64,000 nt of DNA, from positions 19,344,001-19,408,000 of the forward strand of contig OZ287752.1 in the NCBI GenBank assembly GCA_965649765.1. The letters run 5' to 3'. Position numbers and translations under genes: made by a program. The notes under the pieces are model-generated. The model searched no databases, had not been told where the DNA came from, and saw only the letters and a list, made by a program, of their open reading frames with translations. Below, piece after piece: positions 1 through 64,000 of the stretch. This DNA comes from Bispira polyomma. Lineage: Eukaryota. Positions within the stretch are counted from its first letter, which is position 1. Each line of letters starts with the position of its first letter.

Positions 1-304
1 TGTGTTCTTGGACTTTAAGTCGGTAACCCACTAATACATTATAAAGGTTCGTAACTTTTTGCTGAAAAATTAGTGCTCTTATCTCACTACTGTATTTTTT
101 ATTTAATACATTATCTTCACATACATTTTCTCTTACTGAAGTGTTTGCTCCTATACCTTTATATAACTTACACTTTGTGACCAGTACATGCAGCGCGTAA
201 CTTTTAAAGAATAGTCTAAATTTTCATTTATTTTTTATCCCATCCAAAAATATGCGATCATTATTGATATTAAACAATTTAAATTTTTAAAATCCATTTA
301 TTTT

Positions 305-560
305 TTTTAACATCTATTATCTCAGAAACGGTGCTACTTAGAGCGATTTTGAGCTCATTTTTTACCCACCTAGCTAATTTTGCTGATGTGTCAACTTTTC
401 AAAAATTTCGATTTTGGTGGTCACCTTCAATTTTTACGTCTTTTTCGAAAACGTCCTTTATCTCGGAGACGGTGCTAGAAAGAGCAACTTCGAGCATATT
501 TTCAACCCACATGATAAATTTTACTGATATGTTAACTTTTTAAAAAAAATTTCGACTAAA
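305..560. repeat. Two degenerate tandem units (~142 bp) of a dispersed-repeat type
   Basis: TATCTC(A/G)GA(A/G)ACGGTGCTA..AGAGC..TTGAGC..ATTTT..ACCCAC at ~318 and ~460. Confidence 0.55.
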
Positions 561-1764
561 AGAGCTGATTCTGATTATATGTCATCAAAACAATGCTGAT
601 TCCTATCAGTCCACCATCTAGGGGTTGTAGGATAGAGGTGGTGTTCTTTGGTAAAAACAGAGTGGTTATTTTTCCATCACTGGTAGTGAGCTGCTGTACA
701 GAGGGATGGGCAGGACAGTTGTTAATTAGAAGCAATGCCTTGGTGTCTAGATTTTTTTTTTCTTAAATGGCATTTCACTTCTGGTACAAAATCACTAAAG
801 AACCAGTCCTTGAAAAGCTGATCTGTCATCTAACACTTGTTCTGTGAGGTGTAGTGTGCAGGTAAATTACTGTGGTTAAAGCATCTGGGTTTTTTTGACT
901 TTCCTATTATGAGAGGGGGGAGTTTGTGTATACCTGTGGAATTCACTGCAAAAAGGACTGTGATTCTTTCTTTAGCTTTCTTGTGACCTGGAGCTGACTT
1001 CTCATGTCTGTGTGCGAGTGTTTACCAAATGTACCAAGAAAAAGCCGAATCCCAATAGTTTCCGAGATAAGTAAAAAAGTACCAATTTTTCAAATTTCAA
1101 TAAAAAATCAATCGGTTGGCAATTTGTCAATTATCATCTGATCGATCTCAACAGTGTTTCTCGTCCAAAATATTGCCTTACCGAGGTACATGCCAAATTT
1201 GATTGAGCTAAATACTTTCTGAGAAAACCAAGTGACAAGCACTTTTGCACCCCAGGGTCACCTAACCTTTAAGTAGGCCAAAGTTCAAAGCCAAGAATTT
1301 GAAAAAATATTCTTACTCCTGGTTAAGAGAACTGCTAAAAAAATTTTGATGCAGGTAATATTGAATGAAATATTCAAGGAAGACCATATGGCGGCGGCAC
1401 AGGCGGCAGCTAGGAAATAGGAGTGAAACTAGTTTTTAACATAATTTTGCTTTGAAACCTCATTAAAAAGATTTACTTTGCGGGCGAGTATATAATATTT
1501 TAAAGAATTTCCTGACTTTCCAAACATGCAAATTCGACCTAATCAGTTTCAAACCGTGTTTTTAAAAGCTAACCTGAGCAAACTTTCGATTCTCAGCGAA
1601 GAATGCCACAGCAATAATAATATTCCTCAAAGAATGTTAACAAAGAAAATCTTTAAATTGCCTATCGTTGCCAAATACTTTTAAATAACATATATAGATA
1701 CAGGCAAACTGAGGTTAGCCACGATAGTTTCCTGGGAGAGTGTTAAGAAGAAGATCTTCAATTA

Positions 1765-2330
1765 TCTGGTGGCCGCCATTTTGTTTTTAAGAATGTGTTT
1801 CTTTTTAGATTTAGGAACATTAACATATGGGCAACCTGAATACCACATTTAGTGACAATATCAGGAACAGATTGTCTGTGAACGATATATATTCATTTGT
1901 AAAGAAGTTGTCATGATGAGCCGTCTTGTTTTTCAAGATGAGGCCAAGGTTTAGCAGGAGCAAGATATTATAGCAGTAAATATATCCTGTAAATTTGGTG
2001 AGCCTAACTGCAATAATTTTCTTCTGAGATTGGTACTAAAAAAGTACTAAGAAAGTAATCAATTTGTTTGTGGGCGGTCATTTTGTTTTTCAGAATGCAG
2101 GCAAAATTCACTTTGAGGAACAGTTACATATAGGCAAACTTTTTTCAAATTTATTAAAGAAATCTCGAACGGCTTGTCTGCGAATGATTGAGAGCCATTT
2201 TTAAAAAATGAAGCAGCGATCTTGTTTTTCAAAATGAGGCCAACGATCAGCAGGATATTTTAATAGTAAACATATGCTGGACATCTGATGAAGCTGTCAG
2301 CAATACTTTTCCTCCGACAGAGTTAAATGA
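1765..2330 (+). repeat. Degenerate ~148-bp tandem array (GCCATCTTGTTTTTCAAAATGAGGCCAA family), internal array of a Helentron/pearl-like non-autonomous element
   Basis: Core motif recurs at ~1773, 1920, 2075, 2216; the same family occurs at 10.4-10.8 kb, 11.6-11.9 kb and 16.7-17.2 kb. Confidence 0.6.
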
Positions 2331-2513
2331 TTATGATCATAAAGATAAAAACTTAACAATTTATAGGAGTACATGATGACTGAAAGAGTAGATATATGCC
2401 TAAAAGTTAATACAAAGTGAAACTTTGGCACTTACATGCATTGTCTTTTTTAAGTTACTGGTACGGATAAAATAAAGCATTAAATACTTAAAAGAAACCT
2501 GACTTAAGCCTAC

Positions 2514-2774
2514 CTTTTACTGCAAAATATTTCTGATTCACCACTACATCTCCTTGGTAAAAGTCCAGTCTATATTGAGCATCCTCTAAATGTACACCAC
2601 TGACTTCAGCAGATGTAGCTTGAGGGTCAGTTACTTTGTGAATCACTTTACAATCATCTGATGCACACTTGAGTATTACTACCCTTGTAAATGTTCCCTC
2701 CAGAGACTCCCAGCTAAATTCCACATCACTGCCTGATACCCAGGCCTCAGGGTTACCAGGTACAAAAGGTCTGT
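2514..2774 (-). CDS. Constant exon 8: divergent FN3-like domain (DRPFVPGNPEAWVSGSDVEFSWES...YRLDFYQ...FAVK)
   Basis: Acceptor TATTGCAG|AC, donor AAAG|GTAGGC, 261 nt, phase 1-1; V-x-F-S-W and Y-x-L motifs. Confidence 0.8.
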
Positions 2775-5700
2775 CTGCAATAGAACAAACATAACTTGTG
2801 TATTGTTTATCACATACCATTTAATCATTTAAAAAAATGTATACATGTAAGAAGTATCAAACAAGTACTAAACTGGAACATGTAAAATGTGAAAAGAAAT
2901 GTATAATTGCATGATATCAGGCTAGTCTCACAGGTATATATTAAATCCACGCCACAATTTAAATTGATACGAAGTGGTGGAGTCTACTACTTTTGCTGTA
3001 GTTCAGTGCAAAAAAGCACAATGTTGATACATTACAAACTATAATCCTGCAATGTTTGATCTTGTTTTAAAGAGTAACTGCATTATTTTTTTAGTAATTT
3101 ATTACCTAGAGTTTTGTTGGACACAGATGGGTTTGAAGTACTGTCACCAAAGACGTTTGTGGCCATGATTTCAATCAAGTAATCAGTCTCTGGGTCCAAG
3201 TCTCTGATGGTATAATTAAGCCTCATTCCATCTTCAGGGTCAGCTTTTGTCGGACTTTGTTTTTGGTAGGTAATTGTAAATGTCTGGGTTGCTCCTCCAT
3301 TTCTTCCAGCCAGCCAAGAGACAGTAATGGAGATGGCAGTGACTGAGTCAATCCTTAGAGAATGGGGAGCTTGTGGAACACCTGAAGTATGTTACAAGGG
3401 TAGATTTTATATTTTGCTACATGATATATATGTATCCTTTGATTATTGTTGAGCCACTACTGTTGCATTTTGAAGACACAATAAAAATTATCATTAACAT
3501 TTCTAGAAGCTTTTTATATTTAAATTGTGGTTCCACTATGCCGATTTGGTTCCGAACCTTCCCGATTTTGAGGTCTAGGGAGAGTCCGTATAGGTCCGGA
3601 AGCGAAAACGGGGTGGTTGGGAAGGATATCCAACATGTTTGATACTTTGTAAAAGTCCCTGACTTGTCTCCCCGAAATCCAAAAACGGGAAAGTTGGCTT
3701 TGGCTTATAAGTTCAATTGGATTGTCATTATGTTCTGTCTTATAGGTCTTATTTCACTCCAGGCCTGTCCTAACACTGGTTGTTAAAACGTAAAAGTTGG
3801 GGGGGGGGGGCGAAAACGGGGCGAACGGGGCGGTCGGGAATAATATTTGTATGAAAACATATATAAGGCAATTTTGTCAGTTATTTTACCTTGAAAGTCC
3901 CGACTTTGATTTTTAAACATTCGATCCTTATGGTCGGAGACATGGATAAGTCAGATCCTATTGGCGATACATTCGATCCTAGGGCATTACATCAGATCCT
4001 ATCACCAGTAAGTTCGATCTTAACCTTGGGGAGACTGGGAAAGTTTTAGTACGGACCTCAAGTTCGACCGTGCTCGGTGTCCCGTTAAGACGGGAGGCAA
4101 TCAGTTCGATCTGCAAGGTCGCCCCACACTTTTATTTTCCCACCTTTTTCGCCCCGACCATCCCGATCTCAAAATCGGGCCAATCGAACTTGAATATGGA
4201 ACCACAACTTATCTAACATTTAGAAATTATCGTTGTTTTGTCTTTTGTCCACTACATTTGATCTGTTAAAGTTGAACTATGAACAAATAATTGAACCAAT
4301 GACATTAATACACAAGAATCACATGCATGGCCACTGAATGCCTTGACAAAACTAAAGAGTTTGTGACAGGTTAAATAATCTATCTGTATCTACATATATA
4401 TCTACATATATTTTCAACTTGAGTAAAAGGCACTTTAAAATATGGTGAATCCTATAAGTATACAACAAGTCAATGATATTAATTGAAACTAATTAAGGAC
4501 ACCTTATGAAGTGGTTTAACCCAAAATAAACTAGACCAATCACATCAGATGATTGAGGAAATGATGTAACCACAACAGCCAAGAAATGGTTTGTTTGATA
4601 GGTAAATATAGTTTCACAAAAAAAAGTGTCACAGGTCCTGCCACCCAATAAGAATGATTTCAAAACATAACACCATTGCGGTTTACTAGTTTATTATACA
4701 CACACATTCATGACTAATACTACAATTTATTTATATATCCACTGATTATATATACTTGATTTAATAACACACATTTATGTTAGTATATTAGTATATTATC
4801 TGACAACCTTTGAGTTACTTTAAGTTAAGGTTGCTGCGGCCACCCACTAAGGTGACCTTAACTTTACACTTTAACTAATATTGGAGTTAAGGTTTGGTTA
4901 TGTACCCACTAAGATGACCTTAACTTAAACACTTTAACATTACCATACTTAATACACTTTGTGTTTGAGGGGACCTTAATGTTCCGTTTGTTTTACATTT
5001 ACTGATCTACTAATGTAGTTATTTAATATGAGGTTACATTTAGATACGTATACTTCTGACTATATTGCTTTTTACATACCATTACTGAATAACAATAGTA
5101 TTACACAACAATAAATTTTCCTTAACATAATATCACACATAACAATAGAACGTTTCATAAAATAACAAATAAAACCATGTAAATTACTATACTAAAATAC
5201 TAAAACCAAGTACAATACTGGTGCTATACACATCCTCATGATGTCCATGTACTCTGTCTAACCACTTAGGGAATGGGAGGGTGGGCATTTATATCACAAC
5301 TGACTCCTTCAATAAGTCAGTTTGAACTGACATGTTTACCCTTATTCTTTCAACCAGGGCCAGTCTTGGCCAATTAGGTTAGTTGTATACTTGTTACCTT
5401 AGTGATGGGGGGGGGGGGGGGGGTTAGAAATGCAGCCCATACCATAATACACCAATTAGCCTGGTATCTTAAAATTTAGAGCTGGGTTGGAGGCCTGACC
5501 CCCGTGATGCCTTAACACCACAGACGACAGGCCCTGCCACCCAATAAGAATGATTTCAAAACATAACACCATTGCAGTTTACTAGTTTATTATACACACA
5601 CATTCATGACTAATACTACAATTTATTTACATATCCACTGATTATACATACTTGATTTAATTACACACATTTATGTTAGTATATTAGTATATTTTCTGGC

Positions 5701-8700
5701 AACCTTTGAGTTTTTTAAGTTAAGGTTGCTGCGACCACCCACTAAAGTGACCTTAACTTTACACTTTAACTAATACTGGAGTTAAAGTTTGGTTACGTAC
5801 CCACTAAGATGACCTTAACTTAAACAGTTTAACATTACCATACTTACTACACTTTGTGTTTGAGGGGACCTTAATGTTCCGTTTGTTTTACATTTACTGA
5901 TCTACTAATGTAGTTATTTAATATGAGGTTACATTTAGATACGTATACTTCTGACTATATTGCTTTTTACATACAATTACAGATTAACAATAGTATTACA
6001 CAACAATAAATTTTTCTCAAACCCAACAGTAGAGTAGTAAGCATCATACGGGCCACTATGACAATATAGCTTGAAATGAGAGAGCAACTTGTTCTCCAAG
6101 TTTTTGATCTTGCTGTATATAGGTCCACACACAATCCGACGTCCAGGTGCCATGCTGTTTAATCTGTTGTATTGGTATGTTTGCATTGTAAGCAAACGTG
6201 GCACCAGAACATCGGAAGGTGTGGAATGAAAAGAAATGTGGGTCAAGTCCCATTTGAACATTGATTTTTCAAAGAGTTTTTCTGACACGTGAGTCCGTCA
6301 TAACTTGCCAACCTGTAGCAGTTCTATATTGAAATAGTGGCTCATGCTTTTGGGGGTTATAAAGCTTGAAGACCTCTTGTAAGGCTTTGTATGGACAGAG
6401 ATTTGATTCATGCAATTTTGGTAGACTGATGATGCTGACTTTGTTTCTGTCTTGCATCGTCTTTGTCCACTTTATGAGTATTTTTACCAAGTTTTTTTGT
6501 TAAGAAAATATCACCACCTGCTAAGTGCCTGGTGTTATCAAAGGTGTTCAAAGAGTAGGGGGCTAGATTCGAGATTCTAAAGAATCGAAAAAATGCTCAT
6601 TGTCTAGTTCGAACATGTCTACTGCTACATTGAGCCACACTGGCTGTTCAACATACATTAATAATTCTCTATTGTTCTCTATTGTATTCTGCCACCTAGA
6701 CAACAGGTCAGATGCTCTGTTTAACTTGCCCATAACATGCACGTATTGTAAATCTACATCTGCTAGTGCTGCCAAGTACCAGACATTTCTTGCACAAGCC
6801 CCTAGAAATGGGTCTCTGGCTCTACCAGATTGTAAGACTTTTACCACTGCATCATTGTCACATTTAATGAGTACTTTCTTTCCAGCCCAGTATTTATATA
6901 ATAGTCTCAAAGCAAGCAAGATATTGATCATCTCTAAGTGCACAATGTCTAGATTTTTGTATCCCCTACATATTGCTAGGCGGTATACCATATCCTTCCA
7001 TCTGCCCCCTAGGCCTACCAAGCATGCATCAAGTTCTAGGACAAAATCAGCGTTTTTGTGGTCATAAATAGATATGCCATTGTACAACGGCAGAAATTTA
7101 GCGAACCGTCTCAAGTCTCTAAAGAAATCAGGGCAACTGAATTTTCCCCCCATGCTGACTGTACCTCAGAAGCTCCAACATTCTGTTTAAGAAGAAACGA
7201 GCTGGTTTGACACATTTGTGGACATACAGCAGCAGCCCCAGAAGGGGCTGTAACTGTCATATGGTACAAGTTGTTTTGTTTTGCCAATCCTATTTTGACG
7301 TGTCGGAACGCCCGACTTACGTCAATCTTGTATACATGTGCCCCCCGTCCTAACTTTCTGAGTTCATTTGTTATATTGTCTACTGTAGGAAAAGCCAAAG
7401 AGAAATCTGTACCCAGGTAATTACTTTTATCCACGCCTGCGTTCACTGAATTGCCTTCCGGCCAACTCAAATCTATGATAACACGCCTATTGGCCAAACC
7501 CGGTTTGTCTCGCGTCATGAAGGGGGAACAATGGCCTCATTTTATGAGATGTTCACCAAAAGGACCTATTATGGCTCCAAATTTGGTCTCCTCACTTAAG
7601 TATGTCTCTATGTCCCCTGGGTGTTCCATAGCCGACTTATGGTTTTGGCCTTCCCAAACTAAGTCATTCTCCCTATTGAAATCTAAAGGAAACCCGTATT
7701 CAATTAAATCAATTAGTTGCTGATCCCAATACTCTTTTAACACCAGCTTCCAATGATCTACATTCAATTGAGACTTAACGGGTATTCTAGCTTGTTGGAA
7801 GTTGTATTTCCCACTTTTTTCACTTCATAATGGGCTTTTATAGGATCCGATATTGATGGGCCCTGATTATACCCTTGTGTATTGATCAATGGGTCTGACA
7901 GGGGGACAAAGCCATACCATAGTTGATATGCCAATACATTGTCCAATGTTTGTGTCACGTCTCTATGTTTGCATAACAATGAGTGTATAAACTTATCATC
8001 ACCATTGTTGTTTATGTCAAACACTTGTTTTTGTTCACCCTCATTCCTTTGTACCACACCACCTTCTATTGTGTTACTGCCAATTTTTACTTCAATTGGC
8101 TTGCGTACAACCCCTTTGTCCCTATCCCCACTTTGTTTACTTCTTTCCTGACATCTCTTTTGTTCCCCACTACCTTCGCCTGCCACACTGTGAGTTGCAA
8201 TTTGAGTGCTAGAGTCAGCCACATGTTTACACAGGTTAATTGTCTCTGCACCTCCACCACTTTTGTGACACAGCTTTTGTTTACTCCGGTCGCCAGTGAC
8301 AGATTTGTTTTCATTGTGCGGGCCACTAAAACCCCAGGCCCCATTTTTTGTTTGCTTTGACTTATAAGCCTCCCCTCCCCTCAAGGGTATGTGAAAATAT
8401 TTCACCCAATTTTGTTTTTTACTAGCTAACAAAACTTCTGCATTTTTTCTTCCTACGTGGGAGTTATAGAGAGTTCTAGTTCTATATGGCTCCCGTACCC
8501 GAGCCATATAAAGTTGTTTACAAATGTCACTGCCGAGGGAATTTTTATACTGTTTCTCTACACCACCTTGTTTAGTATACATACTTGCAACCTGGTTCTT
8601 ACACATATATACATTTTTCCCATGCACTGCCTGAAGGAAGACACCTTTAGTCCTGCCTGGAAATTCCTTTGTATTTGCTTTATGTACATTGCTGCCCCCT

Positions 8701-11700
8701 TTTTTAAAGAAAGGTGAGCAGCTTGCTGCTCTTTTTTTGAATGAAATGATTTTTTGCCAAGAATACAATCTTTTTCTGGGTGACCACTCACCCTTCCTCT
8801 TTCCAAGCAGGATGAACATATATGTTTGTGGAGCTTGCCCCCGATCTCGTGGTCCTTGACCTGGCTACATACTCCCGTTTGATAGGGTTTACAGTACCAA
8901 TACTTTTTGTTCTGATTTTGATCCGAATTTTTTCCCCAATTGTTTTTATATGTTTCTGCATGCTTCTGTGCATGAGCCCTCCTTATTCTATCAATCCTAT
9001 GACTGTCCTCCCAATTTAACGCCCCCCTCTCCATCTCGCACAGATGGACCTTGAGCAGCCTTGGCCGTTTGCCACCAGAAGTCGGTTGCGTCCTCCATTA
9101 GGTCCGACACATAAAGCAACATTTTTTCTTTAATATCCGAATTTGGCTCTTCAATAATGTTTTTAGAAAATCCCTGCACCCATTGGGTGAGCGATAACTG
9201 GTCATAGGAAATACGTTGTCTTGTAGTACCCCCCAAAATCGTTTCTTGTGGCCATGATATTTTGTTTTTGATTATTACATCAACATTTCCACCCCTTTTT
9301 GATTTAATTTTACTTGTACCCTCATTACCTTTCTGACTAGTGGACTCAGCCTCTAGCTCACGCACACCGGCATCAACCTGTTTTTGTAGCTCATTAGCAC
9401 TTCTTAACGCTGCTAGTTAAGGGACAATTTCCTCATCCGAGGATAACTCAGACGAGTCTTCTACTGTGGACACCACACGTTTTTTACTTTTAGTCTTATA
9501 CTTTGCTTTACTTAACTTGTTTTTGTCCTTCTTTGATGTCTCTCCCGCCGCCACCTTGTCCTCCACCACTTCCAGTCTTTTGTTGACCTTTCTCAACTGC
9601 TGTAGAATCTGGTGCTGAATGTCTTCATCTGATGAGGCTGGTTCTGTCGAGGAAGCTCTCCTGGCCTCTGTTGTTCTCTTGTTCACCCCACGTGTCACTC
9701 TTCCCTGTTGCTCGTCTGGCTGCTGCTCCTCCATCCTAGCGGTACAATTCTTTCCCGTCGGGGGATAATGCTTCTTCTGACACTTTTTACAGTTAACTTT
9801 ATTTTTACTAGGCATATTTGTTCGCCTTTATTTTTTGTTCAATAGTTCAGTATCTGTAGATAGAAATATAACCACACCACCAGTACGCTTTTCGATGCAA
9901 ATCCACGCTTGATAGCCAATTTGAACTAAAAACCCTACCAAATAATAATAGGTTAGACCATCCCTTTTTAGTGGCTTTTACAAGCCCAATCAAGCATGAG
10001 GTTGTCGAAGAGCGTGTTTGGTAGATGTGTAGCAGTAACCCAGTGTTGTAGTAATCACACACAAAATTGTAAATGTCTTTTTAAAATAAACTAAAATATG
10101 TATAAGTTAAAAGTTCCTTCACATAAAAACACAGAAATTTCCACACATTTAAATCACAACTGACTTCTTCAATAAGTCAGTTTGAACTGATTTGTTTACC
10201 CTTATTCTTTCAGCCGGGGCCAGTCTTGGCCAATTAGGTTAGTCGTATACTTGTTACCTTAGTGATAGGGGGGGGGGGTCGGAATGCAACCCATACCATA
10301 ATACACTAATTAGCCTGGTACCTTAAAATTTAGAGTTGGGTTGGAGGCCTGACCCCCGTGATGCCTTAACACCATAGACGAAAATGAGGCAAAAGTTCAG
10401 TAGAGTAAAATATTATAGCACAAAACGTATTCTAAAAAATTTGTAAGTCTAGACGCAATAGTTTTCCCTTGAATAAGAATGAGGCTAAAGTTCGATTTTG
10501 AGAACATTCATATACATCCAAACTGTTAACCAAATTTAGTAAAGATATCTGTAACAGCTTGTCTGCAAACGATAAAAAATAACTTCAATGGAGTTGTCAC
10601 AGAGGCCATCTTGTTATCCAAAATTATGCCAAAATTCAGTGGGAGCACGATATTTTAGCAGTAAACCTGTCCTGAATATTTGGTGAGGCAAGATGCAATA
10701 GTTTTACTCTGTCAGTGTTACCAAAAAAAACTCTTGCGTGGTGGCAGCGGCATAACCGCATGTAAACCAGAGTATCCACGGGATGGATACAATTAACATG
10801 AGCAGATATGCTGAATAACATTAAATGCAACTTACCTTGTTCACTTAGGTTCAGTTTTACCACCACTTCATCTCCTACACCATTATTCAGTACAACTTGA
10901 TACAGACCAAAGTCCTCAGCTATTACAGGGTCAAAGGTCAGTTCTATCAGAGTCTCATCCACTTTATCCCCTGCTGCTTCCACCTGTATACTGTTAGCAG
11001 GTATTTTAGAACCTTCAAACATGACGTCCACATGATCAGTAGTGACTGCCGGATAGGCCCTCACTGTACAGTTGAGTAAAGCCTTTTTATTTTCTTCTAT
11101 GTATGTGACCTTCTGTATGGGTGAACTCACATCAACTGGGGAAACTGAAATACACAGTAACCATTCTGAACATTTAGCAAATATATATCACTTAATGTAC
11201 TTTAACTTAATTAGATAATTAAGCGTGTATACAATCTAGGCTTTGAATGGGTGTAGAAAAATATAGCTGAATACACAAAAACTGCCTTGAAGCAATAATT
11301 TTAATGTTACAAGCAAATTATTCATTTTAACCAGTGGTCAATCTGAAAGTAGGCATTTCTCATTAATGTAAACATGTACACTAAGTCTACTAAAATAAAA
11401 AAAAAAGTAGTTGTACAACATATTTAACAAAATCACAAACAAAGCGATAGCTCAGGAGTTACAAGGGAATTACTCAAAGTAGCTATGGGTGCTATTGCTC
11501 ACTTAGCTACACTCCCAAGCATACTAAACGTTCCTAGAATGTAGCCAAGTGGGGTTACAGACCACAAAAAGACGGGTTGCACAATTTGTATAAGGGATAG
11601 GGTCTAGCAACAATTTTAATTTCATTATTTTGTAGCAGCCATCTTGTTTTTCGGAATGGGCCCAAATACAATTCCAACCAAGCTATTGACACGATACACC

Positions 11701-14700
11701 TCCACAACAAATTTGGTGATGATAGCTGCAATACTTTTCCTTTAAATGTCCAAAAACCGTTTTCAGGATGGCGTAGTGGCGGACATCTTGTTTTTCGGAA
11801 TGGGCCCAAATACAAACCCAACCAAGCTATTGACATGATACACCGCCACAACAAATTTGGAAATTTTATTGGTAATTGAAATTTTTGTGAGTAAAATTCC
11901 AATCAATTCCTAACACTTGCTATAACTGACGCCGCCGGGGAGTCGGCTCGGTCGAAACGAAAAATCCCGACACTACCTAAGCCGACCCCTTTTAGCACAC
12001 ACCATTATACAGGTCACAGGTTGCGCATCTGCGCACCAAGCAGACTTCCACCTATTGCCTTCATTACAAAATTGACCGCAGAACGAGCACATATTATTTG
12101 GATATTTTTTTCTTTTTCCCGAGATTCGGTGTTTTTTATTTTTATTTTGTGTCACATTTTTAAAATATGAGTGACAATAAGTCTTCCTCCTCTTCTAGAG
12201 TATATTACCCATTATACAGTAGAACGGACACAAATACCTATTATCTGAACACCTTTGGCGAGTAATAATATATTGGGACAAAATATTGTTTATAAAATAG
12301 AGGCATTTTAATATAAAACTACACATCACTACACAAGCCCCAGAGTGAAATTGTTTTCACTTGTTGATAATGACACCTTATTTTAGGAACTTTGGACTAA
12401 TTTGAACTAATATAATATTAATATTTATTGTAGACACAAAACTATACAAATACAGGTCCTACTCAGACATGCTTTAAATAAAGCCTAGCCAAATAAAAAT
12501 TCTCAACACATCCTTAATTGCAGTCCTTTCTGATGCAACTCCTGATTGGATCCAAAAGAAAATTAAAACATTTCATTCTAGGGCTCATAAATATATACAA
12601 ACAAAGCTTTGGACATGTGTAAGACTTTCATAATCGTAAAAAACATTTTTTTGGGTCATTAATGGACTGCACAATGACCTTACGAGTACAAAATTAATTA
12701 ATTCCTCAGTGCATGACTTATACAGAACCCATTTAGTCTTTTGCCTTGTCCTAGATATTAAGGGCAGGAATTCATGAATTTGCACAAAAAATATCAAGCA
12801 TTTGAAGGATTTGACAAAAATACTCATTTGATTTCTGAATAAGTACATATTAGTGGGTCGAAACAAAATCTGGCTAAAATCTCTATATCACTCAATTTTG
12901 AAGATATTTTTTATTTTATTATTCGATCTCATTATATTTTTGAAAAATTGCATTTTTTAGAAATTTTGCAGAGGTTCAGAAGGCCAGCCACAATAAAATG
13001 TCCTTGGGTCTGCTAACATTGAAAAAGTGACTGGGCCTATGATTGTAATATAAAGCAGTGCCCCACAAAATCTCACTGACAAAGCTATCTTAGTTGTTAT
13101 AACAGATGTCAAAAGGATATTCACAAACCTTTTTTGAAACAGTTGTTTGTGTCAAGTAATAATGGTTAAAGGTTACGGTAAACATTTAACACTAATTACA
13201 TTGGCCTACATGTTCAAAGGATGCTTTATAATCAAAATTACAGCGGAAGCTTCATAAAATACTAACTTACTCACACTGTACAAGTACGTCTCTGCTGCCA
13301 CTGTTCACACCTCCGTCATTTCTAGCCACACAACTGTACACTCCAGCTTGTCTGTATTGTATACTGTCAAACTCTAACTCTCTGTCTGTGTCACCACTCA
13401 GCTCACTGCTATCTTTATACCGAGGTACAAAACTCCAGCTATAAGACAACACTTTAGTAGGGTTACCTCCTGTAGCTTCACAGGTCAAGGTCAGACTGGA
13501 GGCTTCTACTACAGAATCTGAGGGATCCTGATTGACTGCAACATCATGCGGAACTAAAATAGTAGAAACAAAGTGTATGTACACATATATGTTATATCTT
13601 CCATTCTAATAATATAAGGAGTTATTACATGCCTTCCATTCTAATAATATCCAGAGCTTTCTTTATTCATCCTACTAAATAAAGGACACTTACATTTACA
13701 CTTACATCTTAAAGTTCAGTGTGAGGTACTCAGAAAGTAGTTATGTGGATTTGAATATGTCACCAATGTAGGGCATTAAAGATAACCTCAAATCATCTGA
13801 CCCCATATAATTCTTGTTGTGAACCGTGTTTATGGTTATAACCATTTGGCAGTTTAAATCGAGGAATTAAATGTGTTTGGCCCACCATGTTAGCGAGAAG
13901 GGGGGGGGGGGGAGTGACAGTATAGAACAGGGGGGAGTGATAGTATAGAACAGGGGGGGAGTGATAGTATAGAACAGTTCAGATGTCATAATACATTTAG
14001 TTCAACTCTGTGAATGGTGAAATGTTCTAAAATAATGTCTCCTGTCATATTTTCATGACATTGATTTACAATTTCCCAGACTGGCACAGGCCGACAATAA
14101 AACCTAGGCCACTAAATTTTACAGCATATTTTTTAAAATTGTATTTTTTTTTTCTTTATTTATAAAATAAAATACTTAAAACTATTGGTACGATATTGTT
14201 ATTTAGTGTTGCTTACTGTGATTTACAGCAACTATTAAGTAAGAAATATGCATGCATATACAATGTTCCCTAATTTTATTAAACATGTCAAAAGCTGACA
14301 ACGATTCCCTGACCCTGGTTCATATGGTCACAATATATTCTGATTACACACTAAGAATATAAGGCCCTACAAAAAATATCGTAACAAGTTTAATGTCATT
14401 TCAAGTAATAATTTTTAAGATATAACACAAAATACTAGAAATTGATCTGTATTATCCGTGGTTACATGTAAAATCTGACAAGTGCACTAGATTATCTGAC
14501 CCTGGTTTCCTATTTGCAATACACAACGTGGCCCTTGAGCCAATAGTAAAGGAGAAATAAAGCAAAAGTATAAAACTTTAGACTTGTTGGGTCCTAAAAG
14601 TGATCTTGACACAAATATGTATGGTTGACAACCTTATTACTACGATTATGAAGCCCTACGGATATATCCTAGCAACTTTAATGTCATTATAACAATATAT

Positions 14701-17700
14701 TTTGAGATACAACACTAAATACTAGAAATTGACCGTCTGACCCCAGTTTAACACCGACTCCAAGGTCACATATTAAATGTGACAAATGCATTAGATTCTT
14801 TGACCCCAGTTTCCTATTGCAGACTTACTGATTTTTTACAGGTAGCTTGGTTCCTGAAAATATGTTCATGGCATCCGGATCAGGTTATTACTATTACTCA
14901 ATGTACCACAAAATCCTCCACCCTGAAAATCCTTAAATTAATAATAACAATATTTACATGCACCAAAAAACATAAACATTTATGTTTTTGGATGTAATTG
15001 AATAAGTATCCTGAACTTAGAACATAGTCTTGAATACACAGGCCCCGGATTTACACAGGTCAGACAAAATGTACAGCTGTTTATCAGTATGCCAATGTTG
15101 CTATATATTTTAACTAGAAATTGCAAGGACATGGCATAAGCCATCAGAAATGGGACATATTTATGCATAGGCTGACAGAAACGGACCATGTTTTTGCGGT
15201 TAAAACTGTACATTAACATGAGTCAATGTCCCTTCCTCCCCATATTTAGATAATTTAAGAAACGGAAACAAAATTACTCCAAAGCTATGTCCATAAAAAC
15301 ATACATTTATTCCGGGGATGATAACTGCAATACCTTAAAGTAGACCTAGCGTATCGGAGAACCGATGCATATTTGTATCCACCAAAAAGCCAAAGCACCC
15401 GCAGTAGCAAGCACTCTAGCTAGTACCTAGAAGCCTATGATTTCCTATAGGGCATTTATGCTAAAGCCTTAAATGGCACAAGTGGGTTTGACAATGCAAA
15501 CCTGTGGGACCAATAATAAGTCTGTAATAGGCACTTTAAAGTTTGGCATACCAGTTTGACCTTGCATGAGAGATGCAAGGTTAAATGTGACCAAAAGATT
15601 AGCAGCCTATGATTTCCTGTAGGTTGGTTTCACATCCCAAACCTCTACGACCATGATTTTCTTAGGTTGGTTTGACATTCCAAATTTCTAGGACCAATAA
15701 TAAGCGAGTTATAAGCACTTTTAAATTTGACTACACTTATTTGACCTTTAAGGAGGGGCCCAAGGTCAAACCTAACCATATCAAAAGACTCCCAGCCCAT
15801 GATTTACTATAGGTTGGTTTTACATCCCAAACTGTAGAACCAATAATAAGAGAGTTATAAGCACTTTTAAGTTTGGCTACCTTCATCTGACCTTGAAGCA
15901 GGGACCCAAGGTCAAATCTGACCACATCAGAAGATTCCCAGCCCATGATTACCTATAAGTTGGTTTGACATTGCAAACCTGTAGGACCAATAATAAGGGA
16001 GTTATAAGCACTTTAAGTTTGGCTATCCTCGTTTGACCTTGAAGGAGGGGCCCAAGGTCAAATCTGACCACATCAGAAGTTTCCCAGCCCATGATTACCC
16101 ATAAGTTGGTGTCACAACTCAAAACTGTAGGACTAATAATACGTGAGTTATAAGCACTTTTAAGTTTAACTCCCCTTGTCTGACCTTGAAGAAGAGGCCC
16201 AAGGTCAAACCTAACCACATCAGAAGAGTCCTAGCCCATGATTATCTATAAGTTGGTTTTACATTGCAAACCTCTAGGACCAATAATAAGTGAGTTATAA
16301 GCACTTTTAAGTTTGGTTATCCTCGTTTAACCTTGAAGGAGGGGCCCAAGGTCAAACCTGACCACATTAGAAGATTCCCAGCCCACGATTTCCTATAGGT
16401 TGGCTTTACATGCCAAATGTCTAGGACCAATAATAAGGGAGATATAGGCACTTTTAAAGTCTGCTATGTGGGGTACTTTGGCACTCCGTGGATGACCTTA
16501 AATGAACTCCGTGGATGACCTTGAATAAAGAGCTTCAAGGTCAAATGCCTGCATGCCTGTAGAGGACATATATATCTGTTATACAAATCACCTATAAAGA
16601 GATTCAACCTTCTAGTTACGAGAACCAGCCAGTAGAAAAAGGTAGATAATTTTCAAAAAAAATTCCATGGCGGCCATCTTGTTTTTTAGAATGAGGGTAA
16701 TTTCAGTAGCAGAGATGCTTACCTCCCAATAAAGATATCCTGCAAATTTAGCTAAGCTAGCTGGTCTAGTTTTCCGCTGAGAGTGTTAACAGTAAAAATC
16801 TCTCTACGGCGGCGGCGGCAGCGGCGGCATAGCGAACGCTAAACCAGAGTATCCACCTCGGTGGATACAATAAGCAGAAACTTCTTTGACATTGGCGGTG
16901 ATCTAATTTTTCAGAATGGACCCAGAATCAATCCCAAGCAAGGCATATTCATGACAGACCCATGTATTAAATTTAGTGAAAATATCTGGAGGAGGTTCCT
17001 TTAAATGAGAGGAAACTGTTTTCACATTTGCAGCTAGTGCGTCAATCTTGCTTTTAATTTTTGTGTTTTGTTTTAATCAATCCATGTATTAAATTTTGTA
17101 AAGATATTATCAGTAGTTTTCCTTTAAATTAGTAGAAACTGTTTTCATGTTGTGGTAACCGCATCCATCTTGTAACCAGCAGTAAATCAAATGCAGACAG
17201 TTAAAACAAAAAAAATATTTTAAAGTGTTACTTGTGGGTTACATACTGAAAAAAGATATATCAGACTTTTTTAGCGCTTATTTTCATTGTAACAAATTCT
17301 AAGGCGCAAAAAACACAGCCAGAGTCAAAAAACATAGGTGATAGACAGAAGGAAGTCATCATCAATGCGTCCACCGAAAACAGGAAAGAGACTATGCAGG
17401 GATTGCATCATTGATCAGATAGGTCTTTAAACTGCACCGGAAGGAATACAGGGACGGACCTATTGTGTTGAGGCAAACTATTCCATAGGGTAGGGGCATC
17501 ATTTGCAAAACTTTTATCAAAGTGAACCTTTGACCTGTGTACTTTGGACTTATATTTTGGAACAAGAAGGAATCTATTTTTGGAAGCGGCTCTCCTCTCC
17601 TCCATCGACCAACCAATATAAGGTATCCTTCTCTGGTTCTAGAAGTAACCTTAAGACCGATATTTTCACCCTCACATACCCTCCATAGTCATTTTTCTCA

Positions 17701-20700
17701 TCCACGCCACCCTCTGTTCACGAATTTGCATTGGAAACAGACCATCATTTTAACAACTTTGTCAGTGAGGTTGCGCTGTTATCAATTACGTACGTTAAAA
17801 AGCTATTACATCATATCATTGTATGAGAAAGCACATTCTTTTGTTGAATACCAGCAATGGCCTCATATATGGGAGAAGTTGGAGGAAAATCAGAGGAATT
17901 GTCATTAAGTACATAATTCTCTGTTTTTTTCTAATAAGCAGCTTTTGGTAGAAATCTGAAGCTGTTCTGGGGAAGAAGACTTACAAATTAACAGTATTCA
18001 GGTCTTTGTAGCAAAAAAATTATTACAGGTAACGTTCTCAAAATATCTGTGTTTTCATTATGGGTCATCCCCATTTGTAAAGAAAATTAATTCAGTAAAA
18101 ATATTGTAATTATTGTATCTGAAAACCACATTTCCATAACTTAGGTTTGTGTTAATAGACAATGGGCCTTATTGAGAGGGTTTGAGGGGTAATATGAATC
18201 AATTTTAACACCGGCTTTGTTTTATAAATGCTGCTAACAATATCTATGTTTTTATAATGGTTGTCTTATGTGATATATGCATACTACGGTGAATTTTTAC
18301 TTATGTTGGGTTGAAGTATAAAAGACCTACATTTTGTTTAGCAAAACAGGCATCTGTAAAAAAATGTTGTGATGCTAAAAACTCTCATCCTCAATAAAAG
18401 AGACTAACATGGTTTTTTTATGTAAAATTTATATTACATTTTTAATGGAAAACCATGATAAAAAACAATCAATGAGTTTAGACTGTAGATAAAAACGATC
18501 AGTTTCTAAAATTTTCAAAGGGATCCAAGGTAAAGTTATATCATGTCTAGATGTCATACCTGTGATATCTGTATGATAAACTTTGAAAGATGTGAACAAG
18601 TTCATTCTATACAAATGTTACAAGCTTCATATTTTACAAATCTTCAAAGAAATCCGAGCCCCAAAAAGTAAATATAGTCGATAGTCCCAGATTTTACTTT
18701 AATATTCTGTCACTGTGTTAAATTTCCTAACATAAAGGACTATAAGCAGAACACTCATTTATATACAAGTGTGTATAATTTAATTTATTCTAAAGCATTT
18801 CTTTGTTGTATAAAATCTGATTGTAATCCACTCATTTATCAAGGTATTGCTAGTGTTTACTGCTAACCAAACAGAGAATAATAAATAACAATAATGGATG
18901 GATAAAAGGGGTGAATACTGTAAAAGTTAATGCCAAACAACTACCGCTTATAGAAATTAAAATAGCTTTAATAATGCACGGGTCACAAATATGAATTAAG
19001 TTTGACACATGCGATAAATACCAGGCTACAATAGAAGATTTTAAGAACACAGTGCAAATGTAGCCAATCTCGAAATAGTAAAATATTTAATATATATTTA
19101 ATACAAACATAGATTTCTTAAAGAGATTATCCCATAATATTGTTATATCTGTACCGGATACGATTTGTAGTGTCACTATATTACATCAAAAATCTTTAAA
19201 TTTTGGCCATTTTTAACCGGACCCTATATCATTATGGTAGTTTCCCATGTATCTGACCTGTTTATCTTACCAAAAGCAATGTATCCAGTGGTATTCGGAA
19301 TAAACAAACTTATTCTGTATGTTGTTCTTTCTTGAACATTTAGTGGCCATCTGTCCTGAGGTCTAACTTGTAGTAGCAATATTATTTTATCAATAACTGA
19401 CCGCCAAAGAAACATAACTGTGGTATACACTTATATAAATTTTGTAAAATGTATCAAGAAGTTTGGGTTTCCACACTGACATAACATGAAAAACAGGCTA
19501 AACTTGAAGCTACATTGATATGATGAAAGTAAGAACACTTCACAACTTTATACTTGTATCTATGAGCATATAATTTCTTTGGTCACATTTTATCGTCTTG
19601 ATCCTTCAGTTAAGGTGTCTTGAACTGTCATTTTTCTTATTTATGTTTAACAAATAGAATTTTCAATTTTATCTGAAACGCATATTACCCATATAGCTTA
19701 TATTATGTACATTCATGCAATGTTCAGAAAATAACCTTGGCTGTTATCAAACTACCTGCTGAATAGCTGTACATGGTGTATTGTGTCAAATAACTTGTTT
19801 TACAGAAAGAATATTTTTCAAAATTACTTGGTTTGATCAAACAAAAAAATTATTATGTTTACATCAACATTTAACAATCAACATTGATATTTCAGTGAGT
19901 CGTAAGTATGATTTACTGTTTTATCTCATCAAGTAAAAAGTTTAGTTTAAAGAGTGTTTAATGTTGCTTTGAACACATTTTGGGTCATATCATGACGAGC
20001 AGTTTTCTAGTTTGAAAAATCAGTTCGGAACGTTGGTCAAGGTTTTTTGCTCTGCAAACCACAAAACTTCAGCAAGTTTACTGCCAACATTCCTATGCAA
20101 AAACCCACAACAGAAGAGGTAGAAGGAGAGTCTGTTACTTATAACCAAAAGTAAAAAAGAATCATTTTTTTTTCAAACACCAAAATAAAGCAAGCTACCA
20201 ATGTATTATTTATTAACAATAACTTACATTTCACTCCTAGTGTAAACGTCCTTTTCAGGCTGGTATGTACCACCACACAACTATATTTCACTCTATTCAG
20301 TGTACGGTCAGTCTGTATCGTCAGTGTACTCTCCACATATTTAGTACTGTACTGACCATCAGTCTCCTTATCAGTCACAGTCTCCAGGTTATTATCTACA
20401 GGTACAGACTGACTATTTCTGTACCACCTTACTGTAGGTGCAGGATTACCTTCGTCTGTTCTACATATCACAGTTATATCTGCATGCTCTTCTAACAACT
20501 CTGTGGGAGCACCTGTCATCGTTAATTCTGTGGCTTCAACTAAAATCAGCATACAATGAACATTCACATAGTTTCAATATTTTGCTTCATAAATGTCATT
20601 AAAACATGCAGACAAGATGTTTAGCGTTATCTGAGCAAATTTTACTACAAATCTACAACTAAAACAGATATACCACTACACCAAAACAATAGATTCCAAT

Positions 20701-23700
20701 TTAAATATAAAAGACTGTTACATTTGTTTTAATTATTGCTCGTCAATTTTGTGCTGAAAGAGAAAGAGACAAACCAATCCAATGACAACCAACTTAACAA
20801 GTACCAAAACATGTAGTGTAGGTATTTTGTGAAAATTTTATCAAAATATACTGCCGTTACAATATCAGGAAGCATTTCTTATGAGCAACAACTAATATGC
20901 TTATCTATATGCAACATGTTACTTGTACCTTACATATTGTTTGGTACAAAACTTATATTTTATAATCCTGTGTTATTCACAATGCACTGTGCTGATGAAA
21001 ATAAAGTCTGTATCCATTAGCATCTGATACATCTTCAAGATGTGACCATCAAGGCTTTATTTAGATATATTTATAATGTTCATATTAGCTTATTGATATT
21101 TGCCTTATATCATCATCTTACAGGAGATTTTCATCAATTTGGTGCTCCATAAGGTTTAAAGGTTGTTCTGATATGATAGGTTAACCCTGATAGCTCCAAG
21201 TTGTACTATATTTGTCTCAATTATAGCCTCAGAGACTCTTATGTAAACTTATAACATCCCAATTATTTTGAGTACACAAATACCAAAGAATGTTGCACCT
21301 ATATAATAGATTAAGTACAAATACATAAGGGAGGTATATATTTCCTGGTACTCTATAAATAGAGTAAGTAAGTTTTGAGTTTGCATGATATCAATGTTTA
21401 AATCCTTTAGATAGCCTTCTCTGTTTTCAAACAAAACAAATATGATTCAATATATGTAATGGATGATACATAAATATTCAAAGGCAACTCACATAAAACA
21501 GTGTAATATCTTCCATCAGACAACACCTTATAGTCATAACTCCCTGGATCAGATGAAGTAGCTGTACACTTATATATTACACCATTGATCCCTCTTGTTA
21601 TGTCTACACTATAACTGAGTTCTCTCCCTGTCACTGACTTCACCTCCACATCCCCTCTGTATTGAGTCAGTACAGGTTCTGGGTTTGCTGAGGTAGAGAT
21701 ACACTCTATCTGTCTGGTATCTCCATCTGTGGGATTGGGGCTAGAGTTGGTGTTAAATGTCAAAGAAGGTTCAACTGAAACAAATACATCAGAAACATGC
21801 AATATGTTAGCAATATCAAATATATATGAATACCTCAGTACTCAATAAAACAGAAGAATGAATTTTAACGTTTTTAGATTGTTTAGTTTCTGGTACCAAT
21901 GATTTTAGAATATAAATAAGAATTATTCATTCGATATAGGTCATTATAAACATCACTGTTATCTAATGCGCTTATGACATTATTACCCCAGCCTGGGTTC
22001 TTCAACTTGTCAACCATTGTACAGTCTACATTGTACTAGCCGAGCTGCCACATACGGCACTCAGACTAACACCCATTAGCGACTCTGAAGATTACTGAGA
22101 TCCAAAGTCTGACACTCTAACCACTAGGCCACAGAGACTACATTTGCTGACAATAATAAAAAAGTATAATTTTCCCTGAAACTTTCACATCTTACATGAA
22201 ATTAAAAAGTAGATGAATAGGTTATTTTATACAAAAATCACAATCACAATAAGTGCCGAAATTATTAGCAATCAAATAAAAATCAAATTATCAACCGATT
22301 GTTCTCAAAATTACCCGGCACCATTGTATTTAGCTATAACAAATATGATCCTTGAAAAAGTAGTGACTATAACTTTTTCACACCAGGGGTCAAGCAACTT
22401 TGAATTAGGTCAAAGTTGACATCCAAGTATTTGAACAATTTATCCCACCACTGGTTGCAATAAGTAACAAAAATTGTTTTACAACTTACAATATTGAGAA
22501 ATATATTAAGCAAAGAAAAAAAACAGTGAATATATATGTATAAAGCAAAATACCCAATATAGGTACACAGTACTCATTAACCCTTTTGATCTCACAAAAA
22601 ACTATTGCTGGGAAGGGAATTTTTTTGTTTTGGGAATAGGTTACAGATAGCTGGAGTCGCTATAACACACACCACAGTCTACTTCCAGCATTCAATAACA
22701 GCTTCACGTATAATATTTAAACAAAGGAATCTGCTGTACTAACAAAATTACAGCAGAATTTTTTTTTTTTTTTTTTTTGGTGGGGGTGTGGACTGCATTC
22801 CAACAGACACATGTTCTGGTAGTTACCAATGCTGTTGACTGCTTGCCGACATCATAGGGCTTGAAAGAGTTAAATGCTGCACCTAGAGCTTTGAAATTGT
22901 CCCACCATACAAAAAATTAGAAAGTAGGCAAATAACTTATTTTAACAAAAAGCTGAAATGGGAATTAATTTCTGACATAAGAGCCCACATAGCAGGAAAG
23001 TACAAATTATGCACATATGTATCGAAAATCAATCACTTGCCAGTCAATTACTACTCGATTTGTGTCAAAATTACTTCTAAAATGACCCAATTTTATAAAT
23101 ACTTTACAAAGTTGGTGATCACACTTTCTTTCAAAAAACTGTGAATTTGGAGTCAGATATAAGAAGAAGTGTTATAACAACATATTTCTTGAGTTGATAA
23201 AGTGGCAGAGATGAAGTTATTAGCACCCATGTAACATTCAAACACTACAAATGATGACAGATAATTGTACAGCAAAAAATTCAACGCACACGTTCCTTCA
23301 CAAACACATCAATGTAAAAATATTACTACTGCCTAAATAACAAAAATAATGTGAATAGTAGTTTAATAGACAATTGACCTATTGTTGCTATAGAAGTATT
23401 TTATTTTCCATAAGAGAGAAATGATTCAGAAATAAAGCATAATACAATATTACTCACACCACACAATAATCTTCTGTCTCTCTGACTCTACATCAAACTC
23501 CCAGCCTGCAATGTTGTTATTGTCATCGATTCTACAGAAAAACTCAGCCTTATTGTCTGCTGACCCTACACTGTCAGTCCAGATCAGTGTCACATCAGTG
23601 ACAGACTTGACCACAGTGGTAGACTGACCCTTCCTCTGTCTGTACAGTCTTAGTCTAGGTAAGGGGTTACTAGAGGTGGTACATGTGAAGGTCATTGGAG

Positions 23701-26700
23701 TGTCTTCTGGTACTGAACTGTCGGATATCTCTAAAGTTACATCTGTGGCTGGAACTTAGGGCAACATATTAGTAGTATGTACAAAATCTTAAAAAGGCAA
23801 CTGATATACAAGCACCCTATTCGCACATTTTAGTTGACAATATATATGAATAGCTAAAAACGTGTAATATCTAACAAAACTCCCCATGTGGTTTTGAAAC
23901 ACAAGTACTAACTATTCAAATTAAATACTAATTATAATATATAGATTCCACTACAATGATACTTTTATATATCCTTTACATACCATATATATCCAGTGTT
24001 TTGACTGTAGATGTTCTCACTGTCTCTACACTTGTTCCTTCCATCCATGTGACCTCACACTGTACCTGTTGACCTTGGTGTTCACTGTAGGTAAATGTTG
24101 CAGTCTGTCTATACTTTACAGTATACGTCCCATTCACTGACCCTGTAGTCTGTGTCTTTGTACCAGATGTCAGTGTAGACTCCCCTACCTTTACACCAAA
24201 CTCTATCACCTCCTGACCTCTGTACACTGAGTTCACCTCACACTCTATGGCCTGTTTTACTCCTTCTATTACAACATCTAGACCTTCTAGTGTCACAGAA
24301 GATGGGCGTACTGCAATAAAATTTAAACAAAAGTATAAACTTCAACTGATCAGACGAAACTGTTATGCATGAGCAATATTTCCAGTTATAAATGTAGTAC
24401 TTAATTAAAAAGTCACCCTCATGCTAATAACTCAAGAAGAACACCCTACTGACTGTTGGTTACATTGTCAGCCAATGTCTAAAGATTATGGTATTATTAA
24501 GTATTATTAAATTGTAAATTTGAATTTGGATATTTAACGGCCCCTTTAAATGGTAAATATTCGCCTAGCTAAACATCTACATATCTGAAAGCTTACTATG
24601 ATATGGCACAAAACTAAAGTATGTGAAGTACATATTTTACAAAAGTAGCCCATTCTCAATGATAAATAAGTCACAGGATAATTCTTTCATATTCAAATAT
24701 CTATTAGAGACTTCCTAGACATGTAAACCTCTGTAATCTTGTCATATTGCAATTTACCTGAACCCTAATTTTCATAAGTTTGTGACTTTCACTCTAATTA
24801 CTCATTTAAGTACAGATTAAGCACCACACAAACACCTCTACGACTTTGTTATATTTTAGCATACAAACAGGGATACCATAGTCTTTCTCCTCAGGAATGA
24901 CAAACAAATATACAAACAAAAGTGTAATCATTATGAAACAAGTCCAGTTACATGCACTGAAATAATGTATTTACTCATGTGTGAGTAATTTTGTTTTTGT
25001 TTTTTATTGATCATATATAATGAAATCTGACCAGTGCATTACATTTTCTGAACCTGATTTAGAACTAATAGTCAAGTAAATACAGCCAAATATATGACAA
25101 GTAACTATTGTGTAGTTATAAAAATAACCTTAAAACGAATCAATATGGAACAAACTTTAATGACATAATGACAAAATATAAAATAGTCTTACACATCAGT
25201 AGCCTTTATATGTAGCCACAAAAGACAAATATAATACAGTTCAAATAGTACCAGCATATAAGATAGTCTTACACACCAGTAGCCATTATATCTAGCCACA
25301 AAAGACAAAGTTGACTTCATAATATTAGGACTAGCCATAAAACCATTTAAAAGTTACTTCACATAAACTGGTTACCAACATTGAATAAATTTGCAAATAC
25401 CATTGGCCAACTAATCATGGCCCCAACATTGACCATTGTGCATAAACTTGTCCCCTACTGACTACTTTAGTTTCATGCTCATGTACATTGTCTCCTAACC
25501 GAGCAAAAACGACATAATGAGAGCTTAATCTCGTTAAAGCTGAGGCAAAAGGGAGGTGGTGGGAAAAATAAAATATATGTGTGTGTTGTTCCTTCAATAT
25601 CGAAATTCAATATTGAAGCTTGAAAAGGCGGGAACTAAATAAGGTAGCTAAAATTCTAATTGGCTGTTGGTTGGATAGACAGAAGAAAAATTATACTGGT
25701 AGCTTAGCCCAATTAAAAAGTAGGGTTAAACAGAACTAATTCTTTGTGGACATAGGTAGCATTTCCCTAAACGTGTCCTGCTTACCACAGTCCCCAAGTG
25801 TTAAATGAAAGGTTGAAAGGTAAATGTCCAAAGGTCAAGTTGAAGATATTAAGTTGATAGTATAGGTGAGATATAAAGCCGGTAATAAAAAGATTCAGTT
25901 TGAGGCTTTATTTTACATGTTAGTTTCCTGTATATATACATTAATGGTTAGGTAATATATAGAATGCTTAAATTTTTAAAATTATGTAAAATTTTAGAGC
26001 CCCAAAGCCAAATTACAGGGACGAAGAGATAGCTGAGGCAAAAGTGAGGGGGACCACAGAAGCAGCCATTGAGGTTTTTTGAAGATAAGCCCAGACCGAT
26101 GAAAACCTCCAAAGAGCATGGGCCATGATGTTTTGGAGTGATACATTATGATTAAATCAAACATTGAACCCGACCTCCTGAATGTATGAAAACCATCCTA
26201 TTTGAGTAAGCACTTTCTCCAGTGCAGCCCTAACATGTGAATCCACCCCTGTGTAATAGGGGGGCCACCTACTGCAAATAATGGTGCTGTAGGGGTAATG
26301 GACTAGCTAACAGCAGTCTTTTGAGTGCTGTGACTGGGCAAATAATCTTATTTTCCAGGGTGAACTGATATCTAAATTATGTATGTATCAGTCCTGTTCT
26401 GTAAATGTTTGGCCCATTTCAGTATTAGGTGAATCCCAGGATGGCCAAATACCACATACTGTCTCAAAACTTGTCTACAAGGTCAAAAGCAGCTCTAGAA
26501 TGAGGTGATAGATTTTATAGTCTCAAAAAATCAAAGAAGGCCACCAGAAATGCAGAAATTTTAATGTAAACGCTACATTATCAAATTTTTCTTTGTCAAC
26601 GTTATCATTAAGTGAAGCCCATAAGGGTGTGATGAATTCAGAATAACACATCGTTTTGTAGTATCCTTAGGTCTAGGTAACAATGGAGAACAATTATAAA

Positions 26701-29700
26701 AACAAATTAATATCCTTACTTGGACCTAGCATCGCTCCAAGCGACATTTCTTTTTGTAGATATTCACCCACTGCTTGAGGGTGCTGTAATGCTGAAAAAT
26801 GATTTTTGACCTAGTCATTTCTAACCTCATTTGACTCTTTCAATGACAAGGGAAATTCAAATTGCACGTATTGAATTAGTAGTTCATCAGGGTAGTTCCA
26901 AGCGACATTCCTTTTTGTAGATATTCACCCACTGCTTGAGGGTGCTTTAATTTTAAGACCAGAACTTTTTTCCAGAACAATTTTTCCAGGCTTTAATTTT
27001 CAGACCAGAACTTATTGGTATCCTGACCTATCCGCAATTTTAAATTATTTTGAAATAGAATTCATTTTAATGGGTTGCCTAACTGGCCTCTGAAACTGAA
27101 AGTTTGTTGGTGAAAGTGCTATAAATCCAATTTCCTTACTGTGGTCATCGATATCCCTAGCTCGCTTGTTAACGGGGTTGCTAGTATTCTCAGTGAAAAA
27201 CATTTTAGTAAAGTTTTTGGAAGAAGAAAGGTTTGTGACTAAACTATGGTGTGTAAGAATGTTACCTTGTTTAAAGTCAGTGTCCTTGATCATGACAATA
27301 TTATTGACTGCATTTATTTTCCTAACATTTTGAGACAATTGAATTTTGTTATCACAATTTTCACATATGAGTACCAATATTTATTTTCCATTGTTGACAG
27401 AAAAAAACCTGAATGAGCCCATTATTGCTTCTGGCAAAAACTACAGGTAATGCCCGCATCCCTGTGTGCTGTATATATTGCCAATTTGTCACATTAACTA
27501 TCATGGTTCTGTCTTGATTATTGTTCCCCATACTGGTAATCATAGTTTTATTTTTTGTCACAGACACCATGACAACATCTTGTTTGACATAATGAACCTT
27601 TTATTCTTTCAGTATCTCAGGTTTCTGCTTAACAGAGTTCCTATCGTCTTGGACTGTGTCGACATGCATTAGACTCTTATTGGTTTCTAAAACATTCCTA
27701 CATATAATATCATTATATATGTTAGCATTATGTTTTATACAGTTTAATACATTTTCCTTATCTATTCCTTCTTTTTGAAATTCGTTATCGTTTTTAACAC
27801 ACATTACTACAGACATTACTACAGACATTACTACAGACATTACAATTTATAAATTTGTTATCAATAATGCACTCATATATGTTATCATTAACGTTAGGTA
27901 GTTTCTGCTTTCCCTTATGATCAACTAATTTTTAATGTTCTCTTTTAATTTCCCATTATTTAACTCACTGTTCCCCAAGTTCTGTGGTTCTGCAAGTCGA
28001 GTACCTTCCTATTTAGTAGCTGGCTGACTGTCAGCTTACTTATTAGCATTTGCTCTGTAACATTTAAATTCAGGATGTCCCTGCTCTTTCCCCAACACTT
28101 CAGAACAGTACCAACAGTCATGCTTGTAGCTCCCATGATATGATTTATACAAACACTTGCCATTGTTGAATAGCTTGCACTTCACTTTGGCATTGTTTGT
28201 GCTGTGACCGTACCTTGGCTAAGATGGTTGGCCATCACCAGTTGTGAGGCGTTGAATTGATTGATGGCCCATTGCGTGATCTCCTGCCAGGAAAGCCTAC
28301 CTTCTTCTATTTCCTGCATGTTCAGGGCCTATGCAGTACGTACTACGGGCCATGGAAGTGATGCTGCATCGCATAGTATGTATATGAGCTGATGTAGCAT
28401 ATTACTCCATTATCTGGAGGGCATTCAAAACCTGCCCTGCTACCCACTGAGGAAATGCTAGGTCATCAAACAAACTTTCTAGCTAACACAGCCCTTATTC
28501 GGCCATCTGAACCGAGCATCAATTGTGGTCACATCTGTGTTATTAAACCTTCCCGATTTTGTACGAGCACTCAGCTTACATTGAAGTAGGGTTTGGTTGG
28601 CAAGAATTTCATATTCAGTCAACTGATGTGACACTGCCAGTTGAATATTGGGTAGTGTTCTCAAGATGTCCACGCTTGGGATGATTCTGTCTGGGGCATA
28701 TTCACGCGGGATGACCCCTGGCTAGTGTTGCATTGGTAGAATTGTATGCCCCGTGTGGATGTGCTGATGCAGCAAGTGAGAGTGAACTGGGTGTCACTAC
28801 AGGGGTGGAACTAGTCATTGAACGAGCTTTGACCCTGTCTATTCTCATCTCCAGTCTTTTCAATATGGCCAGAACCTCGCTTGAGTTATCACTGGGGGCA
28901 GAACTGTGACTGTGAATGTGACCATTGGCCGTGAGAGGTGTACGATGAACAGGCACGTTCGTGGACAGAAGTTGGCTGTGTATGTTGTCTAGGCCAGAGT
29001 CTGAGTCCAACAAGGAGAACATAGCCGCCTCGCTGAATTGGCTTACAGGGTTTGTTATAGTAGAAGCTGATACCTGTGAACTCAAGACTTTTTCTTGTGC
29101 ACTCGTTTCTTTGCTGTTGGCTTCTTTGTTTTGAAAACGGCCCAATTCTGAGTTTTCTTGATGCCTCCCATGATCCCATGAGAACTGAATTCTCCCAAAC
29201 TGATTAGTACCATTCGTGACCAATGTATTACACACAGACTCGTGTTAAAATAAAAACACTTTGTAAAGAAGTTTAATATAAAAAAGGAAAAATAAAAAAT
29301 AATATATATGTGTGTGTTGTTTCTTCAATGTCGAAATTCAATATGGAAGCTTGAAAAAGCGGGAACTTAAGAAGGTAGCTAAAATTCTAATTGGCTGTTG
29401 GTTGGATAGATAGATGAAAAATTATACTGGTAGCTTAGCCTAATTAAAAATTAGGGTTAAACAGAACTAATTCTTTGTGGACTGACATAGCAGTTCCCTA
29501 AAGGTGTCTTGCTTACCAAAGGCTTTATAACTGGATAGTTCAAGCAATAAACTTCAAATTTTCAACGCATTGGACGATTTGTGAAATTCTTTTTGGCATT
29601 AGATCAGGGGAGAAAAGTTACAACACATATTAAATTGATGAATATTGTTGTTACATATGGAAAGTAGTACATAAATAACTCAAGAACAAATAATCGCAGA

Positions 29701-32700
29701 TTAATTTTTCATGAAATTATAAGTTATACTGTGATCAATCTCCTTGCAATGTTTGCACTATTTCTAATTGGTGTACACCAATGACATTGAATATGCAGCC
29801 CCATGGTCAAATGTGTTAAAAGTAGGCATGTAGTTCTTACACTGTGACAAAATATAGGCAGACCCATATATTTAATTTTTCCAGTTTGTGTTCTAACTGG
29901 CATTGAGATTCAAGGTAAAATTTGAACAAAATTAAGCTACATCTTCAAATACAACCACACAAACTTCACAAAAAAGTTTAAACTAATTCCAAAAGTAATA
30001 TTTTAAGTTAGAGGAAAAAATGGTTAAGATATGGTGGACAACCCCAAGAGTATTTTCTGATTTTCATCCGTGGATAATATAATAACTAAATGTACTTTAG
30101 TTGTACTAATTACAAAAACGTTGATTTAAATTTCTAAACTGTGAGAGACACTAAATGACCTGTGTAAAGTGGGCAGTTGGATTAGGAGTAACCTTTCCAT
30201 GGCTGTGTTAAAATATTGTGGGGATATTCTCAGTCTACTGTGGAATGGTGATTTATATTACTTGCTGAGTGGGGTGGGGGTGGGGTGGGGGGTGTGGGAA
30301 GTTTCACTATTATAAATTGTACAATACCTTAGAGATGTGGAACTATTGTAAACATATTGATAACTTTATGACTATTTCTCACAGTGCTTGTAGTAAACTA
30401 GTTTTGTTCTTTATGTCATTCGGGTGAAACGATAAACATCCTTATAATGTGTAGAAATGGTACATAAATATCTGCAAGGTACCTTCTTTCAGTTTACTTT
30501 TCGATTCATTTTGTATGACTATATACTATCATTAATATTTCTGGGTTCAATAATACCCTGCCCCTTTCTACTTCATCAGTGCCATGAAAATATAATCCCC
30601 AGAACTAAGTCACTCTACTGATATGTACATAATAGTGAAAACTACAAAATAACAAAAAGCTAAACAGATACTGGGGAAATAATTATATCATGTATTCACT
30701 GAATATGCACATGAAAGAGGGATGGCTCGACTGTGTGGTATAAATTCATATTATCTTTAGTTCATTGTGACCTTTTACTGTACATGTGTTACAACTTACA
30801 CGTTATGTGTTTTAATATATGGCATAATAATACTGCAATACATTTGCTATGAATACAAGTACAAACATGTTAATAAATATTAGCACAACAACTAACCTAA
30901 AATCTCCCCCAGTTGTTTTTCTTTCTCAGATCCAAAGGGATTCTCCACAGTGACTACATTACACCTGAACTCCTGCTCCTCATCCTGTTGTTTGTTGACT
31001 CCAATCACCAACTGGTGAGATGTTGTTGTCAGTGTGGAGTCTTCTACATCTATCCTGGACTTGTACTCACTGTCAGGTATGTTATCCTCTGTGTTAGGAG
31101 ACACTAGTATGATTTGTTCATTACTCCCCTTTAGTGTCCACCACACCAGTGAGGTCAGAGTTCCTGTAAACACACACTCCAGTGTCAGCTGTTCTCCATC
31201 TAGTATATAGTAACCACTGTCAGCTGAGTAGGATGTGGTGTAGGACACTTGGGTCACTTCTGTGTGAGCCACCTCCAACATGACTAATGGTGAAAATAGT
31301 TCATAATGTTGTTTTAATATATAATAAAGCACTAATCAATCGATGGTTAAATAAATTCTTGGTTACTAAAATATGAAAGTAATGTGGTTAATCTCCAAAG
31401 GTAATTTTTTATAATGCAGTACTACCTACATATATTAGGTACCAGAATTTAAACCACAATAACATAGAAAAACAATCCTTACTCTGGAGTCGGGTAAAAT
31501 AGATGTAACTTTAATTACAGTTTGTGAATGAGCAGCTACATTAATTAATATACTATTAAATGGGTCAGATTTGTGTTGACTTTGTTTAAGTTTGGCTATA
31601 TTCAGTATCATACGATAATTAGTAGTATAGCAGTGTTTGTATAATGCTAATCACAAAACAACAACCAATTTTTACAATTGTACATTTTCGATTTTTTTCA
31701 TGAATATGTTATGCTGTCATCAGAAACAAGTCAGTGGCACTGATGCCAACATTTTATTACTAGAAAATATTAGGTTGGGTGGAAAATATTAGATGTGTGA
31801 TACATTGTAAGTTTTTTTGATTGAACATCAATAACTATTCTGTCATTGTCCTTACAAAAATCAATTTCCGTGTTTTTTTTCTATTTTTAAGGAAACATTA
31901 CACCTGAAAAATTTTTAATTCATGCAATCAATTTCATATGTTTTTTGTTTTTTATAATTTTTTAAATAAATGTTGTATAGGTGATTTATGTGACTGATTC
32001 CCCACACAAAGAACAAAGAAGGATTCAAGTTAAAGTAAGTGCTCCATGTAAATCAATTATATAAAATTAAGTCTGTGAACACATACCTAGGCATAGCAAT
32101 CCGATATTCCAAAACACACGTGGAGCCATGAGATTTTCTTGTGTGTTGATTTTCTCAGTAAAATACACGTATAATGAAGAAGTATGCTATTTTGTATTTA
32201 ATGTTAACTACTAATAATATGAATACACAAAGAACTATCTTATGAACTTCCTCGTTGAACACATATTTGTCAATATAACATAAGATACTCCATATTAGGA
32301 TATGGCAAATACTCGAAGAGAAAATATTACAATATACAGGGAAGCGAACACTGTCTTTTCTCTAGGGACACACATCATGGGCGATATTTACTAAGGACTA
32401 AAAGACAAACACACACATATATTTCTTCATTATTGCATATAATCAATACATGCCACCCTTTCTTTTAATATATATTTCGACATGTACCTCAAGTATATAT
32501 AGTCCGATTTTAGATAATGTCATCAAGATACAACAAGAATTTACTATACAACCAACATAATTATATATTTTGGGCTTTGATTAATTCACAAATTGATCTT
32601 TTTGACTACAACTTAGTTTTGTGTACAAGTTAGGGTACACGATTTGGCTTTGGGAGAACAAGTATATGTACTTTGTTTTCAAAGAGAGAACACTTGCATA

Positions 32701-35700
32701 TGTCTTAACATACCCAACTTACACCCTGACAATTATACCTTGATTTTTTTGTTCAATTATCTTGTGCGCACATCTTATAATCTGGTGAGCACAAGATTAT
32801 AAAACAAAATCAATATTTAGATGTCCCAACAGACACTCTTGTGTAATTTAAATAAGTGTATAACACTCCCATATACCACAAGTGGCTGGCTGGGTCTAGC
32901 TATTGATTTATTTACGTTCTATGTAATGTGATAATACCCGGAGAGAGTATAATAAATATACATTTGATGTAAGTGTGTCTATTTTGTGGGTAAACTGTAT
33001 TAATTGACTCATTTTACTTGTTCTTGGTTACAAACTTAATCAAATGAAATGCTTATTTTATTCATAAGGAATATTTACTGTTGTGTACGAAGTCCTCTGT
33101 ATAATTTGTAAGGGTTCAATTAAACATACATAACATCACCAATTGTGGATACCTACATTACGAAATGGTACTATTTATTATGTTCCCTATTATGGTGGCC
33201 TGTAGTAACACATTTCCCAAATTTTACAAACATTTATGCAAGTTAAACTCAATATATATCAATAGATTAATGAGCCACACATGTATCCAGCTAAGTTTGT
33301 AGCACAACTTATTATTTGGTAAAGATATGCACTCGTGCAGGGCTATTTTTGTCAAAATTTCTGTTTGAGTTTCACTTATTGACGTTACTATATTATCTTT
33401 GCCTTAAATGTCTATTATATATGAACATTATTAGCTTGCTACTTTACTGTCAAGATATAAAACAAGGTACCTAATGGTTAAATAAGCGGTACTGGTTAAG
33501 GTAGCACTTGAAACTAGCATAGTTAGTGCAGTTAATTACATTTGAGGTTTACATATAGACTTCCCCATAATAATTGCCGTACAAACAAACTAAAGAAGAA
33601 CTACTCGATAAAAAAATTGATTTCAAGTTAAATAATGTTTGAACTACAGTTTATTAATATATTATGACCAGTGAATTATTTTTATTGTTTTTTAACTTGA
33701 ATAAGTATGAATGTGTACAGAGTTTATTTAGGTCTGCTTATTTTGAACATATAATTATAGCATGCTAAAAATTGAGGTTACAGTAATGTTAATACAACAA
33801 CTAAGATGTTATATTTTGCACGACTAATTCATTATCTGTTCAATTCAAGTTTTACAGGGAAGAGAAAATTACCTTTCTAAAATTTAACACAAATACATGT
33901 TAATTATTATAAGTTATTGCAAAACAAGGGAAAGCCCTGACAAAAACAAACTGTCAAGGTTAATTTTAGGTGAATACATACAAGGAAAATTGCCTTGGCA
34001 TCCATTATATGATTATACTTACACCTTTCCACCTTAATATTATATCAAAGTCTTCCCCTAGATCTTAATACTCTAGTTTAGCTGCATCACCAAGTGCAAC
34101 GCTTATCACATTCATTGTTACTGCAACATATTACATTTGGGATCCAAATGTATCAGTGACATAATGTCCGTGTACATGAGAGTGTGGTTGATGTAAGCAA
34201 GAGTTAAGTAAGTTCAGTGCTGACCCTAAACTATCTTATTAAAACTATTTTGGTTTTGTGACCCTAATTATTGATTGGATGGCAGCTGTCTTACATACTC
34301 TAACAATTCCCGCCAAAAGCCATAGGACCTACTTTAAATTTAGAATTTGGAAGAACATAACACCATTTTAAATACTTTCAAATTTTCTTCTTTATTTAAT
34401 TCTTGACAATGCGTCTGCTATATTATTCTTTTTACACTTAATCTGTAGTTGTATGTCATATGTTTCTGATAACAGCCATATGTTTCTAAGGCATAATGCC
34501 AGGACATCATCCCTAATCTTATTAGAGCTAACCACCAGAACATGTTGTCACAAAAAAAACTTATTTTATGGTGAGACTACTGCCTTCCCTATAACTATCA
34601 TGATGTTTATCATCTCAATATGTACAATAGATATTTCTCTGTTATACACATTGTAGAGGGGTGTGGAATAGATTTGATTGTGAGGCATGCATCTATATAT
34701 ACTGTGTTGGTAATGTCAATTTTTGGCGAAATATAATTGATTCCATTGTAATTTGTGAGACATTTTATAAACCAGCCTATGTCTGCTTTCGTTTCTTTGG
34801 TAATTTTGAATCGTTTTGCTTGTGCGTTACCTCGCAACACCATAAGCAGCCTGTTGATGAAAGCCCTGGCTGGCTTAACGCATTAATGGATATACAATAA
34901 TTTCCCTAAATTAGATTGAAATTTTCCTCTAGAAATCCATTGTTTCTCATAGACCTTCTTACATAGTTGATAAGTTTCTTCATTTTTTTCCTAAGTGATA
35001 CCTAGACAGGTGACTTTAGTATCAGGAAGTTAGAGTTTATCTACATTGGTGGGGAGCCCTAAAGAATGTACTAGTTGCTGTAGCTCATCAAATGCTTTAT
35101 TTGTTGTGTCTTTACCAGATACGCAAACATTGTGGACAATGTAGTAGAACAGCTTATAGAGTTTTTTTGGACATTACATAAGCAATTATATCCGAGCAAC
35201 GCTGGAATACTGCCAAGCCGTGGATCCAGCCGAACGTGACCGCAGGATCCACATACTTTCCGTCTCCGAAACAAATGCCCTATTTGATGGCATCAACAGG
35301 GTAGACCCGTAAATTTCTGAATGCTCTGGCTTCGTCCAGTTTTATATTTTTTGCTACAATATCATCTATTGTTGGAAATTTAAGTACAAAATTGGTTCCA
35401 TCAAATTCTTGCTTGTTAACATTGGAAAGCACCTTGTGGGTATGACAAATTCAGAATTACACGACGTTTGTTTTTGTCTTTTGGCCGAGTTAGAAGGAAG
35501 GAGCAGTGGTACAGGTCACTCTCTACAGTTTTAATTGGACCCAACATGTCCCTATTGGCACTTTCTTTGTCCAGATTTTTTGCAGGATTGACAGAGGACC
35601 AGCTGGCTGCAGTTCACATAAATGCTGATTAAGATCATATTTCTGATCAAAGAAACCCGATATGTTTGGTTTTTGAATTTGGATATGTAAAACTAGGACT

Positions 35701-38700
35701 GGTTGCTCCCAGTGGGTAAATTTGTGTGAACAATTTGTCACCTGGATAATGGCGTCAGTTACAAATGTGCCCGCAAGTTTGTCTAGCCAGTTTTTGTGAA
35801 CCGTTTAATGACTGAGAAATCTTGTATCAATGTGAATGGGTACATTATTGCTACCAACTGCCTGCAATCTATTGGTGTACATTACCACATTATTATTGTC
35901 AAATTTAAATTCTTTTCCACTTATCTGATTATTATCCAAACTATTTATTTTGGGTACACTGACTTTCGCCTTACATATTTCACTGTTATCATAGCAGACT
36001 TCAGCTGGTGTACTACAGCTTAGCCTTGTTTGTAACTCATTTTCACTGTCAGTCACCTGACTGTTATCCACTTATAAATTTACTGATCTTTTTATCTTGA
36101 AACTTCGTAATTTGTTCAGTGTGACTGTCACATGACTCAGTATAACCACTGGGCTTGACTTGGTACATTTATTATTTCACATCTATTAGATTTCAAAGTT
36201 TTAATGTAATATACCCCGTTGTTACTGCCCCCCATAGGCTTTCCGTATGTTCGTTTATCTAGTGATTGGTAAAGATCCTAACTGTTGTTATTTGGTTTAA
36301 CCTTATGTTGCTTAGTTAAATTCGCCTGGTAGCACTTGAATTCTGGGTGTGTCACATCATTGTGCAGTACAGTGGCACAGTGCCAGCAAATGTGCCTTTA
36401 TTGCCCATAATCAGCTTTGAGGTTATATTTGAGTTATATAGTTTGCATATTGTCCTGGAATAGTTAGACGACTGGTTGCTGTGCAAATTATACGAGCCAT
36501 AAGAGTGAGATGACTGCGCCATGGCCATCTTGGATGCGTTGAGGCGGTTTAATGCTCATTGGGTGTTATCACCCCACTGAAGGTGATCCTCTTTAATCTC
36601 ATGCATGTTGTGTAACCATGAGGTCTGGAGTACCTCCCACGGAAGTGATGCAGCATCACGTACTGATAAAATCACCTGCTGGCACATTTCTTTAGAAGTG
36701 GCCGGATCTGTTTCCTGCATGGCGTTGGCTAGCTGGCCAGCCACCCACTTGGGTAAGAAGAGCTAATCAAACGTGGGACGTTTCCTGGATGTACCGCCCA
36801 CCCACCCTTAATTTGTCCATCTTAACTTAGGATCCGTTGTAGCCACTTCTGTACTATTAAATCTGCCAGACTTCTGGCGAGGAAGCAGCTTACCTTGGGT
36901 AAGTGTCTGGTGGGCTTAAGACTTATATTCAGCAAGCCGTTTGTTGACTAATGCTTGGCTAGTGACTTGCACTGTAGGCACGATGACTTCAGTCGTGTAG
37001 TCAGCGTGGATGGCAGGGAGCGTCGGCTGTAGTGGTGGATTCGATGGGAGCAATGGATTTGCTGTGATCGGGTTGATCTGTGAAGGAGCAGCCGGCATGG
37101 TAGTACTTTGGCCTAGCCGTGTTTCCATCTGGTCTAGTCGGTTTGTGATTCGTTTGTTGGATTTAGTTAACTTGTCAGGCATCGCAAGCATGGAATACAT
37201 GGCTTGACCGTCAGTACTCGGCCCAACATGGACGTTGTAGAAGTGTTAGACGCTTTGTAAACGAGGATCTACTGCCGAAACTACATGGCCATTGGTATTA
37301 TCAACGGGAATCTGAGTTCGGTGTAATAGAGGGGACACAAATTGGGCAGATAGAACCTGATTAAAAGGGACCTGTAACTCCGAGATGATACTGTCACTGT
37401 TCTCTCTGTTCACTACCTTCCAATGAGAAGTTTTGGTTTCGTTAGTACTTTTGCTGGTCTCTTTCTTTTTGTTCTCCGAGTGTGTCTTTTTTTGTCCAAC
37501 CCATGTTCAAATTTTTGTTTGCAACTTACTCAAAATTAATAAACAAATAAAGTAAAACTAAAATACTAAAATCATAAAACAATTGTATAATGTTCATGAA
37601 AATATAAACGTGCATTCTACAATATAATCTTCCCAGGTGTTGTTTCTTCAAGACTTAAAAAGGTGGGAAAACTTATTGTCCCTTAACACAAAGAGAATGG
37701 CTATATGTGTGGCTGGATGGACAGAGTGATTTTTTAGTCAACTCGCTTCTAGGTGTTAAGGTGGCTATATAATAATTTGTGGTATATGGGGGAACTGAAG
37801 TAGCAGACCCCTTCATGGTCATACCAGGAGAGAGTATCATAAACATACATTTGATCTAAGTGTGTCTATTTTGTGGGTAAACTATATCAATTGACGTGTT
37901 TTACTTGGTCTTGGTCACACACTTTATCAAATGAAATGCTTATTTTATTGCTAAGGAATATATAATATTATGGAGGCCTAAAATTTGTTTTTAGTTACAC
38001 CTTTTACAAGTTTTATAAAAATTTAGTTAAACTGAAAAATATCAATTGATTAAAGAACTACACAACTTCTAAACATTGTTCAAATGTTAAAATGTAATAT
38101 TTGGTAAACATTAAAGCTACTCCTCACAGTCAAGATGATTTACATGAGAACAATGTAAAAATACTACAGACAGACGAGTCATGGTCAATAAATTGAACCC
38201 AATAACATAATCCGAAACTGCAATGAATTAACAAATATTGTTCCTAGAAAACCAATGCTGGAATTCAGGAAATTGCCAAATGTGAAAGATATAGGTCTTC
38301 CTTAATCAGATTCCCATCAAACCTGATTTGGAAAGACAATCATTGATCACAATTAGGGAAAGGTAAATATCCTACAGTCCCAGATTGATAAGACACTCCG
38401 AAAATTTCTAGATATTCAAGAAATTTGTCAAGGCTGTCTCTTCTGTGAGACTAACTGTAACTGAAATTACCATCTCAAAATCTTTTTCACGAATAATGTT
38501 TTAAGATAATGATTTTCTAAATATCTGATTTCAAATCTATCCATGAAAGGTCAGCATAATTGGGAGCTAGGACACTGATCATAGCTTTGATCCTTAAGGT
38601 AAGGGCGATTATTTGGGGTACACAGTGTGCAAAAGATAACACAATTGGCAAAAAAAATATATTTGTGAAAAGTTAGTTGCGTCAGTTGCTTGTTACAACA

Positions 38701-41700
38701 CCTAAAACTACACCTACATAACCAACAAACCATTGACAACTGATGTTGCTATACTGTGCTGACAGCACCTGATGGGGCTGATTACCTATTTGATTGTATT
38801 CGTATTTTATTGTATTTGTATTCGTATTCAGATTTATACTATATATCTACCTTCGTTTGGTAGCTTTCCTGACTGCAACAGTCATTTACTGTCATTACCC
38901 TAACTAAAGAGAGAGGCTTGACAATAACCATTTATCAACATCCCCAAGGATACACCACTTGGACGTTAAAAATGTATAATAATAATAATTTATACAACTA
39001 GATTACATAAAGTATAAGAAGTTACATAAAATAGTTACATTTAAACAATGTCAGCTAACAGTGCATTAACTGTGTGCACTCTATTATATTAAAAGAAGTA
39101 CTATTCTCTGACAGAACTTGTAACAACCAATATAGAACTTCTTATATGAGCCCTTTATGACATACTACGGGAGGGTGTGAATATGCACCCATATACACCA
39201 TTTCAAATTTAAATACATGAATTTCACATAACATAGCTGTCTGTCCTGACTCAGATACTGACAGGCTGTCTACTTAACTCAAAGAATGCACAACGATCCA
39301 TCTAAAACACAATTTTGAGGCTTTATTTTTTGAGGCTTTGTTAATTACAAATATTTGGTGTTTATAAAAAGACTTCCATATAAAGATTGCTGTATAAACA
39401 TATTAAAAAATAACTAAACAGGTAAAAAAAATTCAATTCAAGTTAATTAATGTTTAAACTCGAGTTTATTAATATATTATAAACAGTGAATTGTTTTCAA
39501 AACAATGAATTGTTTTACCTTCTTTTTTTTTACTTATAATAATTATAACATGCTATAAATTAAGGGTATGGTAATGTTAATGCAACAAGAAATATGTCAC
39601 ATTTTGTACAACCTAGTAATTATCTGTTCACTTTGAGTTTTACAGGGAAGGAAAGGGACCTTTCTAAAATTTTGGTCATATATATACATTTTAATTGTTA
39701 TTAGTTAGTGCAAACAATGTAATATCCTGACAAAAAAAAAACTGTCCAGGTTAATTTTGAGTAAATACACACAGGGAAATTTGCATCTATTATCTTTAAC
39801 ATTTACATCTTCCCACCTTAATATTATGCCAAGGTCTTTTCCCCAGATATTGTTACCTGTATCACCAAGGGTAGCGCTTATCATATTCCTTATTACTGCC
39901 ACAGTTCACATCTGGGATCCAAATATATCAGTCACATAATGTCCATGTACATTGTTAATTGATAAAATCAGTAGTTTGTTCAGTTAATCAGGATATAATA
40001 AATGGTGCTGGTCATTCTCCCTATAGGAATTTCCATTGTCAGTATTTCAAAGACACAAACTACATATTACTCTTTTTAGCTGAGCCAATAACCAACCTTA
40101 TTCTAGTATTTTTACCGTTATTGTGTCCTACCTAAGTTTGAAATATTGAGGACTCTTTATTACACGATTACTGTTAACCAGTGGCTAGATGACTACACAT
40201 CGTACAAAAATTAAGAGCTATAACAAGTTAAAACTGGATTTCACTTCAAATCTTGGGTTTATAACTTTATGGGTCTGGCAAATATTGACCCTGATGTCAC
40301 AATATGATGATCTGCCAATACCACAAATTATGGGTGGTCAACTCCACAACAGGTACTAGTGTGTGATGAGCAGGTTATGTATGTCATTTTGGATGTGTCA
40401 TCCCTCCACTGGACAATGATGAGAGTTGCATGTGTGACAATTACAGGTATAGGTGGAAGGAACCTTTTCAGTGAGCATGGTATTGCTCTGACACATGCTT
40501 AGCTTGGACGGCAGGGTTCAGTGTTCTAACATGACTATGATAATTTTCATGATACATTTTAAACACCGAAACAGAGTTTGTTGTTATGTTTGTGCTCAAG
40601 ATAAAAACATTGCTTGTAGAATTTATTGGATTGCACCCATTGGTACACAAACTAACCACATGAATCTAATCACAATGGCCTGTATGATAGGACCAATGGT
40701 CATGCGGCGGCCTGTTGCATCACATAGGGTCTACTAATCAATTATACAGGTGGTATTGCAAAGATTGTCAATTATGCTGAATATATAGCACTGCTTATAC
40801 ATAAGATCGCAGTATTGTCAGTGTAAAGTAAGTTGTGGCTGTGAGTACTACCCTTGTCAAAATATCCCCCACAAGTGAACTGAATAACACTGAGAGGTAA
40901 TAGTGTTTACTGTATACTGTAACTACATTCAATAACACAAGCTTGAAACTGACAAGTGGCCTAGCTTAAAATGGCTAAAGATACAAAAACTACTATTTAA
41001 ATGACAAAAATTGTTTTCCCACTATGGTCATGATTGCACCGATTTTATGAGTAAGGTCATTGACAGGCTTATTGAAGAGTGTGAGTGGGAGAATACCATA
41101 TTCCTTGATATTGAATCAGTTTGGCTAATGAGGAAATAATCTGTTATAATATCATGTGATAATAAGGATGTACTTTGTGGTACAACCAAAATTCTGCTAT
41201 CCAGCATAAGTCCGCAACTAGCCAGTACATTGACAAGGAAAAACAATGTGGGGCAATGCGGGGTTAACAAAACTGAAACATAACACAATGTTTTTATATA
41301 GTGCCTTACAACCAAATGCTGTTCAAAGCGCTTCATAATGAACTGAAGAAATTTTATTCAGCAAAGTAGTCTTTAAAAAAATATGTTTTTAGTTTTGATT
41401 TAAAAATTGTTAGGCCCAAGTTTAAATGTAAACAGTGAACTATTTCACTGTTCACCCGACCTAAAGATAACTTAAAACATCGCATTATTCTTAATCTCTC
41501 TCAAGGCAGTTTAAAAGGGTGGGTTTTACACTCAAATTTCCCACTCCTCGTCCATCATTTTATTAAATGTTATTGATCTTTCGTTTAAGGTCTTCGCTAA
41601 TTCTTGGAAAAGCATGAATGTGTATATCTTTTTCTTTTTTTTGAACATGTATATCTTATATATATATCCCAAAACCTACTGTTGCACATATTTTATTATA

Positions 41701-44406
41701 TCCCTGAACACACATGGAGTGTACGAAAGAAGAACATCACAAAAAAATGTGTTAATTAATAGGTCAAAGGTTCAATCATATTTTAAAATGAAACAAAATA
41801 AGAAATGAAAATAATAAACCAGATGACACATCCTACGAAACAACCACTCCTAACTCCCGAAAGTTAAGCCCAAATTCTAAACGGAAATGGTACAAAATGC
41901 TGTCTAGATGATCAATGTCTTCGGCATAGTACCATCTCAATATCATAATATATGGTGAATAATAGAAAAATAAAAAAACAGTTTTATGTTTTACAACCAT
42001 TGCTAGGTTTTGTATGTAACACTGACATAAAGTGTAAATTCCCCAAAACTAAAAGAAATACAGATTCCTGAGCAACAGATCAGATTTTGTCTGAAACCTT
42101 ATCAGTTTGAGACCCCATTGAGTTTAAACATGTCCTCCCAATTTAGTGAAAATTGATTATGGAATAAAGATATATGTTGTAAAAGTTTCACTCTGTAATT
42201 GGCTGCAGACAGCTGGAATCACTAAAACGCACACCAGAGACTATACTTGGGCATTTAATAACGGCCTCATGTAAATTACATCGGGGGATTCTCTTGTACT
42301 AACGATACCCTATTGTGCAGAACTTAAGGAAAATTTAATTATATTTTTGGAGTGTCGACTGATTGCCGCCAGACATAGGTTCTGTGATTAACTAATGATG
42401 TCAACTGCTAACTGACAACATAGGGGTCGAAAGGGTTAATCAAAATGTTTACCTTCCTAAATACCCAAGAGGGTCATGTTGTCATGTAAATAATGATACT
42501 TATTTTGAATGTGAAAAGTACTAATAATAAAAAGGAAACAATCCTGCACTTTTCTAATATTAACCATATTCAGTGTGCCTCAAAACGAGTGCTATAAAAA
42601 GCTCTAGTGTTGTACTGTACTGTGAACTGTTCACACTTGCCAAGAGACAAATATTATGTTTTTTTTTTCATTGGCAGCCTTAAATACTGTATAAGTGTAC
42701 ATTTAATGTTAGGTTGATTGTAATACTCTGTTATGTTTGTGTTTGAAGACATTTATAAACTCTCCACTTGACTTTAATTGACCTTAATTATTCCAACTTT
42801 AATAATTTGTTACTTGATGGTAGCCTTTATACACTAAATTTCCTTCTTATTGACCCAATAATAGAAAACTATCCCGCTATCCTGCTGATTCAGTCCAAAT
42901 TATTATTAGTGAAAGGTTCCCACCATAACTGTGTAGACCACATTCTGTTTGTGTGTAATCAATGTGTATGTATGCATCGGCTCATATTATTGTGCTATGG
43001 CCCAGAAACAGATGATTTCACAAAATATATTGTGTACGCACACAAACTGACACAACATTGTTTTAAGTATATTCATTAACAAAAATAGCTAGGCTATTAT
43101 TAAAGCTAGTATCTCAGCTATTGTTTCTTCTATGTCATGTATATTTAACAGCAACAGTAAAAATTTCCCATTCCGGTATAGTAGCCACACTACCCAATAA
43201 GATCTACAACTGTGATAAATATGAAGTCGTTGCCACTTGTGCTTACTGAGAAATCTTCTGGAGAAATTTAAACTCGTTGAAACTCACTTGGTTATGAACT
43301 GCCCACTTGGAAAACTTTTCCCACATCAGTGAAAAAACTAACATTGCAGTGATGATATTATATATAGATTACTCTGATGAAGATACCTTAAAGGGATTTG
43401 AAATTATAATTTTAAATTACAATTGTGATTACTTATGCAAATAACTTTTCAGTGTGTGTTTTCTCCATTGGCAAACATATGAAAAATATACGTTCCTTAA
43501 GGTAGAATAGATACAATCATTAGGATGGTTATAGAACACACTTTTTTAAAATATATCAACAAAACAAACTCACTGTATACTTTGTTGTTTAAATCCAGGT
43601 ATCTATTTCCAGCATCTCCACCCTGGTTTTCCACATTACACCTGTATCTAACAGCGTCAGTAAGGATGTTCACCTCAGGTATAGTCAGTCTGAGTGACGT
43701 GTCTGTGTAAGTCCAAGTCACATCTCTGTCTTCTAAAGGGCCTCCTAACAGTTCAGTACCAGGTAAAACTGCTTTAGAGAAAAGGTACACTTCATTGTCT
43801 GTCTGACTGTTGTACCAACGAACATCATACACGTCAGCTTCACTGAGTCCATATTCACACACTAGAGTAACACTCTCACCATTCAGTACATAATATGTAG
43901 ACCCATCTCTGTAGTCGGATTCATAGTGAGTTGTCACACTGATTTCAGCTGATGTCAATGCATATAGCAGAACAACTGTAAATATTTTCATACAAATGAA
44001 ATATGTTAAATGTATTTAAGATGTATACTAGTATTAATAGATTGTCTGAAGAGTACAGGCTGTATTTATCAGTATTAATCAACTTATACTCCGTTAATAC
44101 ATTTAAGCAAATGGTTATAATAATACATCATAAGTATTCACTAATTATAACTCAGTGTCTGTTTCAAATATCAATATTACATTCAGTGACAACCTAAATT
44201 TACAAGGAAACAATATTTCTAACTTAACCGTCCTTGATGTTCCATCCATGTTTTATCATGTTATATGTTATTAATTAATTTACTTTTTGTAAATTGACGG
44301 ACTATATCATTATATAAATTGATTGTTTACTGTATAATATAGTACAGTGAAAAATATGGAACTTACTGACACATAATGAAAACATAAATGTATTATATCC
44401 TGCCAT
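2514..44406 (-). CDS. Ig-superfamily cell-surface/adhesion protein gene (nephrin/echinoid-like; signal peptide, 7 Ig, FN3, FN3-like), 3'-incomplete in window; two alternative N-terminal cassettes
   Basis: 12 coding exons with canonical GT donors (and AG acceptors for the 10 non-leader exons), all phase 1, joining without stops: about 928 codons via L1-V1 or 924 via L2-V2 to the constant exons. Cys/Trp Ig motifs and an FN3 motif are present. No TM exon was found between 1 and 2513. Confidence 0.9.
3106..3381 (-). CDS. Constant exon 7: fibronectin type III domain (GVPQAPHSLRIDSVTAISITVSWLAGRNGGATQTFTITY...LDPETDYLIEIMATNVFGDS...KTL)
   Basis: Translated by hand (absent from the ORF track); acceptor CTTCAG|GT, donor CTAG|GTAAT, 276 nt; classic FN3 W, GG, LxPxTxY and AxNxxG motifs. 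Confidence 0.92.
3521..4211. mobile_element. MITE / non-autonomous TIR DNA transposon, probable TA target duplication
   Basis: TAAATTGTGGTTCCA (3521-3535) vs TGGAACCACAACTTA (4197-4211), 14/15 inverted match; subterminal IR CCCGATTTTGAG / CTCAAAATCGGG; CpG-richer than the flanks. Confidence 0.7.
4631..10381 (-). mobile_element. YR retrotransposon A (Ngaro-like), complete A1-B1-A2-B2 termini, internally deleted
   Basis: gag 9815-~8700 (CKKCQKKHYPPTGKNC; C-terminal C/H finger); RT remnant (KIDVSRAFRH, catalytic core deleted); RNase H (LDAC...CDN...ASDLLSR); YR C-half (HTFRCSG, HGTWTSDCVWTY). A repeats at 10153-10381 and 5293-5527; B repeats at 5528-6012 and 4631-5118. No TSD, no methyltransferase. 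Confidence 0.92.
10382..10795 (+). repeat. Helentron/pearl-like element 3' part
   Basis: GCCATCTTG-family units, then a (GGC)n-like tract and 3' hairpin GTATCCA..TGGATAC (10772-10790), same end as at 16849-16868. Confidence 0.55.
10836..11144 (-). CDS. Constant exon 6: Ig (I-set-like) domain
   Basis: Acceptor TTTCAG|TT, donor CAAG|GTAAG, 309 nt; LNCTVRAYP...DFGLYQVVLNNGVG (second Cys replaced). Confidence 0.88.
11460..11862 (+). repeat. Pearl/Helentron-like element with two ~144-bp tandem units
   Basis: Starts ACAAGG...GCTCAC; near-identical units CATCTTGTTTTTCGGAATGGGCCCAAATAC at ~11640 and ~11785. Confidence 0.6.
13275..13553 (-). CDS. Constant exon 5: Ig domain
   Basis: Acceptor TTTTAG|TT, donor CAGT|GTGAGT, 279 nt; LTCEATGGNP...YSW...AGVYSCVARN. 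Confidence 0.92.
13908..13977. repeat. Minisatellite, 3 x ~23 bp GGGGGGAGTGATAGTATAGAACA
   Basis: Direct reading. Confidence 0.85.
14290..14860. repeat. Degenerate tandem repeat, ~286-bp period
   Basis: GATA(T/C)AACAC.AAATACTAGAAATTGA at ~14420 and ~14706; TGACCC(T/C)(G/A)GTT motif at ~14310, 14497, 14801. Confidence 0.55.
15490..16872 (+). repeat. ~147-bp tandem array (~7 units) inside a Helentron/pearl-like element
   Basis: CCCAAGGTCAAA anchors at ~15759, 15905, 16051, 16198, 16345; the element ends with (CGG)n and hairpin GTATCCAC-CTCG-GTGGATAC. Confidence 0.8.
17395..17610 (-). mobile_element. LINE (L2/CR1-like) ORF2 3' fragment
   Basis: LLVPK...KSFANDAPTLWNSLP.../SFRCSLKTYL, typical L2/CR1-clade C-terminus with a frameshift. 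Confidence 0.7.
19957..20095 (-). mobile_element. Degenerate SINE body fragment related to the SINE at 55833
   Basis: Reverse complement shares GGTTT.CAG.GCA.AACCTTGA.CAAC and a ..ATATGACC...TTAAA 3' end with the 55.8-kb SINE. Confidence 0.45.
20228..20539 (-). CDS. Constant exon 4: Ig C2-set (nephrin/CD80-like) domain
   Basis: Acceptor TTTTAG|TT, donor AAAT|GTAAGT, 312 nt; VICRTDEGNPAPTVRWY...STLTI...YSCVV. Confidence 0.92.
21493..21774 (-). CDS. Constant exon 3: Ig domain
   Basis: Acceptor TTTCAG|TT, donor TTAT|GTGAGT, 282 nt; IECISTSANPEP...NGVIYKCTA. Confidence 0.9.
22060..22135 (-). mobile_element. tRNA-derived SINE head remnant
   Basis: Minus strand reads CTGTGGCCTAGTGGTTAGAGTGTCAGACTT (Pol III A box). 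Confidence 0.45.
23458..23754 (-). CDS. Constant exon 2: Ig domain
   Basis: Acceptor CCCTAAG|TT, donor TGGT|GTGAGT, 297 nt; FTCTTSSNPLP...DNKAEFFCRI. Confidence 0.88.
23984..24310 (-). CDS. Constant exon 1: Ig C1/C2-like domain (first shared exon)
   Basis: Acceptor TTATTGCAG|TA, donor TATG|GTATGT, 327 nt; RPSSVTL...IECEV...NGTYTV...VQCEVTW. Confidence 0.88.
25183..25310. repeat. Short direct duplication, ~80-bp period
   Basis: ATAGTCTTACACA.CAGTAGCC.TTATAT.TAGCCACAAAAGACAAA twice. Confidence 0.75.
25569..29518 (-). mobile_element. YR retrotransposon B (Ngaro-like), heavily deleted
   Basis: A repeats at 29301-29518 and 25569-25787; gag (KSGRFN, CKLFNNGKC finger); RT N-part; jump at ~26560 into the YR C-half (AFLVAFFDFLRL, HTFRRSG, HALWR). 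No B2 seen. Confidence 0.88.
27801..27843. repeat. Microsatellite-like 12-mer ACATTACTACAG x ~3.5 within element B
   Basis: Direct reading. Confidence 0.8.
30897..31283 (-). CDS. Variable exon V2: signal-peptide tail (MLEVAHT) + Ig V-set domain
   Basis: Acceptor CATTAG|TC, donor TTAG|GTTAGT, 387 nt, phase 1-1; YYILDGEQLTLEC...W...YKSRI...EFRCNV. Confidence 0.9.
32087..32129 (-). CDS. Leader exon L2 (MAPRVFWNIGLLCL + G)
   Basis: ATG, 14 codons + 1 nt, donor CTAG|GTATGT; joined to V2 it gives signal peptide MAPRVFWNIGLLCLVMLEVAHT-EVTQ. Confidence 0.8.
32934..34177 (+). repeat. Local duplication copy 1
   Basis: Aligns by eye to 37821-38110 and 39330-39952 (e.g. TAAGTGTGTCTATTTTGTGGGTAAACT; GGGATCCAAAT.TATCAGT.ACATAATGTCC). 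Confidence 0.8.
34180..34380 (+). repeat. Possible orphan terminal (A-type) repeat of another YR-retrotransposon family
   Basis: Shares the ATTGG, TTCCCGCC and GAAGAAC..ACAC motif set of the A repeats of elements B and E; no adjoining ORF. Confidence 0.3.
34390..37823 (-). mobile_element. YR retrotransposon C (same family as E), 3'-truncated after RNase H
   Basis: A1 ~37634-37823 matches E A1 in reverse; gag (LVNKRLAEY, WLHNMHEI); RT pieces (KLDEARAFRNLRV); RNase H (IDACLT, ADALSR); no YR. Confidence 0.88.
37821..39952 (+). repeat. Local duplication copy 2 (with ~1.2-kb unrelated insert ~38120-39330)
   Basis: See copy 1. Confidence 0.75.
41290..41420 (-). mobile_element. L2-like LINE/SINE 3' tail remnant
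   Basis: Minus strand AAGCGCTTTGAAC...AAGGCACTATATAAA resembles the conserved L2 3' stem-loop tail. Confidence 0.4.
43574..43975 (-). CDS. Variable exon V1: signal-peptide tail (VLLYALTSA) + Ig V-set domain
   Basis: Acceptor TTTACAG|TT, donor TACA|GTGAGT, 402 nt, phase 1-1; YYVLNGESVTLVC...VRWY...LRLTI...DAVRYRCNV. Confidence 0.9.
44367..44406 (-). CDS. Leader exon L1 (MAGYNTFMFSLCV + A)
   Basis: ATG, 13 codons + 1 nt, donor GTCA|GTAAGT; joined to V1 it gives signal peptide MAGYNTFMFSLCVIVLLYALTSA-EISV. Confidence 0.8.
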
Positions 44407-46587
44407 GTCATACATTTGGTCACGCAGATAATTATATATATATATAAACACACACAGTCTATATTCCAGATACTTCCTTACTATATCAAGTACCCAAACC
44501 TAAGAATATGTCATACAGGTAAACACGATATGTGTAATGTATTATATTACCGTCGATTTATATTTCTTGTTATATCAATGTCTTTAAACAAATTGTAGAC
44601 TATTATAGAACTATTTTACATGAAAATATTTTGCCTGTAAAATATAGAAATAGATAAAGCTCACCCATTGGAGCTGAATATTTATAAATAAAAATTACTG
44701 TTTATTTAGTTTTCATTATATATAATTGTTATGCAACCATTATATTTTAATCTGGTATAAATTCATAATTGGTTTACAATTCTACTTAATTTAAGTTGGA
44801 ATGATATCACTGTCAGTGTTAAAGAAAGATAAAACTTAAGTAGGAAAAGGGCTTGGCAGTGTAGTATAGATAGGAGTTCCAAATTACAAACAAGTTTGAA
44901 AGCTAACGCTCCCAGCGTTGGCAGCCTCAGTTCTGGGGTACCAGGCTGTTCACTACTATGGGATGGATGGGCGAGTATATAAGCCATCCCCCTTTCAAAT
45001 TCTCCCGCCATTTACCGTTTGTCAGCAGAGCACTAGGAAAATTCAAATACTGTTTGGGTGACAAAGAGAGTGCTTTATGTTTTACACCGTTATATGGATT
45101 TTAGTATTTTAATTCAATATACACTCAAGTCATGCCAGGTAAAAAGACTGTGTTTTGTCCGAAATGTTTGCAAAAACATGAGAGACCGATTGGAAGAAAC
45201 TGTTCGGTTAATATGCCTGATGTCTCGGGTGAGGGAGTGGAGGTTGACGCTGGCTCCCATAAGGACTCGCTGGTTCATCCAAACGAGGTTGTATCTAGCG
45301 CTATACTACAGCAGTTGCACTGACTTAGCCAGGTAGTCGAGAGGATGGATCAGCGAGTCCAGCAGACGGAGGCAGCGTTAGCAGCCAACCTCACCAGTAG
45401 TAAGGCAAGTACCGTTCCTTCTAGCATCACTCCTAGTGTTTCTAAAAAGCTAGTCTCTGCTGACGAAGGTAAAAGCCCACCTACCGGCCCAGATACTGTC
45501 GTTCCGATTGTCAAATTTTTGAGTCAGAACGCTCAGATTCAGTTCCAAGTCAAACAGAGGTTAAAGGAACTCCGGTCTCTTAATGAAAATCCCTCAAGTA
45601 AAATTTAGTCTCAGAGAATTGGGGGAAATGAGGTTATTGTGAAAAAGGCCAATGGCCCCAGAATTATGTGCTGACCGGCAGTTCGAAGACTCGCCCTAGT
45701 TACGACGACTTAACCCTTGTACAATGGGTTTGTGGCTTCACCCGGATCGCTCATGAGGAGAAGTCGACTGAAATTAAGAACGCTATGCTAGATTACATGA
45801 GTGACCTCATGGAGGACGCCCAAGACTTTTCGTGGGAGGCGGCGAAGGCCTGCCACGCGGTAGTCCTAACCAATATGGAAATGGACAAGCTTGGGTGATT
45901 GGATGTCGAGAAGGTTGACTGGATTCGCAGGGCACACGCCCAACGTCATGTAGGTGTGTCAAGATCTATTCATGGGCGAATGGCCATGCTGTTTGCACTG
46001 GCAGTAGTAAAACTAGTCAGAAAAAGTCGACACCTTGCAGGGTATTCCAAGAAGGAACTTGCAAGTTCTCTAGCTCACATAATACAGGGGGGCAAAGAAA
46101 GGCATAGGCATAGTTGTGAAACTTGTGGGGGTAGTCATAAGACCAGTATGTGTAGCAAAAAAGAGGCAAAAAACTGAGGGGTCACTGCTTGGATGCAGTG
46201 GATAAAAAGGTAAAAAAATTTAAGGTTGTAAATAGAACTGTCTATGGCACAGGCTTCAAAGATTTTCATTTGTTTGAAAAAAATGTGTATCAGAAAATGT
46301 GTAAATATATGAAGGTCAAAAGGCCTAATGTTAGTTATAGTGATGCTTTAAAAAGTACTGCTAGTACCAGAAAACCAATGTTTGTATATAATACTGGACA
46401 TACAGAAAGTCTGAGCAATAAGGGTGGGGTTGACAGGTTTAACTCTGGAAAGGTGACACAAAAGGGCAGATTTTGCCAACCATAAAAGGTTGGTAGAGCT
46501 GAAATCAAGAATAATGTTGACACCTCTGCTGCCACATCTATTCAAAGGAGTGAAAAGTTAACACCTGCAATTGGCACCTCCATTCAA

Positions 46588-48720
46588 GTGGCTAAGAAAG
46601 TGACACCTATTGTGAAGCGACCCCCATGCACAAAGCAACAGGGTGTGGAGACCAAAGGTGTTAGAAAATCGATTCAGAGGGGGGACGAAAAGAGCCGCGT
46701 CAATGAAGCTAACTGTGGCCTTCAGCTTAACAATAGGTTTTCCACGTTGGCACAGATACCTGTGGAGGACAATGCAGTCATTGTGAGGGTCGTTCGCTCT
46801 AGTAACACGCCGGGTAACAATGGGGGCTTTGCAAAGCACCAAAAGACAAGTACTTGCGCAGAATGTGTTAATGAAAATGTTGAAACCTCTGATAAGTATT
46901 CGTGTGCTTTAAAGCACAAGAAAAATAAAAGGGAGTTGCTGCAGAAGGCGGCCTCGAATCAAACACACAAAAAATGGCAGGACCAGAGTAGTCATGCTTA
47001 TGGTTTTATTCCTCTCTCGGCTTTGGGCCGTGAGATTGCCGACCATGGTGGGGGAGGGCACAAACTATCCATATTACAAATGCATAAGAAACTACGTCTT
47101 GATGGCAGGCATAATTATACTGGCCTCCAGATTCCTGTCCATTGTCAATTAAAAGCTGAAACGTGGGGAAAGTATTTACAAACCTACTGGGATTGGCAAC
47201 TGCCTCTCTTTATAAAATACGGATTCCCTCTTGATGTGTGTCAAAAAATTTGTACCGAGTCGAATGAAACTAACCATAAGTCGGCAGAGGAATTTCCTCA
47301 ACATGTAGATGCCTATATGAAGGAAGAATGTGGCTTTGGGGCAATGCTTGGTCCTTTCGACACTCCACCAATTCAGAATTTGCATTGTTCCCCTTTAATG
47401 ACCAGACATAAACCCAACTTGATTAACAGACGTGTGATTGTGGACTTGAGTTGGCCTCAAGGGGCTTCAGTAAATGCAGGTGCTTCATCGACTTCGTATC
47501 TGGGTGTCGATTTTTTACTGTCTTACCATTCCATTGATCATCTTACTACTGAAGTGTCTAAATTGGGTAAGGATTGTCAGATATTTAAAATAGACGTGAG
47601 TAGGGCGTATCGCCACGTCCCCATCGACCCTGGTGACATTGACCTCTTAGGGTTGAAGTGGAAATCTTGCTATGTCAATAAGTCGCTGCCGTTCGGTTAT
47701 TTGAATGGCAGCACTATTTTTCAACGAATTTCGGATGCAGTGCGTTTCATAATGCACTCAGAAAATCATAACGTCCACAATTATATCGACGATTTTTTAT
47801 GTGTATCACTTCCCAGCAAAATTCAGAAAACGTTCATAAGACTGCAAGAATTACTTGCTGAACTGGGTCTTACAGTTAGTCAGAAAAAATTGGTTCCACC
47901 CAACACTGAGGTAGTCTGCTTAGGCATAATAATTGACACAGTCAAATGCACAACTTCTATCCCATCTGAAAAAATGGCAGAAATTCAGAGCAAGTGCAGG
48001 GATTGGGCTTCAAAAAACTATTATACCAAGAGAGAACTACAGTCCTTACTGGGCCTTTTGCTATATATCTCTAAATGTGTTAAATATGCTCGGGTTTTCT
48101 TGAATAGAATGTTGGAACTGCTACGAGATAATCACAGTAAAAATATAATTGTAATAAGTGATGCATTCAGATGTGACTTAAATTGGTTTAGAACTTTTGC
48201 AGAGCAGTTCAATGGTGTTTCCTTTTTCTTACATAAACCCATATCAGGCGAGATACAATTGGATGCCTGCCTCACAGGCATGGGGGGGGGGGGGGATTTA
48301 TGGAAATCAAGTATACCAAATTAAAGTTCCTACAGGTATGACAGAGTATAATATAGCTTCTCCCGAAATGTTGAACATTTTGGTAGCAATGAAGTTATGG
48401 GTCCAAAAATGGAAGGGTCAGAGAATTTTAGTAAGATGTGACAATCAGGCAGTAGTCAGTGTCTTACAGACAGGCCGTACTAGAGACCCCATTGCAGACC
48501 CCTATTGGCCACTTATACCAGAAACATATACATGTTAGCCAGTAAGTTTGACATTGAAATTGTTGTAGTCCATATTCTAGGTAGAGAAAATAAAGTGGCT
48601 GACTTACTTTCCAGATGGGCAGAGACAGAAAGTAACCACCTATTATTAAATCAACTGGCTGGACCAATTCCATGGCTTCCTGCCCCTGAAAATTTACTTC
48701 ATGTGAACACTCTTATATAG
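46588..48720 (+). pseudogene. Element D reverse transcriptase / RNase H
   Basis: KIDVSRAYRH, LPFG, NYIDD, CLGI motifs; LDAC, RCDN, VADLLSR RNase H motifs; frameshifts at the poly-G (~48282-48296) and ~48500. Confidence 0.92.
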
Positions 48721-48744
48721 CAGGTGCTAGTTTTTCTTTTCCAG

Positions 48745-49730
48745 GCACTCACCCTGTGGGTCTGGCTCTGATGAGACGGGCTTGTGATAGGCTGAACTTA
48801 GCTCTGACTCCTGCCACTAATAAAGCATATGACAGAATGTTCCAACAGTTCCTAGCTTTTGGAGCCTTTATGTCGTGGCCTCCCCACAAGGTGACTGTGT
48901 TGCAAATTTTAGCATAATTAGAGTTTCTAAATTTCAATGGTGTTTCGGCCTCTCAGGTAGTAAATCACATCTCGGCTGTGAAGGCAAAATGTGTTATGTT
49001 TCATATAGATGTTCAAGTATTTTCTGATCAGAGAATTTCTTATTTCACTAAAGCCTTGGCTATGCATAGACCTTTACAAGCGAAATTGAAGTCAATTTTT
49101 GATGTGCACTTGCTTAGGGCTCTCATTAGTAAATGTGATAGTACTTACATGGGCCAAATTTTCAAGGCTGTTTATTTGACAAGTTTTTTTACATTTTTGC
49201 GTTTATCCAATCTGTGTCCTCATTCAATGGGGTCATACTCTCCTTTTAAGCAATTAGCTAGAGCTGATGTTTTGTTTAAGCCAGGGTATACAGTCATCAT
49301 GGTTAAATGGTTTAAGACGCTGCAGAAAAATGATGCAGTTCGGTTGCTAACCATCCCAAGTATATAAAATTCAATTCTTTGTCCTGTTCAGGCCTTGAAA
49401 GCTGTGTTAGCCATCTCATTTAAAGGAAAAAATCTCCCATTATTTCAATTTAAACTCCAAGGCTCGTGGATTCCACTAACGGACACATGTGTGCGAAGGC
49501 ACCTCAAAAATGTACTATCCTTACTTGGTACTCAATACTCTGGCTTGACCTTTCACGCCTTCCGACGTTCAGGTACCACCTTTGCGTTTAACAATAATGT
49601 CAAGATTCAGGATATTCAAAAACATGGCACCTGGACGTCGGATTGCGTGTGGCGTTACATCTCAGACTCTGCTGATGCTGGTACTCCAGTTGCAGATTCC
49701 TTTAAAGATGTCCTACAAAACACCTACTAG
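48745..49730 (+). pseudogene. Element D tyrosine recombinase
   Basis: FFTFLRLSN (R), HAFRRSG (HxxR), HGTWTSDCVWRY (H/W, Y); in-frame stops. Confidence 0.92.
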
Positions 49731-50197
49731 TTTGGGGCTTGGTGGTCTAACTTAAATATTTAGGCTTAAGATATGTCAAAATAACACTAAATATTATACC
49801 TTTTTTGGGCATAAGGTCCCCCCTTCATTATATTAGTACATATTGTACACAAGTATCTAAAGTTCGACTTAAAACCCTAAGTCAAACTTTAGACTAGCAT
49901 GAATTTAAAGTTTAATCTCTTAAGTTTGCCCTAAAATTAAAATTTCTACCAAACTTAAACTCTTAACCTTAAACTCAAATCCTCTAAGTTTGGACTCAAA
50001 GTCAACTTTGGCAAACTTATACTCTCAAACTCATTGTACCTAAGGTCACCTAAACGTAAGCTTTGTATAAGCTCAAGGCCTTAAACTCACTTGAGTTAAG
50101 GGGACCTTATGCCCACAACAGTATTACGTATTCTACAAAGAAACTGTATATAAAAAATGTTAGTAGTAGAAATCATATATATATATAATAAAAGTAT

Positions 50198-50420
50198 TTA
50201 ACCGCAATCTTACACAACCCATTGAACAACGAATCTGTAAACTTTGTGAACAAGATGTTGAAAATGAAATATATTTTATTGCCCTTGATATATAGAAAAA
50301 AATATAGTGAACTAGGAAAATCCCCAATTGGTTTTGACTTTTAAGTTCAAATAAAATTAAAAACATTTATGGAGAAACAAAATATCTGTAAATTTACTAC
50401 CTAATAACTATGCAATAACA
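50198..50420 (+). mobile_element. Non-LTR retrotransposon 3' fragment (C-terminal zinc knuckle)
   Basis: NRNLTQPIEQRICKLCEQDVENEIYF resembles the RxCxxC...E(D/N)ExHF LINE C-terminus. Confidence 0.55.
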
Positions 50421-50529
50421 TTTTTGTATTTACATCTTCCAAAATGTACTCAATTTGACGAACTATTTAGGATATATTTTATATGTTTGTATAATGTACT
50501 ACGACTGTCTTCTTGGCTCTATGAATTGA

Positions 50530-51300
50530 ATGCGTACATTATGACAGCATTAGTTGTCAGTTTCTAGAGCGGGCCGCCCTTGAAATTTAACTCAACTTGT
50601 TTACATGTACATGCCAGCTAAAGCGGCTGACACTCCAATGTAATTAAATTATTAGCATGTATACTTAAGGAGCCAAAAAGGTTTCCCGCCAAAAACACCC
50701 CTTCTGCTTACAAACTAGCCAAGACTGGCAATTCTGAATTTAGGTTCTACAGAAGGGAAATTTGTAGAAACAGCTTTTAAATAGGGACATTTACACTTAT
50801 ACAAATATTTTACGAGGATTTTATTATACATGGATCAGTTTTTAAATCAGTAAAAGGGTAAAGTTACAAGTGTTCTTAGTGTACTGCACTCTACACAGTA
50901 TGGGGCCAAAGGTTCATAATACAAGGACCGCTACCAGGGCCAGATGTTTTATGTGTCGTTTTTTACACAGACCCCCGGTGGGAGAAATATGTACACGGCA
51001 AAAGATTGCTGACCACACCATGTCATCTTCAGCAGCTGAGGAACACATGCTAGTCACCCTTGCACACGACGGACAGCCTAGGGAGGGATACCCTGAAGTC
51101 ACAGCAGACAAAATGGCCAACGACTCATAGGTTCAGACAGACGTTTGACCTAAATCGTGTAATACTTTACATATGCCTTAAATAAGCTAAGGTAACCGCA
51201 AACTTAAACATGCCTTAACTAAGTAAGGTTATATTAAAGTGAAAGTGAAGGTAACCTTAAGTAAGGCTTATATAAGATGTATTAATGTGTAGTGGTTGTG
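50530..51300 (+). mobile_element. Miniature internally deleted YR-retrotransposon derivative
   Basis: TTTCCCGCCAAAA leader motif; gag start at ATG 50900 with CFMCRFLHRPPVGEIC (same finger as A and D); then an AAGGTAACC/CCTTAA-rich 3' tract. Confidence 0.6.
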
Positions 51301-51686
51301 TGTGAAATAGATTTTCCAAATGTGTTTGATAAATTTGTTGCTTTCTTTATCAGTGTTTATACCAAAACATTCCCCAAAAACTTGTTCTTCAATGTACTAT
51401 TACATCAACTTGAGGCCAGCTCAAAGCAAATGACAGTGTGCAGCAAATGCCTGAAGGACTAAAGACGCTCAGAAATCTGATATACTATATTTCACTGTCC
51501 GGGATATTTTATGATGTGCAGTTACCACATACTAATATAGTAATAGCTTGTCAATTATCCTATACATGCATAAAATTTGTGTTAAGTGTAAATATAATTT
51601 ATTTTATACAAAGTGCCTCATAAGCCAAGTTGTGTTTGACCGGCTGTTCAGTATTTTTATTATTGTATATATATGTAATCTATGTC

Positions 51687-54600
51687 AGCAAGCACGACCA
51701 TAAAGGAGTCTGCTACTTCAGTTCTCCACAATTCAAAACATTTTATATGTAATGACCCTAACCCCTGTGGGACGAGTTGACCATAACTTTACTCTGTCAA
51801 TCCACCCACACATACAGCCATTCCCTTTGTGTCTAGCCATACTATTTTTCCCACCTTTTTAGAATCCCCATATTGAAACGTGGTTCTGAAGAAAGCACAC
51901 CACGGGAAATTAAATTGTGGAATTCAAGTTATATTAACATAAACATTATACATTTAGTTTTATGGTCTTAGCATTTTAGTTTTATTTAGTTTGTTTATTA
52001 ATCTTAAGTGAGTTGCAAACGATTTTGTGAAATGGGTCGTACGAAAAAGACACCTTCAGATAATAAAAAGAAGGAGGCAAGTAAAAGTACCAGCTAAGCC
52101 AGAACTTCTCGTCGGAAAATAATACAGAAAGTGGACAGCGACAGCAGGATCACGGACTCCCAGGTTCAACTTAATCAGGTTCTTTCTGCTCAGTTTGCAT
52201 CCCCTTACTACACGGAACTCAGATCCCCACTGATATCACCATTGGTTATTTAACTGCGGCAGTAGACCCTCGTTTACAGATCACCACTGCTCCCGCCGGG
52301 CAAAGTTCGGATGTTCAGGCGATGTCGCCCATACTCACGATGCTGGACAAGCTAACAAAGTCCAACGGGCTAATCACGAGTAGACACAACCAGATGAAAA
52401 GACGGGTAAGCCAGAGTATTACCCCACCGGCTGCTCCCACCCAGGTCAACCCAGTCGTAGTAAATCCACTGCCAACAGTGAATCCAGTACCACAGCAAAC
52501 GCCTGAGCTCCACACTGACTACATGGCTGATGCTATCGTCCCAACAGTAGACATACTGAAGTTACTACCTGACGTCCAAGCACTGGTCAACAAACGCCTC
52601 GCTGAGTACGAAGCACAAGCACAACAAACTCTTACCCAAGGTAAGCTGGCCCCTCGCCAGAAGTCTGGCCGATTAAATAGCACCCATGTGGCCCCCAAAC
52701 TAAGGTGGGCAAATGAATGTTGGGTGGGCGGCAATTCCAGGAAATGTCCCACCTTTGATGAGCTCTCATTACCCCAATGGGCGGCCGCTCAACTGGCAAA
52801 TGCCATGCAGGTGATGGATCCAGCGACTTCTCAGGAAATGTGTCTGCAGGTGATCTTATCACTACGCGATGCAGTGTCATTTCCATGGGACATAGTGCAG
52901 ATTTCCTGGTTGCATAATATGCATGAGATCGAGGAGGGTCATCTTCAATGAGGAGACACTACCCAGTGGCCATTAAACTGCCTTAATGAATCTCAGATGG
53001 CCCTGCCTCATTCTGGGAGTTTTCACGGCAACTCGCACAACACACAGTCATCCAACTCGTCCAGGACCATATGCAAGCTATATAATTCGGGTAAATGTAC
53101 CAACAAGACTGACCATGGACAGTACAGACACATCTGCTGGCACTGTGCCACTGTACTACACAAGGATGTGACACACCCAGAGTTTAAGTGCTACAGAGCA
53201 AACTCGACTAAACAACATGAGGTTAAACCCAGTAACTACAGCTAGGATCCTTGCCAATCACTAGATGAACAAACATATGGGAAGTTAATTGGGGGCAATA
53301 ACAATGGGGTAGACTACAATAAAATTTTAGAAACTGATATGTTTAAAATAGAAAACGTCAATAGAACTAGGTTCTACAGTTGTTCTGAGTCACATGACAG
53401 TTATATGACTCAATTAGGTAAGTTTCAAGAGAACAATGTGAATAAGTTTGTAAATAATATGGCCAACAGTCAGGTGACTGGCAGTAAAAATAATGTTCAG
53501 GAAAGTATAGGCTGTAGTACAACAGCTGAGTACCATAGTATTACCAATGAAATATTGAAGGTGAAAGCTGAATTGGAAAACATGGACATTCAGATGACTG
53601 ATGAACAACTTCAATTTAGCAATAACAATGTCATTATGTACACTGACAGGTTACATGAAGTTGGTAGTGATAATGTGCACATTTATCTGAATACAAGTAT
53701 TGACAGTGATGAAATGATTTACAACAAAACAGTTAGATCAAACTTCAGACACAGTCATGACTGATGACTATCCAGGTGACGAATTGGTCACACAAATTTA
53801 ATTATTGGGACAAACCACTCCCAGTTTTACATATTCAAACTGAGAAACCAAAGTTGTCGGGTTTCTTCATTCAAAAATATAATGCCAACCAACAACTATA
53901 TGATTATTTGGAGTGTTAAAGACTACCAGCTGGTCCTCTGTCAGTCTTACAAATTATAGAAACTGAGGTAGTAATAACTACTTCAAAAGATAATCTTGTC
54001 ACTGATGTAAGTTACAATGACATAGATCTGGGTGACATCACACCCAAAGAAGTGTATGATAATTATAAGAAAGATATTGAATGTACCACAGAGCATGGAT
54101 GTGACTACACAACTTTCATCACAAAAATTATAGACAAAATTATCAAACTAGACAAGGCTGTTTTGCGGCACAACAGTGTTAAAACATTGAATAATAATGT
54201 ATGTGATATGAATAATGTGATTAACATGAACATGGAAGTTCAAAACAAGATAATCTTAACGTCGTCTGACTTCTTTAACAAATTTTCAGAAATTTCCACT
54301 GACAAAAAAGTTACCAATAAGGAAAAGATTTGTGACATAAACTTGTCCAGTAAGGATAAGGGTTTTATAGTGTTGTCAGATACCAGTTTCACATTTGAAG
54401 GACAGATAGGGAACCCATCCTTATTTCAAGCATACCACAGTTATTAGACATAGCAAACATTATTCACTCAACTGGAGTTTCTAACTACAGGGGGGCAAGA
54501 ATCCGCCTTGTTTCTGGTCTTAAACTAGAAAACTGGGAAAAAATTTTGAAGGACCACCCTGATAAATTACTTCCACTATCCCTTACTAACCCAAAGGAAC

Positions 54601-56773
54601 TTAAAGTAAAAGAAGCTACCAACCATCATTCTGCCCTCCAACGAATTACAAAATTTGTACTTAAATTCCCAACAATAGATGATATTGTGGCGGAAATACG
54701 GGTTACACCGAAAGCCAGGATTATGAAACTAGACATAGCCAGAGCATTCAGAAACCTACGGGTAGATCCTGTCGATGCCATTAAACTGGGCATTTGTTTT
54801 GGAGAGTACGTGTTACTTGCTTAGGTATAGACATTGATATAACTGAAGGTACTATCAGTATTACACAGGACAAAATTGAAGAAACCTATCAGTTATGTAA
54901 GGAAGTTTATGATAAACAGTGGATTTCTAAAGGGAAATTTAAATCTATATTAGGAAAATTATTATATATCCACAAATACGTTAAGCCAGCCAGGGTTTTC
55001 AAGAATTTAATCTGACCAATATACAGTTAGGGAACAAACAGTATTAATGCAACAGAAGTTTGTGTGGCATCAAATCCGAATGCACTTCTTTGCATTTGAT
55101 ATTCATTTATAATTTCAGGTTCTACTGAAACTACTCAAGCTCTAATGGGATCAACCTGGGCAAGAATCAATACAGTCCTAAGACCAAAGACTTTTTCCAC
55201 ATATAACAACCAGTTTAAGACATTCATGGCATTTACTTGTTTTGCTGGGGTACAAATTATAAACACACATTTGGTGATTGCCTTTCTAGAATACCTGGTT
55301 CAAAATGGCTCATAACCTGGTGCAATTAATAACTACATGTCATCTCTTAAGTTCATGGCTAGAAAGTATTCTTGGGATGTTACCATATTTGAGAATAACA
55401 CAGTAGCTATGTTTCTCAGGAGTTTAACACATAACTCACAATTCAGACCACAACTCAGATGCATTTTTGAAATTCAACATCTGCTTCTCATTTTCAAAAT
55501 CATGTGATATCCTTTCTGATCCAATTCTGGACAGAGCAATTTTTCTATTATCATTCTTCGGTTTTCTGAGGATCTCAAATATTGCACCCCACTCAAAGGC
55601 CCAGTTTGATCCCACAAGGCACCTATTAAGGAAGGATGTTATTTTTGGCCCACCAGGGGCACAGGTGATAATAAAATGGGCGAAAAACCTACGAACAAGA
55701 GGTGAGGTTCATATTATACAGACACCAAATTTACAGAACAGGGACTTATGTCCAGTCAAGGCATTACAGCAGCTATTACATTCTTGACCATTTACCCTCT
55801 TTTTGCTGCCTGTACTCCTCCATATTGCTCAGGGGGCGGCGGTGGCCTAGTGGTTAGCAAGCATTGTGCTTCACAATCACTGGTCTCTCACCTCTGGGCG
55901 GTGTGAGTTCGAATCCCGTCGATGTCTATGTGGGAAAGGTGGTAGTTCCTTACTGTGGGCCGCTGGTTTCAGTGCAGAACCTTGATCAACTGTATGCAGT
56001 GTTTCCTCCAGCATTTCCAACTACCCGTCCCAATATAACCTAAACAGGTACTAGAGTGGACGTTAAATATCCAAATTAAAATCCATATTGCTCAGTTACA
56101 GACACACATGTGCGTTCTGGACTTTTACCAGTACTAACACACTGTGGAATCTCACACAAATCTCACAGTTTCTACATATTTAGAAGATCAGGCGCAACTT
56201 TTGCATTTAATAATAATGTATCCCTCCTGAATATCATGGCTCATGGTCTCTGGAGATCATCAGCTGTCTGGACAGACTTGCAGAAAACTTCACAGGCAGC
56301 TTCCACAGTCCCACTTACCTTCGCCTCTGCCATTCCCCTCTCTTTCTAGTTTGGCTTGGGTGTTTTAAAATTATAATAATATTTTTAAAAATTACCATTT
56401 TAACCCTCTTTACTCTGTATACTATGTCCTAAACTTGTAGAAAAAATAAATTCTGAAACCTATAGTTTTACTACATCTTTTCACACCTCCTACACTAGAA
56501 TATAACCTCACACTAACTCCTTATGCTTGATCCACATTTGGGCGAACTGTAGCAAGCATAACAATAAAGTGGTCTGCTACTTTAGTTCTCCACAAATCAA
56601 AACATTTTATATGTAACGACCCTAACCCCTGTGGGACGAGTTGACTATAACTTCACTCTGTCAATCCACCCACACATACAGCCATTCCCTTTGTGTCGAG
56701 CCATACTATTTCCCACATTTTTGGACCCCCTTATTGAATGTGGCTCTGAAAAAAGCACACCACAGGAAATTAA
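51687..56773 (+). mobile_element. YR retrotransposon E (Ngaro-like)
   Basis: A repeats at 51687-51913 and 56551-56773; gag 52032-53245; RT with deletions (KLDIARAFRNLRV); YR 55119-56349 (FFGFLRISN, FRRSG, HGLWRS). Confidence 0.92.
55833..56081 (+). mobile_element. Full-length tRNA-derived SINE inserted in element E YR
   Basis: A box TGGCCTAGTGG, B box GTTCGAATCC; 14-bp TSD TCCATATTGCTCAG at 55819-55832 and 56082-56095. Confidence 0.92.
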
Positions 56774-57682
56774 GCAGGTGGCACTATAATAAAAAATCTC
56801 TCTCTTTCAGTGCCTCAGTCCAAACCTTTTATGAATAAGATCTTGAAGGGTGAGATCACATATATAACGTTTGAATTTGAGCTATAGACAAGCAGTTGGG
56901 ATATATTATTTCTACCTTCTACACTATGTAAAGATTGTATAAAAGCATTAATAATTATAAAGTAAAGCCACTTTAGGAGTATGAGTTGAATTAAACTAAA
57001 GTTACGATAACCTTAACTTTATGTCTAACATTTTACGTAAACTCAAGTTAGGGTAACCTTAGTAGTTAAGGTTATTTATATTTAAGGTTAAGATAAGTTG
57101 AGGTTACCTAACTTGTGCCATTTCCGGTATCGAACGGGAAATTTGATTGAAAGTCATTTGAAAGGACCTATAATGGCTTGAAAGGTACTATTATTTTTTG
57201 ATAGCAATATTGCATGTCTGTGCTTCTTTTTAACCTGAAGTTGTAGTTTTTAACCTGAAGTTGTTTTCAGTTTGCGTTAGCTTAGAACAGTTTACGTTTT
57301 TACTTTTGACTATTGCATGCAAACAATATTATCTGTACAATCAATACATGTTTCATTCATGATAGCATTTCATGATCACTCAAAGTCAGAAAACTTTTCA
57401 TTTTGTCTAACAATATTTGCTCATTTGTCAGTTTTTCCAACTCCAGTGTTCTCACCTTTAATAAAAGTGTGACTTTGTGTTTTCTTATGGTAAAATGTTT
57501 TCACACCTTTTGTCACACCGAAGCTATTAGGGCATTCTTTGAGTTCACAGGCATCGTTCTGAAGGTGGTATGTTATCCTTTTGAACACACCCGATGTGTG
57601 CCGCTATGCATTTTTACTGTTTTTACCACAGTTGTTTTTACAAACGTGCTTCAAATAAGGCTTTATTCTGCTGGAAAAATTA

Positions 57683-57833
57683 TTATTCGTATTTTGAATT
57701 TACAGAGGTTTTATTCCTGTTGTAGTCTTTCACTGCATGTGGATATGACCTTCTTGTGGCCAGACAAGAGGCACACATGTGCAAAAATATCCGACCGTTG
57801 GTCTTATGATCACTTTTGTTTGTATAAATACAG
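57683..57833 (-). mobile_element. Fragment of another YR-retrotransposon gag C-terminus
   Basis: Translates CIYTNKSDHKTNGRIFLHMCASCLATRRSYPHAVKDY..., matching the A gag finger DHEIGGKLHKHICSSCL...HPEKDC. Confidence 0.6.
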
Positions 57834-59254
57834 TGTTGGGACATTAACATAGTAAACCTTTATCAATAACTTTTTGCAATGATTTGCACTGAAAGTTTTT
57901 TACATGGAGGCATCTGTAATCAAATATAAAACATAGTGCTATGAAATATGCATATTCGTGGCTGTTATCATTTGATATAAAAGGTATTTGATATAAAAAG
58001 TAGTGAAATATCTTCAGAATCAGATTCGAATACAGCCCTTAGCCAAAGCTCCAACAAAGAGAGCACAACGTGTAGATGTCAAAGCCTTCCTGACAGATTT
58101 CAGAAGACAGGTGCCAGGAAGCCAGTTTTCTGCAGTAGTATAATAAACTTCCTTGTCTAGCATAGACATACATAATTGTCCAGTATAAATTGTTGCACGT
58201 TAAACATAAAGTATAAAAATGTAAAAATTAATACATTTTTGCTTTCAAAAATGGCACTCTCTCTTTCTCCCTACAATTAACATTACCTCCTTAAGTAAAT
58301 GGGTGTGAATGGTTACACATGTAAAACTGCATGAACATCCCCTGTCTGTCTTTCTTCCGCACGTATATGTAGTATATGTTTGCAGTCTTGAATTAAAGTT
58401 ACTTTTTTCAAAATATTTTAATAGATAGTATGGTACTTGCCATGCTGGACCTTTAATTTTTTAACTAGATTACGTGTTTAACTCAAGTGTAATGAATATT
58501 TGGTCAGGAATGTTTTCTTTCTGAATTTAATGCATACAATTTGTTAGTGTAAACTTAAATAAACATATTTCTATCTCAAAATATGGCTTTTCAGTCTCTT
58601 AAGAGTTCTGTCAGACTCGTTTTATGTTAGGGAAAAACTGTTTTTTTTTGTGTGTGGAAAAGAGTATCTTTATACATTGCAGTACAGCCAAATTTAATGG
58701 TAGACCTGTGATCTGCTGGGGAACGAACCGTAATGTGAGTCCCATACAGTTTATTATTATTATTACATATTTTTAATGCGATTTATTGATGCTGGGCATC
58801 TTCGAAAGCGCAACAACAGAATCAGTAAACCAATCATTTAATACAAGGATACAGAAAGGGCGTAAGGAAAAATGCTGGGGTGTACAAAAGGAAACAAAGT
58901 CTAAAAAGATATGTTTTACGTTTTGTAACAATATGAAAATTTTTTTTTCAAAAATTACAGTCAAATTACCTTCAAAAGTATCTCAGCCAAATTCCAATTT
59001 TCAGCCGTCATAAGGTGTATTGAGTGATCTTCCATATAATCCTTAAATTTCAAGCTTCTGCAGTCACTAAAAATAAATATGCAGATGCGGCCATTAATGA
59101 AGTAAAATATTCCACAAAAAAGTACATTCAAACAAACACATATATAATATAATAATATGATCAAACTTTGTGGTATAAAATTGGTTTAGAAGAAGTAAGT
59201 AATGGCTACACAGCACAACTGTATGACTATAGCCATTTTTTACTAAACCACATT

Positions 59255-62200
59255 TTGAGCCACAGGTCCAGCAGATCCCGCAGCAGCCGATTAATGCTCT
59301 CGATTATCAGAAGAACTGAATAGTGCCCAGTGTTGATGCTCTCAGGGCCATACCTAGTGTTCAATCTGCTGTCTCGTGCCAAGTGACTGAATATGAAGCA
59401 TTGGCGCACAAACACTTGCTCCAAGGTAAGGTGAACCCAAGAACAAAGTTCGGCAGGTTTAACAGTACTGATGTCACAACAGGGGATGCTCAATTTCGGT
59501 AGCTGAATGGGGGATGGATCAGGGGTACCGCCCAGAAATGTCTGACCTACAATAAACTTTCACTACCGCAGTGGGTGGCAGGGCAAATCTCCAATGCTCT
59601 GCAAGAACAAGACACGAGCTTATGAGAAGCATGATGCTTCAGCTTGTATATGCCATGCGGGACGGCGCCTAATTACCTTGGCCGGTTGTCAGGACAGCCT
59701 GGCCCCTCAACATGCAGGAGGTGGAGGATGGTCGGCTGTACTAACAGGAAAACATGCAGTGGGCGTTGAACAGGCTTAACGCCTCTCAACTCACGATGGC
59801 TAACAGCAGCCTCAGTGACAGTAACCATACGACGCAAGGAGGGAATTCAAATGGGGCCAAGGTGATCTGCAAACTGTTTAATAATGGTAAATGTTCAAAT
59901 AAGTCAGACCATGGTAACTATAAACATAGCTGTTGGTATTGCAGCAAGGTGCTAGGTAAAGAACAAAGCCACCCTGAATTCAAATGTTACCGGGCTAATG
60001 CCAACAAACAGTCAGAAAATTCTGTATCAAATAAATAGGTAAATATTCAACTAGCAGAATCACATGCCATAAATACTAGTCTAGTAATAAGAACAGAAAG
60101 AACAGTCATCTAATTGAGTAAAAGTGAATGATAAAAAGCAGCAATTAAATGTCGATAAGAACAATTACAAACATAATGAGGCAGTAAGTAAAGTTGAAAT
60201 TAATACAGTTGTTACCCAATCTGTAAATTACATGTCAGACTGTCAACAAGTGATAAATGTCATTAATGGAAATAATGTAAGCCAAAAGGTTCTCGTTTAA
60301 GGTTTTCCAGATATGGGCTACAATGTACACAGATGTGTCACAAGCAGACCATGAGGGAAATAATGTGAGTCATAATGTACTTGTACAAGGTTCTACAGAT
60401 ATGGGCCACAGTGTACTCAACACAGATTTGTCACAAGCAGACCATATGAACACGAGACACTAATTCAGATCTGATAACGCTAAAGATCTAGAATATAACC
60501 AATTATATATGAACAACAGCAGCAAAACATACAAAGTTAGAATAGATGTGACAAATTGGAATTACATAAGAAACAGGGGGGCAATTCCCCTTTCCCATAG
60601 TATACATTCACAGACACAATGGCCTTTTTAAAAAATTCTACTGTCAAATCTGGGATCAGGCTGCTGGTGTTCATTATCATAACCAAATTAAGTTAAAACC
60701 TTCTGGTTTACTAATAATTTTAAATTCATTTTCTGTAATGTTAGAATATCAGGAATGTCAATATTTCTAATGTGGTATTGAATACAATTATGTTTCTGCA
60801 AAAGACAAACGACAACCTGAGGACGTTAAATTGTTTTATGACATGAGATATTACATGTTTGGACAGATATAACATGGACTATACTATGTATATGAAGCAA
60901 ATTATTGACTGCATGATTGATGACTGTAAAGTGACTGACAAAAACACAGATAATGTAGATAATAATGTATGTATAACAATGAACAGGAAGACAGACAAAA
61001 TGACTGGAAAAAATGAAACAGGTAAGAGTCGTTCGCTTTGTTATGTCATCATAAATCTGGCTTCTTCAGAACATTTTAATCACATGTTAAAAATGGTCAG
61101 GAAACCTGTTATCTGGCCTACATATCAAAGCATGGGAGAACTTACTAAAGGAATATCCTGACCTCTTATTAACTCAGTACATTAAGTTTGGATTCCCTCT
61201 GTCTTTGACACAGCCAGACGGGATAACAAATCATAAGGTAACAAATCATTTTTCGGCTACTCAGTACCCTGATGCAGTAAGGCAATACTTGGAAAAGGAA
61301 ATATCATTAGGGGCCATGTTAGGGCCTACTAAGGACATTTCAGATCCACAGTACAATTGTTCACCACTATTAGGCCAAAAGATATCAAAAAAGGGTTGAC
61401 TCATATAATACCTTTCTTACCCACAAGGAGCCTCTGTTAATGACAACGTTGATAGGGGCAAATTTGACAGAGTCGCCTTTCTATTAAAGTTTCCAAACAT
61501 AGATAACATTACAGAGGCAATTCAAAGTACTGATGATCCGGTAATATTTAAAATTGATGTTGCACGCTCCTGTAGGAACCTCCGTATTGACCCAATCGAC
61601 GCCATGAAACTAGGAATATTTTGGGATGTTGAATACTATGTTGATCCGGCAATTGCGTTCGGCTGGGTCCACCGTAGCACTGCCTTCCAGCGTTGTCATT
61701 TATGGGTAATCATGGTTACCAGGTACTTGGATGTATAGATGATTACGTTTGCATTACCTCAAGAGAACATGCGCAAGCGGGTTTCGATATTTTACATGCT
61801 ATCATGATGAAATTAGGTTTACCTCTCAATGCAGATAAGCTCACTCCACCCACTAAGAAACTTACTTGTCTGGGCATTGACTTTGACATCACAGCAGGCA
61901 CTATTAGTATTCAACTTGAGAAATTAAAGGACGTTCACAAAACATGCCTCGAAGTGCATGATAAGAAGTATATTTCAAGAACAAAATTTCAATCACTCCT
62001 GAGTCAACTGCTTTATATTCATTAATGCGTCGCCCTGGTCAGGATATTCATTAACAGGTTTTTAGCTGCATTTAGAAACAATGGTATGAACAAAAGATTC
62101 AAGGTCAGCAGTGAAATGCAAGCTGACATCCAATGGTTCATAAAATTTTTGGAAAAAATTTATGGCATAACATATATACACAAAGACATTATTTCGCATG

Positions 62201-63665
62201 CAAACGAGTTGCATTTGGATGCCTGTCTCACCAGATTCGGGGGAGTATGGAATAACGAGGTATATGCCACTTCATTCCATGGTATTTTTAACAGAGAATT
62301 GACAATTGTTCATTTGCGTTAAAAAATTGGACCGAACAGTGAAAACACCAGAAATTGAGCATCAACTGCGATAATATGGCTGTGGTTCTGGTAGTTGACC
62401 ACAGAAAACTACAGATAAATTTTTAGCACTTTGCTTAAGGAACATATGGCTAATTACAGCAGCATATGATATTACTCTTGAGATTAAACACATTCCTAGA
62501 AAAAAAAACATAATTCCTGATGCATTATCTAGAATATATTCAGTAAAGGGCATTGACAATAATCTATTGCAATCAATTAGAGATAACAATGTTTGGAGAT
62601 CAGTCCCACTTGAATATTTTAATTCAAACCTAACAATTTAATTTCAGGTTCTTCACCTATTACTCAGCAGGACACAGCACGGGCCAGGATCAATACTGAT
62701 TAAAGACCAAAGTCTAATTCAGCATGTGAAGGACAATTTAAAACATTTCTAGCATTTTTACAGTATTCAGGTATCCAACACATTACCACACATGCTGTAA
62801 TTGCCTTTTTGGAATATTTGGCTAAAAACAATCAATTCCTGGGACCATTAAAAATTATATGGCTTAGATTTATTGCGAATAAATATGTATGGGACCTCTC
62901 TCTTTTCAGACCCAATTCAGTATCTCCGTTTCTCAGGAGTTTATCTCATAATTCTTCATTTAGACCCAAACCTAAGGGCATTTTTACTATTCAGAAATTA
63001 CTGCAAATTTCAGCTACATGTAAAATTTTGGATGACCCAATCTTATTTAGGGCAATCTTCTTGGTAGCATTTTTCGGGTTTTTAAGGCTATCAAATATAG
63101 CTCCTCACTCTAGGAAAAATTTTGATTCATCCAGACATTTCCTCAGACAAGATGTGGTTTTTGGTCACCCGGGAGCCCACATCATACTAAAGTGGGCGAA
63201 AAACCTACAAAACACAACAGACACACACATTATTCAAATTCCAACCCATTTAGAACAAATTACTATGCCCAGTAAGGGCTCTTATGGCTCTCCTCCATTC
63301 TAGGAAGTTGGACAATAGCCAACCTCTGTTTGCACAGGACAAAGCACCTTTTCTCACAATAGTTGACTCACACGTTAGGGCAGCATTGCAAACAGTTCTC
63401 TCACACATAGAATTGCAATATAGTTCCAACGGATTTCACACTTTCAGAAGGGCGGGAGCCACTTTCGCTTTTAACAATAATGCATCCCTTCAAAAAATTA
63501 TGTCCCATGGCCTTTGGAGATCTTCCGCTGTGTGGACCGTTCCACAAAAAACCTTCCAAGCAGCTTCTGTGGTCCCTCTAAGTTTCGAGGCTGCCATTCC
63601 TTCTTCTTTCTAGTTTGGCTTGGCGCCAAAAATTTTACTTTTATTTTAAAAATTTTAAGCATTTG
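59255..63665 (+). mobile_element. YR retrotransposon F (related to B), 5'-truncated
   Basis: gag 3' half (CKLFNNGKC...CWYC...HPEFKC); RT (KIDVARS, CIDD); RNase H (LDACLT); YR 62648-63613 (FFGFLRLSN, HTFRRAG, HGLWRS). Confidence 0.9.
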
Positions 63666-63682
63666 TTATACTATGTTAAGAA

Positions 63683-64000
63683 GTGATGTTTGCCCGGGAG
63701 GCTTGAGTTGAACATCATGTCTCCACAATTGTCTGCAGTGATAAAATATACCTGCAACTAGGAGAGCCAGGTTTTATATGCGAAGGAATGCAAAGAAAAC
63801 CATAAAAAAAGCTTCCCTGCACAGGACATGGTTTAAAAAATACTGCCACGCATATCAACAGTTGCTGAAGACTGAATAAACCTAATTGGTACACACTCAT
63901 TACTTAGGTCACCGATGACCTGGGTTCAATACTATAGACCTTTGGCACCTTTAGACCAGGTATAGGCATTTAAAATGGCGGTCTGAATTATATCACCAGT
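63683..64000 (-). mobile_element. YR retrotransposon G fragment (tyrosine recombinase), continues off the right edge
   Basis: Minus-strand frame LCREAFFMVFFAFLRI*NLA...RQLWRHDVQLKPPG. Confidence 0.7.

Follow-up and report, generated by a model that had tools for sequence, protein, structure and literature searches.

Two leader and V heads ahead of one constant region are best read as an orphan head left by deletion in a birth-and-death immunoglobulin receptor cluster

Do two leader-plus-V units that precede a single block of constant immunoglobulin (Ig) exons constitute a cassette locus, in which alternative membrane-distal domains are joined to one body, or is one of them the remainder of another gene? 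This question is raised by the window, i.e., the whole 64-kb stretch of DNA that was analyzed, which corresponds to C5:19344001-19408000 of a 1.04-Gb animal genome and contains no N stretches (C5 in base or Mb coordinates denotes the chromosome, not the Ig exon C5). The original prediction regarded the two units as exchangeable cassettes. This cassette-array reading of the window is not supported, and overall the locus is best explained as an orphan head that a deletion produced within a receptor cluster evolving by birth and death.

All exons of the locus lie on the minus strand, and the predicted coordinates and canonical splice sites were all confirmed. The first head consists of the leader exon L1 (44367..44406, 40 nt), which begins with ATG, ends at a phase-1 donor GTAAGT and belongs to the same leader type as that of the paralog L004, and of the V1 exon (43574..43975, 402 nt), which is open, bounded by AG and GT, and encodes an Ig domain of the V1 clade. 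The second head consists of the leader exon L2 (32087..32129, 43 nt, donor GTATGT), the first coding exon of a V2-type gene, with a leader type shared by the paralog L032, and of the V2 exon (30897..31283, 387 nt), encoding an Ig domain of the V2 clade, whose clade partner is a type A C1. The body comprises the Ig exons C1 (type A; 23984..24310, 327 nt), C2 (23458..23754), C3 (21493..21774), C4 (20228..20539, matching Pfam C2-set_2 above the cut-off), C5 (13275..13553, matching Pfam Ig_3 above the cut-off) and C6 (10836..11144), followed by the FN3-type exon F1 (3106..3381), whose homolog in a relative matches Pfam fn3, and a second FN3-like exon, F2 (2514..2774), which was assigned by inspection and without a Pfam match. 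Spliced models were joined for the frame check, and similarity searches were made exon by exon. Both heads, L1-V1 and L2-V2, read stop-free via C1, C2-C6 and F1 to F2, giving 928 and 924 aa, respectively, with the expected junction residues KVY-I-RPSS and EIL-V-RPSS at C1, and L1-V1-V2-C1 is an open frame as well. Pfam searches with V1 gave sub-threshold Ig matches only (Ig_3, E 4e-5; V-set, E 4e-4), as did those with V2, and the Cys-Trp-Cys core that is invariant in a 41-sequence alignment is present in both. Judged by the dozens of paralogous exons with the same phases, this exon set is not a product of chance. No convincing constant-type or additional V exon was detected between V1 and L2 or in 44.4-64 kb with tblastn (30 C1-type and 57 V-type exons) and a C1 HMM, which upholds the predicted absence of a constant-type exon between V1 and L2. 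Two signal-peptide-bearing first units in frame with C1 and no constant exon between them are features of a cassette locus, and splicing of either head to C1 would be physically possible given the same phase and the open frame.

The modeled ectodomain comprises 7 Ig domains and 2 of FN3 type. A convincing transmembrane exon was not found within the window, and the membrane anchor of the V2-type gene presumably lies beyond its left edge. The ectodomain of Echinoid is likewise built from 7 Ig and 2 FN3 domains, and the earlier description of the receptor as nephrin/echinoid-like holds at the level of domain architecture, which is where the likeness to Echinoid and nephrin (SYG-2) lies. Beyond architecture the matches are those of generic Ig domains: C4, a C2-set domain, weakly matched neurofascin, Robo and SYG-2 in a structure-database search, and CD226, TCR and neurotrimin were matched equally weakly by the V profile.

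The family to which this gene belongs is large. We found at least 91 V, at least 128 C1-like and at least 102 FN3 matches in the genome, mostly at C5 10.6-27.5 Mb and on both strands, and several copies are broken, with stops or as fragments. Loci outside the window were mapped via match coordinates and 3.4-kb loci, by which divergent exons may be missed. By these matches it is a tandem family with ~90 V exons on one chromosome; it appears undescribed, and no annelid description of this Ig/FN3 receptor family was found in the literature. Single-domain full-length V matches were traced only in one related assembly. Genes of the family usually start with a short leader exon carrying the ATG, and the signal peptide is then completed by the V exon. 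A signal-peptide tail opens nearly all V exons of the paralogs, and leaders were located for many paralogs with a body of their own, including close matches to L1 and L2. The split leader and V layout is the ordinary start of paralogs with their own constant region and is therefore uninformative on cassette use. Unlike antigen-receptor V segments, to which this layout had been likened, both V exons extend past the end of the domain to a GT donor that matches C1 in phase.

More can be learned from the pairing of V and C1 exons. V1 and V2 are only 24% identical and fall into separate clades with separate C1 partners. Six paralogs with 71-81% identity to V1 each possess a type B C1, and among the matches listed a C1-family exon follows 0.2-4.5 kb downstream in 15/15 other full-length V1-clade exons (three of the matches being partial or split). 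These partners are 35-49% identical to the window C1. In turn, a type A C1, 84-92% identical to that of the window, follows all ten of the ten other V2-clade exons among the matches listed. The trees of V and C1 split alike, with support values of 100/100 for the C1B clade and 97/97 for the C1A clade, which includes the window C1. The same pairing was observed in a relative (ENA ERZ22147071), whose V exons are ~60% identical to their window counterparts (V1 and V2 each): C1B stands after the V1-type exon in 4/4 cases and C1A after a V2-type exon. Among the matches listed, no full-length V1-clade exon other than window V1 lacks a C1 of its own, and the layout of L1-V1, L2-V2 and a shared C1 is not repeated in any of the 15 paralogs or the four V1-type loci of the relative, which were compared by V-type exons and not as the orthologous locus.

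Where the missing C1B of V1 might have gone is indicated by the DNA between the two heads. A search with 43600-32500 returned two long matches that meet at 41184/41183. The segment 41183..43025 (minus strand) represents what is left of a V-to-C1B intron; it shares 89% identity with C5:19025484-19027369 and ends ~2.1 kb short of the position of C1B in that paralog. The segment 32500..41184 (minus strand) is the intergenic DNA upstream of the V2-type gene and is 92% identical to C5:18960135-18968750. The two matches overlap by 2 bases (41183..41184, no strand), marking a deletion or unequal-exchange junction, at which a search for repeats or hairpins gave chance-level short matches only. In the paralogous block the matched stretches stand 56.7 kb apart, and this interval, absent in the window, contains the C1B (19023050), C2 (19014184), C3, C4, C5 and FN3 (19002108) exons of the V1-type gene plus remnants of another copy. 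At 17.29 and 17.47 Mb, too, a complete V1-type gene is succeeded by one of the V2 type. A tandem cluster with broken copies and a sharp junction of non-adjacent parts of a paralogous block are features of a truncated paralog. Together, the V1-clade exons with their own C1 elsewhere and the sharp junction argue that L1-V1 is very probably the stump of a deleted upstream gene, where we infer the direction of the change, a loss in this block. An insertion in the paralog instead of a deletion here was rejected because the V1-type heads elsewhere all have C1B, also in another species. Clade pairing and junction now favor an orphan duplicate, an outcome that the original prediction had itself considered, over a cassette array; and V1 is no sister duplicate of V2, given their low identity, the separate C1 of the V1 clade and the deletion junction behind V1. 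A match of 39065-39216 to introns downstream of C1B loci was considered as a remnant of the lost body and set aside as a probable short repeat, since it lies within the 92% identical upstream block.

The junction could also have been produced by the assembly. Logan contigs of all three DNA runs (one study) stop at 41184 with no bridging contig among the records listed, and contig depth, which is not copy number, is lower on the V1 side (13-16 and ~70) than on the other (20-30 and 95-150), a ratio of ~0.6. A misjoin of paralogous blocks or haplotypes at 41184/41183, with V1 keeping its own body in the animal, would account for both observations. However, the two sides overlap by just 2 bases, at which overlap assemblers do not misjoin, a real junction shared with a paralog or a second haplotype would likewise break the graph, and the assembly is near chromosome level (75 contigs), and we regard a misjoin as highly improbable. 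The depth ratio is a weak hint of a recent event in one haplotype, possibly a structural variant. In the three runs, L1 and the 3′ part of V1 match the window exactly; in the V1 region the runs cover introns, show no splice joints and are evidently DNA.

We propose that the window harbors one ordinary family member, L2-V2-C1..C6-FN3-FN3, and ahead of it what would be the 5′ stump of a neighboring V1-type paralog, comprising its promoter region, L1, V1 and part of intron 2. The ~57 kb from the V-to-C1B intron to the intergenic DNA before the V2-type gene would have been lost by deletion or unequal exchange. As a birth-and-death by-product, the stump may now be silent or only leakily spliced while still being able to donate exons in exchange. 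Such exchange is recorded in the head itself, a mosaic in which V1 shares 78-81% identity with the heads at 12.97, 19.50 and 19.73 Mb but just 38% with the paralogous head that the following intron matches, so exons have also been exchanged among paralogs. In the literature, nothing was found that links orphan leader exons with unequal crossing-over.

Silence of the stump is a weaker inference than its origin, and we rate deletion origin and non-use jointly as only somewhat better than even. L1, V1 and the splice sites are intact, which counts against a silent stump, as do runs of V exons without detected constant exons elsewhere in the family. The private changes in V1 (~5.8 synonymous versus 5.2 non-synonymous) look like purifying selection, though this may predate the deletion. 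In simulations of neutral decay the cassette stayed intact in 47% of cases at 1% divergence, 23% at 2% and 5% at 4%, so that either the deletion is recent or the stump is used.

The surroundings upstream of L1 bear both on use of the stump and on the number of heads. The proximal upstream region including L1 (44290..44735, minus strand) is 77% identical to the start of a complete V1-type gene at C5:19.496 Mb, i.e., ~330 bp upstream of L1 are conserved with an intact paralog. A young 5.3-kb retrotransposon (44895..50211, plus strand) with an RT domain (RVT_1, E 2e-12) and a DIRS/Ngaro-like layout lies 489 bp upstream of the L1 ATG, and many copies 90-96% identical to it exist in the genome. Related elements were noticed at ~6000-9800, 27000-29200, 34400-37800, 52300-55800 and 59700-63600; the copy at ~34398-37820 is older and sits inside the 32500-41184 upstream block. 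A short perfect hairpin with palindromic arms lies at 44658-44675, ~250 bp above L1. The nearest family matches farther upstream, among those listed, are C5-like and FN3 exons of the complete gene at C5:19.453-19.496 Mb, so the window locus has two heads only. The suggestion that it might be the proximal end of a larger array does not hold, as 44.4-64 kb contains no V exon and the next family matches are the 3′ exons of another gene. Three features of cassette loci are absent: the units are not tandem duplicates of the gene's own 5′ end, the array is not continued upstream, and the layout is not conserved among the loci compared.

A deletion-born head might nevertheless function as a first cassette if the L1 promoter fires and V1 splices to C1 past L2 and V2, which would place two alternative tips on one body. 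This reading, in our view rather unlikely, would agree with the open L1-V1-C1..F2 frame and intact splice sites, with the 330 bp upstream kept in common with an intact paralog, with the skew of V1 changes toward synonymous ones and with V-V-V runs elsewhere in the family. It would also agree with a V1+C1B head on an A-type body at C5:19.64-19.73 Mb, by which bodies of the other clade may be tolerated. Yet a V1-C1A pair occurs nowhere else among the family loci compared, the V1 donor would have to bypass an acceptor at 12.3 kb, that of V2, in favor of C1 at a distance of 19.3 kb, a retrotransposon sits close above the start codon, and there are no more than two heads. Of the phase-matched acceptors, that of V2 lies nearest, and its pyrimidine tract resembles those of the constant exons; in combination with the L1-V1-V2-C1 frame it could allow tandem use, V1>V2>C1 from L1. 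Such transcripts would encode a receptor of 8 Ig domains, two of them V domains, and the normal form would start at L2. In that case the protein would retain, internally, the hydrophobic tail with which V2 completes its signal peptide, the 9 kb before L2 are intergenic with 17 AATAAA hexamers against 12.6 expected, and the doubts about the L1 promoter apply here too; we consider tandem use improbable. Least probable of all appears a short stand-alone gene, in which read-through of the V1 donor to an intronic poly(A) site would give a single Ig domain with a short hydrophobic tail. The V1 frame does continue for ~25 codons, many of them hydrophobic, and AATAAA occurs at 41697, 41564 and 41358, but this tail is not conserved in V1-clade paralogs, the hexamers are at chance level (3 found, 3.0 expected), and AT-rich introns translate as hydrophobic residues.

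Loci with several heads or a hybrid structure occur elsewhere in the family. At C5:11.965, 11.986 and 11.992 Mb three V exons precede one block of C1-like exons plus FN3, and similar units continue at C5 12.01-12.08 Mb, making three in all, the second with stops (L047, L057). Signal tails and candidate leaders accompany the V exons at C5:11.965 and 11.986 Mb, and among the matches listed none to C1, C2, C3, C5 or FN3 falls between these two. This region may be regarded as a better candidate than the window for a true leader+V cassette array, and the multi-V locus at C5:11.96-12.07 Mb is the stronger lead, though no more than a lead, as short terminal exons or exons in the gaps between the loci read may have been missed. 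In the relative (ENA ERZ22147071), five V exons (one broken) lie within ~51 kb on ctg30716l, of which the 41 kb read contain no constant exon, and on another contig two leader+V units are separated by 3 kb. At the loci L093:6925-10336, L094:2017-16099 and L095:9959-13086 of this assembly, two to three V exons follow one another, several of them preceded by a leader, and the 20 kb of each locus contain no constant exon; one contig carries both L094 and L095, and a V exon with C1 and C2 stands on it at ~304 kb (L098). Orders of the V-V(-V)-C kind were also seen in the match coordinates at C5:21.655/21.649, 21.976/21.963 and 20.79/20.786/20.748 Mb, where tandem V domains or undetected exons are possible. 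At C5:19.64-19.73 Mb (L003, L079), the V1+C1B head lies 33 kb upstream of A-type C2, C3, C4, C5 and F1 exons, with no V2, C1A or FN3 between head and body among the matches listed, and this gene is a probable independent hybrid. Its V exon differs from that at 19.496 Mb at ~5 nucleotide positions, a near-identity that suggests recent conversion or duplication.

Among known systems, the structurally closest, with no homology claimed, are the contracted KIR haplotypes, in which deletion or recombination sets the promoter and 5′ exons of one gene before the 3′ exons of another and some of the hybrids are transcribed (PMC2816608). Here, too, a tandem Ig-receptor cluster would have been reshaped by deletion, and the gene at C5:19.64-19.73 Mb resembles this kind of hybrid. 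In the window, however, the downstream gene retains its own leader and V so that two heads remain, and the junction is a 2-base overlap of unrelated sequences, not an exchange between homologous introns. In chelicerate sDscam-alpha, a two-exon, one-Ig 5′ unit precedes shared exons, and one sDscam gene has just two cassettes; these arose by 5′ segmental duplication, are closer to each other than to those of other species, and have demonstrated promoters and splicing (PMC4835542). The window has the same kind of two-exon, one-Ig unit upstream of shared exons, whereas its V1 and V2 are as divergent as described above and each is closer to its counterpart in another species, its origin would be deletion, and use is only putative. 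In clustered protocadherins and UGT1, many paralogous first exons with individual promoters are arrayed before common constant exons (PMC3325998, PMC4835542); the window shares alternative 5′ variable units ahead of common constant exons but has two heads from different subfamilies and no upstream array. It would work like sDscam or the protocadherins only if V1 were spliced to C1. The Hydractinia Alr complex contains dozens of genes and pseudogenes with signal peptide, V-set, Ig and FN3 parts, with partial duplicates directly upstream of Alr2, one of which later proved to be a real gene, Alr30 (PMC9546547), so silence of an orphan head is not to be assumed. This is likewise an invertebrate receptor cluster with partial duplicates, which together with the KIR hybrids come structurally closest to the window locus, and the likeness is one of layout, in another phylum and with another number of domains.

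As best explained, the locus is an ordinary turnover product in an immune-type receptor cluster. Its value lies in a breakpoint resolved to 2 bases that yields an in-frame second head and therefore offers a concrete way for a shared-constant cassette locus to start; should V1 be spliced to C1, variable/constant architectures could be studied at the point of their birth. More speculatively, and with low confidence, the family might make variable-head/shared-body loci by deleting the bodies of tandem paralogs, in which case the window would be a very young instance with L1-V1 in use, and the V-V-V runs at C5:11.96-12.07 Mb and on ctg30716l would be older and expanded ones. If true, this would be a further independent origin of a protocadherin- or sDscam-like architecture, via deletion and not via the 5′ duplication of sDscam.

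Rearrangements of other kinds were seen in the family as well. At C5:17.250-17.264 and 17.377-17.379 Mb (L037, L041, L042, L030, L040), partial tandem duplicates of a V2-type exon lie between V and C1, one of which has a stop and is split by ~13 kb. At C5:21.736, 21.884 and 17.606 Mb and at C9:19.179 Mb (L052, L055, L053, L046), the exon after V is of C3 type, and matches to C1 or C2 are absent between the two; the C3-type exons of this subfamily are 80-82% identical to the window C3, a case of shuffling of body domains. The relative has a compact V1-type gene without C2 and C3 (L096:9931-13896), consisting of V, C1B, a frameshifted C4, C5, C6 and FN3, so the number of domains varies within the family.

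Follow-up and report, generated by a model that had tools for sequence, protein, structure and literature searches.

How is a recombinase translated when its reading frame has no start codon? For the start-less tyrosine recombinase (YR) of Ngaro elements, print has so far answered only with a guess, a −1 frameshift from the end of RT/RNase H, which PMC13003380 attributes to Poulter and Butler 2015. The question is raised again by a stretch of 64,000 nt from Bispira polyomma (contig OZ287752.1, positions 19,344,001 to 19,408,000; here, the window), which holds copies A to F of such elements. The initial annotation had reported splice-like strings in mid-gag and ahead of YR and had proposed a spliced Gag-N/YR mRNA. 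All of the strings are present where they had been placed in E, F, D, C, A, and B (Table 1), and donor and acceptor are phase 1 relative to gag and to YR throughout.

The elements belong to the Ngaro-type YR retrotransposons (order DIRS), as judged by gene order, repeats, and the absence of a methyltransferase, with a tree that holds our own elements only. A gag-like ORF is followed by RT/RNase H and YR (Pfam PF00078, RNase H-like, and PF00589/PF02899); the gag-like ORF, for which no defining Pfam family was matched, was assigned by position and zinc-finger motifs. No Dam/MT family was found in the five pol proteins scanned, and the pol stop comes directly after RNase H. Split direct repeats in the arrangement A1-ORFs-B1-A2-B2, the internal ones downstream of YR, were found, with both pairs in 11 of the 24 self-compared sequences (L012, L031, L060, L070, L071, L103, L109, L110, L115, L120, and window copy A); window copy E shows the A pair alone, and the remaining sequences show neither within the stretch fetched. 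A2 and B2 are not adjacent but are separated by 480 to 900 nt in the eight copies examined, and this spacer showed no fourth ORF (SGNH hydrolase). The relevant passages on Ngaro (PMC9210276, PMC4157794, PMC3783388, PMC3266345, PMC8547959) describe the same order of gag, RT/RNase H, and YR, the same lack of a methyltransferase, the same split direct repeats, and a YR frame that varies relative to pol, also in fungal Ngaro (PMC3783388). The elements here differ in a conserved gag donor and pre-YR acceptor, which point to spliced expression and not to the printed frameshift (PMC13003380), and in the A2-B2 spacer. A DIRS1-like identity was ruled out by direct repeat pairs with no terminal inverted pair in self-comparison, and a PAT-like identity by the absence of a methyltransferase despite the split direct repeats, although a methyltransferase is missing from some derived PAT elements too (PMC4157794).

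Table 1. Features of the elements in the window (a slash marks the predicted splice junction)
Element	Feature	Positions	Strand	Detail
E	A1 split direct repeat, 5' side	51687-51913	+	90% identity to 56551-56773
E	A2 repeat	56551-56773	+	counterpart of A1
E	gag	52032-53245	+	ATG 52032, TAG 53243-53245; 5' part decayed; alignments A2 and A4
E	predicted phase-1 donor, mid-gag, Gln-Gly-Lys	52638-52646	+	CAAG/GTAAGC; last exon base 52640
E	predicted intron	52641-55118	+	would span gag 3' half and all RT/RNase H
E	pol, RT/RNase H with internal deletion	53246-55112	+	stop TAA 55110-55112
E	predicted phase-1 acceptor	55104-55119	+	AG 55117-55118; AATTTCAG/GT; first exon base 55119, 9 nt past start of stop TAA
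E	tyrosine-recombinase exon, broken	55119-56349	+	SINE-like insertion 55833-56082
D	donor position	45595-45603	+	last exon base 45597; G>A in window copy
D	acceptor	48730-48745	+	first exon base 48745, 27 nt past start of RNase H stop TAG 48718-48720
F	donor	59423-59431	+	CAAG/GTAAGG; last exon base 59425
F	acceptor	62633-62648	+	RNase H stop TAA 62639-62641; first exon base 62648
C	donor	36888-36896	-	E family; last exon base 36894
A	donor	9323-9331	-	AAG/GTAATG; last exon base 9329; acceptor deleted in window copy
B	donor position, mutated	28574-28582	-	last exon base T at 28580

Copy E is decayed, with frameshifts and stops in gag, deletions in RT, a YR stop after 64 codons, and the SINE-like insertion, so no intact fusion can be made from it; in its intact relatives the YR exon has 324 codons. 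The predicted intron is 2478 nt long in this deleted copy and about 3.4 kb in near-complete relatives. E and C belong to one family. The acceptor was not found in window copies B and C. The D spacing was read from the family because copy L042 has a premature stop in RNase H.

Conservation was assessed in 12 families, 11 from this genome and one from another organism, whose YRs are 26 to 66% identical. A phase-1 donor AG/GTA at the same point of gag, as had been claimed from the window copies, and a phase-1 YAG acceptor 20 to 21 codons ahead of the conserved YR RPxT arginine are each present in 12/12 families, counts that are not fully independent because the families share ancestry. Within families, AG/GTA was found in 32/37 copies for E, 20/20 for D, 20/20 for F, and 19/20 for A, and the YAG acceptor in 23/25, 20/20, and 19/20 copies for E, D, and F and in 15 of 16 anchored relatives of A, although window copy A has lost its own by deletion. 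The D donor had been called weak, which is true of the window copy but reflects a mutation there, as all 20 relatives carry CAG/GTAAAA. By comparison, phase-1 AG/GTA occurs in 12 of 1584 six-codon windows of gag away from the donor and phase-1 YAG in 272 of 3216 two-codon windows of YR, the sites themselves having been chosen within a few codons of the alignment column. On these sequence comparisons, the splice-like sites go well beyond chance.

The donor is conserved in its nucleotides more than in its residues. The pattern xxA-GGT-Axx holds in every family while the residues vary (Q/S/R/L-G-K/N/T/M). GGT makes up 27 of the 91 Gly codons in these gags, and codon usage is mixed in six other conserved gag Gly columns and four YR Gly columns. 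Among 14 E-type lineages, those that keep the residue in question always use CAA (13/13), GGT (13/13), and AAG (13/13), while a nearby Lys is encoded five times by AAA and five times by AAG. The comparison of AAG with AAA that the initial annotation had suggested thus favors its proposal. Lys AAG is not universal, however (AAA in D, Asn AAT in A). On the acceptor side, 320 to 329 codons separate the junction from the YR stop in 13 of 14 reading frames and 309 in the remaining one. A crude score, devised after the sites had been seen, places the acceptor in the top 5 of 147 to 243 AG sites in 11/12 families.

Among 20 loci taken from PF00589 matches, 14 show the acceptor directly; of those left out of the 12-family set, L102 and L104 have point changes in it, L117 and L108 are frameshifted, L113 has no pol upstream, and L119 lacks the YR start. 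The donor is present in 16 of the 17 loci with a gag match, L108 being the exception. The acceptor is also present in L101, and a metagenome element from another organism, L100, has both sites and a noncoding spacer of >300 nt (a 337-nt gap). A protein-level test of the junction in outside homologues fit in 31/39 cases and is weak, because control windows fit in 5 to 26 of 39.

Because matching splice signals lie in mid-gag and just before YR, it is likely that splicing, and not the ribosomal slip proposed in print, joins the recombinase to the N-terminal part of Gag. We put at roughly 80% the probability that these sites give rise to a spliced subgenomic mRNA for a Gag(N)-YR fusion, some 460 to 660 aa long. 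The spliced mRNA first proposed from the window thus gains strong comparative support across families and stays a prediction at the RNA level.

It is improbable that splicing is real but pairs or serves otherwise, with a 5' leader donor joined to the acceptor, a donor that mainly binds U1, or a Gag part that is cleaved or inert. The pairing of our sites follows from matching phase only, gag holds further AG/GTR sites, and U1 binding at a gag donor is described as regulating termination in plant Ty1/Copia (PMC5580714); against this, no donor other than the mid-gag one keeps its place across the 12 families. That donor agrees in phase with the acceptor in every case and coincides with a predicted domain boundary, and a second acceptor, for pol, was not conserved in the leaders of the 11 pol ORFs examined.

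The region between RNase H and YR bears on the other two alternatives. The RNase H stop lies 9 to 337 nt upstream of the acceptor, the spacer varying between families, and YR is in frame −1, 0, or +1 relative to RNase H while the splice phase is constant. An in-frame ATG ahead of the YR arginine is lacking in 6/12 families and lies near the junction in the other six; the SAM-like domain match begins at YR residue 14 to 20. Such ATGs could let YR be translated alone, by termination-reinitiation or from an internal promoter with an AUG or near-cognate start, leaving the splice-like strings as by-products. AUG-independent reinitiation of L1 ORF2 is a precedent, the AUG overlaps the RNase H stop as AUGA in L103 and L112, all 16 copies of family A keep an ATG six to seven codons upstream, at either of two neighboring codons, and of 79 anchored outside proteins, 14 start at position −24, mostly with M-I-S-G/D. 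We nevertheless regard a separate start as even less probable, as the ATG position is not conserved among families (−18, −7/−6, −5, −3, +9, or none), L100 combines its 337-nt gap with no ATG before the arginine, and this alternative does not account for an AG that is invariant while the residues vary or for the fixed synonymous positions of the gag donor.

Least probable is the printed model itself, programmed −1 frameshifting from the end of RT/RNase H to give a Gag-Pol-YR polyprotein: a −1 overlap, described in print and not strictly defining, occurs in 8/12 families, with a slippery heptamer in L103 and in D (16/20 copies), but the heptamer is missing from six of the eight overlaps, L087, L100, L109, and L120 have no overlap, frames 0 and +1 occur, a −1 frame arises automatically wherever a phase-1 acceptor ends an integral number of codons past the RNase H stop, and the gag donor is left unexplained. 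Sister D copies on different contigs also share indels that shift the frame between slippery site and acceptor (support, 1.0, 0.98, and 0.76) or loss of the slippery site. The varying spacer and frame, the four families without overlap, and the six without an ATG together argue against a frameshift as the general route.

Direct traces of the fusion were sought in several collections. Intron-less genomic copies gave 0 matches each for the exact E junction and for variant patterns of D, L110-type, and F elements, with 17 unspliced E matches as the positive control; the L109/L115-type pattern gave four genome matches, none with the junction, against seven for its reversed-pattern control. These searches covered these five types alone. 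In 126 local sequences, 125 Gag-block and 130 YR-N matches were found, none adjacent. No Gag block was present in 271 YR-search matches, the top ones of which looked like gene calls on DNA, and no fusion protein was among the 120 listed of 357 matches, the 150 listed of 14,401, or five gag matches; two longer matches were both RT-YR. The ESM Atlas held only YR clusters of 321 to 367 aa and nothing above 0.8 for Gag-N, and no relative was found among viral contigs. Three mapped runs consisted of contigs that extend over element and flanks equally, and the 15 joints listed of 65 did not include the junction, a result that weighs neither for nor against splicing. We found no publication on a gag-to-YR splice, although Goodwin and Poulter 2004, Repbase texts, or supplements could still hold one.

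Under the splicing model, unspliced RNA would be both the genome and the message from which Gag and Gag-Pol are translated, and the host spliceosome would remove an intron of 2.8 to 3.5 kb from a fraction of transcripts. The spliced mRNA would skip pol, and the recombinase would begin at the gag ATG. Of Gag, the fusion is predicted to contain the knuckle at the N terminus, one long helix, and a pair of conserved helices, but neither the helical domain in the center nor the zinc finger at the C terminus. In the model of L100 Gag, the donor corresponds to Gly138, the last residue of helix 117-138 before a linker modeled with low confidence, which places the junction at a predicted domain boundary. 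No known fold was recognized in the Gag domains, Foldseek giving no match and VIA an uninformative best Z of 5.3. The initial annotation had further supposed that the Gag tag may load YR into the particle; tentatively, the portion of Gag kept in the fusion may anchor YR to Gag assemblies.

Reaching a 3' gene by splicing out pol or gag is familiar from retroviral env and foamy-virus pol mRNAs. Their donors lie in or near the leader, whereas those described here lie 137 to 331 codons into gag. Closer is the SD' RNA of MLV, in which, as described in PMC10496198, a gag-internal donor joined to an acceptor near the pol end yields P50, a fusion of Gag-N with part of integrase that is packaged in virions. 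P50 includes only the C-terminal 116 aa of a DDE integrase and has an accessory role, whereas here the whole recombinase would be carried, apparently by its sole general route; SD' RNA also reintegrates as a processed copy, while the pattern searches above found no processed copy in this genome. The short GAG RNA of plant Ty1/Copia (PMC5580714) likewise uses conserved splicing to set protein ratios, but it makes Gag alone, where the RNA proposed here would make the integration enzyme.

It is conceivable, if rather doubtful as a generalization, that across animal Ngaro a spliced Gag(N)-YR mRNA is the sole source of YR and that the retained helices coassemble with full-length Gag, carrying the enzyme into the particle. 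If so, a retrovirus-like plan with three routes (Gag itself, Gag-Pol through a frameshift or readthrough, and spliced Gag-YR) would replace the printed frameshift model. The exact junction coordinates make this question of expression testable. If the splicing model holds, the real product is a recombinase carrying a Gag tag, with consequences for annotation and for biochemical study of the enzyme, and the elements would keep a host-type intron while unspliced RNA is packaged. Spliced and unspliced RNA would therefore have to be kept in balance, as in retroviruses, and host silencing could act on that balance.

Six decayed YR retrotransposon copies (A to F) lie within the window, in a 1.03-Gb animal genome, and every splice-like string listed in the initial annotation was found in the window sequence at the position reported for it. 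Copy E, the copy under study, is broken and no intact product is possible from it, so the case depends on its relatives, fetched from the same genome (L numbers) or, for L100, from a metagenome contig of another organism. Intact relatives have the gene order gag, RT/RNase H, and YR without a methyltransferase, and both pairs of split direct repeats were present in 11 of 24 self-compared sequences. Gene order, the missing methyltransferase, and split repeats agree with Ngaro, an assignment made by published descriptions (PMC9210276, PMC4157794, PMC3783388, PMC3266345, PMC8547959). Ngaro is drawn with adjacent A2 and B2 repeats, whereas in L071 and seven other copies these are parted by 476 to 904 nt without a long ORF. 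The elements also occur in clusters and inside one another (64 kb hold six copies; several fetched loci contain an inserted second family), as seen over the whole window and at L007, L025, L037, L038, and L086. The YR of copy E carries an insertion with a 13-bp target duplication and A/B-box-like motifs, which resembles a tRNA-derived SINE; ARAGORN found no tRNA in it. Host-gene immunoglobulin-domain exons in the window have A/T-rich acceptors similar in style to those of the elements, several of which lie between these exons, possibly inside introns.

Coordinates of features in the window and in fetched relatives
Feature	Position	Strand	Phase
Copy E donor, last exon base	52640	+	1
Copy E RNase H stop	55110-55112	+	
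Copy E acceptor, first exon base	55119	+	1
Copy E insertion in YR	55833-56082	+	
Target duplication of insertion	55820-55832 and 56083-56095		
Copy D A AAA AAC heptamer/predicted hairpin	about 46170		
Copy D second AG and main acceptor	about 48721-48724 and 48738-48745		1
Immunoglobulin-domain exons	10636-11187 and 43497-44015	-	
L071, A2 to B2	6668-7365 (oriented)		
L091 gag and pol frame	1105-4761		
L113 YR frame	5717-6817		

The mid-gag donor (AG/GTA) and the acceptor between RNase H and YR (YAG) were compared across 12 families, comprising the earlier families, 20 loci chosen among hits to Pfam PF00589, and two contigs of another organism from a metagenome. YR identity between families is 26 to 66% (intact frames only, with L105 standing for L107 and L120 left out). 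All 12 have xxA-GGT-Axx at the donor, at most 3 codons from one alignment column, and the flanking residues vary (the position preceding Gly is Q, S, R, or L, and the one following it K, N, T, or M). Of the 91 Gly codons of these gags, 27 are GGT. The mixed codons of ten further conserved Gly columns show saturation of synonymous sites over between-family distances. A phase-1 YAG lies 20 to 21 codons before the RPxT arginine in 12/12 families. Background frequencies were 12/1584 for phase-1 AG/GTA (six-codon windows elsewhere in gag) and 272/3216 for phase-1 YAG (two-codon windows in YR); because the families share ancestry, no joint probability is given. The acceptor was not directly seen in 6 of the 20 Pfam loci (L102 and L104, point changes; L117 and L108, frameshifted; L113, no pol upstream; L119, without YR start). 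The 367-codon YR frame of L113 has no gag or pol match upstream within a 9-kb stretch, and L113 may be a different kind of YR element.

Within families, loci were taken from the top of similarity lists (38 E-type and 20 each of D, F, and A). The donor was kept in 32/37 E-type, 20/20 D, 20/20 F, and 19/20 A copies, and the acceptor, where its region survives, in 23/25, 20/20, 19/20, and 15/16. The D donor, initially described as weak, is so in the window copy through a private mutation but not in the family. Among 14 E-type lineages, synonymous positions of the donor codons are frozen (CAA and GGT, each 13/13), including the lysine codon singled out in the initial annotation, which is AAG rather than AAA in 13/13; of 36 other codons in the same stretch, the third base varies in 34 and is constant in 2. 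D copies have a second phase-1 AG 21 to 24 nt upstream of the main acceptor, directly after the RNase H stop, and its use could give a slightly longer product.

We conclude that the splice signals are real and form a deeply conserved pair, and that the elements carrying them are of a known type. The most likely reading, with a probability of about 80% on sequence grounds, is a spliced Gag(N)-YR mRNA that would join the N-terminal part of Gag to YR. Of this proposal, the sites, phase, and conservation across families held up, but pattern searches of the genome for the E, D, F, L110, and L109/L115 types and a scan of 126 sequences found no processed (intronless) copy, and the matches listed in protein searches included no Gag-YR fusion.

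In some families, reinitiation may serve as a secondary route, as suggested by an in-frame ATG near the junction in 6/12 families, an AUGA overlap in L103 and L112, and a start at the AUGA-overlap spot in 14 of the 79 outside proteins that were anchored, most of which open with M-I-S-G/D. In family A (L081 to L099), 16/16 copies keep an ATG at one or the other of two neighboring codons; it overlaps a branch-point-like YTAAY in the spacer, which may reflect dual constraint or chance. A -1 frameshift in an RNase H/YR overlap was called probable by Poulter and Butler (2015), as quoted in PMC13003380. Nine families have YR in the -1 frame and three in frame 0, and the L081 subfamily has it in +1. 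A -1 overlap, however, follows directly when the end of a phase-1 acceptor is an integral number of codons downstream of the stop; the stop itself lies 9 to 337 nt upstream of the junction. Furthermore, four families have no overlap, a slippery heptamer occurs in just 2 of 8 overlaps, and in family D frame-shifting spacer indels or slippery-site loss are common to sister copies located on different contigs, although mobilization in trans is another way in which these could spread. The clearest case against frameshifting is L100, where a noncoding spacer of >300 nt precedes the acceptor and the arginine is not preceded by an ATG.

Under the splicing model, full-length RNA would serve for Gag and Gag-Pol, and Gag(N)-YR would be made from the spliced form (predicted lengths: E, about 523 aa; F, 656; D, 483; A, 498; L100, 458). 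A search of 11 pol ORFs found no acceptor conserved among them, so an arrangement in which one donor serves several acceptors is not evident in these elements. In four families (L087/L086, L042/L052, L110/L116, and L120), the end of gag has the heptamer A AAA AAC followed by a predicted hairpin, resembling -1 frameshifting, and pol is in frame behind one stop in five (E, F, L100, L107, and L112 types), resembling readthrough; recoding mode seems to have switched between related families. In L091, a family A copy, gag and pol share one 1219-codon frame, probably a private indel.

In the literature, subscription reviews and Repbase texts aside, we found no report of gag-to-YR splicing. Plant Ty1/Copia splicing makes Gag alone (PMC5580714), whereas the spliced RNA predicted here would encode Gag(N)-YR. 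The closest analogue found is the MLV SD' RNA, in which splicing from a gag donor fuses Gag-N with the C terminus of integrase (PMC10496198). Gag fold searches gave no informative match. In L100 Gag as modeled by AlphaFold2 (mean pLDDT 72, pTM 0.38), the junction falls at residue 138, where helix 117-138 gives way to a low-confidence linker. Of Gag, the fusion would retain helix 50-78, the pair of conserved helices, and, where a family has it, the N-terminal knuckle, and this predicted tag may tether YR to Gag assemblies; the central helical domain and zinc finger would be absent.
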